This document shows, one piece after another, positions 1-64,000 of a stretch of 64,000 nucleotides of DNA; positions within the stretch are counted from its first letter, which is position 1, and each line of letters begins with the position of its first letter. This stretch comes from Rhodosorus marinus CCMP1338 (taxonomy: Eukaryota; Plantae; Rhodophyta): the NCBI GenBank assembly GCA_029953675.1, contig JAMWBK010000007.1:310001-374000 (forward strand), read 5' to 3'. The notes beneath the pieces are model-generated. The model was not told where the DNA came from. It searched no databases and worked only from the letters and a program-made list of their open reading frames with translations. A program made the position numbers and the translations under genes.

Positions 1-2963
1 AAGTTTATGGTAGATGTTATGAAAACCCCCGTTTCCATCATGCTTTTTAAAATTTCTTCCCTGCGAAAATATGATATTTATTTTAATAAATTGAAATCCT
101 CTCCGCCTCCGTGTAGCCTTCTCGCTGCTTTCTTTCTACCCCAGCAAGCGAAAAGGAAGGAAACAATACAACTGTTCGCAGATTTTTGGCCGCGTCTTCG
201 TCTATATATTGGATTATTTTTGGGCGGTTTGGAATTCGAAATATCTGCAGCCCCCCCCCACGCCACTTTTTTTGGACCTTTCGCCGCTTCCGCGTTCTCA
301 AATATCTCTTGAAGACAAAAACAAAATACTAATGGGCCGAAGAAAGTATTGCCACATACTCTTTGAAATATTTCTAGAAAAACAGTAGTCTCCTCCTCAC
401 TCTCAATTGCTCAAAAATTTTAAGTAGCGAAAGTATCGGCGTCCTCTATCAATTATTTCAGAAGTACCTCGTAATAACTATTTATATATACAATACGAAA
501 GAAAAATTGATCCATTCCAGACCGAACAAAGGGTTTCAGTGTTCGTATACGGTAGGTACGTCTTTTGGATCGTTGTTCTCCTAAAGAACCATGTGGTCCC
601 GCCATCAAGGCACTGCTTGAATATTGGAAAATTCCGAAACGTTGGAATATTCACCAATCAACTTGCTCTCTGATATTTTTGACTCAGGGGCTACCGTTTC
701 TTGTTTGAGGGTACAATATTATCTTGAAAAAATCAGCGCTTTGCTCGGTCGAGCTTTCCACACCACTAGCAGCCCTCCGCCCAATCAAAATACCGACTTG
801 GAATTGTCGTTTCCCTGTTTCTTGGAGTACTTCGGGAAAATTTTCTGAAAACATCTTGGCGAGATGGATTCTCCGGGACAAAATGGTGGCGTATTATGCA
901 TGGAAACAACGCCGAGTGTTCGGGTGAGGTGATTGGTTCTCCATTGTGATTGGCGGTTATTGAGAATCAATCTCCGAGAAGAAGTTTATTGGAAGAAAAT
1001 TGGGTGGATTTTCTGGGTACACAAGTTTTCGACCACAATTCTATGATTTGTTTTTAATGAGCATGATGGGCTATTTGCGCCATTACCTGAACAAGGCCCA
1101 ATTTCGAAGCATGCACGTGGGAATACAGCAAACGTCGATTAAACCTCCAAGCGACAAATTTTGAAGTTTAATATGAAATTCATGATCACAATCTTTCCCA
1201 ACGGAGGCAGTCCTTTGCAGGAGCTGATCGGGGAGATAGCGACGGATGCGAAACTGTTTCTTTCCCGAATCTGTCTGGTGCTGGTGAACCTATGGATGCC
1301 TCCCCGGTGGAGGGGATTTCGACGCAGTGCATTTCTTCAAGTACACGCCTGACAAAGTCGTCAAGCGCCCCTGCGCCGCAGGCAGGCTTGGTCCAGGCAG
1401 AGGCCACATAGAAAAATGCGCTAGGTCTGCCGAGCTGAAATCATCATCGACGCTATGGGTAATATAGCCAGGACAGAGTTTGTAACCAAAGAAACCGGTG
1501 AGTTACCCTACGAGCTCAAAGACTATTGATCCGAGTTACTTGACGAGGCCGGGACGGAATTCACAATCTCAACAAAGAGAGCGGATAGAGCAAGCTCTCC
1601 TCGTAGTCCGGTTCGCGCTCACGGAGATGTACCATCCCTAAGACCCTTGTCTTCCATAACATATGATTCAAATGCGAAAGAATCGTTGGCCCACGACACG
1701 CAACAAGGATTCCTCCCAGTAAGAGATACCCACGAAAAGGAAGCGTCTTCCCCCTCATCAATCGTAGCACATCATCGTAGCACAGCCAAGGGGCAGCTAG
1801 ACCGATGCTTCCAAACTACGCACAGTCCGGCTCGGCAGTCACTAGTCTCCAGTCCATCAACACCAGCCCACTAATAAATCAACTTCATTCAGAGGAATCC
1901 CGCAGTCAATTAAAAAATACCAGATTGATGTCAGCAATAGAATTCACACCCCCTTTTGATGTTACGTATTCTGCAAGTTTTCTCACTTTCTGATACATTC
2001 ACAACAGAACCTAAATTTCGAGAGAACATGTACCCCCCTTATTCGTTCTCCATACTTAGATCTCATTCCGATTGGTCCACGCCAATTGAACTTGTGTCTT
2101 TAAATATGTTGATTCCTCCCAGACTACTCCATCATCTGAATAGTCAATAAGGGTAGGATAATAATCCAGTTTTCTGAAAATAAAACTAACAATACGAAAT
2201 AAAATTAACCATACTGGAATTAATACAGAGTAGAAAGGGCTTAGTTTCTTAGTTTTCCTCCGTCCATTGTTCTTAGAACAAGAAATAGCTTCTAAATTTT
2301 GTTTGATGTTGTTGATACCTGGGCTACAATAAATATAGGATGGGAACATCCTTAGCGATGTGTCATAAGCTTTGGTACATAATAAATGAAATATCCAAAA
2401 GAGAAGAAAAATAGAAAGAAGGCATAAAACGCCTAAAAATTGATTATATTAATAACATATATTGGTTTGTAGCTTGGTGGCTTGCACGACCGAGCATAGG
2501 CAACTGCAAAACCTCGCCTCTTTGGGAAGAACTAGTTCATGTATATAGTGTATCTCTGTCTTGGAACAGCTTGCTCTAGGTACGATACCCCTCCATATCA
2601 TCAATCAAAGCCCTCACCCTAAGAATGGGACCTTGAAAATTTTTACTCGCAAAGGTGGCTGATCCCAAAAGGAAGGACCCGCCCGGTGAAGGTAGGCACC
2701 TTAACGAGGATTTTTGTAAGGGAAAAGATATGTGTGTATGAAGACCAATTAGCCCATGTAGCCCTTGTGTCTTTTCCGTACCTGTGTTTTCGAAACGAAA
2801 ACCCCTTCCAAGTGAGCAGATGAGCTTACGCTTTGTGCGGGTGTGTGTGGGTAGGTTCCACAACACGATCATCGGATGAATTCCAAGACTGGACCCTTGT
2901 TTTTTTTTTTCGGCAGCTCCGTGCAACGTTTGGGCCAGCTTACTCGCTCAAGCTCTCGTGGAA

Positions 2964-3105
2964 GGCGTTCAAAGTTGTCATGAAAAGCCCACCAAATCTC
3001 CGGGCTGCTGGTACTGATATGCTCCGCTTTTCCGGCGTTCAAAGTTGTCATGAAAAGCCCACCAAATCTCCGGGCTGCTGGTACTGATATGCTCCGCTTT
3101 TCCGG
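2964..3105. repeat. Perfect 70-bp direct tandem duplication (2 copies)
   Basis: GGCGTTCAAAGTTGTCATGAAAAGCCC...GCTCCGCTTTTCC occurs at 2964-3033 and again, identical, at 3034-3103. Confidence 0.97.
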
Positions 3106-3833
3106 TTTTGTCCTGTTCTTTTCAATTTTGCTTCTTTGTGCAGACTGTTGACGTCCTTTCACTAGCTGGACAGGTTCTAACCGTCGGCGCAGGAGCTCTG
3201 GCTGGGTTCCATCAACATAGAGAAACGGTCCCAGACAGTGTTCTGTTGAGCTACGACATATCCGCTCAAAAGACTATTCACCCGTGTTGCACTGTGCTTG
3301 AATTTCTACTGGTCATAACCACACCACCACACTGTCGAATGAAACTAGGCACTTGGCAGTGGAATCATTGACATCCAGCAAAGGCATGGGCATGAAACTT
3401 TTCCAGCCCTGGGGTTACCGCCACATTCATAGCGAGCGAAAACGGAAAGCCAAAATGCACCACATCACCGCGACCGTCAAGAACGCAACCAGGGTCGCTC
3501 TCTTCACTCTGTTCAAGGCAGTTTCACGAGCCCCGAAGAGGATCAGACGGACTAGGAACGGAACTTTAGCCTGCGAGAAAACACCAAGCAGACTTCCGAA
3601 TTTTGGATACTCTGGACAAGTATGGAGTACTGAGCGTTTGAGTTTCGCCTCTCAGTTTCAAAGATTCGAAATGACTGTTTCCACCGCCTCCTGTGCTTCT
3701 CCCGTCGCTCTCAGCCGCTCAGCAGGTGGAAACAGCTCCTTCCGTGCCTCCCACGACTCCTAGTTGGGATTGTTGACGGGCTGGTTAGCATTGGGCCGGT
3801 ATTCGATTGATCACCTTGTCAGTATTGTTTCGA

Positions 3834-5618
3834 ATGGTTTTGGATTTCATTGTGGTGCCTTCGTGGCGGACGAGGCGATGGAGGGGAAGCGGTCGTTTCA
3901 GTTCACCTCGACGGCATGTTTTCCCGATCGATCTCCCTGGCACCCCCGTGCTTGTGGCTACCGTGACGGATTCGGCGAAATCACTCAGCCCACAGGAATG
4001 GAAACATCGTGAGATCGCTGAGAAAGTGTGGTGAGAGGCGACGCGCGAAAAGTGGTTTAGCTCTGCCCTGTTCATGAATGCGTTGCTGACAAAGAAACTC
4101 TGTCGGTTTTTGTCCCAGGCTGGATGCGCGCGAGAACTTCGTTGATCCCACCATGAATGGTCTCGACTGGGATCTTGTGAAGAAAGACCTGCTTTCTAGG
4201 AGACTTCACACAAAAGCCGACCTGTACGCATCTCTGAAGTGGATGCTGTCACTTCTCAACGATCCCTATACAACGTTACTACCGCCGGCGGATTATTCAA
4301 CCTTCAGAGAGTCAATCGAAGGCAGCGAGATTGGCATAGGAGCATCTGTGAGGTTGAGGAACAACTCGAGCTCTCTACTCCCAGGGCTTCTCAATATTTT
4401 CTCACCTTCAAAGAAGCCGAGAGATGTTGAACTGTGCGACGTCCTGAAGGGGGGTCCAGCCCTCAGAGCAGGCTTGAAAGAAGGTGATGTCGTTGTCGCC
4501 GTGGATAGGAGGCCTACTAGTACGATGTGCATCAAGGACATAAGCGATAGTCTACATGGGAAGGACCGCACCCGTGTCGAGCTCCTCATCCAAGAAGCTC
4601 CCGGTACTTTCAGAAAATTCTCGGTGAAGAGGGAGAAGGTGCAGATTGACACGGTCTTCAGTGAAACTGTCGTAGTGGGATCGGAGGTAAACAACCCTGT
4701 GACAAAGATAGGCTTATCCAAGATTCTTCCAACGTGCCTATTCCGATATGCGTTCTGAACTTGGATAACTGTTTCCTCGCTAACTGCATTTAGAACAAGA
4801 AGCAGAATGTTGCCTACCTACAGGTATGCTAACAGCTGACCATCAAGTCGAATCAACTAGGTAGTGATTGCGTGATTACAGGCTTTCTTGAACCAGGAGA
4901 GGAAAAGAAAGAAACCCTGGGGTGCATTCGACGTGGTTCTGAACAGATAGATTGCCTTTTCCTCTTTGATCAGGTCAGAGAATGGTCGAAGAACAGTTTC
5001 AAGGAGTCAGTTCGAGCACTGGGAGGATTTCTAGCTGAGGATGGCAATCCTGTGGATGCTCTAGTCATTGATCTACGGGACAATAGCGGCGGTGTACTAC
5101 CGGACGCTATCGAGTTTACCAGGCTCTTTGTCAGGAAGAAAGGGGCTAAACTGGTGAATTTCGTGGTGCGCGGTGAGATGAGCTCGTCAGTAGTTGAGAC
5201 ATCCACATTCGCATCCGTGAGAGACGCAATCCTTGACTTGCAGAGTGGCACGAAGTGGAGACGAAAGTCTGCGGTCAGCGACAGGATCCCCATCTGCGTT
5301 CTTGTCAATCAGCACACTGCGTCAGCTTCTGAGCTCGTGGCTGCGGCTCTTCGCGACAATTGTAGAGCGACGATCGTAGGCACGAAGACGTATGGCAAGT
5401 CCTCCATTCAATCCGTGGTACAGCTGGAAGACGGAGAAGCCGCCTTCAAGTTAACCATTGCTACGTACACTACCCCGCTAGGGGAACCGATAACCGGGAT
5501 CGTTCCTGATATTGTTGCAGATTATCTTCCAAAGGGTAAGCGCGTAGCTGCACATATATTTCCGCGCCTTGCCGGAAAACTATCCAGGAAGCTCTCCACC
5601 TGCTCTCCTCCGCCGTGA
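3834..5618 (+). CDS. ctpA: C-terminal processing peptidase (S41A, CtpA family) with PDZ domain, plastid-targeted; multi-exon
   Basis: Spliced reading: AEKVW|LDARENFVDPTMNGLDW (intron 4031-4118), LNDPYTTLL, PDZ GGPALRAGLKEGDVVVAVD, NVAYLQ|VREWSKN, DLRDNSGG, TASASELVAAALRDN (catalytic Ser), GTKTYGK (catalytic Lys). Arg/Ser-rich N-terminus MVLDFIV. Which CtpA paralogue it is was not determined. Confidence 0.88.
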
Positions 5619-6366
5619 AAGAACCGACGATGAGACAGTCCTCCGCGGAGCTAAACTGAGAGCACTTAGCTAACAAAATGGTGACTGGTGTGGATGGACA
5701 CATCTTACACTCTGGCGAGGCTATCCAAAAGCATCAGACCGAGTCTTCCAGGGGCTGCTTTTCCGTCGACAACTATACCAATGCGTTCGAGCCACACTCC
5801 ACTTATCGCAGGCAGAAAACAACCTAACTAATCAATGTCGTATAATACAATCCAAGCACTACATAAATATTGGAACTTTGTCCGTCCGCCAACATAAGTT
5901 CAACATTTTTACCAAATAAACGTTATAGAATACTGTTTTATGAATATACGAAAACGTTTTCCCTTTAGTACAAGCGTACGAACACATCTCGCTCGGCATA
6001 TTTAAGACATTTCTTCGTCCAGAAATAGAGAAAAAACAGACAGCTGTAGTTTTTAATTTCTATTACAATTTATATTAGACCAGTGCAAAATGGTAGCCCA
6101 AAAAGTTTAAACAAAATTGTATTTTTAGGTCTTTTTGGACGATATTTCTTTAGTTTGAGTAGTGGTGAGGGCTTTTAGGGAATCTATGTCAATCTCAGCG
6201 TTTGTGGTTTTGCGGTCACCGGCGGAGCACAATGATGAACTTTCAAACAATGTTAAACGGAACAAAGCGACTGCGGAGCATTGGGGAGGAGGAGGGCCTT
6301 TTTCGGTGGTTAGAAGTCGTAGGTATAGTATTTTGTAGAACGTCTGTGTAATGAACTGAGACCAGG

Positions 6367-7852
6367 ATGTTTTTTTCTGCGTTTGTTGGCGGTTACGGTG
6401 GGGTTGATGTAAGGAGCAGGGCGAGTCCGAATGTGTGCAGACCGAGCCAGAGAAGAGGATGGACTGTCAGGGCATCAGCGACATTGGATGATGGGGAAAA
6501 ATCTAAGAGGGTACAGGACAGGCTTCAGTTTTGGTTTTCTGAGGCCAACGTAAAGAGGGATTGGTTTCTGAGGTCGAAGATGTCGCCGGATGGGTGGGTG
6601 AAAGCTGATGTGTTTTTGAAGTTCAATACTCTGAAAGTGCTTGGTCTGACTACCGACATGGTGATGGATGCAGCGAGCACGTTGGATGGGGTCGAGATCG
6701 ACCAGGAAACGAAGAGTATCCGCGGCGTTAGCGCAAGGCCGTCGTTGGAGAGGAACCTCCTCGCGGAGCAGCAGAAGATCGTTTTCCTTACTGGGCTCGG
6801 GCCTGATGCGAACTTATCCGTGGTAAAGAACGAGATCCAGAACCTGGTTGAGGTAAGATCATACAAATCTCCTCCGTACCGCAAGGCAGACGCCGTGTTT
6901 TTTTCGGCTGCCTAGAAGCGCCGACCAGTGGCTTCGAGCTTGTTTGCTATCCGCTACCCTCCATCTTCCAAGGACGTGCGATCTAACGTGGTAATCGTTC
7001 TACTCTTGCCATGGTCAGCCGGAATACATTGGTATCGGGCGTTTCAAGGATCGTCGAGCAAAAGGTTGGGCACTTTTGGAGCTGAGGAGCGAGGAGGAAA
7101 CCAATCAGTTCCTTACGAACTTCAATGAGAAGCAACGAGACGACTCTGAAATCAAGGCGCTGTCCTACGCGGTTTTTCACGAGCAATCCAGGATCGACAG
7201 AACGGATATCAGCGTGGAAATGTGCGTACTCCACGTGACAAACATTCCGCTTGGAACGGTATGGAGAGATCTCTGGGAGGAGTTCAAAACTATCGGCGGT
7301 ATCTACTTGTCATACAAGTCCGGAGATTCAACAGAAGCTTTGCTCAAAGTGAACGCACTTAACGTCGTAACGAAGTTCGAGAGCGGTTTAGTCAGCGTCA
7401 ATGGAGTGCGGCTGGACGCTGAACTCCTGAGCCTTGAAGAGCAGGACAAGTACACGAAGTTGACTATGACTGGCGAGGGACTATCGAATTCTGATATTGA
7501 TATTGAAAGTCCTGTTGAGAGGATTCTTGCGCTGGTCAAATCGAAGCCTGATAACCGAGGTGGGGCTCGCCGCACCTTGGAAATTACTGGATTACCAGAG
7601 GAAGCGGGCTTTAGAAAGCTGTGGTTGTGGCTCCAGGAGCAATCGGCCGGAGTTAGGTTTATGCTTCGAGATAAGGGATCGGACAAGGCTGATCTGTTTT
7701 TCTCCTCGAGCGAACGGATGAAGGCTTTCATTGAGTATTTGGAGGGCGGCGGGTTGGTCCTCGGGACCGAAGTATCTCATCGCGAGTGGACAGCAGATGA
7801 GGTTACTTCCCACTATATTAAGCGCCGTGAAGAGGCAGCGAAGGTAGAATAG
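6367..7852 (+). CDS. La-motif + RRM + two xRRM-like domain RNA-binding protein with plastid transit-like N-terminus
   Basis: La motif RLQFWFSEANVKRDWFL...GWV...LKFNTL. RRM with RNP1-like KGWALLEL after predicted intron 6853-7018. Two further RRM-like blocks end in LLSLEEQDKY and WTADEVTSHY. N-terminus is MFFSAFVGG...TVRASA. Confidence 0.8.
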
Positions 7853-9516
7853 AGTGATTTTTTTTTATGCTTCTCGCTTTTTGTTGTTTTGAGTCTGCGG
7901 CTTGAAGAGAGTGTCAACTCAAGCTCTTTGCTGCCGGGATGGAAAGATATCCTTAACTGGAGCATTTAGAATGTACAAGATGAACGTTGACGGGTTGAAC
8001 AAAGGCCAAGAAATTCCTCAAACAGCTGGAACACAACTCATCGGGCACTGGGCAAGTTCGCCCGGGAACCATTGCCGTCCAGAGGTGCTGAGCGATTCTC
8101 ATGGCGAACATTACTAATGAGTCTTGAGCGTCCAAGCGAGGCCCTACGTTATTCACTTCCTGACTAGAATTCCAAAACTTTGCTTGCGCAATCATACAAT
8201 AGATGTCAACCTTCCAGCCTCCCCCCGACCAACGCGGAGAAGAGTAATCGAGGATGATAGAGGGAAACTTCTGGGAGGGCAAAGCACAATTTCGGGCCAC
8301 CGTGGATGAAGCATTGACCATGAAGGAACGCCTTGGCCCAGGCAAACATGTAGCAAGTGCTCCCACCTTCCTCCTCATACTGACCATCCTTCCCCGAGCG
8401 ACCGCCACAAGCATCGCTGGGCACATACGGACCAGGGAAACAAAGCATGTCCTGGGTGGCTTGCACAGAGCATGTTGGCTAGAGAAATGTACGGGATCAA
8501 CATCCTTCATAATACAGATTTGTTGGAGCGCAAGGGCTAAACACCGGAGGTAAACTCTAGGAGCACCGCAGGTTGAACCATCAGCGCACTACCTGCACAA
8601 ATCGTGTCTGAAAGAAATGACGATTCCATGATGGTGTAGGACAAACGCGTTGCCTTCTTGCATTTGCAGTTCGAACAGGACTCGAAGCTCAACGGTTTTG
8701 GCAGTTAGTGACCTGGGTTTATAAGTAGGCTTCCTTCCGGACAATCGATATTGCCAAGTGCGAGATGGGGTCTGCGGGAGACTTTTAACGATTTGCGTAG
8801 GAAGGATCCAGAGGCGCTGTTATTGGTATTTCCTGGACCTATATCCCAATCTTTCGGTGGAATTCCGGGTCTTGACGCTATGAGGCTCGTGAAAGTGAAA
8901 TGAACCCCACTGTCGAAGACGTACCCAAGGTGGAGGAGCCCGTGTGTGAGTGTCTCCAAGTGTTGGCTCCATCAACAAAGGCGGACCACGGAGGGACTGC
9001 CGGCAGTATTTCATGATCAAAAGAAGCAATACCAGCATCAGTAGACTGCATCCAAGTCTCCCCGAATCTCGAATTTAGCGTAAGGAAACACCAACGTTTG
9101 ATGACCGCTTCGGAATCGCAGGGTTCATTACGAAATTTGACCATTTGCTAACAGTGTACGCTGTTTCGCGGAAAATGAGACAAAACTGTTCGTGGGCAGT
9201 CAGGCGATGGCGAAGACGGTATCGGAAACGTAGTCTAGGAGCACTTGCGAGTTTTGCCAACGGCGCAGCGATTCACGAGCAGTTGTCACTGGCGAACGAG
9301 CTTACCGCAGAGAGATGAAACAGAACGTTCAAGGAGATTCTTGTAAGTTTCTAGAGGCGCGAGGACCTGCTTGGGATACGGTGATAGGGATGCGAGTCAG
9401 CCGAGATGATTAAGGGAATGGATTCACTTGAAATAATGTATGGCGTGAACAAGGGAACCCGGGCGGACGCAGTCCCCAATGTTTTTGATCTCTTCGAAGA
9501 AGGAGAGTCCGTACAA

Positions 9517-9561
9517 GCGCGGAGTGAAGGAGCTGGAGCATCTGGCTCCTTCACTCCGCGC
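9517..9561. other. Perfect 17-bp inverted repeat (hairpin)
   Basis: GCGCGGAGTGAAGGAGC (9517-9533) and GCTCCTTCACTCCGCGC (9545-9561) are exact reverse complements with an 11-nt spacer. Confidence 0.9.
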
Positions 9562-10382
9562 AAGAGTCATGAAGTCCTGAAGTAGAGGGCCGATGCTTCA
9601 AAGCGACTGATAGCACGGTACTACGATTGGAATTTCGCGACGGATTCGCTGAAGGCTGGTGACTGCGTGTTGCGACGAAACGAAAACGAAAGGACAGCGC
9701 CGACTTCTTGTTCCTTTTCGGGTTTTCAGTATCGACTGACAGGAACAGTTGATAACAAGTTAGCCGAACCGAATGGTACTCCGTTGCTAATGATGGTTCA
9801 TGGAGATCAATTGAAGCGTGCGCACCGTCGTCCTAACAACAGGACGGAGGACGGTATATTCAACTTCCCTCCTATGGTTGTTGTTGTTTTTGTTGCATAC
9901 CTTGATAGACTCCGTTACCTGGAGGAGTATAGTAAACAAACTGGAAAACTTTGTCCGCACATGAGATTCATTTTCTGCTAGCAGAGCATTGAAAATATGG
10001 AAGACCTTGGCCGAAGCAAGTGCTCCGCCCTTGCTACCTTATTCCGAACATCGGCCCGCGACTATCTCGAGTCATGATCACCATCACGTGGGACATATCT
10101 GGGACAGGAGAAGAGCGGTAGTCGCGAAAGTGTGAAAACATTGGCTGCAAAATGGGGGGTCACTTTGGCCCGAGCCAAAACAAAGTAACATTGGGGAGTA
10201 TATGAAGGGCGGCAGCTCAGCTGAAGAGTTGGATAGGGAGTTGGGCAGGGAGAGGAGGAGTACTAGTAAGAGTTTTTCTGATAGAGAACTAAACTTCAGG
10301 TACCGATAAAGAAGTGAAACTCTGTGTTTTTAGTTTTTTGGTTGATGCAGGCGTAAGAGGGGCGAGATAGAGGGAGGACGGG

Positions 10383-13300
10383 ATGTTTCAGTTGGTTGGC
10401 TATGATGAGGTGTTCAATGGGGAGGTTGCAGGACTATGGAGGAAAGCCAGCGGGGCTGGCGAGAGTGGAGATGCTCATGGGATCTCTCACGTTGTGGCCA
10501 TTATGGGGCCACAGAGTAGTGGAAAGTCTACTATTATGAACCGACTGTTTGGGACTGACTTTTTTACTATGGATGAGGATCAGGGACGGTATCAGGTAAG
10601 GAGATTGAGAGCGTGCGGCGAAGGGCTAGCCTGGCTGGAAAGTTTGGTGGCTGAGTTTTTGTTTGTGTGGTGTAATTAAAGGTTACTCAAGGGATCTGGC
10701 TTGGGTTCGACCGAAAATCTGGAACAGCAGTAATTGATCTCGAAGGTACGGACAGTAGGGAAAGAGGGGAGGATGCCGTAACATTTGAACGAAAGTCTGC
10801 GTTGTTCGCTTTAGCGATCTCAGAGGTGCTCATCATCAACCTCTGGTGAGTTAAATCACCTGATTGGGCTCTTTGGAACAAACCAGAAAGCGCACGCCTT
10901 GCTCAAGCAGTAACACTTACTCTCAACGCGTCGCTGACAGGACCCAGGACGTAGGTAGACTCAACGCGTCGAACATTTTATTGTTGAGGACAGTACTGGA
11001 GCAGGACCTAGTTCTTTTCCATGACGAGAAATCAGCTCCGATGCGAACAAAGCTCCTGTTCCTCTTCAGGGACCACGACATGGCCACTCCCCTTCCACGC
11101 CTTTCCAATGTGATGAAGGAGGACCTCCAGGTAGCTGACAACCACTACTGACACAACCAAGGAATTCTCTAATCCAAATCTTGTGCGCTGAATAGGGAAT
11201 CTGGAAACAAATCACTGCAGGAACGGTCCATAATGAGTCCCAGTTGGAGGAATTTTTCGATCTAGAATTCTATGCACTCCCACACAAAGTCCTCATGCCA
11301 GAAGAATTTGAAGCTGCTTGTCTCGAACTACGTGCGAATTTCCAGAAAGAGGTGAGCTTAGTACAGTTTCCCTGCTGCGCTGTTTCCATGGAAACCAAAG
11401 GAAGTCCTTGGGTCTTCAATAGGTTCGGGGCAAATCCTGCTGCACTACTGAGGCCCCCGATGCCGGAAGAGCTCGCTCTCTCTCCTAGCGAAACTTGTCT
11501 ATCCAACCATTAGATTATTTGCCAGAGCAGCTAAGCTTGCTGGATTTGCATCCGCGAAATTCAACTTGTAACCCGGGACGTGTTTGTTTCGTTTGTCGAA
11601 ATCCACAGGATATATTCAAAAGTTCCTATGATCGTCAGCTGTCTTTGGATGGGTTCCCTGTGTTTGCGGGTGGTGTATGGGAGACGATTCGTAGGGACAA
11701 AGAGCTCGACCTCCCTGCACAGAGAGAACTGGTGGCTGTTGTACGCTGCGATGAGTTCAAGAAGGAAGCACTTGAAGCTGCCGAGGAGGAGCTGGGTGTT
11801 GTAAAAGAGGCGATCAATACTGGTGACGACACAAAGCTTGCTGCGGTTGGTGAGGATATCGGGGGGATAGTTTCCAGGGCATTCGAAGTATTCGATGAAA
11901 ATGCCCAGAGGTACCCCGAAAAGGCGGTATCGAAGAGGGCAGAGCTGGAAGCAAGTCTCTCCGCGTTGGCAACGGGAATCTTTGGTTCGCACGCGGACAA
12001 AGTCAGGCGTCAGCTGCTTGAGGCCTTTGGAACTCAGCTCAAATCCCTGACGTCTTGGAACGGGTTTGGGAAGGGCCTCAAGGGATTTGTGACAACGGCG
12101 ATGGGCAAGTTCGACTCCCTCTGCGCGACCAACGTCGATTACATTGAGCCCGAGTACAGTGCTAAAAGGGAGCAACTCTCGAGTTCGATCGAACTGCAAG
12201 CGCGGAGGTGGAGGGACTCTGCTGTGAAGTCCTCGCTACAGCAGCTTCAAGCACACTACGGATCCTCGTTTGCTCCTCCCTGTGCCGCAATTCTCGATGC
12301 CGCAGCAAAGCACGTTGACACTGTGTGGGCTCTCGTCGCGCAGCTCTCCCACAAGTCGTACAAGACTGTGAAGGAAGAGGTAAGGCGACGAACTGGAACA
12401 CTAGGGGAAAGCATTTGCTCGTCTTGCTGTCCCACCCCTCCGAGCTGGCTCCCTGATGAAACACATCTGATTTTGAATGGCCAGGCCTCGACGAGGTTCG
12501 CAACGGAAGGTCTAGCTTTGCCACCTGATGTCGAGCGTTCTGCAATAATAGCCTTGAAACTTGACTGCGAGGAAGAGACGCTGAGACAGATCCATGGACT
12601 CATTGGCTCGCCATCGCTGTTCCTCACTCGCGTAAAGCAGTGCTTTTTCGATCAGTTTAGAAACGATGCGAACGGACTACCCAGAGTATGGGGTAAGCTG
12701 CATGTGAATGCCGCCTGAGCATAATGGCACAAGGGAAAGCTGAAATGATATGAGCCTCTTGGGGTCTTTTGAGCGTTGTTTAATACTGTGTGCACAAGCA
12801 GTTCTTGTCCTGATTCAAAGCTTGCTTGTGAATGGTACTCTTCTGTAGGGCCTGACGACGACATAACGGAGGTGTATGAGAAAGCTTTGGAAGTCTCTGC
12901 CGACGTAGCAAACGCTTTAAGCACTGTGAACAGATTTGATTTGGATGATCCGGAGGTGGCCAAGGAATCTGTCAAGCACTTCGATGACGAGTGCTACATT
13001 GAGCAGATAAAGGCATCGCTACAGAAGGAGGCGGAGGCAGCGTTTGCTGAGTCGAAACGAAGCCAGGTAGGGCTCATCCAGCGTTTCGCTTTCCGTTTGA
13101 GAACAACATTATTGTCCGATGCTTATGAAAGTGCTCTGTCCTCGTTCCCCTCTTGATTCAAAACGGTAGGAGCAAATGAAGGCGCAGATGATGGGCGTTC
13201 AAGGGCAGCTTCCTGTTTGGTTGGTGGCGGCGCTAATTCTACTAGGATTCGATGAAGCGGTTTGGGTGTTGAAGAACCCGCTCCTCCTGATCCTCTGCAT

Positions 13301-13478
13301 CGTCCTTACCGCCGTGGGGTACGTTGGGTATGTCCTCAACATCCACGTCTTCCTGCGCGATAGATTCCGTCGGGACATGAACTCCGTCCTCCAAAGGACA
13401 AAAAGAGCGCTGGACCAGATTGCTCCTGATACACCGGCTGCAGACACATCAGTCACCTCATCTATATCTATGAACTAA
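10383..13478 (+). CDS. SEY1: Sey1/RHD3 atlastin-like ER fusion GTPase; multi-exon
   Basis: P-loop [86 protein letters not shown] and C-terminal hairpin [27 protein letters not shown]. Start codon is uncertain. Confidence 0.95.
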
Positions 13479-14157
13479 CACCACGGACCCGACAAAACGT
13501 TGACCCAAACCAAGATGGGGGCAACACAAAATTTTGCATCAGAGTTGGGAACGCTGAGGTTTCTCTAGCATAGACCTGGACATTCTTTCTGATATCTAAA
13601 AAGATAACCTGAAATGCTTAAACTTGGGTTGCATGCAAGCTCAGTTTGGCCAAACGTAACCCCTTCTGCAAGAGCCATGCAACCCTAACCTGTTCACTGC
13701 GATTCCTCACCTGCTTCGATAACGAACAAGAACATGTTTGTCCTTTATTTGGTATCCAAAAGCACTGATTTTTCAAATTATGAGTAGATTGAGGAGCAAC
13801 TTTTCTAGATTATTTCGTAAATGGCTGTTATTTTCAGAAAAAGAAAAAGAAATCTATCTGACTACCGTCTTAATTAAGGACATGAATACTTTGTTTTGCG
13901 AAAAGAGCGATAATTTAGAAAATATCCTCACACGGGAGGTTAGATTTACTCACTCCATGACGTTTTATGTCTTTGGGGCGGATGGAGAACGCTGGCCGGC
14001 TGCGGCAAAAGGAGGAGAAGGAGAAGGAACAGAGGGGGGGGGTGGATAGATCTTCTTTCGGATTCCAGAGAACAAGAGTTTGAAAATTTTCACTGAATGT
14101 TTCATTTGTGTGAGTTGATTTGATGAGGGGTGTTCCGGGCCAGGAGGAAGGGAACAC

Positions 14158-15978
14158 TTGGCAGGAGTAGGGGTTGTTTTGGGGGAACTTTTTTGTTGGG
14201 CAGATGTGAGCAGGAACAATCGCCCTGTTTCGTATAAAGCGCCCGGCGGCGGTAGCTTTTTTGACATCATGCAAGAGTGGGGAGCTGAAGCTGAGGACCC
14301 GGAAGATGGATTTGGAGATATGAGGAGGGGTGTGAGGACTGTAGAGGAGATGTTGGAAGACTTGAATGTCATGAACGGGTCAAGTCTCCGGCTCCCTTCC
14401 CAGAAGGGCGAAATGGTAGATGAGGTACCTGTCGATCCTTCCGTTGAGGACGATATGTTGATCCCGGGTTTGCCTCCTCAAGTCGGCGTAAGCAAGTCGT
14501 GAATCTCTTTTCGAACATGATGATCCACCTGGGAGATGAAAACGTTTTGCTTAGACGTCCGGTCTCTTGTCGCTGTTTCGCTGTACAGCATACCATCACG
14601 ACGTACCTCATCGGATCGCGCAATCAGATTCTGAAGCTCCTTGATGATAGCGGGCTAGGACACGACGAGAACGAAGGCTCCGATTCAGTACATGACCTCG
14701 TGATGATCCTTACCTCCATCACGACGGCCATCAAGACGGTTGGTGCTCAAGTAAAGCGCCTGGGACTCCCGAGAGCCGTATGCATCATATTCCCGTACAG
14801 AACAACTCACATGGGTAACCAGTATCTGTGAGAATTAAATCTCGTACGTCGCTATTCCCCGTTTTGCGTTTATACGTTTACCAACAGGCAACGGCTAACC
14901 CGAAAGTGCTGAATCAACTCGCTAATGAAACTTGGATCAACACCCTGCGCTCGAATGGACGCTGCTCAATGTTGGTTTCCGAAGATCGGGAAGAGCCAGT
15001 TATCGTCGATCACGAAAGCATGGGAAGATACATTGTCGTATTTGACCCTCTTACCGGCCTTGCTGAACCTCCCTGCGAAGATATGGTAATGTGCACCGGC
15101 CTCGTCTTCACAAATTATGCGTTTGAATTTTACCTCTGAGCTCACATGGTCTCGTTCTTCGATCCGCTTAGGGCGCAATATTCGGAATATTCAGACAGAG
15201 GTCTCAAGGCCTTCCGAAGCTCGACGACGTTACCCAACCAGGCAGACAGATTGTCGCTGCGGGATACGCATTGTACGGGTCATCTACGGTGATCATGTTC
15301 AGGTAGGTTTTGAGTTGAGAAGCAGTTTTCCAGCTAACCCGTGACCTAAACGCAATGTTTTACCCGGCACGTCTCCTGACACTTGCGCAGTATTGGCGAC
15401 GGTGTTCACGGCTTCACGCTTGATCCGACGATGAGTGAGTTCATCTTAACTCATGAGAACGTGAAAATCCCATTCGCGGGTCATATCTATGCTGTCAATG
15501 AAGGGCACACGAGTTCCTTTCGAGATCCAGTGAGGCGCATGTTGACAGAGCTGAAGGTACAGATAATCTTCTTTCCAAATATTTCCAACGGTGTTGGCCA
15601 GGACTGACGCGTTCTTTTCTATTCGTAATTCACAAGTCTGAACCCGCGCTGGACGGTAGCAAGCGACAGCTCCGGTACGTTGGCTCCATGGTAGCTGATA
15701 TCCACAGAACGATCACGTACGGGGGGGTGTATATGTATCCAGAGTATAATCAGCAACCAGCAGGGAGACTAAAATTATTGTATGAGGCGGCGCCGTTGGC
15801 ATTTTTGGTTGAACAAGCCGGCGGACAGGCGTCAAATGGTGAAAAGTCCATCCTCGATATTATACCTCAGTCAGTACACCACAGACTGCCGGTGTACATG
15901 GGCTCCGAGGACGACGTTAGCTTCATAACCGGATGCTTCAGAAGGTATCGGGAGAAGTTGCTCCTGGACCAACCTTGA
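14158..15978 (+). CDS. Fructose-1,6-bisphosphatase class 1-like protein with degenerate active site and acidic N-terminal extension; multi-exon
   Basis: LVSED, YIVVFDPL, GAIFGIF, QPGRQIVAAGYALYGSST, GVHGFTLDP...EFILTH, NEG, RYVGSMVADIHRT..YGGVYMYP, LLYEAAPLAFLVEQAGG. Start is uncertain (the ORF starts at TTG 14158; first in-frame ATG is near 14270). Confidence 0.9.
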
Positions 15979-17576
15979 GAGAGAGGTGGGTAGGTTTTGC
16001 GTTCTCGATCCTTTCTAGTGGTTTTGATAGTTGTGCTTACCCTCGGCGTGTCCCAGTTTGCCTTCTTCAGGACTTCGAAAACGGAAGACGGAAGCAGAGC
16101 ATTTCTTGCCATTGTATTGAACAATAAGGCAGCGATGCCAATGGGCATTCCGCGACCGTCCGGAGGCGATCGTTGCAAAACCTGTGGAAGGCTCCGAACA
16201 GCTTTACTTTTTTTTTAAAGTGTAAATAGAATTTAACAGGCGGGCTAATGATTCCACCCTCGGGTCATAGACCACTACACTTCGGATGCGAGGGGCAACC
16301 GAGCTCTGACAGCTGAATGCGAATGAGAGGCAGTATATAGTCGTCGACGTGGAGCTTGATTCCATGTCCAAGGGTGAATGACTGATAATGAATTTTGGAT
16401 GTGCACCAGCGATGCCTGTCGACTTCCCAAATTCAAGTCAAACTGTTTTTCCCGATCAAAATCCAGATACCACCTCCTAGGAGCGGGTATCAAAACAGGA
16501 CTCCTCAAGCTAACTATCGCGATAAATGGGATCTGTTCAACGCAACGTGCTTCCGCATACGAAGCTTTTCTCCGCTGAGCTACAACAGTTTTCCTGCGTC
16601 AAGCCTTTGCCCAGCACTGTCGCGTCCACTTTCGCGCCAGGAATCTAGGAGGCATCCCCCCCCCCCTCCGCGACAAAAATTTGATTCCGACCCAAATCCG
16701 TCACATTCGGGGATCCCGAACGAGCCAAGGCGAGACACGGCTCCACACCTGAATGGATCCAACAGCGCTTGCGTGCATCAGCGATTGCTGATGAACTAAG
16801 CAAGTCAATAAGCACTATTGACTTTTGCCACCATGGACTCACATATGACAGTCTGTCCGAACGCGCACGAAAGTCCCAAATATCCGGTGATCGCGTTTTG
16901 ACAAAGAAAATTTCCGTTAACAGCAAAATAAAATCATATCTAAACCCCGGCGAAGCCGGCAGTCGCTCGGTGTATATATATATATCTCGATGCTTCTCTC
17001 CAGTTGTGGGCGGTAAATAACTGCTGGTGGTTCCTATTAGATATGAGCAAGAGATTAGGAGAAGCGTTTTGGTGCTAGAGGGGACCCCCCGCTGACATGG
17101 AGAAGTCCTGGAAAGTTGGGGATAGCTCAGAATGTTAGTGCCCTACGACAAGCCTCGCGGGACTGCGGGAGCCCTTCAGATGAGGAGCTTATCCAGAAGG
17201 CGACATAATCATGCACAAAAATAACTGATCGAAAAGCTGTTAAACGCTAACAATGATCTCGCTTCGGGGACGAAAACAAAAACAAGCAAACACCAACCCA
17301 CGTGTTGCCAAAGCCAAAAACGCCACTGCACTTCGAGGCGAAAACAAAAAACCACCAGTTGATTAAACCTAAACGCATCTATTGCCTCCCTCTACATCTA
17401 CCTCTTCCCATCATGTCAGTCGTAAGAAAAACTACCATACAATGCCAGTCATCGAGTCCATGCCCACATGAGTTCTGGCTTCTTCACCAACCCTCCAGCT
17501 TGGCAAACCCAGATCAGCCACCGCCGCCGACAAACAGAAAACCATACAAAATCTCCCAAAATCACATCGCCAATAC

Positions 17577-17650
17577 CTCTCTCTCTCTCTCTCCCTCTCT
17601 TCTCCCTCTTCTCTCTCGCTCCTCTCTCTCTCTATCTCTCTCTCTCTCTC
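17577..17650. repeat. (CT)n microsatellite
   Basis: Interrupted CT dinucleotide run. Confidence 0.9.
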
Positions 17651-17863
17651 TTTTTTAGATATTCCAGTTACTTAACAGGATATTTTAACTTCGCCCGATG
17701 AGGGATGGAGGGGGAATTTTATGGCACGATGTTAAGATATTGAGAAATTTCTTTTTGGAAAGGTGTCGTGGGGGGGGGGTGGGAGGGTACCAACTCACAT
17801 CGTTAAAGGGACAGTCTGTTATTAAAAAAGTTGTGTTTTACATGGTGAACGGGGGGTAATGTT

Positions 17864-17867
<4 letters not shown>

Positions 17868-17902
<35 letters not shown>

Positions 17903-17907
17903 GAGAG
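17868..17907. repeat. (GA)n microsatellite upstream of the glucan phosphatase gene
   Basis: GA dinucleotide run, followed by a G-rich tract to ~18100. Confidence 0.9.
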
Positions 17908-18131
17908 GGAGGGAGGGGGAAGGGTAATTGTTGTTAAGGCATATTAATGAAAAAGAGAGAGGCGGGTTCGTGGTAGTATTCAGGTTGGTGTGGGATGGGG
18001 GAGGAAGGAGGGGCATTAGGCTTGGTTGGGATTTAGTGTTCTGGGGAATTAGGTTGGGGGGTGGTGTGGGGGTGGGAGGGGGGAGAGGGGTGGGAACAGA
18101 GGGTTTGGTATTTTGTATGTTTGGTTTATAA

Positions 18132-20518
18132 ATGATAAAGAAGGCGGGGTTGGTTGTATTCGGGTCGTTTATGGAGAAGGAGGCGGGGGCTGCGGCCCCG
18201 TCTGGTAGGGAGGAGTTTTGGGCGTGTAAGGATCTTTATCCGAGTTTAGTGACGGCGGACGTGGCCGTGGAGGAGGATGATGCGAGTTTTGGTGAGGATG
18301 AGCCCGATAGAGGGGGCGCGAGGAAGTGGATGGAGTCGCTGTCTCTTCTGGAGGAGAATTTCGACTCCGCCGCGCATGAGAGGATGGCCGAGATGGAGCT
18401 GCAGAGAAAACCGCAGGACAGGATTGTGGTCGAGTTCTCTGTGGTGAAGAAGATTGGTGTGGAGGCGTGCGTCTTCATAGCGGGTTCTGACCCTCAACTG
18501 GGATCCTGGAACATCTCTGAAAACAAGAAAAACCAACTCACCTGGAGCGAAGGAAACCTCTGGCGTACCAAAATCGAGTTCAAGTTCGTCAAGAGCGACT
18601 CTCCATTCGTCTGCGAGTACAAGTACTATATACAAGCTCGGAAGGGACACTCGCATACAACGTAAGGACCGAAACGACATTCCTCAACCCTCTGGACGGG
18701 GTCAAAAAACTCCGGATTCTGTTCTTTCACTATCTCTCTCTTCTTGAGCTGCGTCGATGTCCTAGCAGTTCCAATTCGTTGGCTTAGTCCCAGCTTTCCT
18801 GTTAGCACTGATTTCCACAGGCATTCGGCCTGAAGGACAGTCTGTTTACTTTTTGCCCAACAGTGCGACTAGTCCACTTCGTCTCATTGAGTTAGCTGAC
18901 AGGTTTTCTTTTAACACTGATGTACAACGGCCTTCAGCCTGAAGGACAGCCTTTATGTACTGTTTGCTTACCGGTTCGACTGTTTCACTTCGTTGCTTTT
19001 GCTGACAAAATTTCCTTTTTAAGCACTGACCGCGAATGGAATTTGATCTGAAGGACGGTATGCTTCTCCCGTTTCCTGTGTTTTGCGTAGATGGGAGGAC
19101 GGAGTGAACCATGTCGTCATGGTGGTAGCTGGTGCTGGTAGAGATGTGAACGTGGAGGATGAGTGGGGATCATCTGGCGCGACCAAGTTTACTGAGGATG
19201 AGGTGCATCAAGTGAAGCGAACGAAGAGTCTTGGATTCAAGACGTTCCTGGAGAACGTACTTACGCCTTTGAGGCAGCGGAGGGTGGACTTCCTGGTTCA
19301 CGCGAGGACGGCCATGGGAGATGTCATGTACGTGTGCGGGAGTATTCCCGAGCTCGGGAGTTGGCAGAGGAACAGGGCGGTCAAGCTCAAGTACGGCGGG
19401 GCCGGGGAGGGAGCTGACTCGGTCTGGGGGGGCATGGTTACGCTTGAGGACGAACGGATGCAGTTTGAGTACAAGTACTTCATATTGAAGCAAGACGGGA
19501 CGAGAATTTGGGAGAAGGGAACCGATAAGAATCGCCAAGCGTTGACTTGGATGAAGCCGGAGTACCAGCCAGGTAGGATTCTCTTCGAGGACAAGTTTGA
19601 GTGTAATATTATCAACTTCAGTATATTCTACCCCGCGGGCGAGCACGAAGTCATGCACGTCACGGGTGAACCTGCGGTTATTGGCAAGTGGATGGACCCT
19701 GGACCGGTACCGATGAGGCTCGGAGTGAAGGAGAAGCTTGAAACGGACGTAGAGGGGCAGAAGTGGGAGCTTTCCGTGTTCCTCAGCCAGGAGACGAAGA
19801 GCTTCCAGTACCGCTACGCGCTGAAGAACACCGTAACAGGCTTCTCCAAATGGGAGCGCGAGCCCAATCGAGTCGCAAACTTAAACAACCTGCAGCCAGT
19901 CAACAGCACTTTCTTCCTACGCGACGTTAACTTTGTTGCGGACATGCAGTTCCACGAGTGCCCACCGGATATGTTCATAGGGCCGTACCCACAGACCACG
20001 GCGGACATAGACGAGATGGCAGAGGCTGGAGTAACGGCCGTCCTCAATGTACAGACTGATGAGGATTTCGATCACAGGCAGATCGATTGGGAGACACTTC
20101 TAGAACACTACGAGAAGCGAAATATACAGGTATGGATTCGCGCAATATCCGTCCAAGAGTTTCCTCGGCTCTGTCGACGTTAACACGCCAAATTCACCAC
20201 GCTTGCTTTTCTCTTATCTGCAATGTGCTCTAGGTCGTTCGCTGTCAGATTCGAGATTTCGATCGGAACAGTCTTCGAGAGCGGCTGATGAGTGCGGTGC
20301 GCGTGCTCGACGTGTTCCATATGGAAGGGAGGAAGTCGTACATCCACTGTACTGCGGGTATGGGACGTGCACCCGCAGTAGTTGTAGCATACTTGGTTTG
20401 GGTGAAGAAGTGGAACCTTTATGACGCCGTGCAGCACGTCAAGACGCACAGACCCGTTGCGGTACCGAACGTACCAGTCCTCGAGGAGGCGCTGAGGAGC
20501 AAATACACACTGTACTAA
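18132..20518 (+). CDS. Laforin-type glucan phosphatase: three CBM20 starch-binding domains + dual-specificity phosphatase
   Basis: Three CBM20-like blocks: GSDPQLGSW...EYKYY...WEDGVNH; GSIPELGSW...EYKYF...WEKG; GEPAVIGKW...QYRY...WEREPNR. DSP motifs FIGPYPQ, VLNVQT, IRDFD and HCTAGMGRAPAVVVAYL. Introns 18662-19090 and 20130-20233 restore the frames. Confidence 0.93.
18760..19057. repeat. Degenerate ~109-bp tandem repeat (about 3 copies) inside intron 1 of the glucan phosphatase gene
   Basis: CACTGA at 18806/18915/19024 and CTGAAGGAC at 18830/18939/19048, each exactly 109 bp apart. CA(A/C)TTCGT at 18772/18875/18986. Confidence 0.8.
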
Positions 20519-21125
20519 TGGCCACAGAAGTAGAGAACCCGAAAACGCCGTCGATGGGCCGCAAGCAGGTTTTTTGTCACTTCAGAGAGGAAACCAGACT
20601 GTAAAATAGGTACCTTCAATTCAACCAAAAATTCCACGAGCTGAAAGAAACTCGCAAGGAAAAGAAAGGTGTCGATTACTGCTGCTATCTATCATTCCTC
20701 TTGGCACCCGAAGTTATCTAGTGTGTAGAGCAATTTGGATTGGGCTTTTGCGGTGGTTGTGGTTGAGACCTCTGCAGCCAGCTTTCTGCGTCTGCTTCTG
20801 AAACCAGAGCGAGCGAGCGAGAGAGATAGAGAGAGAGAGACAGAGACAGAGGACCACTAAACGTAAACATAAAATGAAAAGTCTGCATCCGGTCCATAAA
20901 ATCTCCTCTTCTGCTCCGAACCACTACACCCTTCTGCCACATCCAACGCCAGCGATGCATCTCAGCAAAAGTATTGAACAAAGATATATATACATCTTAA
21001 TTAACAGTATACGCGGGGAAGGAATGAACTGTGCTTCATGCTTCTTTCCAATCGAACATAACTAAATGTGCTTCCGCCTCCAAGAACGACAGCCGCGCAG
21101 CGGTGGCCATACACTTTCCGTTCAC

Positions 21126-21824
21126 CTAATGCACAATCGGTTTGAGTGTCTCTCCCTGTATGGATAAAACAATAAACAAAAAACGATATGACTATCAGAT
21201 AAAGAATTATCAAAATAAATTTATAATGATTTACGATAACTCGAGACGGCGACGATGGAGGTTGGTGTTTACCTTTACGTTTTCCCAGTCTACATCCTTG
21301 TCCTTCTCCTGATCTACGAGCCCAACGATCGCTCTGTTTTGAAGTAGAAATTAGTCGTATGTTCAGCCAGCTATTAGCACTGATCATTGTTCGCTTCAGT
21401 TTCCTCTACTAGCCGCCAGATGATTCCTTACACGTTGGGTCCCCTGATGACGAACAGCCCTCGTGGAACTTCCTCTACCCCAGCGTCATCAGAGAAGAAT
21501 CTTTCAATGGTATTCTCCAGGATCAAGTTGTGAGCTTGATCTACCCCCCGCAGTGTCCCCTTGTTTTTATAGAAGCGTTTCCGTAAGAAAAGCAGATGAG
21601 TGAGCTATTGAAAAACAAACCAGTTAGGCAAAACAAAACTGAAACGACATTCCCCTGAAGACTCGCCTGAGCGGAGCAGATCAGTAAGAAAAGCTAAACC
21701 CACAGGGGGCTCATAGACAAGCACGAATCGATGATAAGCCAACACTCACCTGAACATTCCTTCCGTCGTGCATCACTACGGTCACGATCTTGTCAATGAA
21801 AGGCTCGCAAAGGTGGCGAGACAT
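21126..21824 (-). CDS. LSM8: U6 snRNA-associated Sm-like protein LSm8; 4 exons
   Basis: Spliced: MSRHLCEPFIDKIVTVVMHDGRNVQ|GTLRGVDQAHNLILENTIERFFSDDAGVEEVPRGLFVIRGPNV|AIVGLVDQEKDKDVDWENVK|GETLKPIVH*. It is absent from the ORF track because the exons are short. Confidence 0.92.
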
Positions 21825-21946
21825 TCTTTCTTCAACAACAGTCAAAACCCTTTCCCAACCACGGTGCTCAGTCCCCCCCTAACGGCAAACCAATCCTACT
21901 CGTCAATACAGACGAGAGTTGTCACAAAGCCTAAACAGATCGCGCG

Positions 21947-23136
21947 TTGCGCCGAGACTTGACTCTGCCTGTTTGCCTTTCCTGTCCAGTAATTCCTAAG
22001 CACAAGCAGCACCAACTTGAAGCAACCTTAAGGCTTCTACCAAAAGGTCAACAACAGGTAGTAGGGACGCAATCCTTCATCCTCTGCAGGCACCCCAGTC
22101 CACCAGCTGGCGAGTTGGTAGGAAGAAGCGATGTGCTTTGGGTTATTTTGATCCTTTCTTCAAGATTCCTTTGGATCAAAGCTTGTCAAGTGGTACGGAG
22201 TTTCACCACTAGTCCCCGCTAGGGAGTATTCAGCTTCTCTAACGACCTCCCGGCCAGAAGAACAGCGGCCAGTCAGAGAACTGCTTGAGGTTGTCGTTAA
22301 AGAAGCTGAACCCTTCCCGGCGGAGACGGACTTGCGTATACCTCTCCATGTTCCTCAGCGGCTCATGTCAAGTGTGCGGACTTGGTCGCGTGCGTGACTA
22401 ACAGAGTTTTCTCCCTGGGAGCAGGCTATTACATCGCTCAACTATGCCCCTCGTCTGATCGTTTTCATCGGACTCCGTAGATCGATTGAGCGATGGGAAA
22501 AGCCGGACCTTTCGTAGAAGGTAGTTGCGAGTATTGAACGAGCTGGTTGAATATCAAGCTTGTCTGCGGGGCTTTCGACGGCGTTTTGCAAAGATCATTG
22601 GAGCTGTTGATATGAATCCCGGCCCGTTGCATTTGCAAGGTCCAAGGAGGGGCGCATCAGTACGATACATTCTGGAACGCAGCGGAGATCCTTCTGGAGA
22701 ACAAGCACAAGTGGATCGGCCGACCCTCAGTACGCGGCGACAGCGTGAGGTTCTAAACTTGCCCTTGGCCAAGCACAAAATTGGGAAAGTAGACAAGCCG
22801 ATTGCAACATGCCCTATTGTAGCGTCTCGGTGACGGTCGTGAGTTACGTGCGATGTTCCATAAATTCCCAACAAGCCCTGCAGATAAGGTTATCCGTCCC
22901 CAACCCACTCCCGTGGTGTAACAAAGCAAGAGTTTGAGAGCTTGGCCAGAGCTGGGGTGAGGCGTCATGCCCACCTGACGGGGGAAGTAGCTCGGATCTC
23001 TGTGAAGGCTCTGTCAAGGTTTTCGGCGTTTGCAATCAACGTTACGCCTTTGAAACGCGCAGATCACGGTCTTCTCAACCTATTTTGCCATCTGTCTGAC
23101 GGCACTACCGAACGGGCTTTGGAATCGTTTTGCTGA
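21947..23136 (+). CDS. Possible multi-exon hypothetical protein, head-to-head with LSM8
   Basis: Coding-like GC, splice-like sites (CTAACAG at ~22398-22404, AGAAG|GTAG at ~22520) and short open frames such as GYFDPFFKIPLDQSL. No complete gene model could be built. Confidence 0.25.
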
Positions 23137-24608
23137 GCATCCTGCAGAATTTCTAGTGTCTTTACCTCGGGTTTTATCTTTCGCGCACTGCGTTACTCTA
23201 GTCGCTTTGCTGCATAGACTGGCTACGGCCGCCCTGGCTTGTATTCTTTGGATCGTAGTACCTGCTCATTAAACACCACCGCCAAATGTTCGGGCGTGTG
23301 TGCTCACGTACGGCGTCTTTCAGCGCTCAAGCGCTAGATTTCCAGTGCCATAAGCTTAGTCCTTTGACGCGCTGAGCACAGGAACGATACAGCCCAGGCC
23401 AAGCACACCACAGCTCGGTGTCTCGGGCTTTCGAAAGCGTGCTTATCACCAACTTCACCACTTACATACGCTAAAAATCCTCTATGTTGTGAACAGCGAG
23501 AATTGATTTCTCGAAATGTAGAATTTACATAAAAAATTTAACTAAATGGCTCGCATGGAAACTCTACATGACTCGTGAAGTAGATTTTTAATAAGGAAGA
23601 TTCTTCGGTCGGTCGAGGGCGGCTTGAGCTCAGTGCCGGAGCCTTGTGAGTAGGCGTTAACAACGAGCGTTCGATTTGTCTTCATTCAGCCAAGCTGGTG
23701 AATGATAAATGATCCTATGTTCAAGTACTAGAGCTTCTAATGACAGTCTTTGGAGAGAAGTTTGGTGAGATCCTCCTGCCACTCGAACTACGCTCTCAAA
23801 CTCTGAGGAAAGTTTTCCGTCAACGAAAATTTTTTTCGTTCCCTTTTTTGTACCCGTCTCAGACATGGCCTTGAAAAACGCGCCCTGGACCCAAATTTTA
23901 TACACATTTTTGCTTTGTGCGAAATTGTGAGACTCCAAGGGGGGGAGGGTGGGGAGGGGTTAAGTCGAAGGCCCTTCCACACGGGAAAATTTGCCACGAT
24001 TAGCTTTTTTTTGCTTGGCCCGCGTCTTTGGGAGTTGGGAAGTTTTACGTCGGGGCAAGGTGACAGGATACGTGCGAGGAAATTTTGGGAACATTGGCTT
24101 CAGAATCATGTTTTCTTGGATTTTTGGGAGGGGTGGAGTTTGACTGGGCCAATGTGAGGTGTAACATTCGTGGGTGGCGGTCGATGATAAAGGTTGAGAC
24201 GTCTTCGACGAAGTTCGGGGGAGACAGATGAGGAGGAGGTAGTGAGGCGGAGCACGTTGTGCTAGAGTAGTATCTTTGTTTTGTTTGGGGGGATGGGGGG
24301 GGAGGGAGGGAGGGAAGGAGGGGCAGGCGAGAGTTTTTCAATGTTTTAGATTTTTTGGCTTGCTTGCTTCGGGTTGTTTTGACCCTGCTGGGGTCACACA
24401 CATCAGAAGGAATGTTCTTGAGCAACCTTCTCGGTGGCTGAGAGAGAGTGGGAAAGCTGGAATTTTTGGGGGGCAGGAAAGGATCACGTGGACTGGGGGG
24501 GTTTCACTTTCTCCTGTAAGGAAGGTGTGTGCCTGTTGCCTTTTTCGAGGAGCACCCCCGAGGAATTGGATATTTGGGGTACCCGATAGCTGAGTAGTAT
24601 AAGTCACG

Positions 24609-27600
24609 ATGGGAAAGGTTCGAACGAAAAAGCCTGTGGCTCCGGTATGTGAACTCGCTCAAGACGTTTTGCGCACCTCGAACAGGGGTCTGCGGGTGCC
24701 CGGCGAGGGAGGGGCGCAGCATTCGCTAACTTTGAATACGTCTTTTCAACCTTTCTCAGCCGCCTTTCATGCTGGATACCATAAACAGCATTGTTCAGTG
24801 CACAGACGATGAGCAACTACTGTCGATTCTGAAACGATTTGAAGCTCCTTTTCGGTTCGAGAGGGTAAGCTGGTTCTGGATGTGCTTCATCTACTTCGGG
24901 ATTTATTTGTATTTTGACACCAGTGCCTTTGCATGTGCCCTAGGCTGGAGAGAGGAGTTTGTATAATTGGATAGATGTACTTAATCGTATTGATGAAGCG
25001 CTAGAGAAATGTATAGGCAATGAGCCGATGGTGCTCTTGCTCTCCAGCTCAGAAGTAGTCCCGGATGACGAGATCGATGATATTACTCCACGGAAGGAAA
25101 ATTCGGAGTTAATCTATCACTGTCTTCGAGTTACGCTTTTGCTTGTATCAAACGCCTCTGATGACACCAAGAATGTGTATAACTCTGTGGAGGTACGTAT
25201 ACAGCAAAATCTCTGCAAGCTGCTTTTACCGTCGTTGATCCACCATGCGTCAAAATTCGCTTCTCTGATCCGAGTTCTTCTTTTTGGGATAGTACCTGGG
25301 AGATCTGCTGGCAATGGAGGACGAGAAGATCATTCTTCTGGCTCTTGAGATAATCCGATCCTTGTTGCATGGGAATTCAAGGCTGCGACCAACACGGGCT
25401 CATGAGAGCCCGAAGCTTGGGAATATGTTGCTTACCCTTTCACGAGGTTGTTGGGAGAGAGAGGGTGGGCCTGGGCTTGTTGAATGTCTCAGCTCACCAA
25501 CAGTAGCCTTGCCAAGTGAAGGTGGATCAATTCGTTTGTACTTTATGAAAAAGGAGGGCTCTGGTGCCCAGGCGGAGGTTAATGGTAAGCGAAGCTCTAG
25601 CCCTCCTCAGGACGGAATAGTGGCACTTGTAAGTACCTGACGCACGTTGGATCGTTTGAATTTGCCTAGATGCAAGCGTGGAATACGAGACGATGAACCC
25701 CAATGGAAAGAAATCCGTCGTGAGTGTCGATGATGTTAGGACGTTGGCCGGCGATGAGAAATGGTTTATTAAGACCTATTCGAAAGAATTTGACCTTCCG
25801 CGAAGACTTCGGTTCACCATGTCGACACGTTACCGCCGAGCACGGGCGTTTGTTGGGGGATTGGAGGCCAGAACCAGGCACACTAACGTTCGGCTGCTCG
25901 CGCTTGCGACACTAGCGCAAATGCAGTTGTCCCCTGAACCCCTCACGTTCGTATTCTACAGTGAACCAGAGCTTGTGTCGGAATTGGTTGCTCTCTCTCG
26001 TGCGGACGCTGCGGATGGTCTTGCCGACCTACCACTATTTATCCGGATCTCAGCTCTCAAGTGCCTTACCTCAATATCAAACCATGGACAGAGGTTGAAG
26101 CAAGTTATCTCGATCACTGACGTCTCTTCACATAATGGTATCCTGCCGTCGATGCTGAGGTCGGAGATAGCGTTACTATTCAACCGAAATGCTAGTCAAC
26201 AGCCGTCGAAAGCAGAGTTTCCGATGGATTGGGTTGCTTTGAGAGGAATTGAGGGCGAATTTGCACAGGCGGACATTGTCGAAGCTCTCCTAGGGCTGGT
26301 GTTCGCAATTGCCACAGCTTTTCCCATGTCGCAAGGGCCAACCTTTCTTGTCGCTTCAGGCGCTGTAGGTACCATGGTACCTTTGTTGAACGACAGAACA
26401 CCCACGAATTCCAGAGTAGTACTGCACGCGATTTGGGCGTTAAAATGCATCATTGAGAACACTCAAATTTCAACTGGGGCTGCAGCCTTTAGAGACCACT
26501 CAGGCCTTACTTTAATTGCGAGAAGAATAGTGACAGAGGTTTGCGAGTTTGGTCCCAAGGACTTGGAGGATGCGGATGAAGGGGTTGAAGTAGGAGTGCT
26601 TGAAATGAGGGGTGAATCAAGGGAGTTGTATGACAGCCTTGCGCAGAAGGTTCAGCCTCCACCATCTCACGCTCTGAAGACCATGGCCCCAAGCTCTTCA
26701 GCAGCGTCGCGAGGGGCTTTGCCACATTTCAAGTGGGCGCTCTTGAGGGCGCTTCTGCGGCTACTCTCACTTGCGCATCGGAACTCGGGGGGTAGCATTC
26801 GCGAGCTCACTGGGGAGAACTTCTTGAAGGCGCTAAGGATAATTTTGGCAAGACCGTTTTACTTTGGCGGAAGCCTGTTCGCGGCGTCAGCCACTGCCAC
26901 AGCTGACATGGCTCATGCCGAGCCCACTGCAGCGTCGACAATTGCTGAGTCTGGACTTCCACAAGCCATTCTGAAGTCAATAGCCAAGGGACTTCCTCCT
27001 TCTGGTGAAGCTATAAGATGCATTCCAGGTGTTTTGGCTGCAATATGCCTCTCCCCGGCAGCCCTGAAGGATGTAGAAGCTGCAGCGGTCATAATGCCCT
27101 ACATGATGAGACTTTTCACTCCGTTTTATGGCAGAGCTATGCACGGTGAAACCCCTCTCGGAATAGGCACAGCATTGGAGGAGCTCAAGAGACATGTGCC
27201 TTCGCTGCAGATCGAGATTACGAACGCTTTCTTGATGTTCTTGCAGTCGGTAGCGAAGTTCATACGAACTGAAGAGCCTGATTCAGAGTCCACAGATGCG
27301 GACGTCTGCGATGTCGAGAATCCACCGGCCACGGATTCGAAAGCAATGATCGACAAGATGAAGCTCACTGTGGCGTACAATGCGTCGCGACTGGGAGGTT
27401 TTGTGAGCGACATATCAGATAAGGACTATGCGGCTACCCGATCGACCTTGATAAGTTTGTTGGATATCTGCTATGCTCCTGCATTTGCGGGGATTGATTC
27501 GGGAGTTGTCAGCGTGTCTTCATCGTCGCCATCAGCTCCCACGGCAAGCAACACACTGAACTCGATCATCAATGCGATTCGTCGCTTGGACATCAACTTC

Positions 27601-30600
27601 TCTGGTCATTTGTGCAGCTTGCTTTCTGAGCATTTTGTACGTGACACTGAAGCTTTTCTTTACGTGGGGACGAGGTTAGGCGAGAATTGGCTTGACGAGG
27701 AGACCGGCAGAGGATTTCCGTTAAGGGAGCACTCAAACGTAGCCAACGAAGAATCGAGAGAGGATCCAGACTCAGGGACAGAGCCGGTCGAAATCGACTC
27801 GCTACCAAAGGAAGCGGAACCATGTGAAGGGAGTAGTCACAGCCTCGATCAAGCTCCGGCCGACAGTTCCAGTAGAAGCAATGTGGCTGCGAACGTTGTT
27901 GATTGGGCACGCCTAACTGGCCCGAACAGGAGCAGGAGATACCACCAGAGGCGACTGAACGAGTTAGCAAGGAAGCTGCGAGTGAACATTGTCATCTTGA
28001 GTGGGCTTCCCAGAATGCATGATTTTGCCATTGGGTATTGGGGGATAACCGTGGCGCAACAACTGGGAGCAATTATAGCTACCATGGAGAGGGCGTGCAG
28101 GTGGCACCTTGCAAGGGCATTCACTGGTGTGACAGTTGAGATGACGAAGGAGCCTGACTACTTCTTCTCGGCGAAAGTGACCGCAATGAGTAGAAGTCCA
28201 CCGGAGGCCCCTGAGGATGGAACTAAGCATGCGAAGGACGCGGTAGCTAGCGGCGCTGAGACTAGCTCGGGAATGCATGGGAAGAGCAATGCTGAGAAAC
28301 CAGAGCTTGCTTCTAATCGTGAGGAGTTGAATGGACTCGCGTGGTCACTGGCGACGCTCATCGCGTCAACGGAGCGCCTGTATAGGACTTTATCGCGTGA
28401 TTTGACGGCGAAAACGAAGAAGACGTCATCGCGGGAGACGGTGTCTGACAAGGATGTTGACAGCATAAAGAACCTCGCCTCCATGCTTGGCAGGATATTG
28501 ACTACGAACTTGGTTTCTTCTGTTACCATGTGGACCAATGATGATGAGAAGGAGGTGCAGAACTGTTTGGAAGCACCTGAGGCCTGGAATTACTTGCGGG
28601 GGGTACTAAGGGAGATTCGAACTGTACTGTTTGCAAACCCCTGGGGTGATGCGCCGTCGCAAACTCAGCCACTAGTCCTGGAGGCTTTTCTGATGTGGGG
28701 AGGAGGATGCTTCCTTCAGAAGATTCTGTCCCCCCAGGCTCTGCTAGCTGCGACCAAGCCAATACGACCGCTGGCGGAGAACGGGTTCACTAGTGCGGCA
28801 TGGTCGAGCAACGAAGTAGGAGATCTCAAGCAGAGGTCAGATACGGATGCATCAACAAGAGTGCAGGAGCAGGGGGGTGTTTCCAAGTCGAGTCTGATAG
28901 AAGAACACCAGAACGCTCTGATGGTAACTACCGTGATCGACGTCTTGGAATCATTTGGACAGCTTATCTACCGACTGTGTGACTGCGACGGATTGTCGAA
29001 CAGCAATGCAGACTTGTCAAGAATCTGCAAATGGAAAGCTCAAGAGCTTCATCGCACGTCTCAGGTAGTAGCAATACAAGCTCTTGGGAGCATCCTCCAA
29101 GACAACAACGCAATTCTTTGCTCGGACAAGTTACGCGACCAGGTGATTTCGTTCCTCATTGTTTTGATTCACAAAATTGTCGACACACGAGAAGCACTGG
29201 AAAAGGAAGATCGCGGTGCGGCAAATGATATCGATCACGGGGCAGATGGAATGCGTAGACCAAGTGGGGACTGGGGTTTAGACACTGCGTTGCCTGAAAA
29301 CTCGATGCTAACGAGGCTGGTAGGAATGGGTTTCCGGCGTGAGAGAGCTACTTCTGCGCTTCTGAGAGCGGGTCAAAACGGCATCGTGGGCGCGACGGAG
29401 TGGTTGCTTTCGCAGGAGGATGCTGCAAATGAGGATGCGGACGATGCAGAAGACTCGGATGCTCACAATCTTCCGGGAGAGCCATTGAACGGAGGTAGTG
29501 ATATGGAAATCCAAACCGATCAGTCTGTGCTTTCTTCGACGATCGTGAAAGCTTGCTGTTTGTACGAAATTCAGCAGCTGGAGAAGGCGGTAATGATTCA
29601 CGAGAATCAGCATACAACACCTGCTGACGTGAAGGCGATAAAGGAAATGGTCAGGTCGTTTCTTCCTGCTGATTATGTTGACGACAAGAAGGGCAGCTTC
29701 GTCGACAAAAGGAAGTCCCTAGAGCAGCGGAAAACTAGCCCGATCACGAGGCACACCTACCAGGAGACCGTCCAGTCCTTCTTCATATCGCTCAGAGCTC
29801 TTGCGATTTCCGCGGTTAGGCTCTTGTGTAGCAAAGGCGCTTCAAAGGATTCTGCGTATCTTGTCGTCGATCTGAGCACAGCGCTGGAGAAGGGATCCGA
29901 GCTTGACGAGGACTCACAGGAAGTGTTTGCGTCGATTATCATGTCAAGTTTTTCAGGTGTCCTTCAAGACGTTTCCGCTATGAAGCCCTCTGGCGTGATT
30001 GGGAAAGAGCAGAGCACGAAGATCTTTAATATGGCTCAGATAGCTACTGTATGGACCCACCTGGGAGGAGCAAATGCGAGGGAACGGATACGGAAGAAGG
30101 ATGGCCTTGTGTTAATAGTGGACTTCTTGGAGAAGAGCTTCACCCGGTTTTGGGAGGCAAACGGAGCACACTTGGGAGTGTCTCTAACTGATGAGGAGGC
30201 GGCAGAGCCCATTGAAGGCTTAACGTTGACAGAGGAGGGTGGCAGCATGAAGCAAAGAGAGTCAAACGAGTCGGTTACAGTGAAAGAAGCTACAGCTAAG
30301 GTGTGCGCAATGGCTTTGTTGATTCTGGACGGCTTCATTCGCTACTCGAGGACGGATACCTTATCCGAGTTCAGCTCTTCAATCGCGGAGAGCTTGCGTC
30401 CGGACTCCACCTCACGTCCCGGTGAGAGCAAAGCAGCTTCCGAAGCTGATGAGAAGATGGCGGACAGTAGTGCAAGTCGTCCTGAATCCGACAAAACCCT
30501 GGAGGACATTGACGCCGAAGCCAAGGCGAACCTTGAATTGAGGATATCTCAGCTAATCCTGAAGTTGGAACCGGTCACTGTTGGAAAGGGTGTCAAAGGC

Positions 30601-31740
30601 ATCGACTCAGCGGAGATAATGGATATGCTTTTGAAGATGCTGGCCTCACCACTAGCCGAGAATCCGGATTGCTTCATTGCGCTGATACAGATGGCCTGTG
30701 GGTTGACCGAGGACTTCGAGACGGGTAGAATGTTCCTTCAGCGCGGAGGCGTAGAGCTGATTTGGTCGGTCCGGAACGTGAAGAGCTTGTCATGGAAAAA
30801 CGTCAACGGCCTGTTTAGGACGTTGCTAAGGCATTTAGTCGAGGACGACGACACCTTACTGGAAGCGATGGAACAGGAAATTAGATCCCTGCTCAGCGCA
30901 AACCGCTTCTCTAGCCGTTTGAATCTGTTGGGACTGGTGCGGCTCGCGCTTCCGGTTCTACACCGGGATCCAGAATTGTTTGTGAAGGCGGTGGCTAAGA
31001 CCTGTCGACTCAACCCGAGTTTGGAAGCCATAACCGTGCCCGAAGCATTGCCGAAAGTACATGGGGACATTGGTTGGAACGTGCACGAAGTAGTGAGAAT
31101 TCTCGTGGATGGAATGGTTTTGGAACGATACTCGCCTAATCTATCCGAACAGGATTACATGGCCGCTTTGAAGATTACTTCCATAGCATTGTTGAGAGTC
31201 ACGGAGCTCGTGGAGTGGTCGAGCACCTGTGCGAGTGCCTTCCTAATGGCGAAAGTTCGTGCTGACAGTGAAACAGACGCTTTTGACTACGTCTTGAATA
31301 ATCTTCTACCGCTACCCCCTCGCCATCCGCCACCAAAGGAACGCGCGACGTTTGGAATGTTGGAGGACATTTCCGAGGCTTCACGCCAGCTTTTCACAGC
31401 GCTTTGCGGCGTAGGCAGCCACGTGCGAGCGAGAGCAGTTGAAGCGATGGCGAGGGCTTGCGCGCGGGAGGCAGAATCGGAGAATCCTCGAGCGGGGATG
31501 CTGAAGTCAATCGCGATGTGTTTCGCGTTGCTGAAGGAGGAAGCAGTTGCTCTCCTGTTCAAACTCGGCATAGTCGCCAGCATGGCAAGATGCCTGGACA
31601 AGCTGGACTTGAGCGGTGTAGAGGCGGGAGATACGGGGAACGCAGTGCTCAAATCGTTTGTACTCTTAGGACAAGTGGCAACGAATATGCCACCTAGTCA
31701 GAACAACTCTGACGGGACAAGCGAGCCTGAAGCAATGTAG
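24609..31740 (+). CDS. HUWE1/Tom1/UPL1-like protein (DUF908 + DUF913 ARM regions + UBA), no HECT domain
   Basis: N-terminus MGKVRTKKPVAP|...TDDEQLL...LYNWIDVLNRID and YLGDLLAMED...LALEI match the HUWE1/UPL1 start. DUF908-like EPELVSELV, SHNGILPSML. DUF913-like FGGSLFAASA...HAEPT...IAESGLPQAIL, ELKRHVPSL. UBA MLTRLVGMGFRRERATSALLRAGQNGIVGATEWLL. The 2020-aa last exon ends at TAG 31738-31740. Confidence 0.9.
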
Positions 31741-32603
31741 TGGGAAGCTAGATCGTACTCCTGCGAAGATCAACGGATATCTCGCCCTGTAGGACACGTG
31801 CAAAACTAATTAAGAACGTTGGAAGAGAGTGTATATAAAGTGACTTGTTTTGAATAGCAAGCTGTTTTCGTCCGCATGAGGAGTTCCGGTACTCGGCCGA
31901 AGCGCAAGCCGTTGTCCCGCTTTGTATCGGGATGCGTTGCTTCCCCACATCGGGAACCCAGGCTTGCTAGCTGTTCGCATAGGCCGAGGTAGTCAATGAG
32001 CGAGTTGGATAATTAGCTTTTGCCTGTGCCTCCCACTACAGTGGGTTTCCCCCCCCCCCAATGGGTGTCCAAGCAGGGCAGTCGTTTAGGAAGACTATCA
32101 AACGTACATATGGTCGAAACTAAAAGGTACATAAAGATGTTTACTGATGAAGAAAGCACGCGTCCCTGTAGGACTGTGTTTCTTGACTACATATGGATGG
32201 AGGCCAACATGTTGTTCTCCCCGAAACGGTTGAGTTGTTACGCATATACAAAAAAAAACAAACTGAGAAACACACAAGGACAGGTACAAAAAAAGTGAAA
32301 AATACAAATTGCCTGGGATCAGTCTCGGCAACAAGATAGCCCACAACTAGGTGAGCCTTTCGGAAAAAGGGATGCCAAACGCTCCGCCGCTATGTGAAAC
32401 TGGACGACGTGGGGCTGCTGTGTGCCTGCCGTCATCGAGCATTAATAAATGTACAACAAACGAGTCTTGTCGCAGCTGGTATTGCCGCAGGGCACAAAGC
32501 TCAAGAGTTCCGTCTTTCTCCACCCAGGTACCCCAGCATTTGACTTCCAATAGGCGGGCGTACGGGGTCTTGATGTTCGTCCAATCCCGTCCCATGACTC
32601 CGC

Positions 32604-33375
32604 TCAGTGCGCTTTCAAGTCCATGGCTCGTGCTTGGAGAACCTGGGGAGCTCGTGTGGCGGTCCCTCGGCATTCCTCCTGCTCCTCGCAATTGTTGGAA
32701 ACCTCTGACTCATGGTCCACTTGGTCCAAGGTCTTCTTCGGCAGTCGCTTGTGCTTCAATCTCATTCTCGTCATGTTCCGATATTTGTCCTTCAGATCGA
32801 CCGGTGTTCGCTTCCCATGGAACGGGAAGCTCATCAGAATCTTTTTCCAGCTGCCGACACCAAACTGACTGACGCCCTCCGCTAGATATCTCTCTTCTTC
32901 TTGAGAGAATCTAGTGTAGCTCTGTCTTCGTGAACTGCGAGGTCCAGACGAGGGGGAACTTGAGGCTGAAACTAACCTCTTCGCATGCTGAATCGATCTG
33001 TGAGCTTGCAATTCTGCGCCTGTGAACAAGATTGCATCCGACACAAACTCAGCATTTCTGTTGCAAACTATTGATAGTGATCGCGCGGGGAACTTTACCG
33101 TTGCTTTGCCTGCCGGAAATCGCTGTTCGCGGCCTCCTCGAAGTCGGGTGGGGCTTGGGATCTGCAGGAACCAACGACTCCAGAGTTCCCTCGCTGGAAT
33201 TCTCGTTTCTCATATCCGCTCCACTCGAACTTCCCGCGGGATGCGTCGCAACACTACACAAAATCTCCAACGCCGACATTCCATTTTGATACCCATGCTC
33301 CATTGCCATCAAACCACCACTAACCCCTCCTCCTCTCCCACTACCATGTTCGGCCCCCCAGTCCCGCACCATCAT
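32604..33375 (-). CDS. TRF-like (telobox) single-Myb protein; 2 exons
   Basis: FSQEEERYLAEGVSQFGVGSWKKIL..FPF...RTPVDLKDKYRNM resembles the telobox LKDKWRN. First exon contains ALEILCSVA. Start is uncertain. Confidence 0.85.
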
Positions 33376-35567
33376 CGCCCTTCCAAAATCAAAACCTCTC
33401 AGCCCGATCAGCTCACCACCATACACTCTCTCTCCCATCACGCCTCTCCAATCACAGAAATCCTCACAACTCCAACATACACACACACACACACACACAC
33501 TCACAACCAGCTCTCCTCTCCAATCCATACTTCACTCAACTGCCCATCCCCTTCACTATGCCCTCTTTAAGAACCCTCAAAAACTCCCAAACTAACCCTG
33601 AAACGCATCCCCTCCCAAAATTCCTACTCGGGAACCTCTCAATTCTTAAAAATATAATAACATTTCCGCACTAATTTTCCCCCGGGCGGCTTTTTCTTTG
33701 AAAGGTTGGTTTTTTCAGCCAACCAAACGAAAAGGCGAAATAGATCTCTTCGTCCGAGTTTAACGGGGGTAATATTTATAAAGGAATAGGAGGAGGAGAA
33801 AGAACAGGGGGTGTTTTTTTAGTATTGAAACGTGTGCAATTTATGAATAACAGAACTTCTATGATCGAAATAAAGTCCATTGTAGGGTAGCGGAAGTAGG
33901 GGGTGGAAGAAGTGATTATTTGGGATGTGGAGAAGGGGTGTGGTAGTGGGGAATGATTTTTACGAATTGAATGGAAAAAAAATTGGATTGACGAAAAACG
34001 TCCATCACTCTATAGACAAAAAAAAGGAAAAAAGGAAAAAATATCACTTAGATATTTTCTGGTATCGTGGGAGGGTATTTCCATGGATAAAACGAGGGGT
34101 GATTTGTACGAAGGCTAGTGGCGACCGTTTATTATATTTTGTAAATATTAGAGACGTTATTGAATTTAATGAGGTGTATACACTAGAGGGGTTGAAGAAT
34201 GCGTTCTCCCCCATGTGCTTGGTGGCTGGTGAGCTTACCCTCGTATTGATTTACTTAATTTTTTGGGGGTGATCTAGGATATTTTGTCGAAACGAGGGTG
34301 TGAAGATTGTAAAAAACAAATTGGAAGGGGGGCAGTTATCTAACACTGATGTGTTTTTTTTTGGTTTTGTTGTTGTTTTTGTTACATACTTTTTTTACGT
34401 TGAAAAAGTTCTTCGAGAAAGAAGCCATATGAATTATTTTTTACGTTTTGCCGTTGTTTTTTGATTAGGAGACTTGCACTAGATTTTTTTTTGACGGTTG
34501 GACCTCCCCCCTAATACGATCATAATAGGAATGCACGGCAAAAGTCGATCTCAGCATATAAGGGGGGAGAAGGGTTTACTTTTTTTATCGTTTTCGTCAC
34601 TAAAATTTCTTTTATACAATAAATGTGTTTTATTCTAGAGAAATGCAGAATCTACCCCCACTCCCCGGGGCCCTCTCCTCAATAGAAACATACCACCCTG
34701 GCCACCCCTTTTCTGGAAATTCTAGTAGCACTACGACTAATGGATCTCCGCTCAAGTCAGAGAACCCTATCTTGCTTGGTTTGGATTCGTCTAGAGGTAT
34801 TAGCCAATAATCATCAGTGCCATGTACTATATCCGAATTTTATCCAATGAAATTTGGTTTCATTGGATATTATTTTTTTCTAGATGTTCATTGGTGTATC
34901 AACGAGCACTCCTTATTTCGTAGGAGAGTCATGAGTGGCGGTTGTTCCAAATGCAATTTGAAAACTATTTTCGTACAATTTTTAGATATTGATCCGGACC
35001 TTGGAAAAGAGGCTGATCTCGAAGACACACAAGACAGAGAGCCGACTTCCAAAATACAGAACCGAATAATATATAATTATATATATAATTATCAACCAAT
35101 CATGTAATATATTTAATGATATTATTTAGAATATCATTCCGGCACAATCCCAAGAAACCAATGAATTTCTCTCTGCCGTTTGGTATTGAACCATAGGATA
35201 CTCGCGACTTCGTATCTCATCCCTTTTTTGTTCCATTTTATGATTTACTTTATTATCCAATTGCTGCAATTCTTTAGAAAAAGAGATTGGTTTCAGCCAC
35301 TGGATCCTCTGCCGTTGGTACTAATCAATCCCTCCTCCTCCGCTCACTTCTAAAAAAATCCATATTGGTGGCTATTAGTACAAATGTACCGATCATTAAA
35401 AAAAAATTTGGTTTCTTCAATGTGTATCTTGTACTACTGAATTGAAACACACCCCTCCTCTCCCTTCCTCCCCCCCCCGCAACCGCCCGGCTACTCCATC
35501 CTCCCTTTTCTCCATTGGCAGTGAAAAAAAAAGGCCCGCACCTATGTATTTTTCATGGTGCAACGGA

Positions 35568-35774
35568 TTTTGGCCATCAGCTAGTAAGCTGAGGAGGCCA
35601 AAAAGGGATTCTGGCAGTTAACGGCTTTTGTTGGTTGTCTCTTATGTATGAGCTGGGTTCGTCTATATGACGTGAGGAGCTCATTTGATAATATCCTCAC
35701 TGCTTGGTGAGTTACGCAGTGGAAATGCATCGGTCACAGGGCTTTTATTCTGTGGCCGGTAAGCTGGAAAGCTT
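35568..35774 (+). ncRNA. Candidate structured RNA (six consecutive hairpins), family unknown
   Basis: Stems found by eye: TTTTGGCC/GGCCAAAA with inner TCAGCT/AGCTGA; GGCAGTTAAC/GTTGGTTGTC (G-U rich); ATGAGCT/AGCTCAT; CACTGC/GCAGTG; CGGTCACAG/CTGTGGCCG; AAGCT-GGAA-AGCTT. No family motif was recognised. Confidence 0.3.
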
Positions 35775-37080
35775 CAGGATCAGAAAAAAAAAAGAAAAAA
35801 AACAAAACAGTGAGGGGGGGGCAGCTGTAGGCTCTCCGGGGGCTGTGTACTTGACTATCACCGTGCGCCTCTGGTGATCTCTTTTGATCAGCGGCGATAC
35901 TGTTCAGCCTCTGTCTCCGGCAGTTGGATTGGCTGAAGGATCTGCAATGAAAAAGAGACCTACCTAGTTATCGTTATCAATTGGCGAAAAGCATCCACTT
36001 GTACAATGCCACCCTCTGACCGTGTGGAAGGGGGGTAGCTGCTAAGGGGAGCAGCTGCAACTCAAAAAAATGTGCGGAACGATAGTATCCGCAATACAGA
36101 AGGGGTTCGCATTCTATTATCGGGATGGTCTGGACCTGATGGAAGCCAAATTCATATATTGGAGGCCTTTTATGTGACATTGTGTTACTGATCGTGGTAC
36201 TCCATTGCACTAACTGTCAGCTGTTTCTGGACGATATTGTGGCCTTTGGCAGTAACTTTCTGCTTAGTTTGCCTGGAAAACCAGTTCAAGCCGGTTTGTG
36301 GTCTCTTCTCGTACTTTCGGTGTCCAATTCCAGAAATGGGAGTGACGCTGAAGTTCGTAAGTCTTCAAAGGCGACGAACTTGTTGCGCTGTTTCAGCTTA
36401 GCATCCCAATTGCGGTAACAATCGAGGTCTTCTTCCTAACAGCCTTGGTGATGGGGTCACGTACGGTCCAAACTTGTGGGATTTACCATCTCCGTCCGTG
36501 CTCGAACGAGTAGCCATTCTTTCCCCCCCGCCAGTCCAGACATCTCTTAATAAGAACCGTGATGATAACTGATACGCCGCGAAGCAGCAGGTGCTGGAAA
36601 TTTTGTCGACGTACTGGATGGGATGAATCACTCAGGAACTTCTTTGAGAAGGATTTTATCATAGGCCAATTAAAACTGAGGAGTTGAGCGATATGCGATC
36701 AGATAGACAGAAGGCTCTGGGAAGGGCTCGTAAATCGTGCTAGCGGCTCTCCATGTGGAATCCTTATTTTCCTTCCTTGCATAACTAGGAGACCTTTGGA
36801 GCGGAGTTGAACCGAGTTGTCCTTATATCGTGATAGAGCAACTGTTGCGCTGCGGGTAGGCGGCTGCTCGGTACGGTTCCAATCAAGGTACTGAGCACAT
36901 GCATTTAGCACCTAGGATTGGTCGGCGAAATCTTAAGCTCCTAACGGATCCAATTCCGTTCGTTTCAATAAGAAGTAACCGCTGGTTTCGCTCTCACTTG
37001 ACAGGGTCCAGACAGGTTGGCCCCACTGGAACGAACATAGTTGAGCCTCGATCACAGCGTTCGGAGAGTCGAAGCCGCTC

Positions 37081-38867
37081 CTAACTGACGCCCGTGCGTA
37101 ACCGCGCCTTCAAATCTCCAATTCTCGCCTGCATAACGGCCATGTCCAGATCCCTGGTGAAGTTCCAAATCGTGACGATGATGTGCATCTGCCTCTCACG
37201 GCTGTTAATATTCTCTTCACCAAAGTACATCATCATCTTCTGTAGCGACACTCTCAGAACGCCGTGCATGCTTATGAGCGTGCTCCTCAGCTTCTTTCCT
37301 CCTTTCCGACCTGAAAGAAAGCTGGAGATCATGCCAGATGAAAGGCTGTTTGTTAGGCCAGTCCTGGAGCTGGTCCAGGTCATCCGGCAGAAACCACAAG
37401 GAGCCGTAACTTGTTCTGGTCATAGGTTTCGTATACGTACTTGCACACATCCATCACGAATGGATCGTCTGCGTCACCCAGCCGAGAAAATTCGACGACT
37501 CCCTCAAGAGTGTTGTAGAGTTCTGTTACGGATGTTTCTACGTCCTCCAGAAGGGGGAGAGAGACCATCTCGCTGGCCATGGTCGGCATGTCATCGATCG
37601 GAAGCATTCCAGGCGCGGCTTTAAGCACGCTCCGACTGAGCACCGAAAGCAGCGATTTCTCCGGTTCATTCGGGCTTGCTTCGGTCTTCAGGGTCGATAG
37701 GATATCAAGAGAGAAACCTGTTGGCAAGATAAGATTTTACATCAGAGTTATGGCGTTCAGCGGTAGGGAAGGAGCGAGAGCAGAACGAAATCGAATCAAC
37801 CCCCTGTCTTTCCACTGACCTTCAGCGTCCTGTTCGCCTTCTTTGAGGAGCACCTTATTGAACAAACGCAGACCAGCACGAAGGACGAAAGCCAGTTTCT
37901 CGCTCTCTGCAATCTCGTTTGCGATTTTGCTGTACTTGGTTAGCACGTCCGTTGCCTGTTGTGATTGGATTCAGTAGAGGAGGACGAAGTCCTTTGCTCG
38001 TCAGCTAAAAATCTCATGGGGAAGTTTTAACAATGGGCGCTAAATTTTTGAGCAGCAAACCTCCTTGACATCGCGTTCAAAGGTCATTATCGCAATGCCT
38101 GCTTCAAGGGTCTCCCGGATGTACGGAAAACGAGCAAACCGGCGGAAAAATTCCCTGCAGCGCCTCTCCGCTTGTCCCCTGGACCTCCTAAAGCTCATCA
38201 AAACGTGGCTAGGTGGAATGACTGAAAGGATTTGTCTTAGTTCATCGACTTCCAGGCCCCTTTTGTGAGGCATAAAAGTCGCTGTGATAACTTCTTCGGG
38301 AGTCAGGTCCAGAAGGGCGATGACGTCCATGACGTCCATGAATCTGTTGGCAGAAAAAAAGCAGGGCAACATGTATTGGTCTTAAGAAGAAACTCGCGAG
38401 CGTTGAATAAAAAGCTAGCCGATAACCAAAACTTACATGGCCTCAGCTTCACCCGCGGATGACAGCCCCCCGTCTGACAGGTCATTACTCCTCTTCTGGA
38501 GCTCATCCTCTGATGGATCATCTACTTCGGGAAAATGAACCGTTGAGAACTGAAAGTCCAGCTCAATGCCCTCTTCCCTCAACGACGGGCTCACATCATC
38601 GCTCCTCCTCGGGTCAAAATCAGGATCCACCTCGTCCTCCTCGAAATCCACGAGAATCGCATCACCAAGTGCTCGATACCAATCGACCTCGAGTTCCTTT
38701 GCGGTAATGTTAAGTATCCTCGCAGAAATACTCGCCGCAGCCTCCTCCACGCTCTCAAGGTTCTTGTCGATGTTCGCGAGACACTGTCTGATCAAGTCTC
38801 GAGTACCGCGCCGAAGAGTACTATTCGCGTCGACACCCCACTCCTCATCGCCCCAGGACTTTCCCAT
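37081..38867 (-). CDS. Divergent formin FH2-domain-like protein without FH1; multi-exon
   Basis: KIANEIAESEKLAFVLRAGLRLFN...AITLMGFSLDILSTLKTEASPNEPEKSLLSVL resembles the FH2 S..L..lL..G..N...GF.L..L..L...K....TLL signature. The C-terminal IWNFTRDLDMA resembles the FH2 post helix. No polyproline tract is present. Confidence 0.6.
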
Positions 38868-41800
38868 CCTCAGTCAAAACCCCCAAAATCAATCCAAAAG
38901 CCCGCGAAAGCTCTCTCAAGCTGCTAGCTAAGCTGCCATCCTGAGGTGTCACTCCCCACAAGCTCCTCCGTCACGATTCAGTTCCATTTTTGGATGAGTA
39001 GCACGCACCCCCAAAGGAAAGAACATCTGAAAGACTTCGTTGCGGATGAGAAGGCCAGCCTCCTTTTCGTCCCTTTCATAGTGGACGGGGACAAGGCGGG
39101 CGCACAAGAGATTTTGTTTCGTATGGCAGACTGGCTTCCGCTGGTCTAGATGAGGCCCTGTGGGCAGGTTTCTTCAGCGCCAGTGGTTCCTATGGAGTCT
39201 TTTCGATTTTGCAGAAAGATCCGTGGCTGTAGTGGAGGCCATCGCTGTTCTGGGTCTGGCTCGAGGTTGGGAGACTAGTCAAAGCTTGAATTCGAAGTTT
39301 GGGAAGTTATCATCTGGGCTAGTTTCCTTCAAAAAGGGGCTGGAAATCGATGCCGGATGAGGCTGTGGAAGTCTAGAGGAGAAGGTCGGTGCCTGTCGTA
39401 CGAAAAAACGTTTTCGAAATCATCTGACGAGGGGCTGGGTTACCGCATGACTCGCTGGTGCCTTACCCTGAGCCTGGATCAGAAACTGACTGACGGATTT
39501 TTTTTATGGGGATGAGTGCGAAGAATGATTGTGACTGATCTTCCCACGACGTGCCCACTGGCTCAAACACGTACAGCGCCGCGTATTGGTTGGAGCAGGA
39601 GCGCAGCCGAACAGGCATGATTTCTACTGGAGCGCCCTGCGGATACGTAGATTTTTTTCCTGGTCGACTTCGCTGCTTAGGCGCACTCGGCTGTGGACAC
39701 CCATGTTGTGTATAGTTCAAGGACCAGCGCAGGTCAAAAAGGCCACAACCACGCATCGCCGCATGGAAGAGGCTAGCCAGTGGCGTTGCGTATTTGGTGT
39801 TCAGGATTTCGGCTACACCTAGTGCAAGCTAGAAATCCTCTGCAGCCTCATCAACGAAAGCGCATACTGCTCCCCTGCGCCCCGGTTCCGAGGAAAAAAT
39901 CCAAACAGATATACTTGATCGGCAGACGACGGGATGCAATTGGTTTTACTCAGCTCCTAAGCGCGCCACAAGATCGAGATGTCAAAAATATATGTAGCCG
40001 GCGCCAGGCCCAACGAAGAACCTCAGCACGTCCGTCCTCTAGAATTGACTGATGCAGCTCAGCGTCATCCTGATCGAGAGTGTTAGATCCCCCTGCTAGA
40101 GTACTCGCTCCGCAGATCAGATCAACTAGATGTCAACGCCAGTTATTAACCTGGTGGCCTGCCTCAATGAAGGCCTCAGGCTAACTGATGTTGCTGGGTC
40201 CCCTTCTCATGCACAAAAAAAAAGAAATTCATTTCTTCGGGTAAAGCAATTTTTTTTTCTTTTTCTGTCTTGCTTCTTTTCAAAAGGAGGGGGAGGGCAG
40301 CACGCCACCATCTTTCCCGTCATGCTCCCAAGCAAAAACCGCCTCCAATTTATTATTAGTTTATTTTCCTGCCTCTCTCTCATGAGGAACGCCTTGAAGA
40401 AAGCCGATGGACGAACGAGTTTTCAGGAGATATTAAGTGAGATACTAGGAATACGATCATTGGATAATTTTGTACTTAAGATACTTCCATTGGTTAAATT
40501 CAAAACTCAAAAAAACAAAAAAAGGCGAGGAATGCGTCAACTGGATCATATTCACGTTCCTAATTCGTCGAAAAGATTTTCTCATATTCCGAACAAAAAA
40601 CAAAAAAGCAGAACAAAGAATCAAGACATCCAATAGCTGCCTACAAAAACATTTAAAATTCTACTCCCTCCATCCCAAGGAAAAGTGTAAATGAGATACA
40701 TCTTCGTTAATGATTGGTGTACATAGAAACGTCTTCCCTGATATCGCTGATCATGCGAAAACCGCTCCGTTGTGAACCTCCAATAATCCGCTTTCGATCC
40801 TTTCATTGGACTAAAAGTTTCACTTGCGGGATAGGTATTTTGATCAAAATTGCTTGCTCAAATTAGCCTTCAACCAATTACATCCTGAGCAGCTTTCTCG
40901 GGGTCAGCGAAGCAATAACGATGTCCGGCTCTGTAGTAAGGGAACAGTAACCCCCACGAGATATTATAGTTTAAGCTTTTTTATTTTGAATATCTGATAT
41001 ATCGTATCAGCATGGTGAAGGACGAAACTCGTCTACGTCGGTAACGGGTCAGCGCGGATTTACTAGCGAATCTCATACCTTATTTTTGGCACTATTCAAG
41101 TCCAAGCTGTATTCGAGATGATTTGAAGGGGGTAGCGAAGAAAATATTGCGCGCAAGTTCATGGGAAATATGTTTCGCCAAAAAAAAGAGCAAGCCCATG
41201 GTCATCCGCAAAGTTGGAAGGCAGGTTTCAAGAACAGGGAACAGGGGTAGCGTTTATCAGTTCCTTTCAGATAGAAAAGTGCTATAAATACAATTAGTTT
41301 GAAAAAAATCATTTTTATCCGAGGATAAAGGGGGGTATGACAGAACCAGTTTCGTGCTTCTGAAAAAAGAAACTTGCTTCCCAAGGGGGGGGGGAGGTAT
41401 AGTAATTGTTTCTAGAAATAGCGACTACTGGGAAAGCCAGCAAAAAAGAACAAATCAAGCACAATTGCATCTCTGGTCAATAATAATAAAACAAAAGAAA
41501 CTTATTATATCAAAATATCTTATGATTTATTTCTTATTTTGATAACTCCTCCGATTGTTGTCTGTCCAAGCAGATACCTTCACGTCGCCCGATCCTTCGG
41601 GAAAACGCCAAAACTAAAACGCAATAAGCCAATGAACCCCCGGGAAATTCCAAACTTCAATTTTTCTAATGCCATACCAACTAAATTTTTTTGTTTCTTT
41701 TCCTGGACGGGCGGTGTGAAATCCTTCCTTGCTAACATAACCGCTCCTTACCCCTCCGATCCGCTCCACAAAACCCGTTCCGATTTCTTATCAAATCCAC

Positions 41801-42476
41801 CCTTTTTAGAGGTTTCTATGACGAATAAGAGTTCTGGTTGAATGGGGCCTGGGGGGGGGAGGGAGGGAGATGGTAAAGGGTTTGCTTTTTCGGTGAAAGT
41901 TTGGATGGAAGCGGAAAGGAAACAAAACAAAAAAATTTAAAAAATAGACGGCAGTTTTTTTTCTTAGTGCCTTGGGGGGGGAAGGCAATCACCACTACGC
42001 GCTTGTGTGAGCGAATTTGTGCTCGTTTTGAAGGGGACGCCTTGAAGAGGAAGATTTGGACGGTGGTGGACAGGGTGGGAAAAAAAAGAAAATTGAGACT
42101 CCTGTTGCTGGTTTTTCTCGTTGCGCGGCCTTTATGTCATGTCTTCATGGGTCGGTGAAGGGTAGGGGGGGCGGGGGAGTTTGAAGGAAGAGAGGGAAGG
42201 GTGTGTAGTTTTAAGGCGGATGGTATATGAATCTGTTGGTCTCAACGTTTGCTGGTAAAGATCGAGTAGGGTGTGCATGAGTTTTGCGTGGAGTTTTAGG
42301 AAGGAGGGTTTGTGAGGATCTGGGGAGGGGGGAGGGAGGGCGTGGGCGGGGAGCGCAATTTGGTGGGTGGGGTGGGGGAGAGGGGGGCGGGGGGAGGGGC
42401 GGAGAGGAGTTTGTTGCAGTAGATTCTTGCTCGCCTTTTGTCTTCAACTAGCGTGAGGTAGGCTCTTTCATATAGA

Positions 42477-43344
42477 ATGGGTGCTCCGAGTGAGCCGTTT
42501 CTGTTGCAAATGCTCTGCGACGTTGCCGGTGATGCAAAGCGAGCTGAGGAAGCGGGAAAACGGTCTGCTTCTACGGTTGATAGTCCCGTGAGCAGAGAAA
42601 ATGGCTCGTTGGAAAGCATCAAAACATCTGATAAGGCAAAGCTGAAGGAGACAAGTCGGTCCACTCCGCTCAGTTCGTCTAGCGTAACCAAGAGCGACAA
42701 GTCTGGGCAAGTGGACAAGAAGGTTGAAAAGACTGCGACGAAGGACAGGAAGCGTAGTCGCGAATCGGGGACCGAAAGTAGTTCGCTGTCGAGGTAATTT
42801 CAAGCAAGTGAATGATACCCGTGGGAGTTAGTATTCGAGTGACTTACGTTCCATAATGATGCTCATTTTCGTTTCTTTGAGGACTTTGAAACGAGCCTCC
42901 GATCAGAACAAGGTTGGGTCAAAGATGGAGTCGCGACGATGTGCGGATCTTGAACGCGCTCTGAAAGAATCAAACAAGAGAGTTCACAAGTTGCAGGAAG
43001 ACAAGGCCGCCCTGCAAAAGCGGTGTACACAAGTAGAAGCTATTCTCTACGGTTTGCCCGCCGGGCCTCCGAGCGTACCTACTGGGGTGCCCTACCCAGT
43101 AAGCCAGCCTTATTATGGGGTAAGCTCTTCATACCGGGAGAACCATCATCAGAATATGCCGCAGATGGTTGACGGTAGTCTATCTTTTCGATCTGGCCAT
43201 TTGAAGCAACATCATGCAGAGTCGCCGCAGTACTATCAGCCTCAGATGCCGGGAATCTATGAGGATGTTTCCGTCATTCCCGTGATGAACAGGTTTAGTC
43301 CAGATTGGCGTGAATACCCGTTCCCACGGGATGCAAAGCACTAG
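42477..43344 (+). CDS. Hypothetical coiled-coil, low-complexity protein (putative transcription regulator); 2 exons
   Basis: Intron ~42794-42881 joins SSLSR|TLKRASD. Heptad region CADLERALKESNKRVHKLQEDKAALQKRCTQVE, P/Y/Q-rich tail, N-terminal LLQMLCDVA motif. Confidence 0.7.
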
Positions 43345-46052
43345 GCCGAGCGCAGAAAGAATTGTCGCAGTTGTACATACATCTCGAAATATGATTGCAA
43401 CAGAAAAAAATGAGTTGCTCTTCTATTAACATCAGCAAGCAGAAGTAAAAAAGCCATTGGAGGCTGAAATTCAAGGTTGTGGAATTGTCTTTAGGAGGCG
43501 TGCCTGTATTTCGCAGGTCTTGTGAACCACTCCTCCTAGGAAGCGCTCGGGTTTCTGTACGCCAATTGGATTTTTATCTTGACTAGCATTCAGACTAGTC
43601 AACCTGCTTGGGAACCGTGCCTCGGTCGGGGGGGTGCGAGCTTCTGGGTGTAGGCGAAGAAAATTCTCCACGTCTTATGCAGCCAGCTTGCATGAGAAAT
43701 TTAGGAAAGTTCATTGTTGCGCAAGCAGCGTAGAACGAGCTTGCTGAATCATCCAGCTACAGAAAGCTTTCACCATCGACAGGTGGACTTGTAGATGCTT
43801 ACTGGACTCGAGGCATCTCGTTTTCGATTTGCAGATGCCCAGGTGACCCACTCCTCTTCGGTTTGACATTGACATATGTACTGCTGACCGATGTCTTCAC
43901 GGGTGCAGAACCTCCTGTGCCCTTGGCATTTGAGCTTGTGCTGGCCGTGCTTGCCGCTCGTCAGTCGATTCTTGAACGCAAAAAACAGCTAAAATCCTTG
44001 CTCGTGTGGATGGACTGTAGGCCACTCCCAACCTTGTCCCCCCGAGGATGCGAGGCATTTCTCTACCATATACCCAACAATCCGCCTCTTGCAATGCAAA
44101 GACAAAGATGATGAGAGTCTGCCAAGTTAAAAACTCCATTGACAAGACCGCTGCTTGAAAAGGGAGAGTAACTACTCCATCCATCGAGCTCCGTTTAGAG
44201 CACATGTGTGTACCCGCCCTCTCCAAACACTAGTGGAACTACTGATTTGCATGGTGGCGGGAAGATCCCAGCGAATTTTCCATCCCCCAAAGTGAACCAA
44301 CATTCCCACGTGGGCGACACGACAGTGAGTTGTCCATTTAGGGTATATATCACAGGTCTTTTAGATGAGTCCCTACTACCTATGCGCTGGGTGAATGGAA
44401 GATCACAACCTACCCCATCCAAAGGGCCCTCACTGGTCCACAGCTTCTATCTTCTCGCTCGACCTGAGCAGATCGCCTCCAAAACGATGATTGCCCTTGT
44501 GATGATCAGTCATTTTAAACAATCAATCCACAATACCACAACAAAAATCTTGAAATATCGAATACTCACTGCGGAAAAAACCTTCTCGCTTATCTTAATA
44601 AAAATGAACAATTCAAGGATATTCCAATAAAAGTACGACAATAACAAACATACTTAAGTTTAATTCGATATCGCATATGTACAGACACGTGCAAGAACAC
44701 AATTTGTTTTTAAAAGTGGAATTGTTTTATTATTCTAGGGCGAATGGAACGAACCATTAAAATATCTCACGAAAGGAAAAAGATCTCTAACTTTTAAGAT
44801 GGTGGGGGGTATAGTGTGATCGAGCGTTATCTGGAAACGGGAACAGGTTTGCTTTTGGGGGGGAAGGAGAAATCTGCAACTCCCGAGAAATGCTCAGAAG
44901 GACATCTTAGAGAATCTTTTCCAACATCTTCTTACAATGCAATACTGAGCTTTGCAATCTTCCCAACACAGCTCGCTTTGTCGACCCAGCCTTTTGTTTG
45001 TTTGTTCCTCAAAAGCCGGTTGAGTCAAGTCTGTTCCAAGGGTTTTGGCCTGAGGACGCTCGTTGGATCAGAAGATTCTCCATGAGGTCTCCATGAGCTC
45101 AAGAGACCCCCCGGTCCACTTCATACCGGGCAGCTTCACAACCCTTGCAGGCTTCCCCATCAGCGAACCTCGTAAACCTAGACACACCCAGGCTTTCATA
45201 CACAAGTTTGCATAGCAGTCCCAAGACTCCCGTAGTCGTCAAATGTTGGTCTTCACAAAAGCAATATCTCGCCATCCATTCCAACTGCAAGAAAGAAAAA
45301 AAAACGATCTACATCTACATCGTAAACGATATCGTATGAACTAAAATTACTTCAATTCATGAATATCTCCTTTCCATCAATTCATTAGATACAGAGTTAA
45401 ACCATACACAATCTAGTATTGCCCTCCTCATGGTGCTCTTCAAACAAGACACACCCCCCCCAAGCCAAACCAGCAACCGAAATGAGATATTTTTCTGACA
45501 TTATCAACCGATAGATTTTCAGGGGTAACCAAATAGACCCCAACCCACCCGTTTACCTACAAAGGGGGGTTGTAGATATCCCATACTATCATATTCAAAA
45601 CATTTTTCCTGATTTACTAAGCTGACAGTAAAATTTCTCCTACCCATACCAAAAGCAAAATTTTAGATTTTATCGCCCCTATTACCCCCCTCTATTTTCT
45701 CCTTAACAATATTGCAATTCGAAAACCAGGAAATGGTTAAATTTAGTTTTTATTGGAAAAAAGGAAAGGAGTGGATGAAAAATGGGGGCAAATGAACTTC
45801 TTCGGAGGAGGGGGAGTTTGAATATCGAAGGTTTTTTGCATGGATTGGTGATTTTTAGATGTTTTATTAGAGGATACAGTATTGATGGGTTGTTAGATAA
45901 GGGGAGGAAAAATGGAATTTGGAAGGGGGGGGGTGGTGGTTAGGAATACAATTTTTTGGGGGGGTTTATTCAAATGGTGAATGTCATTTACATTATAAGA
46001 AGGAATGGCGAAGAGGCAGACTTGTGATTTGGTATGTATTGAACGTTGGAAG

Positions 46053-46137
46053 AGGGAGAGAGGGAGAGAGAGACAGAGGGATAGATAGAGAGGAGATAAG
46101 GAGAGAGGGAGAGAGAGAAAGAGATAGAGAGAGATAG
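46053..46137. repeat. GA-rich simple repeat
   Basis: Interrupted (GA)n tract upstream of the 46321 gene. Confidence 0.85.
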
Positions 46138-46320
46138 ACTGAACCCTTTTTTTTAAGGTTTGTGTTGATGAAAAGTTAAGAAAAGTGAAAGTCGAGGGTT
46201 GGAGACAGAGGTGTTTTTTAAGCTTATTTTGTCGGTTAGGGTTTTGCCAAGTTGGGTTGGGGGTAGGGGGTGGACGGGGGCTTGGTGGAGGTTTTTGAGT
46301 TGAATAGGTAAATACGAACG

Positions 46321-47390
46321 ATGACTTTTGAGGTTAGTTTTATTCTCGCGCCTGGTTTTGGGCTGGCCCCGGGCGTGAAGAGCTCTGTGAAGGATAGGAA
46401 AGTGGGTAACTTTTCGAAGCGAGGTGTGGGAGTAAGGAGGGCGGCTTATGGAGAGGAGTTCAATGAGTTTGAGACAAAAGGTACTTGGCTGGCGAGCTGT
46501 TGTGGCTCTTCGTTCTTATTAGGTTGCTTCTGCACTGGTTTTGACCGGAGGACTCGTTCTTGTGTTGACTGTGTTAGGCAACACGAAGCTCCAGGATAAG
46601 CTTGTACAGGAGATTAACTTTGACATTCACAAGATAGTTTTGGCGGATCATATTGACTTTTACGTGGTGAGTGACCCAGCCTTATCTTTGTAAAAGAAGA
46701 CTTGCCAGACCTCAACTAGCTCCTGCAGGAACGCCCTGTTGTCCAATCGTTACCATTGCCCAGCAATGCCGGTTCATCTTCTGAAAAGCTCTTCCCGTTT
46801 GGTACTGAAATAGAGCTCAGAGATCTTGAAGCTGAGGGAAAATTTGAGGGAGCAGTTTAAAGAGTCGCGGAAGCGGATACATGAACGAGGGGACCAGGTT
46901 GCACGGGTAAGTAGAGCAGACACCCTGCCCCTCTCTGGAGCGTAGCTAGAGGAAGCCAAGAAATGCTTGAAAATGTATCTGACTTGTGGTTGCACCTCTG
47001 CTCGTACAGTTGGAATCAGCCAACGCGACCTACAAATGGGACAAGCTTGTACGGGACGCAGAAATTCAGAACAAGACTGCTGCGAAGGAAGCTCGCAGGG
47101 AGGTTGAAGCTCTGGAATCCATGATAAACCGCAAAAGACCAATGGCCAGCTCGGGGATCAAATCGAAGGTTTATGTACAGGACATTCAACACGATCATCG
47201 CCTGGCGATCTACAGCGTGTGTGGGTCTTTGATCGCATCGTATCTCATTGCAAATACAATTATCCGGGCCTTGCAGCTGACCATACACGACGCTGGGCTG
47301 GTGTCCGTAGCCCAGGTAGGGTTTCTGTTTCTCACGATGCTGCTGGTTCTCACGTCGTCGTTGTCTATGGCGCTGCCACCAAAGCAATAA
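46321..47390 (+). CDS. Hypothetical plastid-targeted coiled-coil protein with two C-terminal TM helices; multi-exon
   Basis: Transit-like MTFEVSFILAPG...VRRAA, several canonical GT-AG junctions, last exon with hydrophobic LAIYSVCGSLIASYLIA and VGFLFLTMLLVLTSSLSMA. Internal exon structure is unresolved. Confidence 0.6.
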
Positions 47391-48129
47391 GAGGCCCACG
47401 AGAATAGTTTTTTTGCCGTTTTTGTAAAGGTTTTTCGATGATAGTTTTCGGCATACCCGGCTTTCTTCTTAAAAAGAGTTTTGGTCCACGCATATAGTAC
47501 ATCTGTCGAATCGAGGACGCAGTAAACGATCAGATTTTATGTAAACCCGTCCCAAAACAGTGGCAGATACGCGTACACGGCATCAGAAACGAAGACCTCG
47601 CCCGGATATGTACATAAACCAGTCACTCAGACGCGCCTGACACCTCAACGAGGTTACTACAATACAACTAACCGCGAGATCTCCCCGCGGTCCCAGTCAT
47701 ACACGTATCCAGCTACGTCTATTGGCATGTCATCCGTGGCAATCAAAAAAACCTGGCACAAACTTTTTACGTGCTTCGTCTTGATCCTGACCAGAGGATT
47801 TCGGTCCTTCCGATTGCTTCTTAGCTGCCATTAGACACTATCAGTCGCACACGATAGATTGGTTAGGTCCCATTGACCATGATACTCGAGAGCCAGGCGG
47901 ATCCGTACAAACTTCTGGATGCCGACCCAGCAAAAGACTTTTGCTATTTAGGCTTTACCGTCGATCTGAAGCTCAGGCTGACCCGAGGCGCAGAGGTACG
48001 TAGGTTGGACTCCCTTGGGGGTTCTTGTGGTCAGGACATGGAGGTGTGAAGCTGAGCTAGCTCGTATTGAGAGCTGGCCCGGTTGTTTGAGGGACGGGCT
48101 GGGGAAACATCTGATATCTTCTAGTCGGC

Positions 48130-48594
48130 ATGGATTCTCTGGTTGGTGATTATCCTTCTAGCAGCGATGAGGAGGAGGAGGAGGGTGGACACGCATACGA
48201 GAATGCTGAAACTGAGTCGAAGAAGCGGAAGTCCGAGTCTCCGGAATATGAGAGGAAAGCGTTGAAAGTTGAAGGTGAACCGAGGAGACAAAGTACGCTT
48301 CCTCCTCCACCAGATTTTAACGACGCCGGGCCATCGGGGTTGAGCCTTGACACGGGAAGTAGCGGGCTTGGCAGTCGAAGGCGAAAAGGGTACGTTGAAA
48401 TTTGACATCAACAGACAGTGGTCACTCCCCAGCTGACAAATCGATGCGTTCCTGGTTTTAGAGTTTCAGCGCCAGGAGGATCAAGAACATCATCAATGCT
48501 GCCACCACAGGTCGCAGGGAAGAAGCCGAACGTTGCTACAGAGGATCTTGAGCTCATGGGCATCAAGAAAAAAAAGGCTCCTAGAAAGAGCTGA
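48130..48594 (+). CDS. Small acidic/basic hypothetical protein; 2 exons
   Basis: MDSLVGDYPSSSDEEEEE...LPPPPDF...RRKG|VSAPGG...MLPPQVAGKKPNVATEDLELMGIKKKK*. The C-terminal PPQxxGxxNVxTED motif looks like a conserved eukaryotic motif, but I cannot name the family. Confidence 0.65.
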
Positions 48595-49560
48595 CGGCGA
48601 TTTGACGGCCACTTATTCTCTTGTGTGGGAGCATCTGTATCACCTAACCTTTCCAGAGGATGATCCTAGACATCAGTCCACGGCTGCTAACAGCAACGGC
48701 CAGTTCGCACGATTTCCGTTAGATTCAAGGCTAACAGTGTTCCCTGTTCCAGGAAACACTGTGAGACAGATCTTCAAGAACGGACAGCCGCCGAACGAAA
48801 GGAGTCCCTTCGTGCGCAACTGATGAGGCGAGAGGCTGTTGTTAAGGAATCAAGGAATAAATGCCAGAGCATCTTGACTCCCTTGTGCAACCGTCAACGG
48901 GATGCGCCGGGTTTTAGGATGAATATCTCTTGATCCAGAGTCGGACATCTGAATAACTAGAACCCTTTCCTTTCTCTGAACCGACGCACTTAGCATTATA
49001 CCAACGATATATCTGAGCGGAGGAGTTCAGAACCTATTGAGATTGGATTCGCCCAAGCCGTCGTTTAGTGAAGACCTGAAAACTTCAGATTGGACACAGA
49101 AACACATGCCGAAATGATTAGTGCTGGGCAACGACAACGTTGCTTTTGAAATGACAGAGTGTCGTTGTCCAGCGAGTTTCAAAATGGCGTTTCAACCCAC
49201 GGCTTTCCGTTCGGAGCAGTTACGCGGCAGCAGTTGTTCTTCTCGTGAAGCAGGACTGAACTGCAGGAACTGCATCATCCCGCGGGGGGAAGCACATCTG
49301 TGCCTTGCTTTGCAAGCTTGCGTCACTGAGGGAAACCCAGACCGCGGAGACGGGCGTGCTCACCAGCGTCGCACGTTCCAGGAACCCTTTCGATACTCGT
49401 CCGACCAGAGCTCTCGAAGACGTAGTGATACGCTACAGGAGCGTTCTGCAGCGCGCCCAGATCAGCTTGGTCGCGCCCAACATTCACAGCCCAACAAATT
49501 TCTGCCACGTGTACCTGACAGCCTGTCACTACTTTCCAATCAAATTTAAGCCGATACAAA

Positions 49561-50407
49561 GCTAAAATATAGCAACATATTATCCTAGAAACCCCTCGTT
49601 CTAGACAATTCAACAGTGGACGGCTTAATTATAGCATATATCATCCATAATACATCGTCTAAACGAATTTATTTTGGATCAAGATGAACATAATTATCAC
49701 CGAGGCCAAAAAAAAAAAAGAAGGAACGAGTTGATTAACAAAATATCCAAAATTGGAGAACGGATGTTGACATGTTAAAATATAGCAACATGCTATCCTA
49801 GAAACCCTGCGTTCTGGACAATTCAGTCCTAGACGGCTTAATTATAGCATATATCACTCATAATACATCGTTTAAACGAATTATTTTGGATCAAGATGAA
49901 CATAATTATTACCGAGGACCGAAAAAAAAGGAAGGAATGAGTTGATTAATATAATATCCAGAATTGGAGAACGGACGTTGACATGTTAAAATATACCAAC
50001 ATATTATCCTAGAAACCTCCGTTCTAGACAATTCAAGAATAGACGGCTTAATTATAGCATGTATCATCCACAATACATCGTTTAAACGAATTTATTTTGG
50101 ATCAAGATGAACATAATTATCACCGAGGACCAAAAAAAAAAAAAGGAATGAGCGGATTAATATAACATCCAAAATTGGGGAACGGACGTTGACATGCTAA
50201 AATATAGCAAATTGCTGTCCTAGAAACCCCCCGTTCTAGACAATGAAATCGTTGACCGCTTAATTATAGCACATATCATCCACAATACATCGTTTAAACG
50301 AATTTATTTTGGATCAAGATAACATAATTATTACCGAGGACCCAAAAAAAAGAGGAATGAGTTGATTAATATAATATCCAAAATTGGGGAACGGGACGTT
50401 GACATGT
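49561..50407. repeat. AT-rich tandem array, 4 copies of a ~211-bp unit
   Basis: AAAATATA(G/C)CAA unit starts at 49564, 49777, 49988 and 50199. Shared blocks include GGCTTAATTATAGCA, TTTTGGATCAAGAT and a variable poly-A tract. Confidence 0.95.
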
Positions 50408-50663
50408 CGACGAGGGTTCCTTCTTTTTTCTTTTTTTTTTGGATTTCTGTGGTTTGGAGCTGTTGGAAAGGGTTTGCGTGGATGGGGAAGTGTGGCATTT
50501 GGGAGGGAGAGGGGAGAGAGAGAGAGAGAGGGGAAGGATGAAATGTCTTGGGGTTAGTAGGGGTTTTCTGGGATCTTAGCTGAGGATCTGGGCTCTTAGT
50601 AGTTACATTGTTTATTGTGGGAGGGGGAGTCTTCAGTTTGTTTTGCGTGAAAAAGCTTACGAT

Positions 50664-51431
50664 ATGGGTGGTCCGCAGAACGTGGGTGGGAAGGCGGCGA
50701 CGTCTGTACTGATGAGGTTCATGTAAGTTCAGGTTCTTCTTTTCTTTTTTTTTGGTTCGTTTTTGGTTTGGCTAGCGCTGTTTTTGGCGCTGTTAGGATT
50801 AATTTCTGACCTTGGATCTCGATGTTTGTTCTTGTTTGGATTAGTAACTCTCCAACTGGGCCGAGAACGACTCATTTCTGGGGGCCTGTGGCAAACTGGT
50901 AAGCTTTGATCGCTCGAGGATGGATTGGATGTCTCGGTGGTGCTGGTGCTGAATTTTTGCTGTTTTTTGGTTGGTCTCGCCATCGTTTAGGGGTTTTGCA
51001 CTTGCTGGACTTGTCGACATGAAGAAGCCCGCGGATATGGTATCGTCGAGGATGACCGCGGCGTTGTGCGTGTACAGGTTTGTTGTAGATTGTCGAATCG
51101 GCGGTAAAGCGATCCTCTCGCGAGATCTGAACATCTACCGTTTGTCGGCTTTTTTCTTTGGTGTAGCTTGTTGTTCATGAGGTTCGCTCTGAGAGTACAA
51201 CCGCGAAATCTGATTCTGTTTTCTTGCCATGCAGCAAATGAAGTGGTACAGCTATACCAATTCCAGCGATCATTGGGTGGTTACGATTACTTTGCTGGCA
51301 AAAAGGTACGTTTGGATTGTCCAGTCACCTGCGTGGACAAGGACACCGGCCATTTACGCCCTGGTGCTGACTACCTCTCCACACCACTCCCGATCTCACA
51401 GATGGCCGAAGAAGCCACTGCAAGAAAGTGA
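50664..51431 (+). CDS. MPC1: Mitochondrial pyruvate carrier 1; 5 exons
   Basis: Spliced: [20 protein letters not shown]|[29 protein letters not shown]|[31 protein letters not shown]. Confidence 0.93.
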
Positions 51432-53063
51432 ACGTGATCAGTAATTTATCGCGTTCGTGTGGTGGCAATTTTAATTTTCCCTGTTTTGACATCTGGACTG
51501 ACCTCAATCCTAAGTCCACAGATGGAGCCCGCAATACAAAGGGTTTACATTCGAGAACCTATGAAACACTGACTTGGAAAGCTTCGACAATCAATTCTAT
51601 GCGAACGATCATTCGATGGGTGGCGCAACCTGCTGTGAGAAAAACTGATTCTATGAAGGAACCGTCTTTAACGGGTTTTTGAGCTAGCGTCTGACGTAGA
51701 TATCCGTTGAGGGTTCTCCAGGCGCCGTCAGTGAGAAGCTTGCGCTCTTGGGTTGTGAACTGCGACGTATTGAACTTGTTTTTCTTGATCAAATCATTCA
51801 CTTGTAAAATTCAGTGTCCTTTTTTTGAAGTTATAAGCGTATTAGGCATCTATTCTTCAAGGCAGCTGGATGATGTACGGTCTTCAACGTTCCTAAAGCG
51901 TTTCCTCTACCGTGCGCTCATACCGATCCCACTACCGCCCAGAGTATATCCGCGGCGGTTTGATAGATGGCTCTATTACTTCTGCTAGGTCCTCACAAGA
52001 GTCCCACGGGACTATGGAAGGCATAAAGAGCCAGCTTTGTACGGTCATGCCCTATGTTTACCTCCCGCTTAAGCCGTGTTCTCCGTAGCTAATACTAACA
52101 TCGTAAAAACCAAGAAAAAAAAGCGGACAAAGACCTAAACCGCTTACTGATTCAATCGTAGCATTATTTGAAGCAGCCTCGGGAAAGCATCAGCTCGGGA
52201 TTAGAGCAAAAATCCTACCTCCCTCCCGGACGTCGTGTCTTATCCGAAACGGAACAACAACAGACTCGAGAATTTCAGGAAGATCTAACACGCAGAGACA
52301 GATCTTCAAATACGTCAAGATAAGCTTGAAGGGCAGCAAGAAAAACAGAAGATTATACATGGACAGGGGGTGCTCATATAGCCAAGTGCTGTCTCATTCT
52401 CCACAATCCGCAGCAGTCCCAAGCTCAACCCCCCTGTCCCAAAAGCCTTTCACCAGCCCCGCGACCAACCCATCCCAAGTTCAATCCAAATATTAAAAAA
52501 TAGAAAAATATTAGGAGGATATTCAATCTCAACTAGAAGGAGAACCTCTATCACTGGATAAAAAAGTTTATTAATGATTGACAATTCCATTTGTACCTAA
52601 AAATAAATATTATAGTTCATGAAAAGCATACAATTAATTCCTTTCAATCTTTCATGTTGATTGATCAACCATAATGATTGTCCCATCGTGTATGGGACAC
52701 CTCATGAATTTGGTTTTTGAGTGATTTTTCGATGGTTTGTCCCATTGGATTAATTTTTGAAAGTGTATCTGTGCGGGAATGGAAATAGTACTTAAGGTTT
52801 TAAGGTGTGGGGATGGAGGAGGAGGAGGAGGAGGAGGACTGTCTGGACGAGAAAGGTTCCTGAGCCTGCGTGTTGTTTTTTTGTTTGCATTTTGTTTATT
52901 ATAAAAAGGGACTAGTGTTGTTTCTGTTTTGTCGTGAAAACTTTTTTTTTTGGGGGGGGGGGGAAGGGAAGGAGTTTGTTTAGTGTCTGCTTTTTTTCTG
53001 TTCAGGAGGTGGTGGTGTGTTTCTGCGTTTCGTTTCTTGGAGGTTGTTCGGACTTTCGAGGCG

Positions 53064-54454
53064 ATGAGTAGGAGAGGATTGATATGTACGGCTCTGATGG
53101 TGATATGTTTGGCCGGCATCATGGGTGTTGGATATGGCCAGTCTGCGCCGATGGTAGTGAAGATTAACACTCCAACACCCAACGCTGAGTCGATTGAGAT
53201 GGCGGAGAGTCTGACGAAGGCTCACCAGGTTGAGGAGGAGATTTCTACTAGGGAAGTGCTGATTGAGGTTGAGAGCTCGACGCCTGAAAGGGACGAAGCT
53301 GATGCTGATCCAGAGTTTAGGACGATGAATGATCTGCTGGCTTGGTCTGTGAACGCGACTGTTGGCCACAAAGGAACGGTGAATCTCGGGTACGGCGCGA
53401 CTGTTCCCTGTGAACTGAGCGTGCAGATTCCTATTTCTCACACTGTGGTACTGTTTAATTCCATTCACACAGGAACTTGGCTGCATCCATGAACGCTGCC
53501 TCTATTGATGACTTGCTCGACATATCAGCAGAATCTAGTTCTGCTGTAGAGATTATGAGAGCAACACTATCCACGCTTTCCAACGTGCAGAAGGTAATCA
53601 ATGGGGACGTTGAATATTCGACTATTCACTCCTGATACCCTGACTCCACTGTTTCCACTCCCGACCTCAGATGCCGGAGCACAAAGTAAACATGGAGCAG
53701 GTCGTTGAAGCACTACAAGCACTCGAAGAACTCTGCCATAATCTTGACAACGCCAATGACTTGATTGAGATGGATGAGTCTGTTGTTATCGTCAACATGC
53801 TAAACTCGTACGTGGTATCTCTTTTCAATCTAAATCACAGAGAGAACCTCGAGAGAGATGTGGCCATCTTTTTCACCCGCTAAAACGCTTTTTGGTTTTG
53901 CTTTGTTTGGCCTTATCTACAGATCCAGTTCGGATATTCGATTGAACTCCGCGTGGACGGTCGCGACATGCATGCAGAACAATCCAACGGCTCAGAGCGG
54001 CATGCTTGGATTTGGTGTCTTTGACAAGCTCGTTGACCTGTTCCTTGGTGATGAACAAGATGCCGTGCGCGGAAAGGCGATTTTTGCGTTACAATGCTTG
54101 GCTGAGAACGAAACCGGTAGAGCGCTCTTCGAGAAGGAGCCAAGGTAAGCTTCCTTTCATCCACGAGCAAGACGAATTCTCTTCTGAAAATCTCGCTGTC
54201 TCTCTTCCCTCCCCAACAGAACAATGCAAATCTTGGAGAAGGCAGTGCAGAAACAAAGTAGCTCAAGAGTGCTCCGCCGGGCATTCAATATGGGAGAAGT
54301 TTTGGTAAGACACAGAGGTGGATACTGGAGGCCGAAGATGAGCAAGGTCGCCAAAGCAGCAGAGAGGTTCATGAGAGACAGTTCGGACAGAGATGTTAAG
54401 GAGAGCGCCGCGAATTTTGTGAAGACATTGTACAGTGAAGACATCCAGACGTGA
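53064..54454 (+). CDS. Hsp70 nucleotide-exchange factor, SIL1/FES1/HspBP1 family, with signal peptide; multi-exon
   Basis: Signal-like MSRRGLICTALMVICLAGIMGVGYG, Fes1-type MNDLLAWSV, ALQALEELCHNLDNANDL, AWTVATCMQNNPTAQ, KAIFAL. Confidence 0.85.
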
Positions 54455-55165
54455 GTCCGTGTGTGGTGTGGTTTTGTGTAGATAGCACCTTTTTTTTATT
54501 TGGTTTCCCTCGAGATGGTGGGGTTCTAGGTCTCCATGTTGCGGTCCAACTGGGACAGATAGTAATCATCGTTTACGACACCAAAGCGCTTCATGCATCC
54601 ACGTAGAGTGGCGTACAGGGAGGTTCTGCTCCAATAGAGAAACCCAACGCGCTAGATTCCCGCTCTTGGAATGGCCGAAGAGCGTTCTCACACAAGTTCT
54701 GCCCAACAAAGCTGATGAGAAGTCACAGCACACTGCTCGATAAGCAATCGGATCTCAGTTCGAGGTAGTCTCTGGCCACAGCCCACGCTCGGGTACTATC
54801 CAGGGCTAGCGCACTGACGAATGTTCTCACTGAGTTCATGAATCACATTGATTAGACCGGCAAAGCCGTAGAGCGCTCTGATATGGAATCCCTCAAGATC
54901 GTCGTACAAGGACATGCCCCGTCCGTGTCGGATGAAGCTCTGCTCAGCTAAGCGTCTTGTTGATGGCATCTGCTTCCACTATAGACAGTGTCGGTCTGCT
55001 TGCTCCGCAAAGGCCTCACCGGCGCCGCGTGCTGAATCGAATGGGTATTTCTCTCTTTCATCCACGTCGGGGTTTAAGAGGACCTGGAAGCAGTTGGAGT
55101 CTTACGAGGAAGAATGGATGGGTTTTTCCTTGGTGATGAGTTGAACCTGAAGTGAAGGGCTGGAC

Positions 55166-55910
55166 ATGGCGTGGATGGGCTCTAGGCTGACTATGAGGCG
55201 GTCTGGCCTCATCCAAATCCCACGTCGAGCGTGGTCTTCGGTGGACTCAAGCACGAGAGCAGAGAGCGTTTACCTCTTTTGGATTCTTGATGGGGGAAGG
55301 CTATCTAAAGAGACGAGTCGGTCACTCTCCGCTGTGAATAGTATCAGATCTGCGGTCGCAAAGTACGGAAAGATGGAGCGGTTCAGAGCCGTGTTCATTC
55401 AGAATGTGAGCAAAGGATCAAAAGCTATTAGGAATGCTGGTTTCCCCTAACATGGTACAAGACTTGTCTCTCTGCCGCGATTGTTCTCAGCCATCTTTGA
55501 ACTGGGGCTACAGGCCGGGCGGACATTCCCGAGATGTAGAGTCGTATACTGAGGAGTTTCGATGTCCATATTGTGAAACGTTTACTGCTGTTAATACTGC
55601 TCAGCTCAGAGAGCACTTCAGGAAGATACATGTCACCAATCCACACTCAAGCAAGCATCATCTTACGGCCCTAACCAGAGGCGTAGAAGAACGGCTTCTG
55701 TTCTCCGGTTCAAGATCTGCAGGAGGTGCGTTCACAGTAGCTGGAGAGCCAATAGCTTCGCCGGATGATCTTCGAAGCGCTCTTCAGTACGTCGAGCATG
55801 GTGGATTGAGTTCACTGGAGCAGGAGAAGCTTGAGTCTTCGATCGTCGAGAGCGGAACACAAGTCTTAAGATTCTCGGAGTCGGAGGTTGAGACCATGTT
55901 GAGGGAGTAA
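55166..55910 (+). CDS. NYN/LabA-like N-terminal fragment + C2H2 zinc finger protein, organelle-targeting-like N-terminus
   Basis: VYLFWILDG...IRSAVAKYGKMERFRA resembles an NYN start, and CPYCETF...QLREHFRKIH is a C2H2 finger. Joining the two ORFs needs an intron near 55405-55490. Confidence 0.6.
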
Positions 55911-56925
55911 GAACCTTGCGAGGATAAGATGATAAGGCTAGACGTTTGGACAAATTGCTGAGGGTTCGTCTCCGTTTGGCTCGAAAACCTGTCCTAGGGA
56001 AGCACGTCTATGGCTGCGAAACTCGCGACGATGCTCTCTGAATGATCTGCAGAGTATCGCTCTAATCAGTTCTTCCGCGATCTACGGTCGACTGCTAAGA
56101 AAGCTGAGAATGGAGTTCTCTTGTAGAACAATTTTTATATACGACGGGTTCGCGGCGCTTCAGGCCAGTGAAGAGGAAGATCCTCTTCATGTCCAGCTCG
56201 ATTTCAACGACGTAGAATCCAGTGACTAGGACCTAACTCCGAATACGTCATCGTGATCACCGTGGACAGAGATTCTGTGAACACCGACGACCTGTATCTA
56301 GCCTATCTATCTAATCCCGACTCTTTAGGACATAAAGAAAACTCTACATTGCTTCAAATCGTTGTAGTACGCGTGTTTCGCAGTCCGATCCAGGCCTCAT
56401 TCAGCTCGCCGATTTTCTGACTCTTGTAGACTGGTTTGTGTAAACCAACCTGTGTGAAACTGAACAGATCTCTCTAGCTAGTGGCTCCTACTATCAGAGC
56501 CCAGACAACCCCATCGCTTTCTAACAAGCACGGCAACAGAGCCAGCATTGGACAGTTGCTATGCAAAATCTACCGTATGCAAGATTTTACATCAATTATT
56601 TGTTAAGTATCAACTCCTAACCCCCACTTTTCTCTCAAATAATAAATTTGTTTTAATATTTAGAGGATATGAAGAATACAAATTTCGGAATTTATAAATA
56701 CTATAATTATAATGTATTTATTGATATAAAGAGGAGCTTTAAGCGTCATTTAGTTTTTCGGTTGGCAGGAGAGCAATCGCGGGGAAGGAAATGGAATCAG
56801 GGTTTTGACGATTCTGCCTGGAAGAAGAAGGGGCATCGAGGTAGCTATGTATTTGGAGTTGAGTGGATTTATTTGAGAGTTTGAAGCGTAAAAGAGCCCC
56901 TTTTTCAAACACACTTTAGTCCGCG

Positions 56926-58083
56926 ATGAGGTAGGTGGATATACGCGCCAGTATCGTTTCAGTTTTTTTGTTTGCTGGGGCTCGGTGTCGTTAGGGTTCT
57001 GGTTCTGAGCATATTAGCTTCGCTGCGTTTAGGTTGGTTATTGTCCGTCACGCGGATCCAGAGTACTCCGTGGACGGACTGACTGAGAGTGGGCATTTGG
57101 AGGCGAAGGCGTTGGCGGAGCGGTTTGGGAGCGGATACGATGGCTCGATTGCGAAGATCTACACCTCACCGAAAGGAAGAGCACGAGCTACAGTGAGTCG
57201 AAGCGTTTATGGAAAGCTGAATCACCTTGTTACCTTTGCTCAATATTTCTCTGTCTTGTGGCGATGCTGCTTATATCCACGCCGTCACCAACAGGCCAAA
57301 TACACTGAAGATATCTTGGGTATGGAGGCAGCCGTGGAGGTGAGCCGCGGGGCCATATCGTTTCCAAACTGAGGATCGAAGCCGGCAGAAACCTTTGCTT
57401 AGTAAATGTGCTCTGCCGTTGATGTTGTCACAGGACTGGACCCAGGAGCTGTCATATTGGGGCAGGTTGGACCAGAACGCGCGTCCCGGAGAAGGGGGCA
57501 TGGCCCTGTGGGACATGCCCGGTGAATTTATTCGAAGTTTTGAGCCGCCACTGACAATCGAATCTCAGTGGGAAGAGTTGGAAGACTTGGGGAAGGTGAG
57601 TCTCAAGCTTCTGCTAATGAATCAGACCAACCCCTCACTAAGGACGAAATACCTGATGCATTGCCTTTTCTGTCGCTGCTTTCCAAGGTGCGAAAGAACT
57701 ATGTAGAGCTCTGCTCGATGTCTGATGCTTTTCTGGCGAGGCATGGATACGTCCGAGAGAACGGAAGGTACCGAGTTGAGCGGAGAAACGAGGACGTCAT
57801 TGTGGTATTTTGTCACGGAGGATTTGGTCTGACCTGGTTGTCACATCTGCTGCAATTGCCAGCTCCATGTGTTTGGTCAAACTTTTGGATGGCACCGAGT
57901 AGCGTGACAACCGTCCTCTTCGATATTAGATCGCCTGAATACGCAACCCCCAGGTGCCTCGCCGTCGGCGACCTGTCCCATCTGCACAAAGCTGGTCTAA
58001 CCACGGTCATTTCGAAGTACGAGAAACCAAACTCGTATGGGGACTATAAGAGACCATCAGCGATCAAGGCAAACTTCTGGTGA
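56926..58083 (+). CDS. Histidine phosphatase (phosphoglycerate mutase superfamily), bacterial-type; multi-exon
   Basis: Spliced: MR|LVIVRHADPEYS..LTESGHLEAKALA, YTSPKGRARAT, WTQEL, VFCHGGFGLTWLSHLL, PSSVT, GDLSHL. The RHA...SP..RA...E...HGG catalytic set is intact. Confidence 0.92.
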
Positions 58084-58295
58084 ACAGTTGCACCAGTAAT
58101 CTAAGCAAGGCACTCCCAAGGTTTTATCAAGACGGAATATAGTTGTAACAAAATTCGCAAAATATTAAGATGAAGGAACCCGGAGGGGTTAGCTACGAGA
58201 TTCCTTCGGAACGGCAAAACGCCCGGCCGGCCGCGCGCAATACCATGAAGACCATGCAATAGGCCACGCTGAGATTTCTCGCTTGACTACGGCAT

Positions 58296-59666
58296 TTACA
58301 TGTCCCCGTCCATAACTGGGGGTGGCACGTAGTTCTTCTTCATTCTGTTTACGCGCTTTCTCATGCCACCGCCTCTACGGTTTTGCTCGATCGTCTTCTC
58401 GCGCAAGTATTCCTCTCTCTTCTGGTTGTCCCAAACCTGTCTCTCGATCATTTCTTCCCGCTCCTTTTCAGGAACTTGCTCCCACTGAGCTTCGGATAAT
58501 CTGTGGGACAGGCGGGACAAAAAAAGGGTAGCGCAAACCGTCAGATGGGGACGGACAAAGAAAACGAAACTCTGTGCCATTCTTACTTCATCGCCATCTG
58601 TATAGCAATGATTTCATCATCCACCGTATACTCCTTCTTCAGCCAGGTGTATCGTACTTGCCATCGTATCTGGTCAAAGCACAACTTGCCAATGATGTAC
58701 GGCAGCTTGACTATTTGGAAAGGCAACAGGTCCAATACCCTTGGTTTTCGCACACTGTGCACAACAAGGAGTGAAATCATGGGATGAGATGCAAGGAACG
58801 GCAGGATGCAGGACAAGCGCTCAGGGCGCTGGCAACTTACTGCTTAGGAAAGTCAATCTCCTCCAATAGCTTCTTTTCAGCTTCCTTCGGATCTGCCGCC
58901 TTTTCAGCTACGACTAGGCGCGCCACTGATTCTTTGAACTCGGAGTTCTCTTTGATACGTTGCTGTAAAGAGCACGAGTACAACAGATTGTGTTAAGGGC
59001 CGTGATATCCTGAAAAGCCGCTGCTGTTTGTTCCTCCTTGCTAATATCTTACCACGAACCGATTGTGATTCAATCTCATGTTCAGGTAGTGGAGAGCGGT
59101 CGCCACCGCCAAGAGTCCAAAGATAACCACTCCAACCTCAGACTGGGCTGCATAAATTCCACCTCGCGCCCAACTGCAGAGAAAGGACGAAAAGGCGAAC
59201 AAACTTGTTCAGACGCGGCTTGAAACAATCCCTTGCGAGACACGAAGCAACGTACTTTTCAGGGTGGTCCAGAAAGTCGTGGTATTCTTCCCTCTTCGTT
59301 TCATTGCTGAGAATTTCATACGCATTCGAAAGCCTCAGCCATTCCTTCTTAGCTTCCTCGCTTTGGTTCCGATCCGGGTGCCTGCCCGGCAAAGCAAAGC
59401 CAAAAAAAAAAGAGAGTATGTTCTTCAGATATCCACCTCATAACAAAATACAGCAGACCCTAGTATCCATATCCAGACAAAACTTACCATTCCAGAGACA
59501 AATTCCTGTAGTTCTTCTTTATCTGCGAGGCCTTTGCATCATCCCTCTTCAGCCCCAAAACCTTGTAGCAGTTTTCTTTCCCACAGAAGAGCGTGTCCAT
59601 ATACGAATCACCCACGACTCCCAGCACCAGTACCAGAACCAAACACACAAAAGCCAGACTCCTCAT
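58296..59666 (-). CDS. DNAJC25: DnaJ homolog subfamily C member 25-like (signal peptide, J domain, TM); multi-exon
   Basis: MRSLAFVCLVLVLVLGVVG, LFCGKENCYKVLG...IKKNYRNLSLEW|HPDRN...SNAYEILSNETKREEYHDFLDHPE, later DLLPFQIV..PY, RWQVRYTWLKKEY. Confidence 0.82.
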
Positions 59667-61186
59667 CCTTAAAAAGCAAAACAAAAAAAACAACACCAAA
59701 ATCCTTCAACCTAATAACGGCCCTAACCACAGGTGAAAAACACTCCAATTGACAAATAGAACCTACTCATATTCCTACAGCATCCTTACTGCAATATCTA
59801 TCCTACCAGCACTAAACAAATCGCCACTCCTCCTCCCAACCCTCTCCCTCTCTCCCCTCCCCCCCGCCCCAATCCGAACACCTGTTCCCAATCCTTTTAT
59901 AAGAACATTTTTCATCGTAACAAAACCAAAAAGGAGAAAAATCCAACTTTTTTAGCCCCATAAATCGAAAACCCTGATAAAATACTAATTAGAGCCACTC
60001 AGCAAAAGTGTATATAATAAAGCAATACAAATACCCCCATTCAATCATCAAAGCCATATATAGATTGTAATTCAGTCACCTGGTCCCATTGTTGAATCGC
60101 AGCTTTTTCAGGGCTGGCTCGTCGCTGGAGTTGAAAAAATTAAGATTTTTACTGGCCAGATTTTTTTATTGGGGGGGGGGGGCCGGTGTTTACGGGGCTA
60201 TTTTAAATGGAAATCGGAGAAACCGGGCCACGGGATGTTTAGTACATCTAGTGAGTTTTAAGGTGGTTTGGGGTGGATTTTTGGATGAATAGGAAAATAA
60301 TTCGAAGTATATTATAATTTAAATGGGAATTGGGGATTTTTATGTGTAGTTTAGAAATAATTATGTGTTCACTGTACAGAGTGGGATGGGAGGGATGAGT
60401 GGGAATGGTGGGCTAGAGTCCATGTGGGAGCCATCGGGGTCTCATCTTCCTGGGCTTTTTGACGTTGATGCAGCTTGGATTTGGGGGTTTCCACTTGCAG
60501 CAAGGAGTGAGAAGAAGCCTTAAGTGAGAGCCACCTTGTTGAATTCTTGCCAGGATGGATTTCCGCGGTCCGTGGGCACTGAGAAGATGAACCACGGATT
60601 CAAATGTCGACTTCCCTGTGCGAAAACTCAAAAAAGCAACCTGGAAAGCGCTTTTTCGGTAGCATGCTAGGTTCCCCGGAGCTGTCTCTGCTTATTGCCG
60701 AGACGAGGCAACTGCCGTCCTTGGCCAGAACTCAAACCCCTCTCTTTGTCTCTGTGAGTACTGGCTGGTTGTGTGGAGGTTGTCAGTTTGTTTTTATTAC
60801 ACAAAGGCTCCTGGTTCAGTAAAAACAATGAGAGAAAAACAGTTCATCGCTTTCCGTCCCGACTAGGTGAAAAAAGAAACGACATATGCTGCGATTGAGT
60901 TTGTACGTGAGAGCCCTGGATCATGCCCTCGATCTCTGTTGCAGCAACTACATCCACAAGGAATCGATGGCTCGGAGAGTGCGCCTTTATAGCACGTTCA
61001 AAAAAAATTTCAATCGCAAATCCAGCTCTGGTCACAGTCACTACGGCAACTCGCCTCCCGACCCCCTAGGAGTCAATCCCCAGACAGGCTATCTCGGCCA
61101 GGCGAGAGCGAGTCCCGTCTGTTTTGAACTGATCAGCATTGCGCGGAGCTCGTCATCGAAAAGCAGCGCGCAACATACGGATTAAC

Positions 61187-62376
61187 TTAAGCGTTCCTCT
61201 TCATTTCGCGCCAGCTATGCTCTAGGGCCTCTTTGTAAGCCCGTGCCGCGTCCTCCGCGTCCTCCGCTCCAGATATGCCTCTCATCACCGCAATCCCGGA
61301 TGCGCCGGCTTCAATTACCTGGAATCCGCACAAGGAAGCACACTTGTTAGATAGAGCCCAACCTGCTGTGCCCCTTCCTCATCGGACTGCGGTAGCTTAC
61401 CGTCGACACATTCTCAGGGGTAATGCCACCCACTGCAATCATTGGGAGAGACGAATTGAGTGCTCTGCCGACCATCTTGAGCATGAGAATTCCCTCCGGC
61501 GACTACATGAAACGAACGGTATAATCATCAGTATCCTCGACAGAATTCTAGGCCTAATATGGATGACCTGGGATGCTACCTTTCCGGGATGACTTTCGCT
61601 TTCAAACATGGTCCCTACGAGAAGATAATCCGCGCCGTTCTCGTCCGCCCTCTCCGCTGCGGGGACAGAGTGAACCGACGACCCAATTGTCTTTTTATCA
61701 GAGGTCTTTTCTCTCGCTATAGAATGGAATTCTGTGGTGAGTCAAGCGAATTTTGTTAGCCTCAAGATCTCACGAAGATTTCGACCTTCACTCATATGAA
61801 GAGTCGTCTGTTTTCACGCGGATGACACTTACTGCACAAGTCTTCGGGAAGGTGAAGCCCTACGCCTTCAAACTGGGATGCGACGCCAATGTTGCTGTTG
61901 ACCAGCACCGTGACATCGGGGAACTTCTCAACAATCGTTTTCACAGCTGATTCCAGAGTCTCGTCTGCATTGCCACCGGAAACAAACAGAAAACCGCTCC
62001 TTTAGCGGGATGATGATAGAGCAGCCATACGCAGTGGCGAGCACTTACAATTGTCCATGATTTCTCGAATCTGGACGACATTAACACCACCTTCGATCGC
62101 CGCGGCAATCATCTTCAAGGTGGTTGGCATGTCATTTATTGCATACTGAGGCAACACGAACATGAAAGTCGGCATTGGGAGCTTATTCCTTTCCCGTTCG
62201 ACAATCGACGTAGACTCATCATCAACTGTAGCTTCAACACACGCCCTGACAGGCCTACTTCGAGAAATCCTCACATTCCCATATCTCCCTCCATGTGATC
62301 GCCTACTCCTGACCAGTCCAATCCCCCTCAAGCGACCATCCCTCACCACCAACCCTTGTCCCACAAATCCTACCAT
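61187..62376 (-). CDS. Stand-alone thiamine-phosphate synthase (ThiE)/TenI-like protein with plastid transit-like peptide; multi-exon
   Basis: GGVNVVQIRE, VLVNSNIGVA...GLHLPE, IGSSVHS...A...GADYLLVGTMFESESHPG, PMIAVGGITPENV, AGASGIAVMRGI. N-terminus is MVGFVGQG...VRAC. Confidence 0.85.
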
Positions 62377-62772
62377 CCTCCCCGCCCCCGGCAAAAAAAC
62401 ACCAAAAAAACACCAAACGAAACACACACACAAAACACCCACGCTCCCCAAAAAATCTCAGAGCTCTCACTCCCTCAAGAGCAGACCTACTCCCCCAACA
62501 AAACCCCCCCACACACAAAAATTACCACACTCAAATCCTCCTCCCACCCCGCGCACCCAAAATCCCCGACGGAACAATCTCCCCCCGCGCCCCCCCCAAA
62601 AAAAATACCTTCAGCTTTTATATACAAAAACAACAACACCCGTCCCTAGTTTTAGTTTAGTTCAAAACTATACACACTCACTCACACACACACACACACA
62701 CAAGACCTCCTTCCTTACCGCCTTTAATAACCGTCTCATCCTCCCCCAATCCTTCCCCAATCTTTCCTATAA

Positions 62773-62839
62773 CACCTCCGCCGTTCCCTTTTCCATCAAA
62801 AAATCCGTTCCAAAAAAAAAAGCTCTCCGTCTCACTGTT

Positions 62840-62888
<49 letters not shown>

Positions 62889-63060
62889 CTCACGCTCTCT
62901 CTCTGTCTCTGTTTCCACCTCCACCTTTCCCTTTTCCATCAAAATCCGTTCCATAAAAGCTCTCCGTCTCTTACTCTTCTCTTCTCTCTATCTCCCTATC
63001 TCTCTCTCTCTCTCCCTCTCTCTCTCTCTCTCTATCTCTCTCGCTCTCTGTGTTTCCACC
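62773..63060. repeat. Two ~144-bp tandem copies, each ending in a (CT)n microsatellite
   Basis: CACCTCC.CC.TTCCCTTTTCCATCAAAA(A)TCCGTTCCA..AAAGCTCTCCGTCTC...(CT)n...TGTTTCCACC occurs at ~62773 and ~62917. Confidence 0.85.
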
Positions 63061-64000
63061 CAAAAAAAAAAAATTCATTGTCCCAAATGCGACCAAAAAA
63101 AACAAAACAAAAAATCCCCCCGGCCTCTTCCAGAAAAACAAAACCAAAAATTAATCCGAATTGAAAATCCACGACCAGATGACCGAGAGATTTTTTTCTT
63201 CTATTAATTTAAAAAACGGCTTGCCTCGTCGTAAAAAGACTACCCTCATAAATAAAATAAAATAAACCATATTTCGATCATGGAGATCTATTTCTCACCT
63301 TTTACACCAATAAAAATCGTTGACTTGTTAATTTCTACTATAAAGAATTTTATTGGTGTAATCTAAAAAATACTCTCCAATAATAGAGTAGAGTTTGTGG
63401 TATTAGGCAATAAGCGCCTATATACCAATAGATCACTTATACGTACGTAATTAACAAAAATAGTCCAATAAATAATCTTAACACTTGTAAATAGTGTTTT
63501 GAAGGTATTATTATGATTATTATCCAATAAAATATGGAAATTTGATCTAAGTTACCAATCAGTGGATTCAACGGAAGGCAATTGGTATTGTTTTTTAATT
63601 TAGTTCTGGATTAAAAAAATGGTCTTATGAAAAAGGTCAATGGGTTTCGTGAGGGTTTTCGTGAAGTTCGGTGGGAAAAAGAGATCTTTCAGATCAGTAT
63701 ATATAGTTTGGAGAGGGAAGTGGAAGCTGGTGGGGAGGTGTGTGGGAGGTGACGGAGGGGGCTTGCGGGGTTGTAGAGGGAGGAAGGAGGGCATTGGTGA
63801 GGTGGATAAAGTGTTTGAGAGAAAGATGGACCTGTTGTAGGAGCTTTTTGGTGGATTAGTTATTGTTGGTGGGAGGTGGATGGTGGTTGTTGGTGGGGTG
63901 GTGCTCAGCCTTCTTCTCCGGGTGGAGATGTGGATGTGGGTCTTCTAGTGTTTGTTTTTTTTAACTTGTGGGGGGGGTTGCTACTAGGAGGGGTTGAGAA

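What the first reader, a model, noticed from the sequence alone, without database searches (positions are those of the whole stretch)
24609..31740. HUWE1/Tom1/UPL1 homologue that ends before the HECT domain: ligase-dead scaffold or split E3 gene
Established: HUWE1/Tom1/UPL1 are ~3,300-4,400-aa E3 ligases whose ARM ring closes on a C-terminal HECT with the catalytic Cys. Seen: an intact ~2,250-aa frame with the N-terminal ARM regions and UBA. It stops at TAG 31738-31740, about where the acidic disordered linker would begin. There is no convincing donor site, no HECT motif downstream, and a convergent Myb gene ends ~860 bp away. The lack of frameshifts or stops over 6 kb argues for selection. 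Inference: either gene fission, with the ARM4/HECT half encoded elsewhere and the ring assembled in trans, or a catalytically inert paralogue acting as a ubiquitin-binding adaptor or dominant regulator.
Basis: partly seen in the sequence, partly recalled or inferred. Interest (0 to 1): 0.78.

Follow-up and report, generated by a model that had tools for sequence, protein, structure and literature searches.

The report
Red-algal HUWE1 ligase split into two genes
This Rhodosorus marinus gene really does encode only the scaffold (N-terminal) half of the giant HUWE1/Tom1/UPL1 ubiquitin ligase; other red algae carry the same truncated gene plus a separate gene for the catalytic half, so the enzyme appears to be split into two genes in this lineage.

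Summary
It is a 5-exon gene (24609-31740, +) encoding 2250 aa with DUF908, DUF913, UBA and an ARLD3-like ARM solenoid. There is no UBM and no HECT. The stop is real. A transcript from another R. marinus strain is colinear with the genome through the TAG and 155 nt of 3'UTR. dN/dS is 0.27 overall and 0.18 in the last 250 aa. The protein ends at the same motif in Bangiopsis, Compsopogon, a Pyropia-like contig and several unnamed contigs presumed red-algal.

That terminal motif aligns to human HUWE1 ~2230-2262, the last ordered segment matched before its acidic disordered insert. Separate proteins of 1441-2142 aa (Met, usually an acidic run, then UBM and a Cys-bearing HECT) exist in Porphyridium, Galdieria, Cyanidiococcus, Gracilariopsis and Pyropia. 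They align to HUWE1 2649-4374. In Gracilariopsis lemaneiformis two "UPL1" genes of matching sizes (2617 and 1436 aa) lie on different chromosomes.

The best reading is an ancient gene fission at the acidic linker. Assembly of the two products in trans is inferred, not shown. I could not retrieve the Rhodosorus catalytic half. I found no paper describing this split. Novelty: new variant of a known kind. Interest about 0.6.

The parts
24498..24608 (+). 5' UTR (minimum extent)
   Evidence: The MMETSP0011 R. marinus transcript L006 aligns from window 24498.
24609..24644 (+). Exon 1 coding part (start codon ATG at 24609)
   Evidence: The exon chain translates exactly to P0001. The transcript alignment agrees.
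24645..24759 (+). Intron 1 (115 nt, GTATGT...CAG)
24760..24864 (+). Exon 2
24865..24943 (+). Intron 2 (79 nt, GT-AG)
24944..25192 (+). Exon 3
25193..25292 (+). Intron 3 (100 nt, GT-AG)
25293..25584 (+). Exon 4
25585..25669 (+). Intron 4 (85 nt, GT-AG)
25670..31740 (+). Exon 5 (6071 nt), coding to the stop codon
   Evidence: The transcript is colinear over the whole exon. The mechanical ORF is 25678-31740.
25783..26166 (+). C-terminal part of DUF908 (ARLD1); the N-terminal part of ARLD1 lies in exons 1-4
   Evidence: Pfam PF06012, E 2.4e-23 on the full protein. The family profile aligns to human HUWE1 50-371.
26464..27279 (+). DUF913 (ARLD2)
   Evidence: Pfam PF06025, E about 4e-39. It matches Tom1 502-690 and HUWE1 about 506-738.
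29296..29436 (+). UBA domain, followed by a short acidic stretch
   Evidence: Pfam PF00627/PF22562. It aligns to the HUWE1 UBA region.
30625..31677 (+). ARLD3-like ARM solenoid, homologous to human HUWE1 about 1771-2262
   Evidence: Profile against PDB, E 2e-16. In the AF2 model of aa 1500-2250 this segment is mostly pLDDT 80-95. The model's best Foldseek hits are HUWE1 7jq9 (E 1.8e-8) and Tom1 9dnt.
31591..31677 (+). Terminal conserved motif CLDKLDLSGVEAGDTGNAVLKSFVLLGQV, the last part of the protein conserved across the family
   Evidence: The motif region is shared by the N-half proteins. It aligns to the HUWE1 stretch 'HSLDLSS...NAALKPLETLSRIV' at about 2230-2262.
31738..31740 (+). Stop codon TAG, conserved in a second R. 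marinus strain
31741..31895 (+). 3' UTR (minimum extent), colinear between transcript and genome

Best explanation
The gene encodes the N-terminal scaffold half (ARLD1, ARLD2, UBA, ARLD3) of the red-algal orthologue of HUWE1/Tom1/UPL1. An ancient gene fission cut the ancestral ~4000-aa gene inside the acidic, disordered linker that separates ARLD3 from the UBM/ARLD4/HECT part. The two pieces now sit at unlinked loci. The N-half has its own stop codon and 3'UTR. The C-half has its own ATG, usually an acidic N-terminal run, UBM repeats, an ARLD4-like region and a HECT domain with the catalytic Cys.

Shown: the N-half is intact, expressed, under purifying selection and conserved in length across red algae. 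C-half-only genes exist in other red algae, and together the two halves cover most of HUWE1 without overlap.

Inferred: Rhodosorus also has the C-half gene. Also inferred: the two polypeptides re-associate non-covalently to rebuild the ring, so that the N-half supplies substrate and ubiquitin binding (UBA) and the C-half supplies UBM and catalysis. From my own knowledge of the published HUWE1 structures, not from a tool result, likely contacts would be solenoid stacking at the ARLD3/ARLD4 junction and a ring-closing contact between ARLD1 and ARLD4/HECT.
For: Gene model and identity.

The stop is real:
- Transcript L006, from another strain (88.5% nt identity), is colinear through the TAG and 155 nt of 3'UTR.
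- The other R. marinus, Bangiopsis and Compsopogon products are annotated 'type:complete' and end at the same motif.
- The Bangiopsis and Compsopogon transcript contigs carry sequence beyond the stop.
- dN/dS is 0.27 overall and 0.18 in the last 250 aa.

Genomic contigs of relatives end the same way with unrelated downstream genes.

The two halves are complementary:
- The N-half profile aligns to human HUWE1 from about residue 50 to about 2283 in native numbering.
- The C-half profile aligns to HUWE1 2649-4374 at 828 bits.

C-half-only proteins:
- Porphyridium purpureum 1441 aa, Galdieria phlegrea 1635 aa, Gracilariopsis chorda 1735 aa.
- Pyropia vietnamensis 2142 aa, Cyanidiococcus yangmingshanensis 1660 aa.
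- All five contain only UBM + HECT by Pfam and keep the LPS[AS]HTCFN catalytic motif.

The C-half is a separate gene:
- One unnamed C-half (P0165, locus L025) has an in-frame stop 42 nt upstream of its annotated ATG (another in-frame ATG lies between), and stop-filled DNA further upstream.
- In Pyropia its upstream neighbour is a TRP-domain gene.
- None of 16 C-half loci contains N-half homology.

Local HMMs show that N-halves lack C-half homology and vice versa. Of 147 HUWE1-type representatives, 67 are fused, and none of those has the red-algal HECT signature ARL[VI]MF[VI]TG[TS]SK[VI]P. All 12 that carry it are C-only.

Gracilariopsis lemaneiformis has GlUPL1-2 (2617 aa, chr 2) and GlUPL1-1 (1436 aa, chr 27) (PMC10506303 Table S2).
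Against: - The C-half of Rhodosorus itself was not retrieved.
- No single genome was shown by my own sequence analysis to hold both halves. The Gracilariopsis pairing rests on a published table of names, sizes and positions.
- Physical association of the halves is untested. HECT domains work on their own in vitro (established knowledge), so the halves could act separately.
- The unnamed contigs are presumed red-algal only from similarity and SRA-run proximity.
Confidence: 0.72

Rival explanations
1. Fission followed by functional divergence. Both genes exist, but the products do not assemble. The C-half works as a stand-alone UBM-HECT ligase. The N-half works independently as a ubiquitin-binding ARM scaffold, adaptor or regulator.
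For: The N-half keeps a UBA domain and is under purifying selection on its own. C-half-only HUWE1-type proteins are reported or seen in other lineages, such as Naegleria lovaniensis P0202 and the heterokont/alveolate DUF4414-HECT families (PMC3673628). That suggests the catalytic half may be viable alone. Isolated HUWE1 HECT domains are active in vitro (established knowledge).
Against: The N-half has kept its full set of ARLD1-3 regions, and its end at the ARLD3 boundary is conserved across classes. This is expected if it still has to dock to ARLD4. No new domain has been gained by either half.
Confidence: 0.18
2. Ligase-dead orphan. Rhodosorus (or Stylonematophyceae) has lost the catalytic half, and the N-half survives as a non-catalytic scaffold.
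For: No Rhodosorus C-half was found with the tools available.
Against: The failure is one of access, not a negative genome search. C-halves are present in Cyanidiophyceae, Porphyridiophyceae, Bangiophyceae and Florideophyceae, which bracket Stylonematophyceae phylogenetically (the phylogeny is my own knowledge).
Confidence: 0.07
3. Artefact or trivial cause: a misassembly at ~31.7 kb, a truncated annotation, a recent nonsense allele, or a full-length protein made by splicing, trans-splicing or readthrough.
For: None found.
Against: Three R. marinus transcriptome sources and the genome agree, and one transcript was aligned across the stop into the 3'UTR. The assembly is long-read, with 13 contigs over 1 Mb. 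The same end is seen in other genera and classes. The next in-frame stop is 23 codons after the TAG, and there is no HECT in 32 kb downstream.
Confidence: 0.03

Closest known systems
Human HUWE1 (4374 aa; PDB 7jq9, 9plr)
   Same: There is co-linear homology of ARLD1, ARLD2, UBA and ARLD3 (profile E 1.4e-69). The C-terminal 751 aa fold best onto HUWE1 (Foldseek E 1.8e-8). The terminal motif equals HUWE1 ~2230-2262.
   Different: The protein ends at the equivalent of about HUWE1 residue 2283. It has no UBM, ARLD4 or HECT on this polypeptide. No WWE domain was detected by Pfam.
Yeast Tom1 (3268 aa; PDB 9egk, 9dnt) and Arabidopsis UPL1/UPL2 (~3700 aa)
   Same: It belongs to the same family. DUF913 matches Tom1 502-690 and ARLD3 matches Tom1 1541-1719. 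The red-algal C-half HECT ranks among the best representatives for the Arabidopsis UPL1 C-terminus, with 46-59% identity over the matched stretches.
   Different: Tom1 and UPL1 are single polypeptides. Here the scaffold and catalytic parts are separate genes.
Gracilariopsis lemaneiformis GlUPL1-2 (2617 aa, chr 2) and GlUPL1-1 (1436 aa, chr 27), PMC10506303 Table S2
   Same: The sizes match the N-half and C-half families. GlUPL1-2 lies next to an RCC1-type gene (GlHERC5), as do the N-half genes in contigs L001 and L002.
   Different: The paper lists them as two UPL1 genes without noting that they are complementary halves. I could not read their sequences.
DUF4414(UBM)-HECT families HECTHe3 (heterokonts) and HECTAl1 (alveolates), and 'single HECT' green-algal UPL1/2 (Grau-Bove et al. 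2013, PMC3673628)
   Same: These are HUWE1-type HECT proteins lacking DUF908/DUF913, the same architecture as the red-algal C-half.
   Different: That survey started from HECT domains, so HECT-less N-halves were outside its scope. Rhodophyta are not named among the HUWE1-like families in the passages I read. Whether those lineages have matching N-half genes is unknown.

Membership tests
HUWE1/Tom1/UPL1 family (HECT class VI) | N-terminal DUF908 (ARLD1) and DUF913 (ARLD2) | tested here: met
   Pfam E 2.4e-23 and 4.3e-39. Profile match to HUWE1 and Tom1.
HUWE1/Tom1/UPL1 family (HECT class VI) | Central UBA domain | tested here: met
   PF00627/PF22562 at aa 1437-1483.
HUWE1/Tom1/UPL1 family (HECT class VI) | ARLD3 solenoid homologous to HUWE1 ~1770-2260 | tested here: met
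   Profile E 2e-16. Foldseek best hit is HUWE1.
HUWE1/Tom1/UPL1 family (HECT class VI) | UBM (DUF4414) repeats | tested here: not met
   No PF14377 in P0001. It is present in the separate red-algal C-halves.
HUWE1/Tom1/UPL1 family (HECT class VI) | C-terminal HECT domain with catalytic Cys on the same polypeptide | tested here: not met
   No PF00632. A transcript ends at the TAG. No HECT in the window. No C-half-profile match in any N-half protein.
Split (fission) orthologue of a multidomain gene | Two gene products cover complementary, non-overlapping parts of the ancestral protein | tested here: met
   The N-half aligns to HUWE1 from about residue 50 to about 2283. The C-half aligns to HUWE1 2649-4374. 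The two are mutually exclusive by HMM. This was tested across red algae, not within Rhodosorus.
Split (fission) orthologue of a multidomain gene | Both halves are encoded in the same genome at separate loci | tested here: inconclusive
   Gracilariopsis lemaneiformis has genes on chr 2 and chr 27, known from a published table only. In Pyropia the N-half and C-half come from different species or contigs. The Rhodosorus C-half was not retrievable.
Split (fission) orthologue of a multidomain gene | No fused copy in the lineage | tested here: inconclusive
   None of 67 fused representatives carries the red-algal HECT signature, and all 12 carriers are C-only. Only the best 150 representatives were seen.
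Split (fission) orthologue of a multidomain gene | The products associate to restore the ancestral architecture | not testable with these tools
   This needs multimer structure prediction or biochemistry.

The most novel reading that the evidence does not exclude
The two-gene HUWE1 is not a red-algal oddity. It may be a widespread, ancient state: a ring E3 built from a scaffold subunit and a catalytic subunit. On this reading it was present at the base of Rhodophyta, since C-half-only genes occur in Cyanidiophyceae. It may also be shared with, or transferred to, other lineages that have UBM-HECT-only genes (heterokonts, alveolates, Naegleria, perhaps green algae). The break at the acidic loop would then mark a natural subunit boundary of the HUWE1 ring.
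Probability: 0.25. Interest if true: 0.75.

Novelty: new variant of a known kind. Interest (0 to 1): 0.6.

Why it matters
HUWE1/Tom1/UPL1 ligases are studied as single giant polypeptides whose ARM ring positions the HECT domain over bound substrates.

- **A natural experiment.** A split at the acidic loop, conserved across red-algal classes, would test whether the ring can be assembled from two subunits. It would also show which contacts hold it together, and whether scaffold and catalytic parts can be regulated separately through stoichiometry, expression or localisation.
- **Annotation.** HECT-based surveys count only the catalytic half and miss the scaffold half. Automatic names such as 'HECT-type E3 ubiquitin transferase' for a HECT-less protein (Compsopogon) are misleading.
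- **Practical use.** It suggests where human HUWE1 or yeast Tom1 could be cut to give two more tractable, co-expressible pieces.

Tried and rejected
1. Looked for the catalytic half next to the N-half. The 64-kb window and contigs L001-L008 hold no HECT or C-half. The second ORF on the Compsopogon transcript contig is importin-like by its sequence (my reading, no domain search run), not HECT. The ORF after the Pyropia-like N-half looks like GC-rich noise.
It matched a database entry at 100% identity over the full query. Only proteins of 206-629 aa were returned, so the candidate step seems tied to query length.
3. Tried to shift that window with a 1500-aa query made of shuffled filler plus a real UPL1 C-terminus. 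This gave 8000 candidates and no hit.
4. Considered deriving peptides from the published GlUPL1-1 primers. They do not begin at the start codon and look like UTR primers, so this was dropped.
5. Scanned JGI contigs with a degenerate DNA pattern for the red-algal HECT signature. This gave 14 environmental loci, none from the MMETSP Rhodosorus, Bangiopsis or Compsopogon samples.
6. Rejected readings: recent nonsense allele, misassembly, downstream splicing and stop-codon readthrough.
7. Searched the literature for a described split of HUWE1 (DUF908/DUF913/HECT; 'HUWE1' + 'gene fission'; HECT/Rhodophyta/UPL1). Nothing was found.
Full report
**Observation.** The window is nuclear DNA of the red alga Rhodosorus marinus. 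The long ORF is 100% identical to NCBI 'hypothetical protein NDN08_004304', 2250 aa, on a 2.2-Mb contig. Joining five exons through four GT-AG introns reproduces that protein exactly. The exons are 24609-24644, 24760-24864, 24944-25192, 25293-25584 and 25670-31740. Pfam finds DUF908, DUF913 and UBA, but no UBM and no HECT. The convergent Myb ORF ends 864 bp downstream.

**Is the stop real?**
- A 7020-nt transcript from another R. marinus strain (MMETSP0011, 88.5% nt identity) aligns in five blocks that define the four introns. It then runs colinearly through the TAG into 155 nt of 3'UTR. This transcript therefore does not splice on to further exons.
- Products from two further R. marinus transcriptome sources, from Bangiopsis sp. 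CCMP1999 and from Compsopogon caeruleus are annotated as complete ORFs. They end within about 30 residues of the same conserved motif. The Bangiopsis and Compsopogon contigs carry sequence beyond the stop.
- Between the two R. marinus strains dN/dS is 0.27 overall and 0.18 in the last 250 codons.
- The genome is a long-read assembly with 13 contigs over 1 Mb (PMC10250338).
- Misassembly, a recent nonsense allele and missed exons are therefore excluded.

**Breadth.** The same HECT-less architecture occurs in genomic contigs of further relatives (P0005-P0013, 2510-2939 aa). I presume these are red algae because of their similarity and their neighbouring SRA run numbers. All end at or shortly after the same motif. 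Their downstream genes are unrelated to HUWE1. Where a downstream gene was annotated it was an abhydrolase followed by an RCC1-type gene. In the other two contigs only a few hundred bases follow the gene. A Pyropia-like contig encodes a 3317-aa version that ends in an acidic tail.

**Where it ends relative to HUWE1.**
- A profile of 12 family members aligns co-linearly to human HUWE1 over ARLD1, ARLD2, UBA and a C-terminal block (E 1.4e-69).
- A profile of only the last ~370 residues aligns to HUWE1 1771-1895 and 2034-2282. The terminal motif (aa 2202-2230, CLDKLDL...VLKSFVLLGQV) sits on the HUWE1 stretch 'HSLDLSS...NAALKPLETLSRIV'.
- Immediately after that point HUWE1 enters its disordered, acid-rich insert. 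The only matches there are compositional.
- An AlphaFold2 model of aa 1500-2250 (mean pLDDT 70.8, all-helical) finds human HUWE1 (E 1.8e-8) and yeast Tom1 as its best PDB matches.
- The protein is therefore ARLD1 through ARLD3 of a HUWE1 orthologue, cut at the acidic loop.

**The other half.**
- An exhaustive HMMER search of 1.84 billion cluster representatives with the Arabidopsis UPL1 C-terminus returned 150 HUWE1-type proteins.
- Many are 1100-2000 aa, start with Met (in many cases followed by an acidic run) and end with HECT.
- The named ones include Porphyridium purpureum KAA8495039.1 (1441 aa), Galdieria phlegrea (1635 aa), Gracilariopsis chorda PXF44012.1 (1735 aa), Pyropia vietnamensis (2142 aa) and Cyanidiococcus yangmingshanensis (1660 aa).
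- Six unnamed contig-derived proteins cluster with them.
- The five named proteins contain only UBM and HECT by Pfam. All 11 keep the catalytic LPS[AS]HTCFN motif.
- Their profile aligns to human HUWE1 2649-4374 in one 828-bit stretch. They are therefore the UBM/ARLD4/HECT half, not just a HECT domain.
- Local HMMs show no C-half homology in any N-half and no N-half homology in any C-half. A HECT signature, ARL[VI]MF[VI]TG[TS]SK[VI]P, is present in all 11 red-algal C-halves. It is absent from all 67 fused full-length representatives.

**The halves are separate genes.**
- In locus L025 the C-half ORF (P0165) has an in-frame stop 42 nt upstream of its annotated ATG, with another in-frame ATG between. 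The DNA further upstream is full of stops in all frames.
- In the Pyropia vietnamensis genome the upstream neighbour of the C-half is a TRP-domain gene.
- None of 16 C-half loci contains N-half homology.
- A published table for Gracilariopsis lemaneiformis lists GlUPL1-2 (2617 aa, chr 2, next to an RCC1-type gene, as in L001/L002) and GlUPL1-1 (1436 aa, chr 27) (PMC10506303). Their sum is about 4050 aa, the size of a full HUWE1.

**What was not shown.** I could not retrieve the catalytic half of Rhodosorus itself. The word-indexed protein search returned only proteins of about the query's length. An attempt to get round this failed and used the last search. A signature-pattern scan of JGI contigs returned only environmental contigs. 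The presence of the C-half in Rhodosorus is inferred from its presence in Cyanidiophyceae, Porphyridiophyceae, Bangiophyceae and Florideophyceae. Physical association of the halves is also untested.

**Mechanism.**
- Best reading (0.72): an ancient fission inside the acidic linker produced a scaffold gene and a catalytic gene. I infer that their products re-associate into the ring. From my own knowledge of the published HUWE1 structures, the acidic insert is a loop emerging from a continuous solenoid, and the ring is closed by an N-terminal/C-terminal contact. Two interfaces would then be available to hold a heterodimer together.
- Rival (0.18): the halves now act independently.
- Rival (0.07): Rhodosorus has lost the catalytic half.
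- Rival (0.03): artefact.

**Comparison and novelty.** By sequence and fold this is a HUWE1/Tom1/UPL1 orthologue. It fails the defining feature of a HECT E3, because it has no HECT on the polypeptide. It should be annotated as the N-terminal (scaffold) subunit or fragment, not as a 'HECT-type E3 ubiquitin transferase'. Grau-Bove et al. 2013 described UBM-HECT-only HUWE1-like proteins in heterokonts and alveolates, and HECT-only ones in green algae. Because that survey started from HECT domains, HECT-less N-halves were outside its scope. The Gracilariopsis paper lists both genes without comment. Full-text searches found no description of a split HUWE1. I rate this a new variant of a known kind, with interest about 0.6. 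It is a clean, conserved and testable natural split of a much-studied giant enzyme, but gene fission itself is an ordinary evolutionary event, and the key biochemical claim is still inference.

Noticed in passing
P0202 (Naegleria lovaniensis, 1549 aa), P0017 (Volvox reticuliferus, 3215 aa), P0063/P0067 (green-algal HECT-only models): The split architecture may not be confined to red algae. A Naegleria protein starts with an acid-rich N-terminal region and ends with HECT. A Volvox N-half-like protein ends in an acidic region without HECT. Several green algae have HECT-only gene models of about 400 aa. Some of these could be annotation breaks.
   Followed up: partly
L005 (Compsopogon caeruleus transcript contig, 10703 nt): 322-6903, 7283-9658, 9852-10274: One transcript contig carries the N-half ORF followed on the same strand by importin-like ORFs of 791 and 140 aa. 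The importin-like call is from reading the sequence, with no domain search. This is either a read-through or overlapping transcript in a compact genome, or a chimeric assembly.
   Followed up: partly
window 33600-35500: An AT-rich stretch follows the Myb gene. GC is 0.40 in the 34-36 kb bin, against about 0.50 elsewhere. It has many homopolymer runs and a (CA)n microsatellite at about 33478-33500. No ORF of 120 aa or more lies in it. Its nature is not determined.
   Followed up: no
window 32604-33044 (-): A convergent ORF has a Myb DNA-binding domain (PF00249, E 4.4e-9). Its stop lies 864 bp from the TAG of the HUWE1-like gene.
   Followed up: partly
window 19083-20183 (+) and 11495-12718 (+): There is an ORF with two CBM20 starch-binding domain matches (E 2.5e-24). 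Another ORF has Sey1/RHD3 three-helix-bundle and GTPase-end matches and is probably one exon of a larger gene.
   Followed up: no
tool behaviour: the search for homologous proteins returned only proteins within about 0.57-1.73 times the query length. A 363-aa HECT query matched a 621-aa fragment at 100% identity over the full query, but none of the best 120 listed was a full-length UPL1. A padded 1500-aa query found no HECT protein at all. Negative results from that tool should be read with this in mind.
   Followed up: partly
L011-L024 (JGI/ENA/GenBank metagenome contigs): Fourteen environmental contigs carry the red-algal HECT signature motif. Some lie on long contigs of 131-159 kb. Three (L017, L020, L021) match the Galdieria C-half best, at 51-63% identity, so some may be environmental Cyanidiophyceae-like genomes.
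   Followed up: partly
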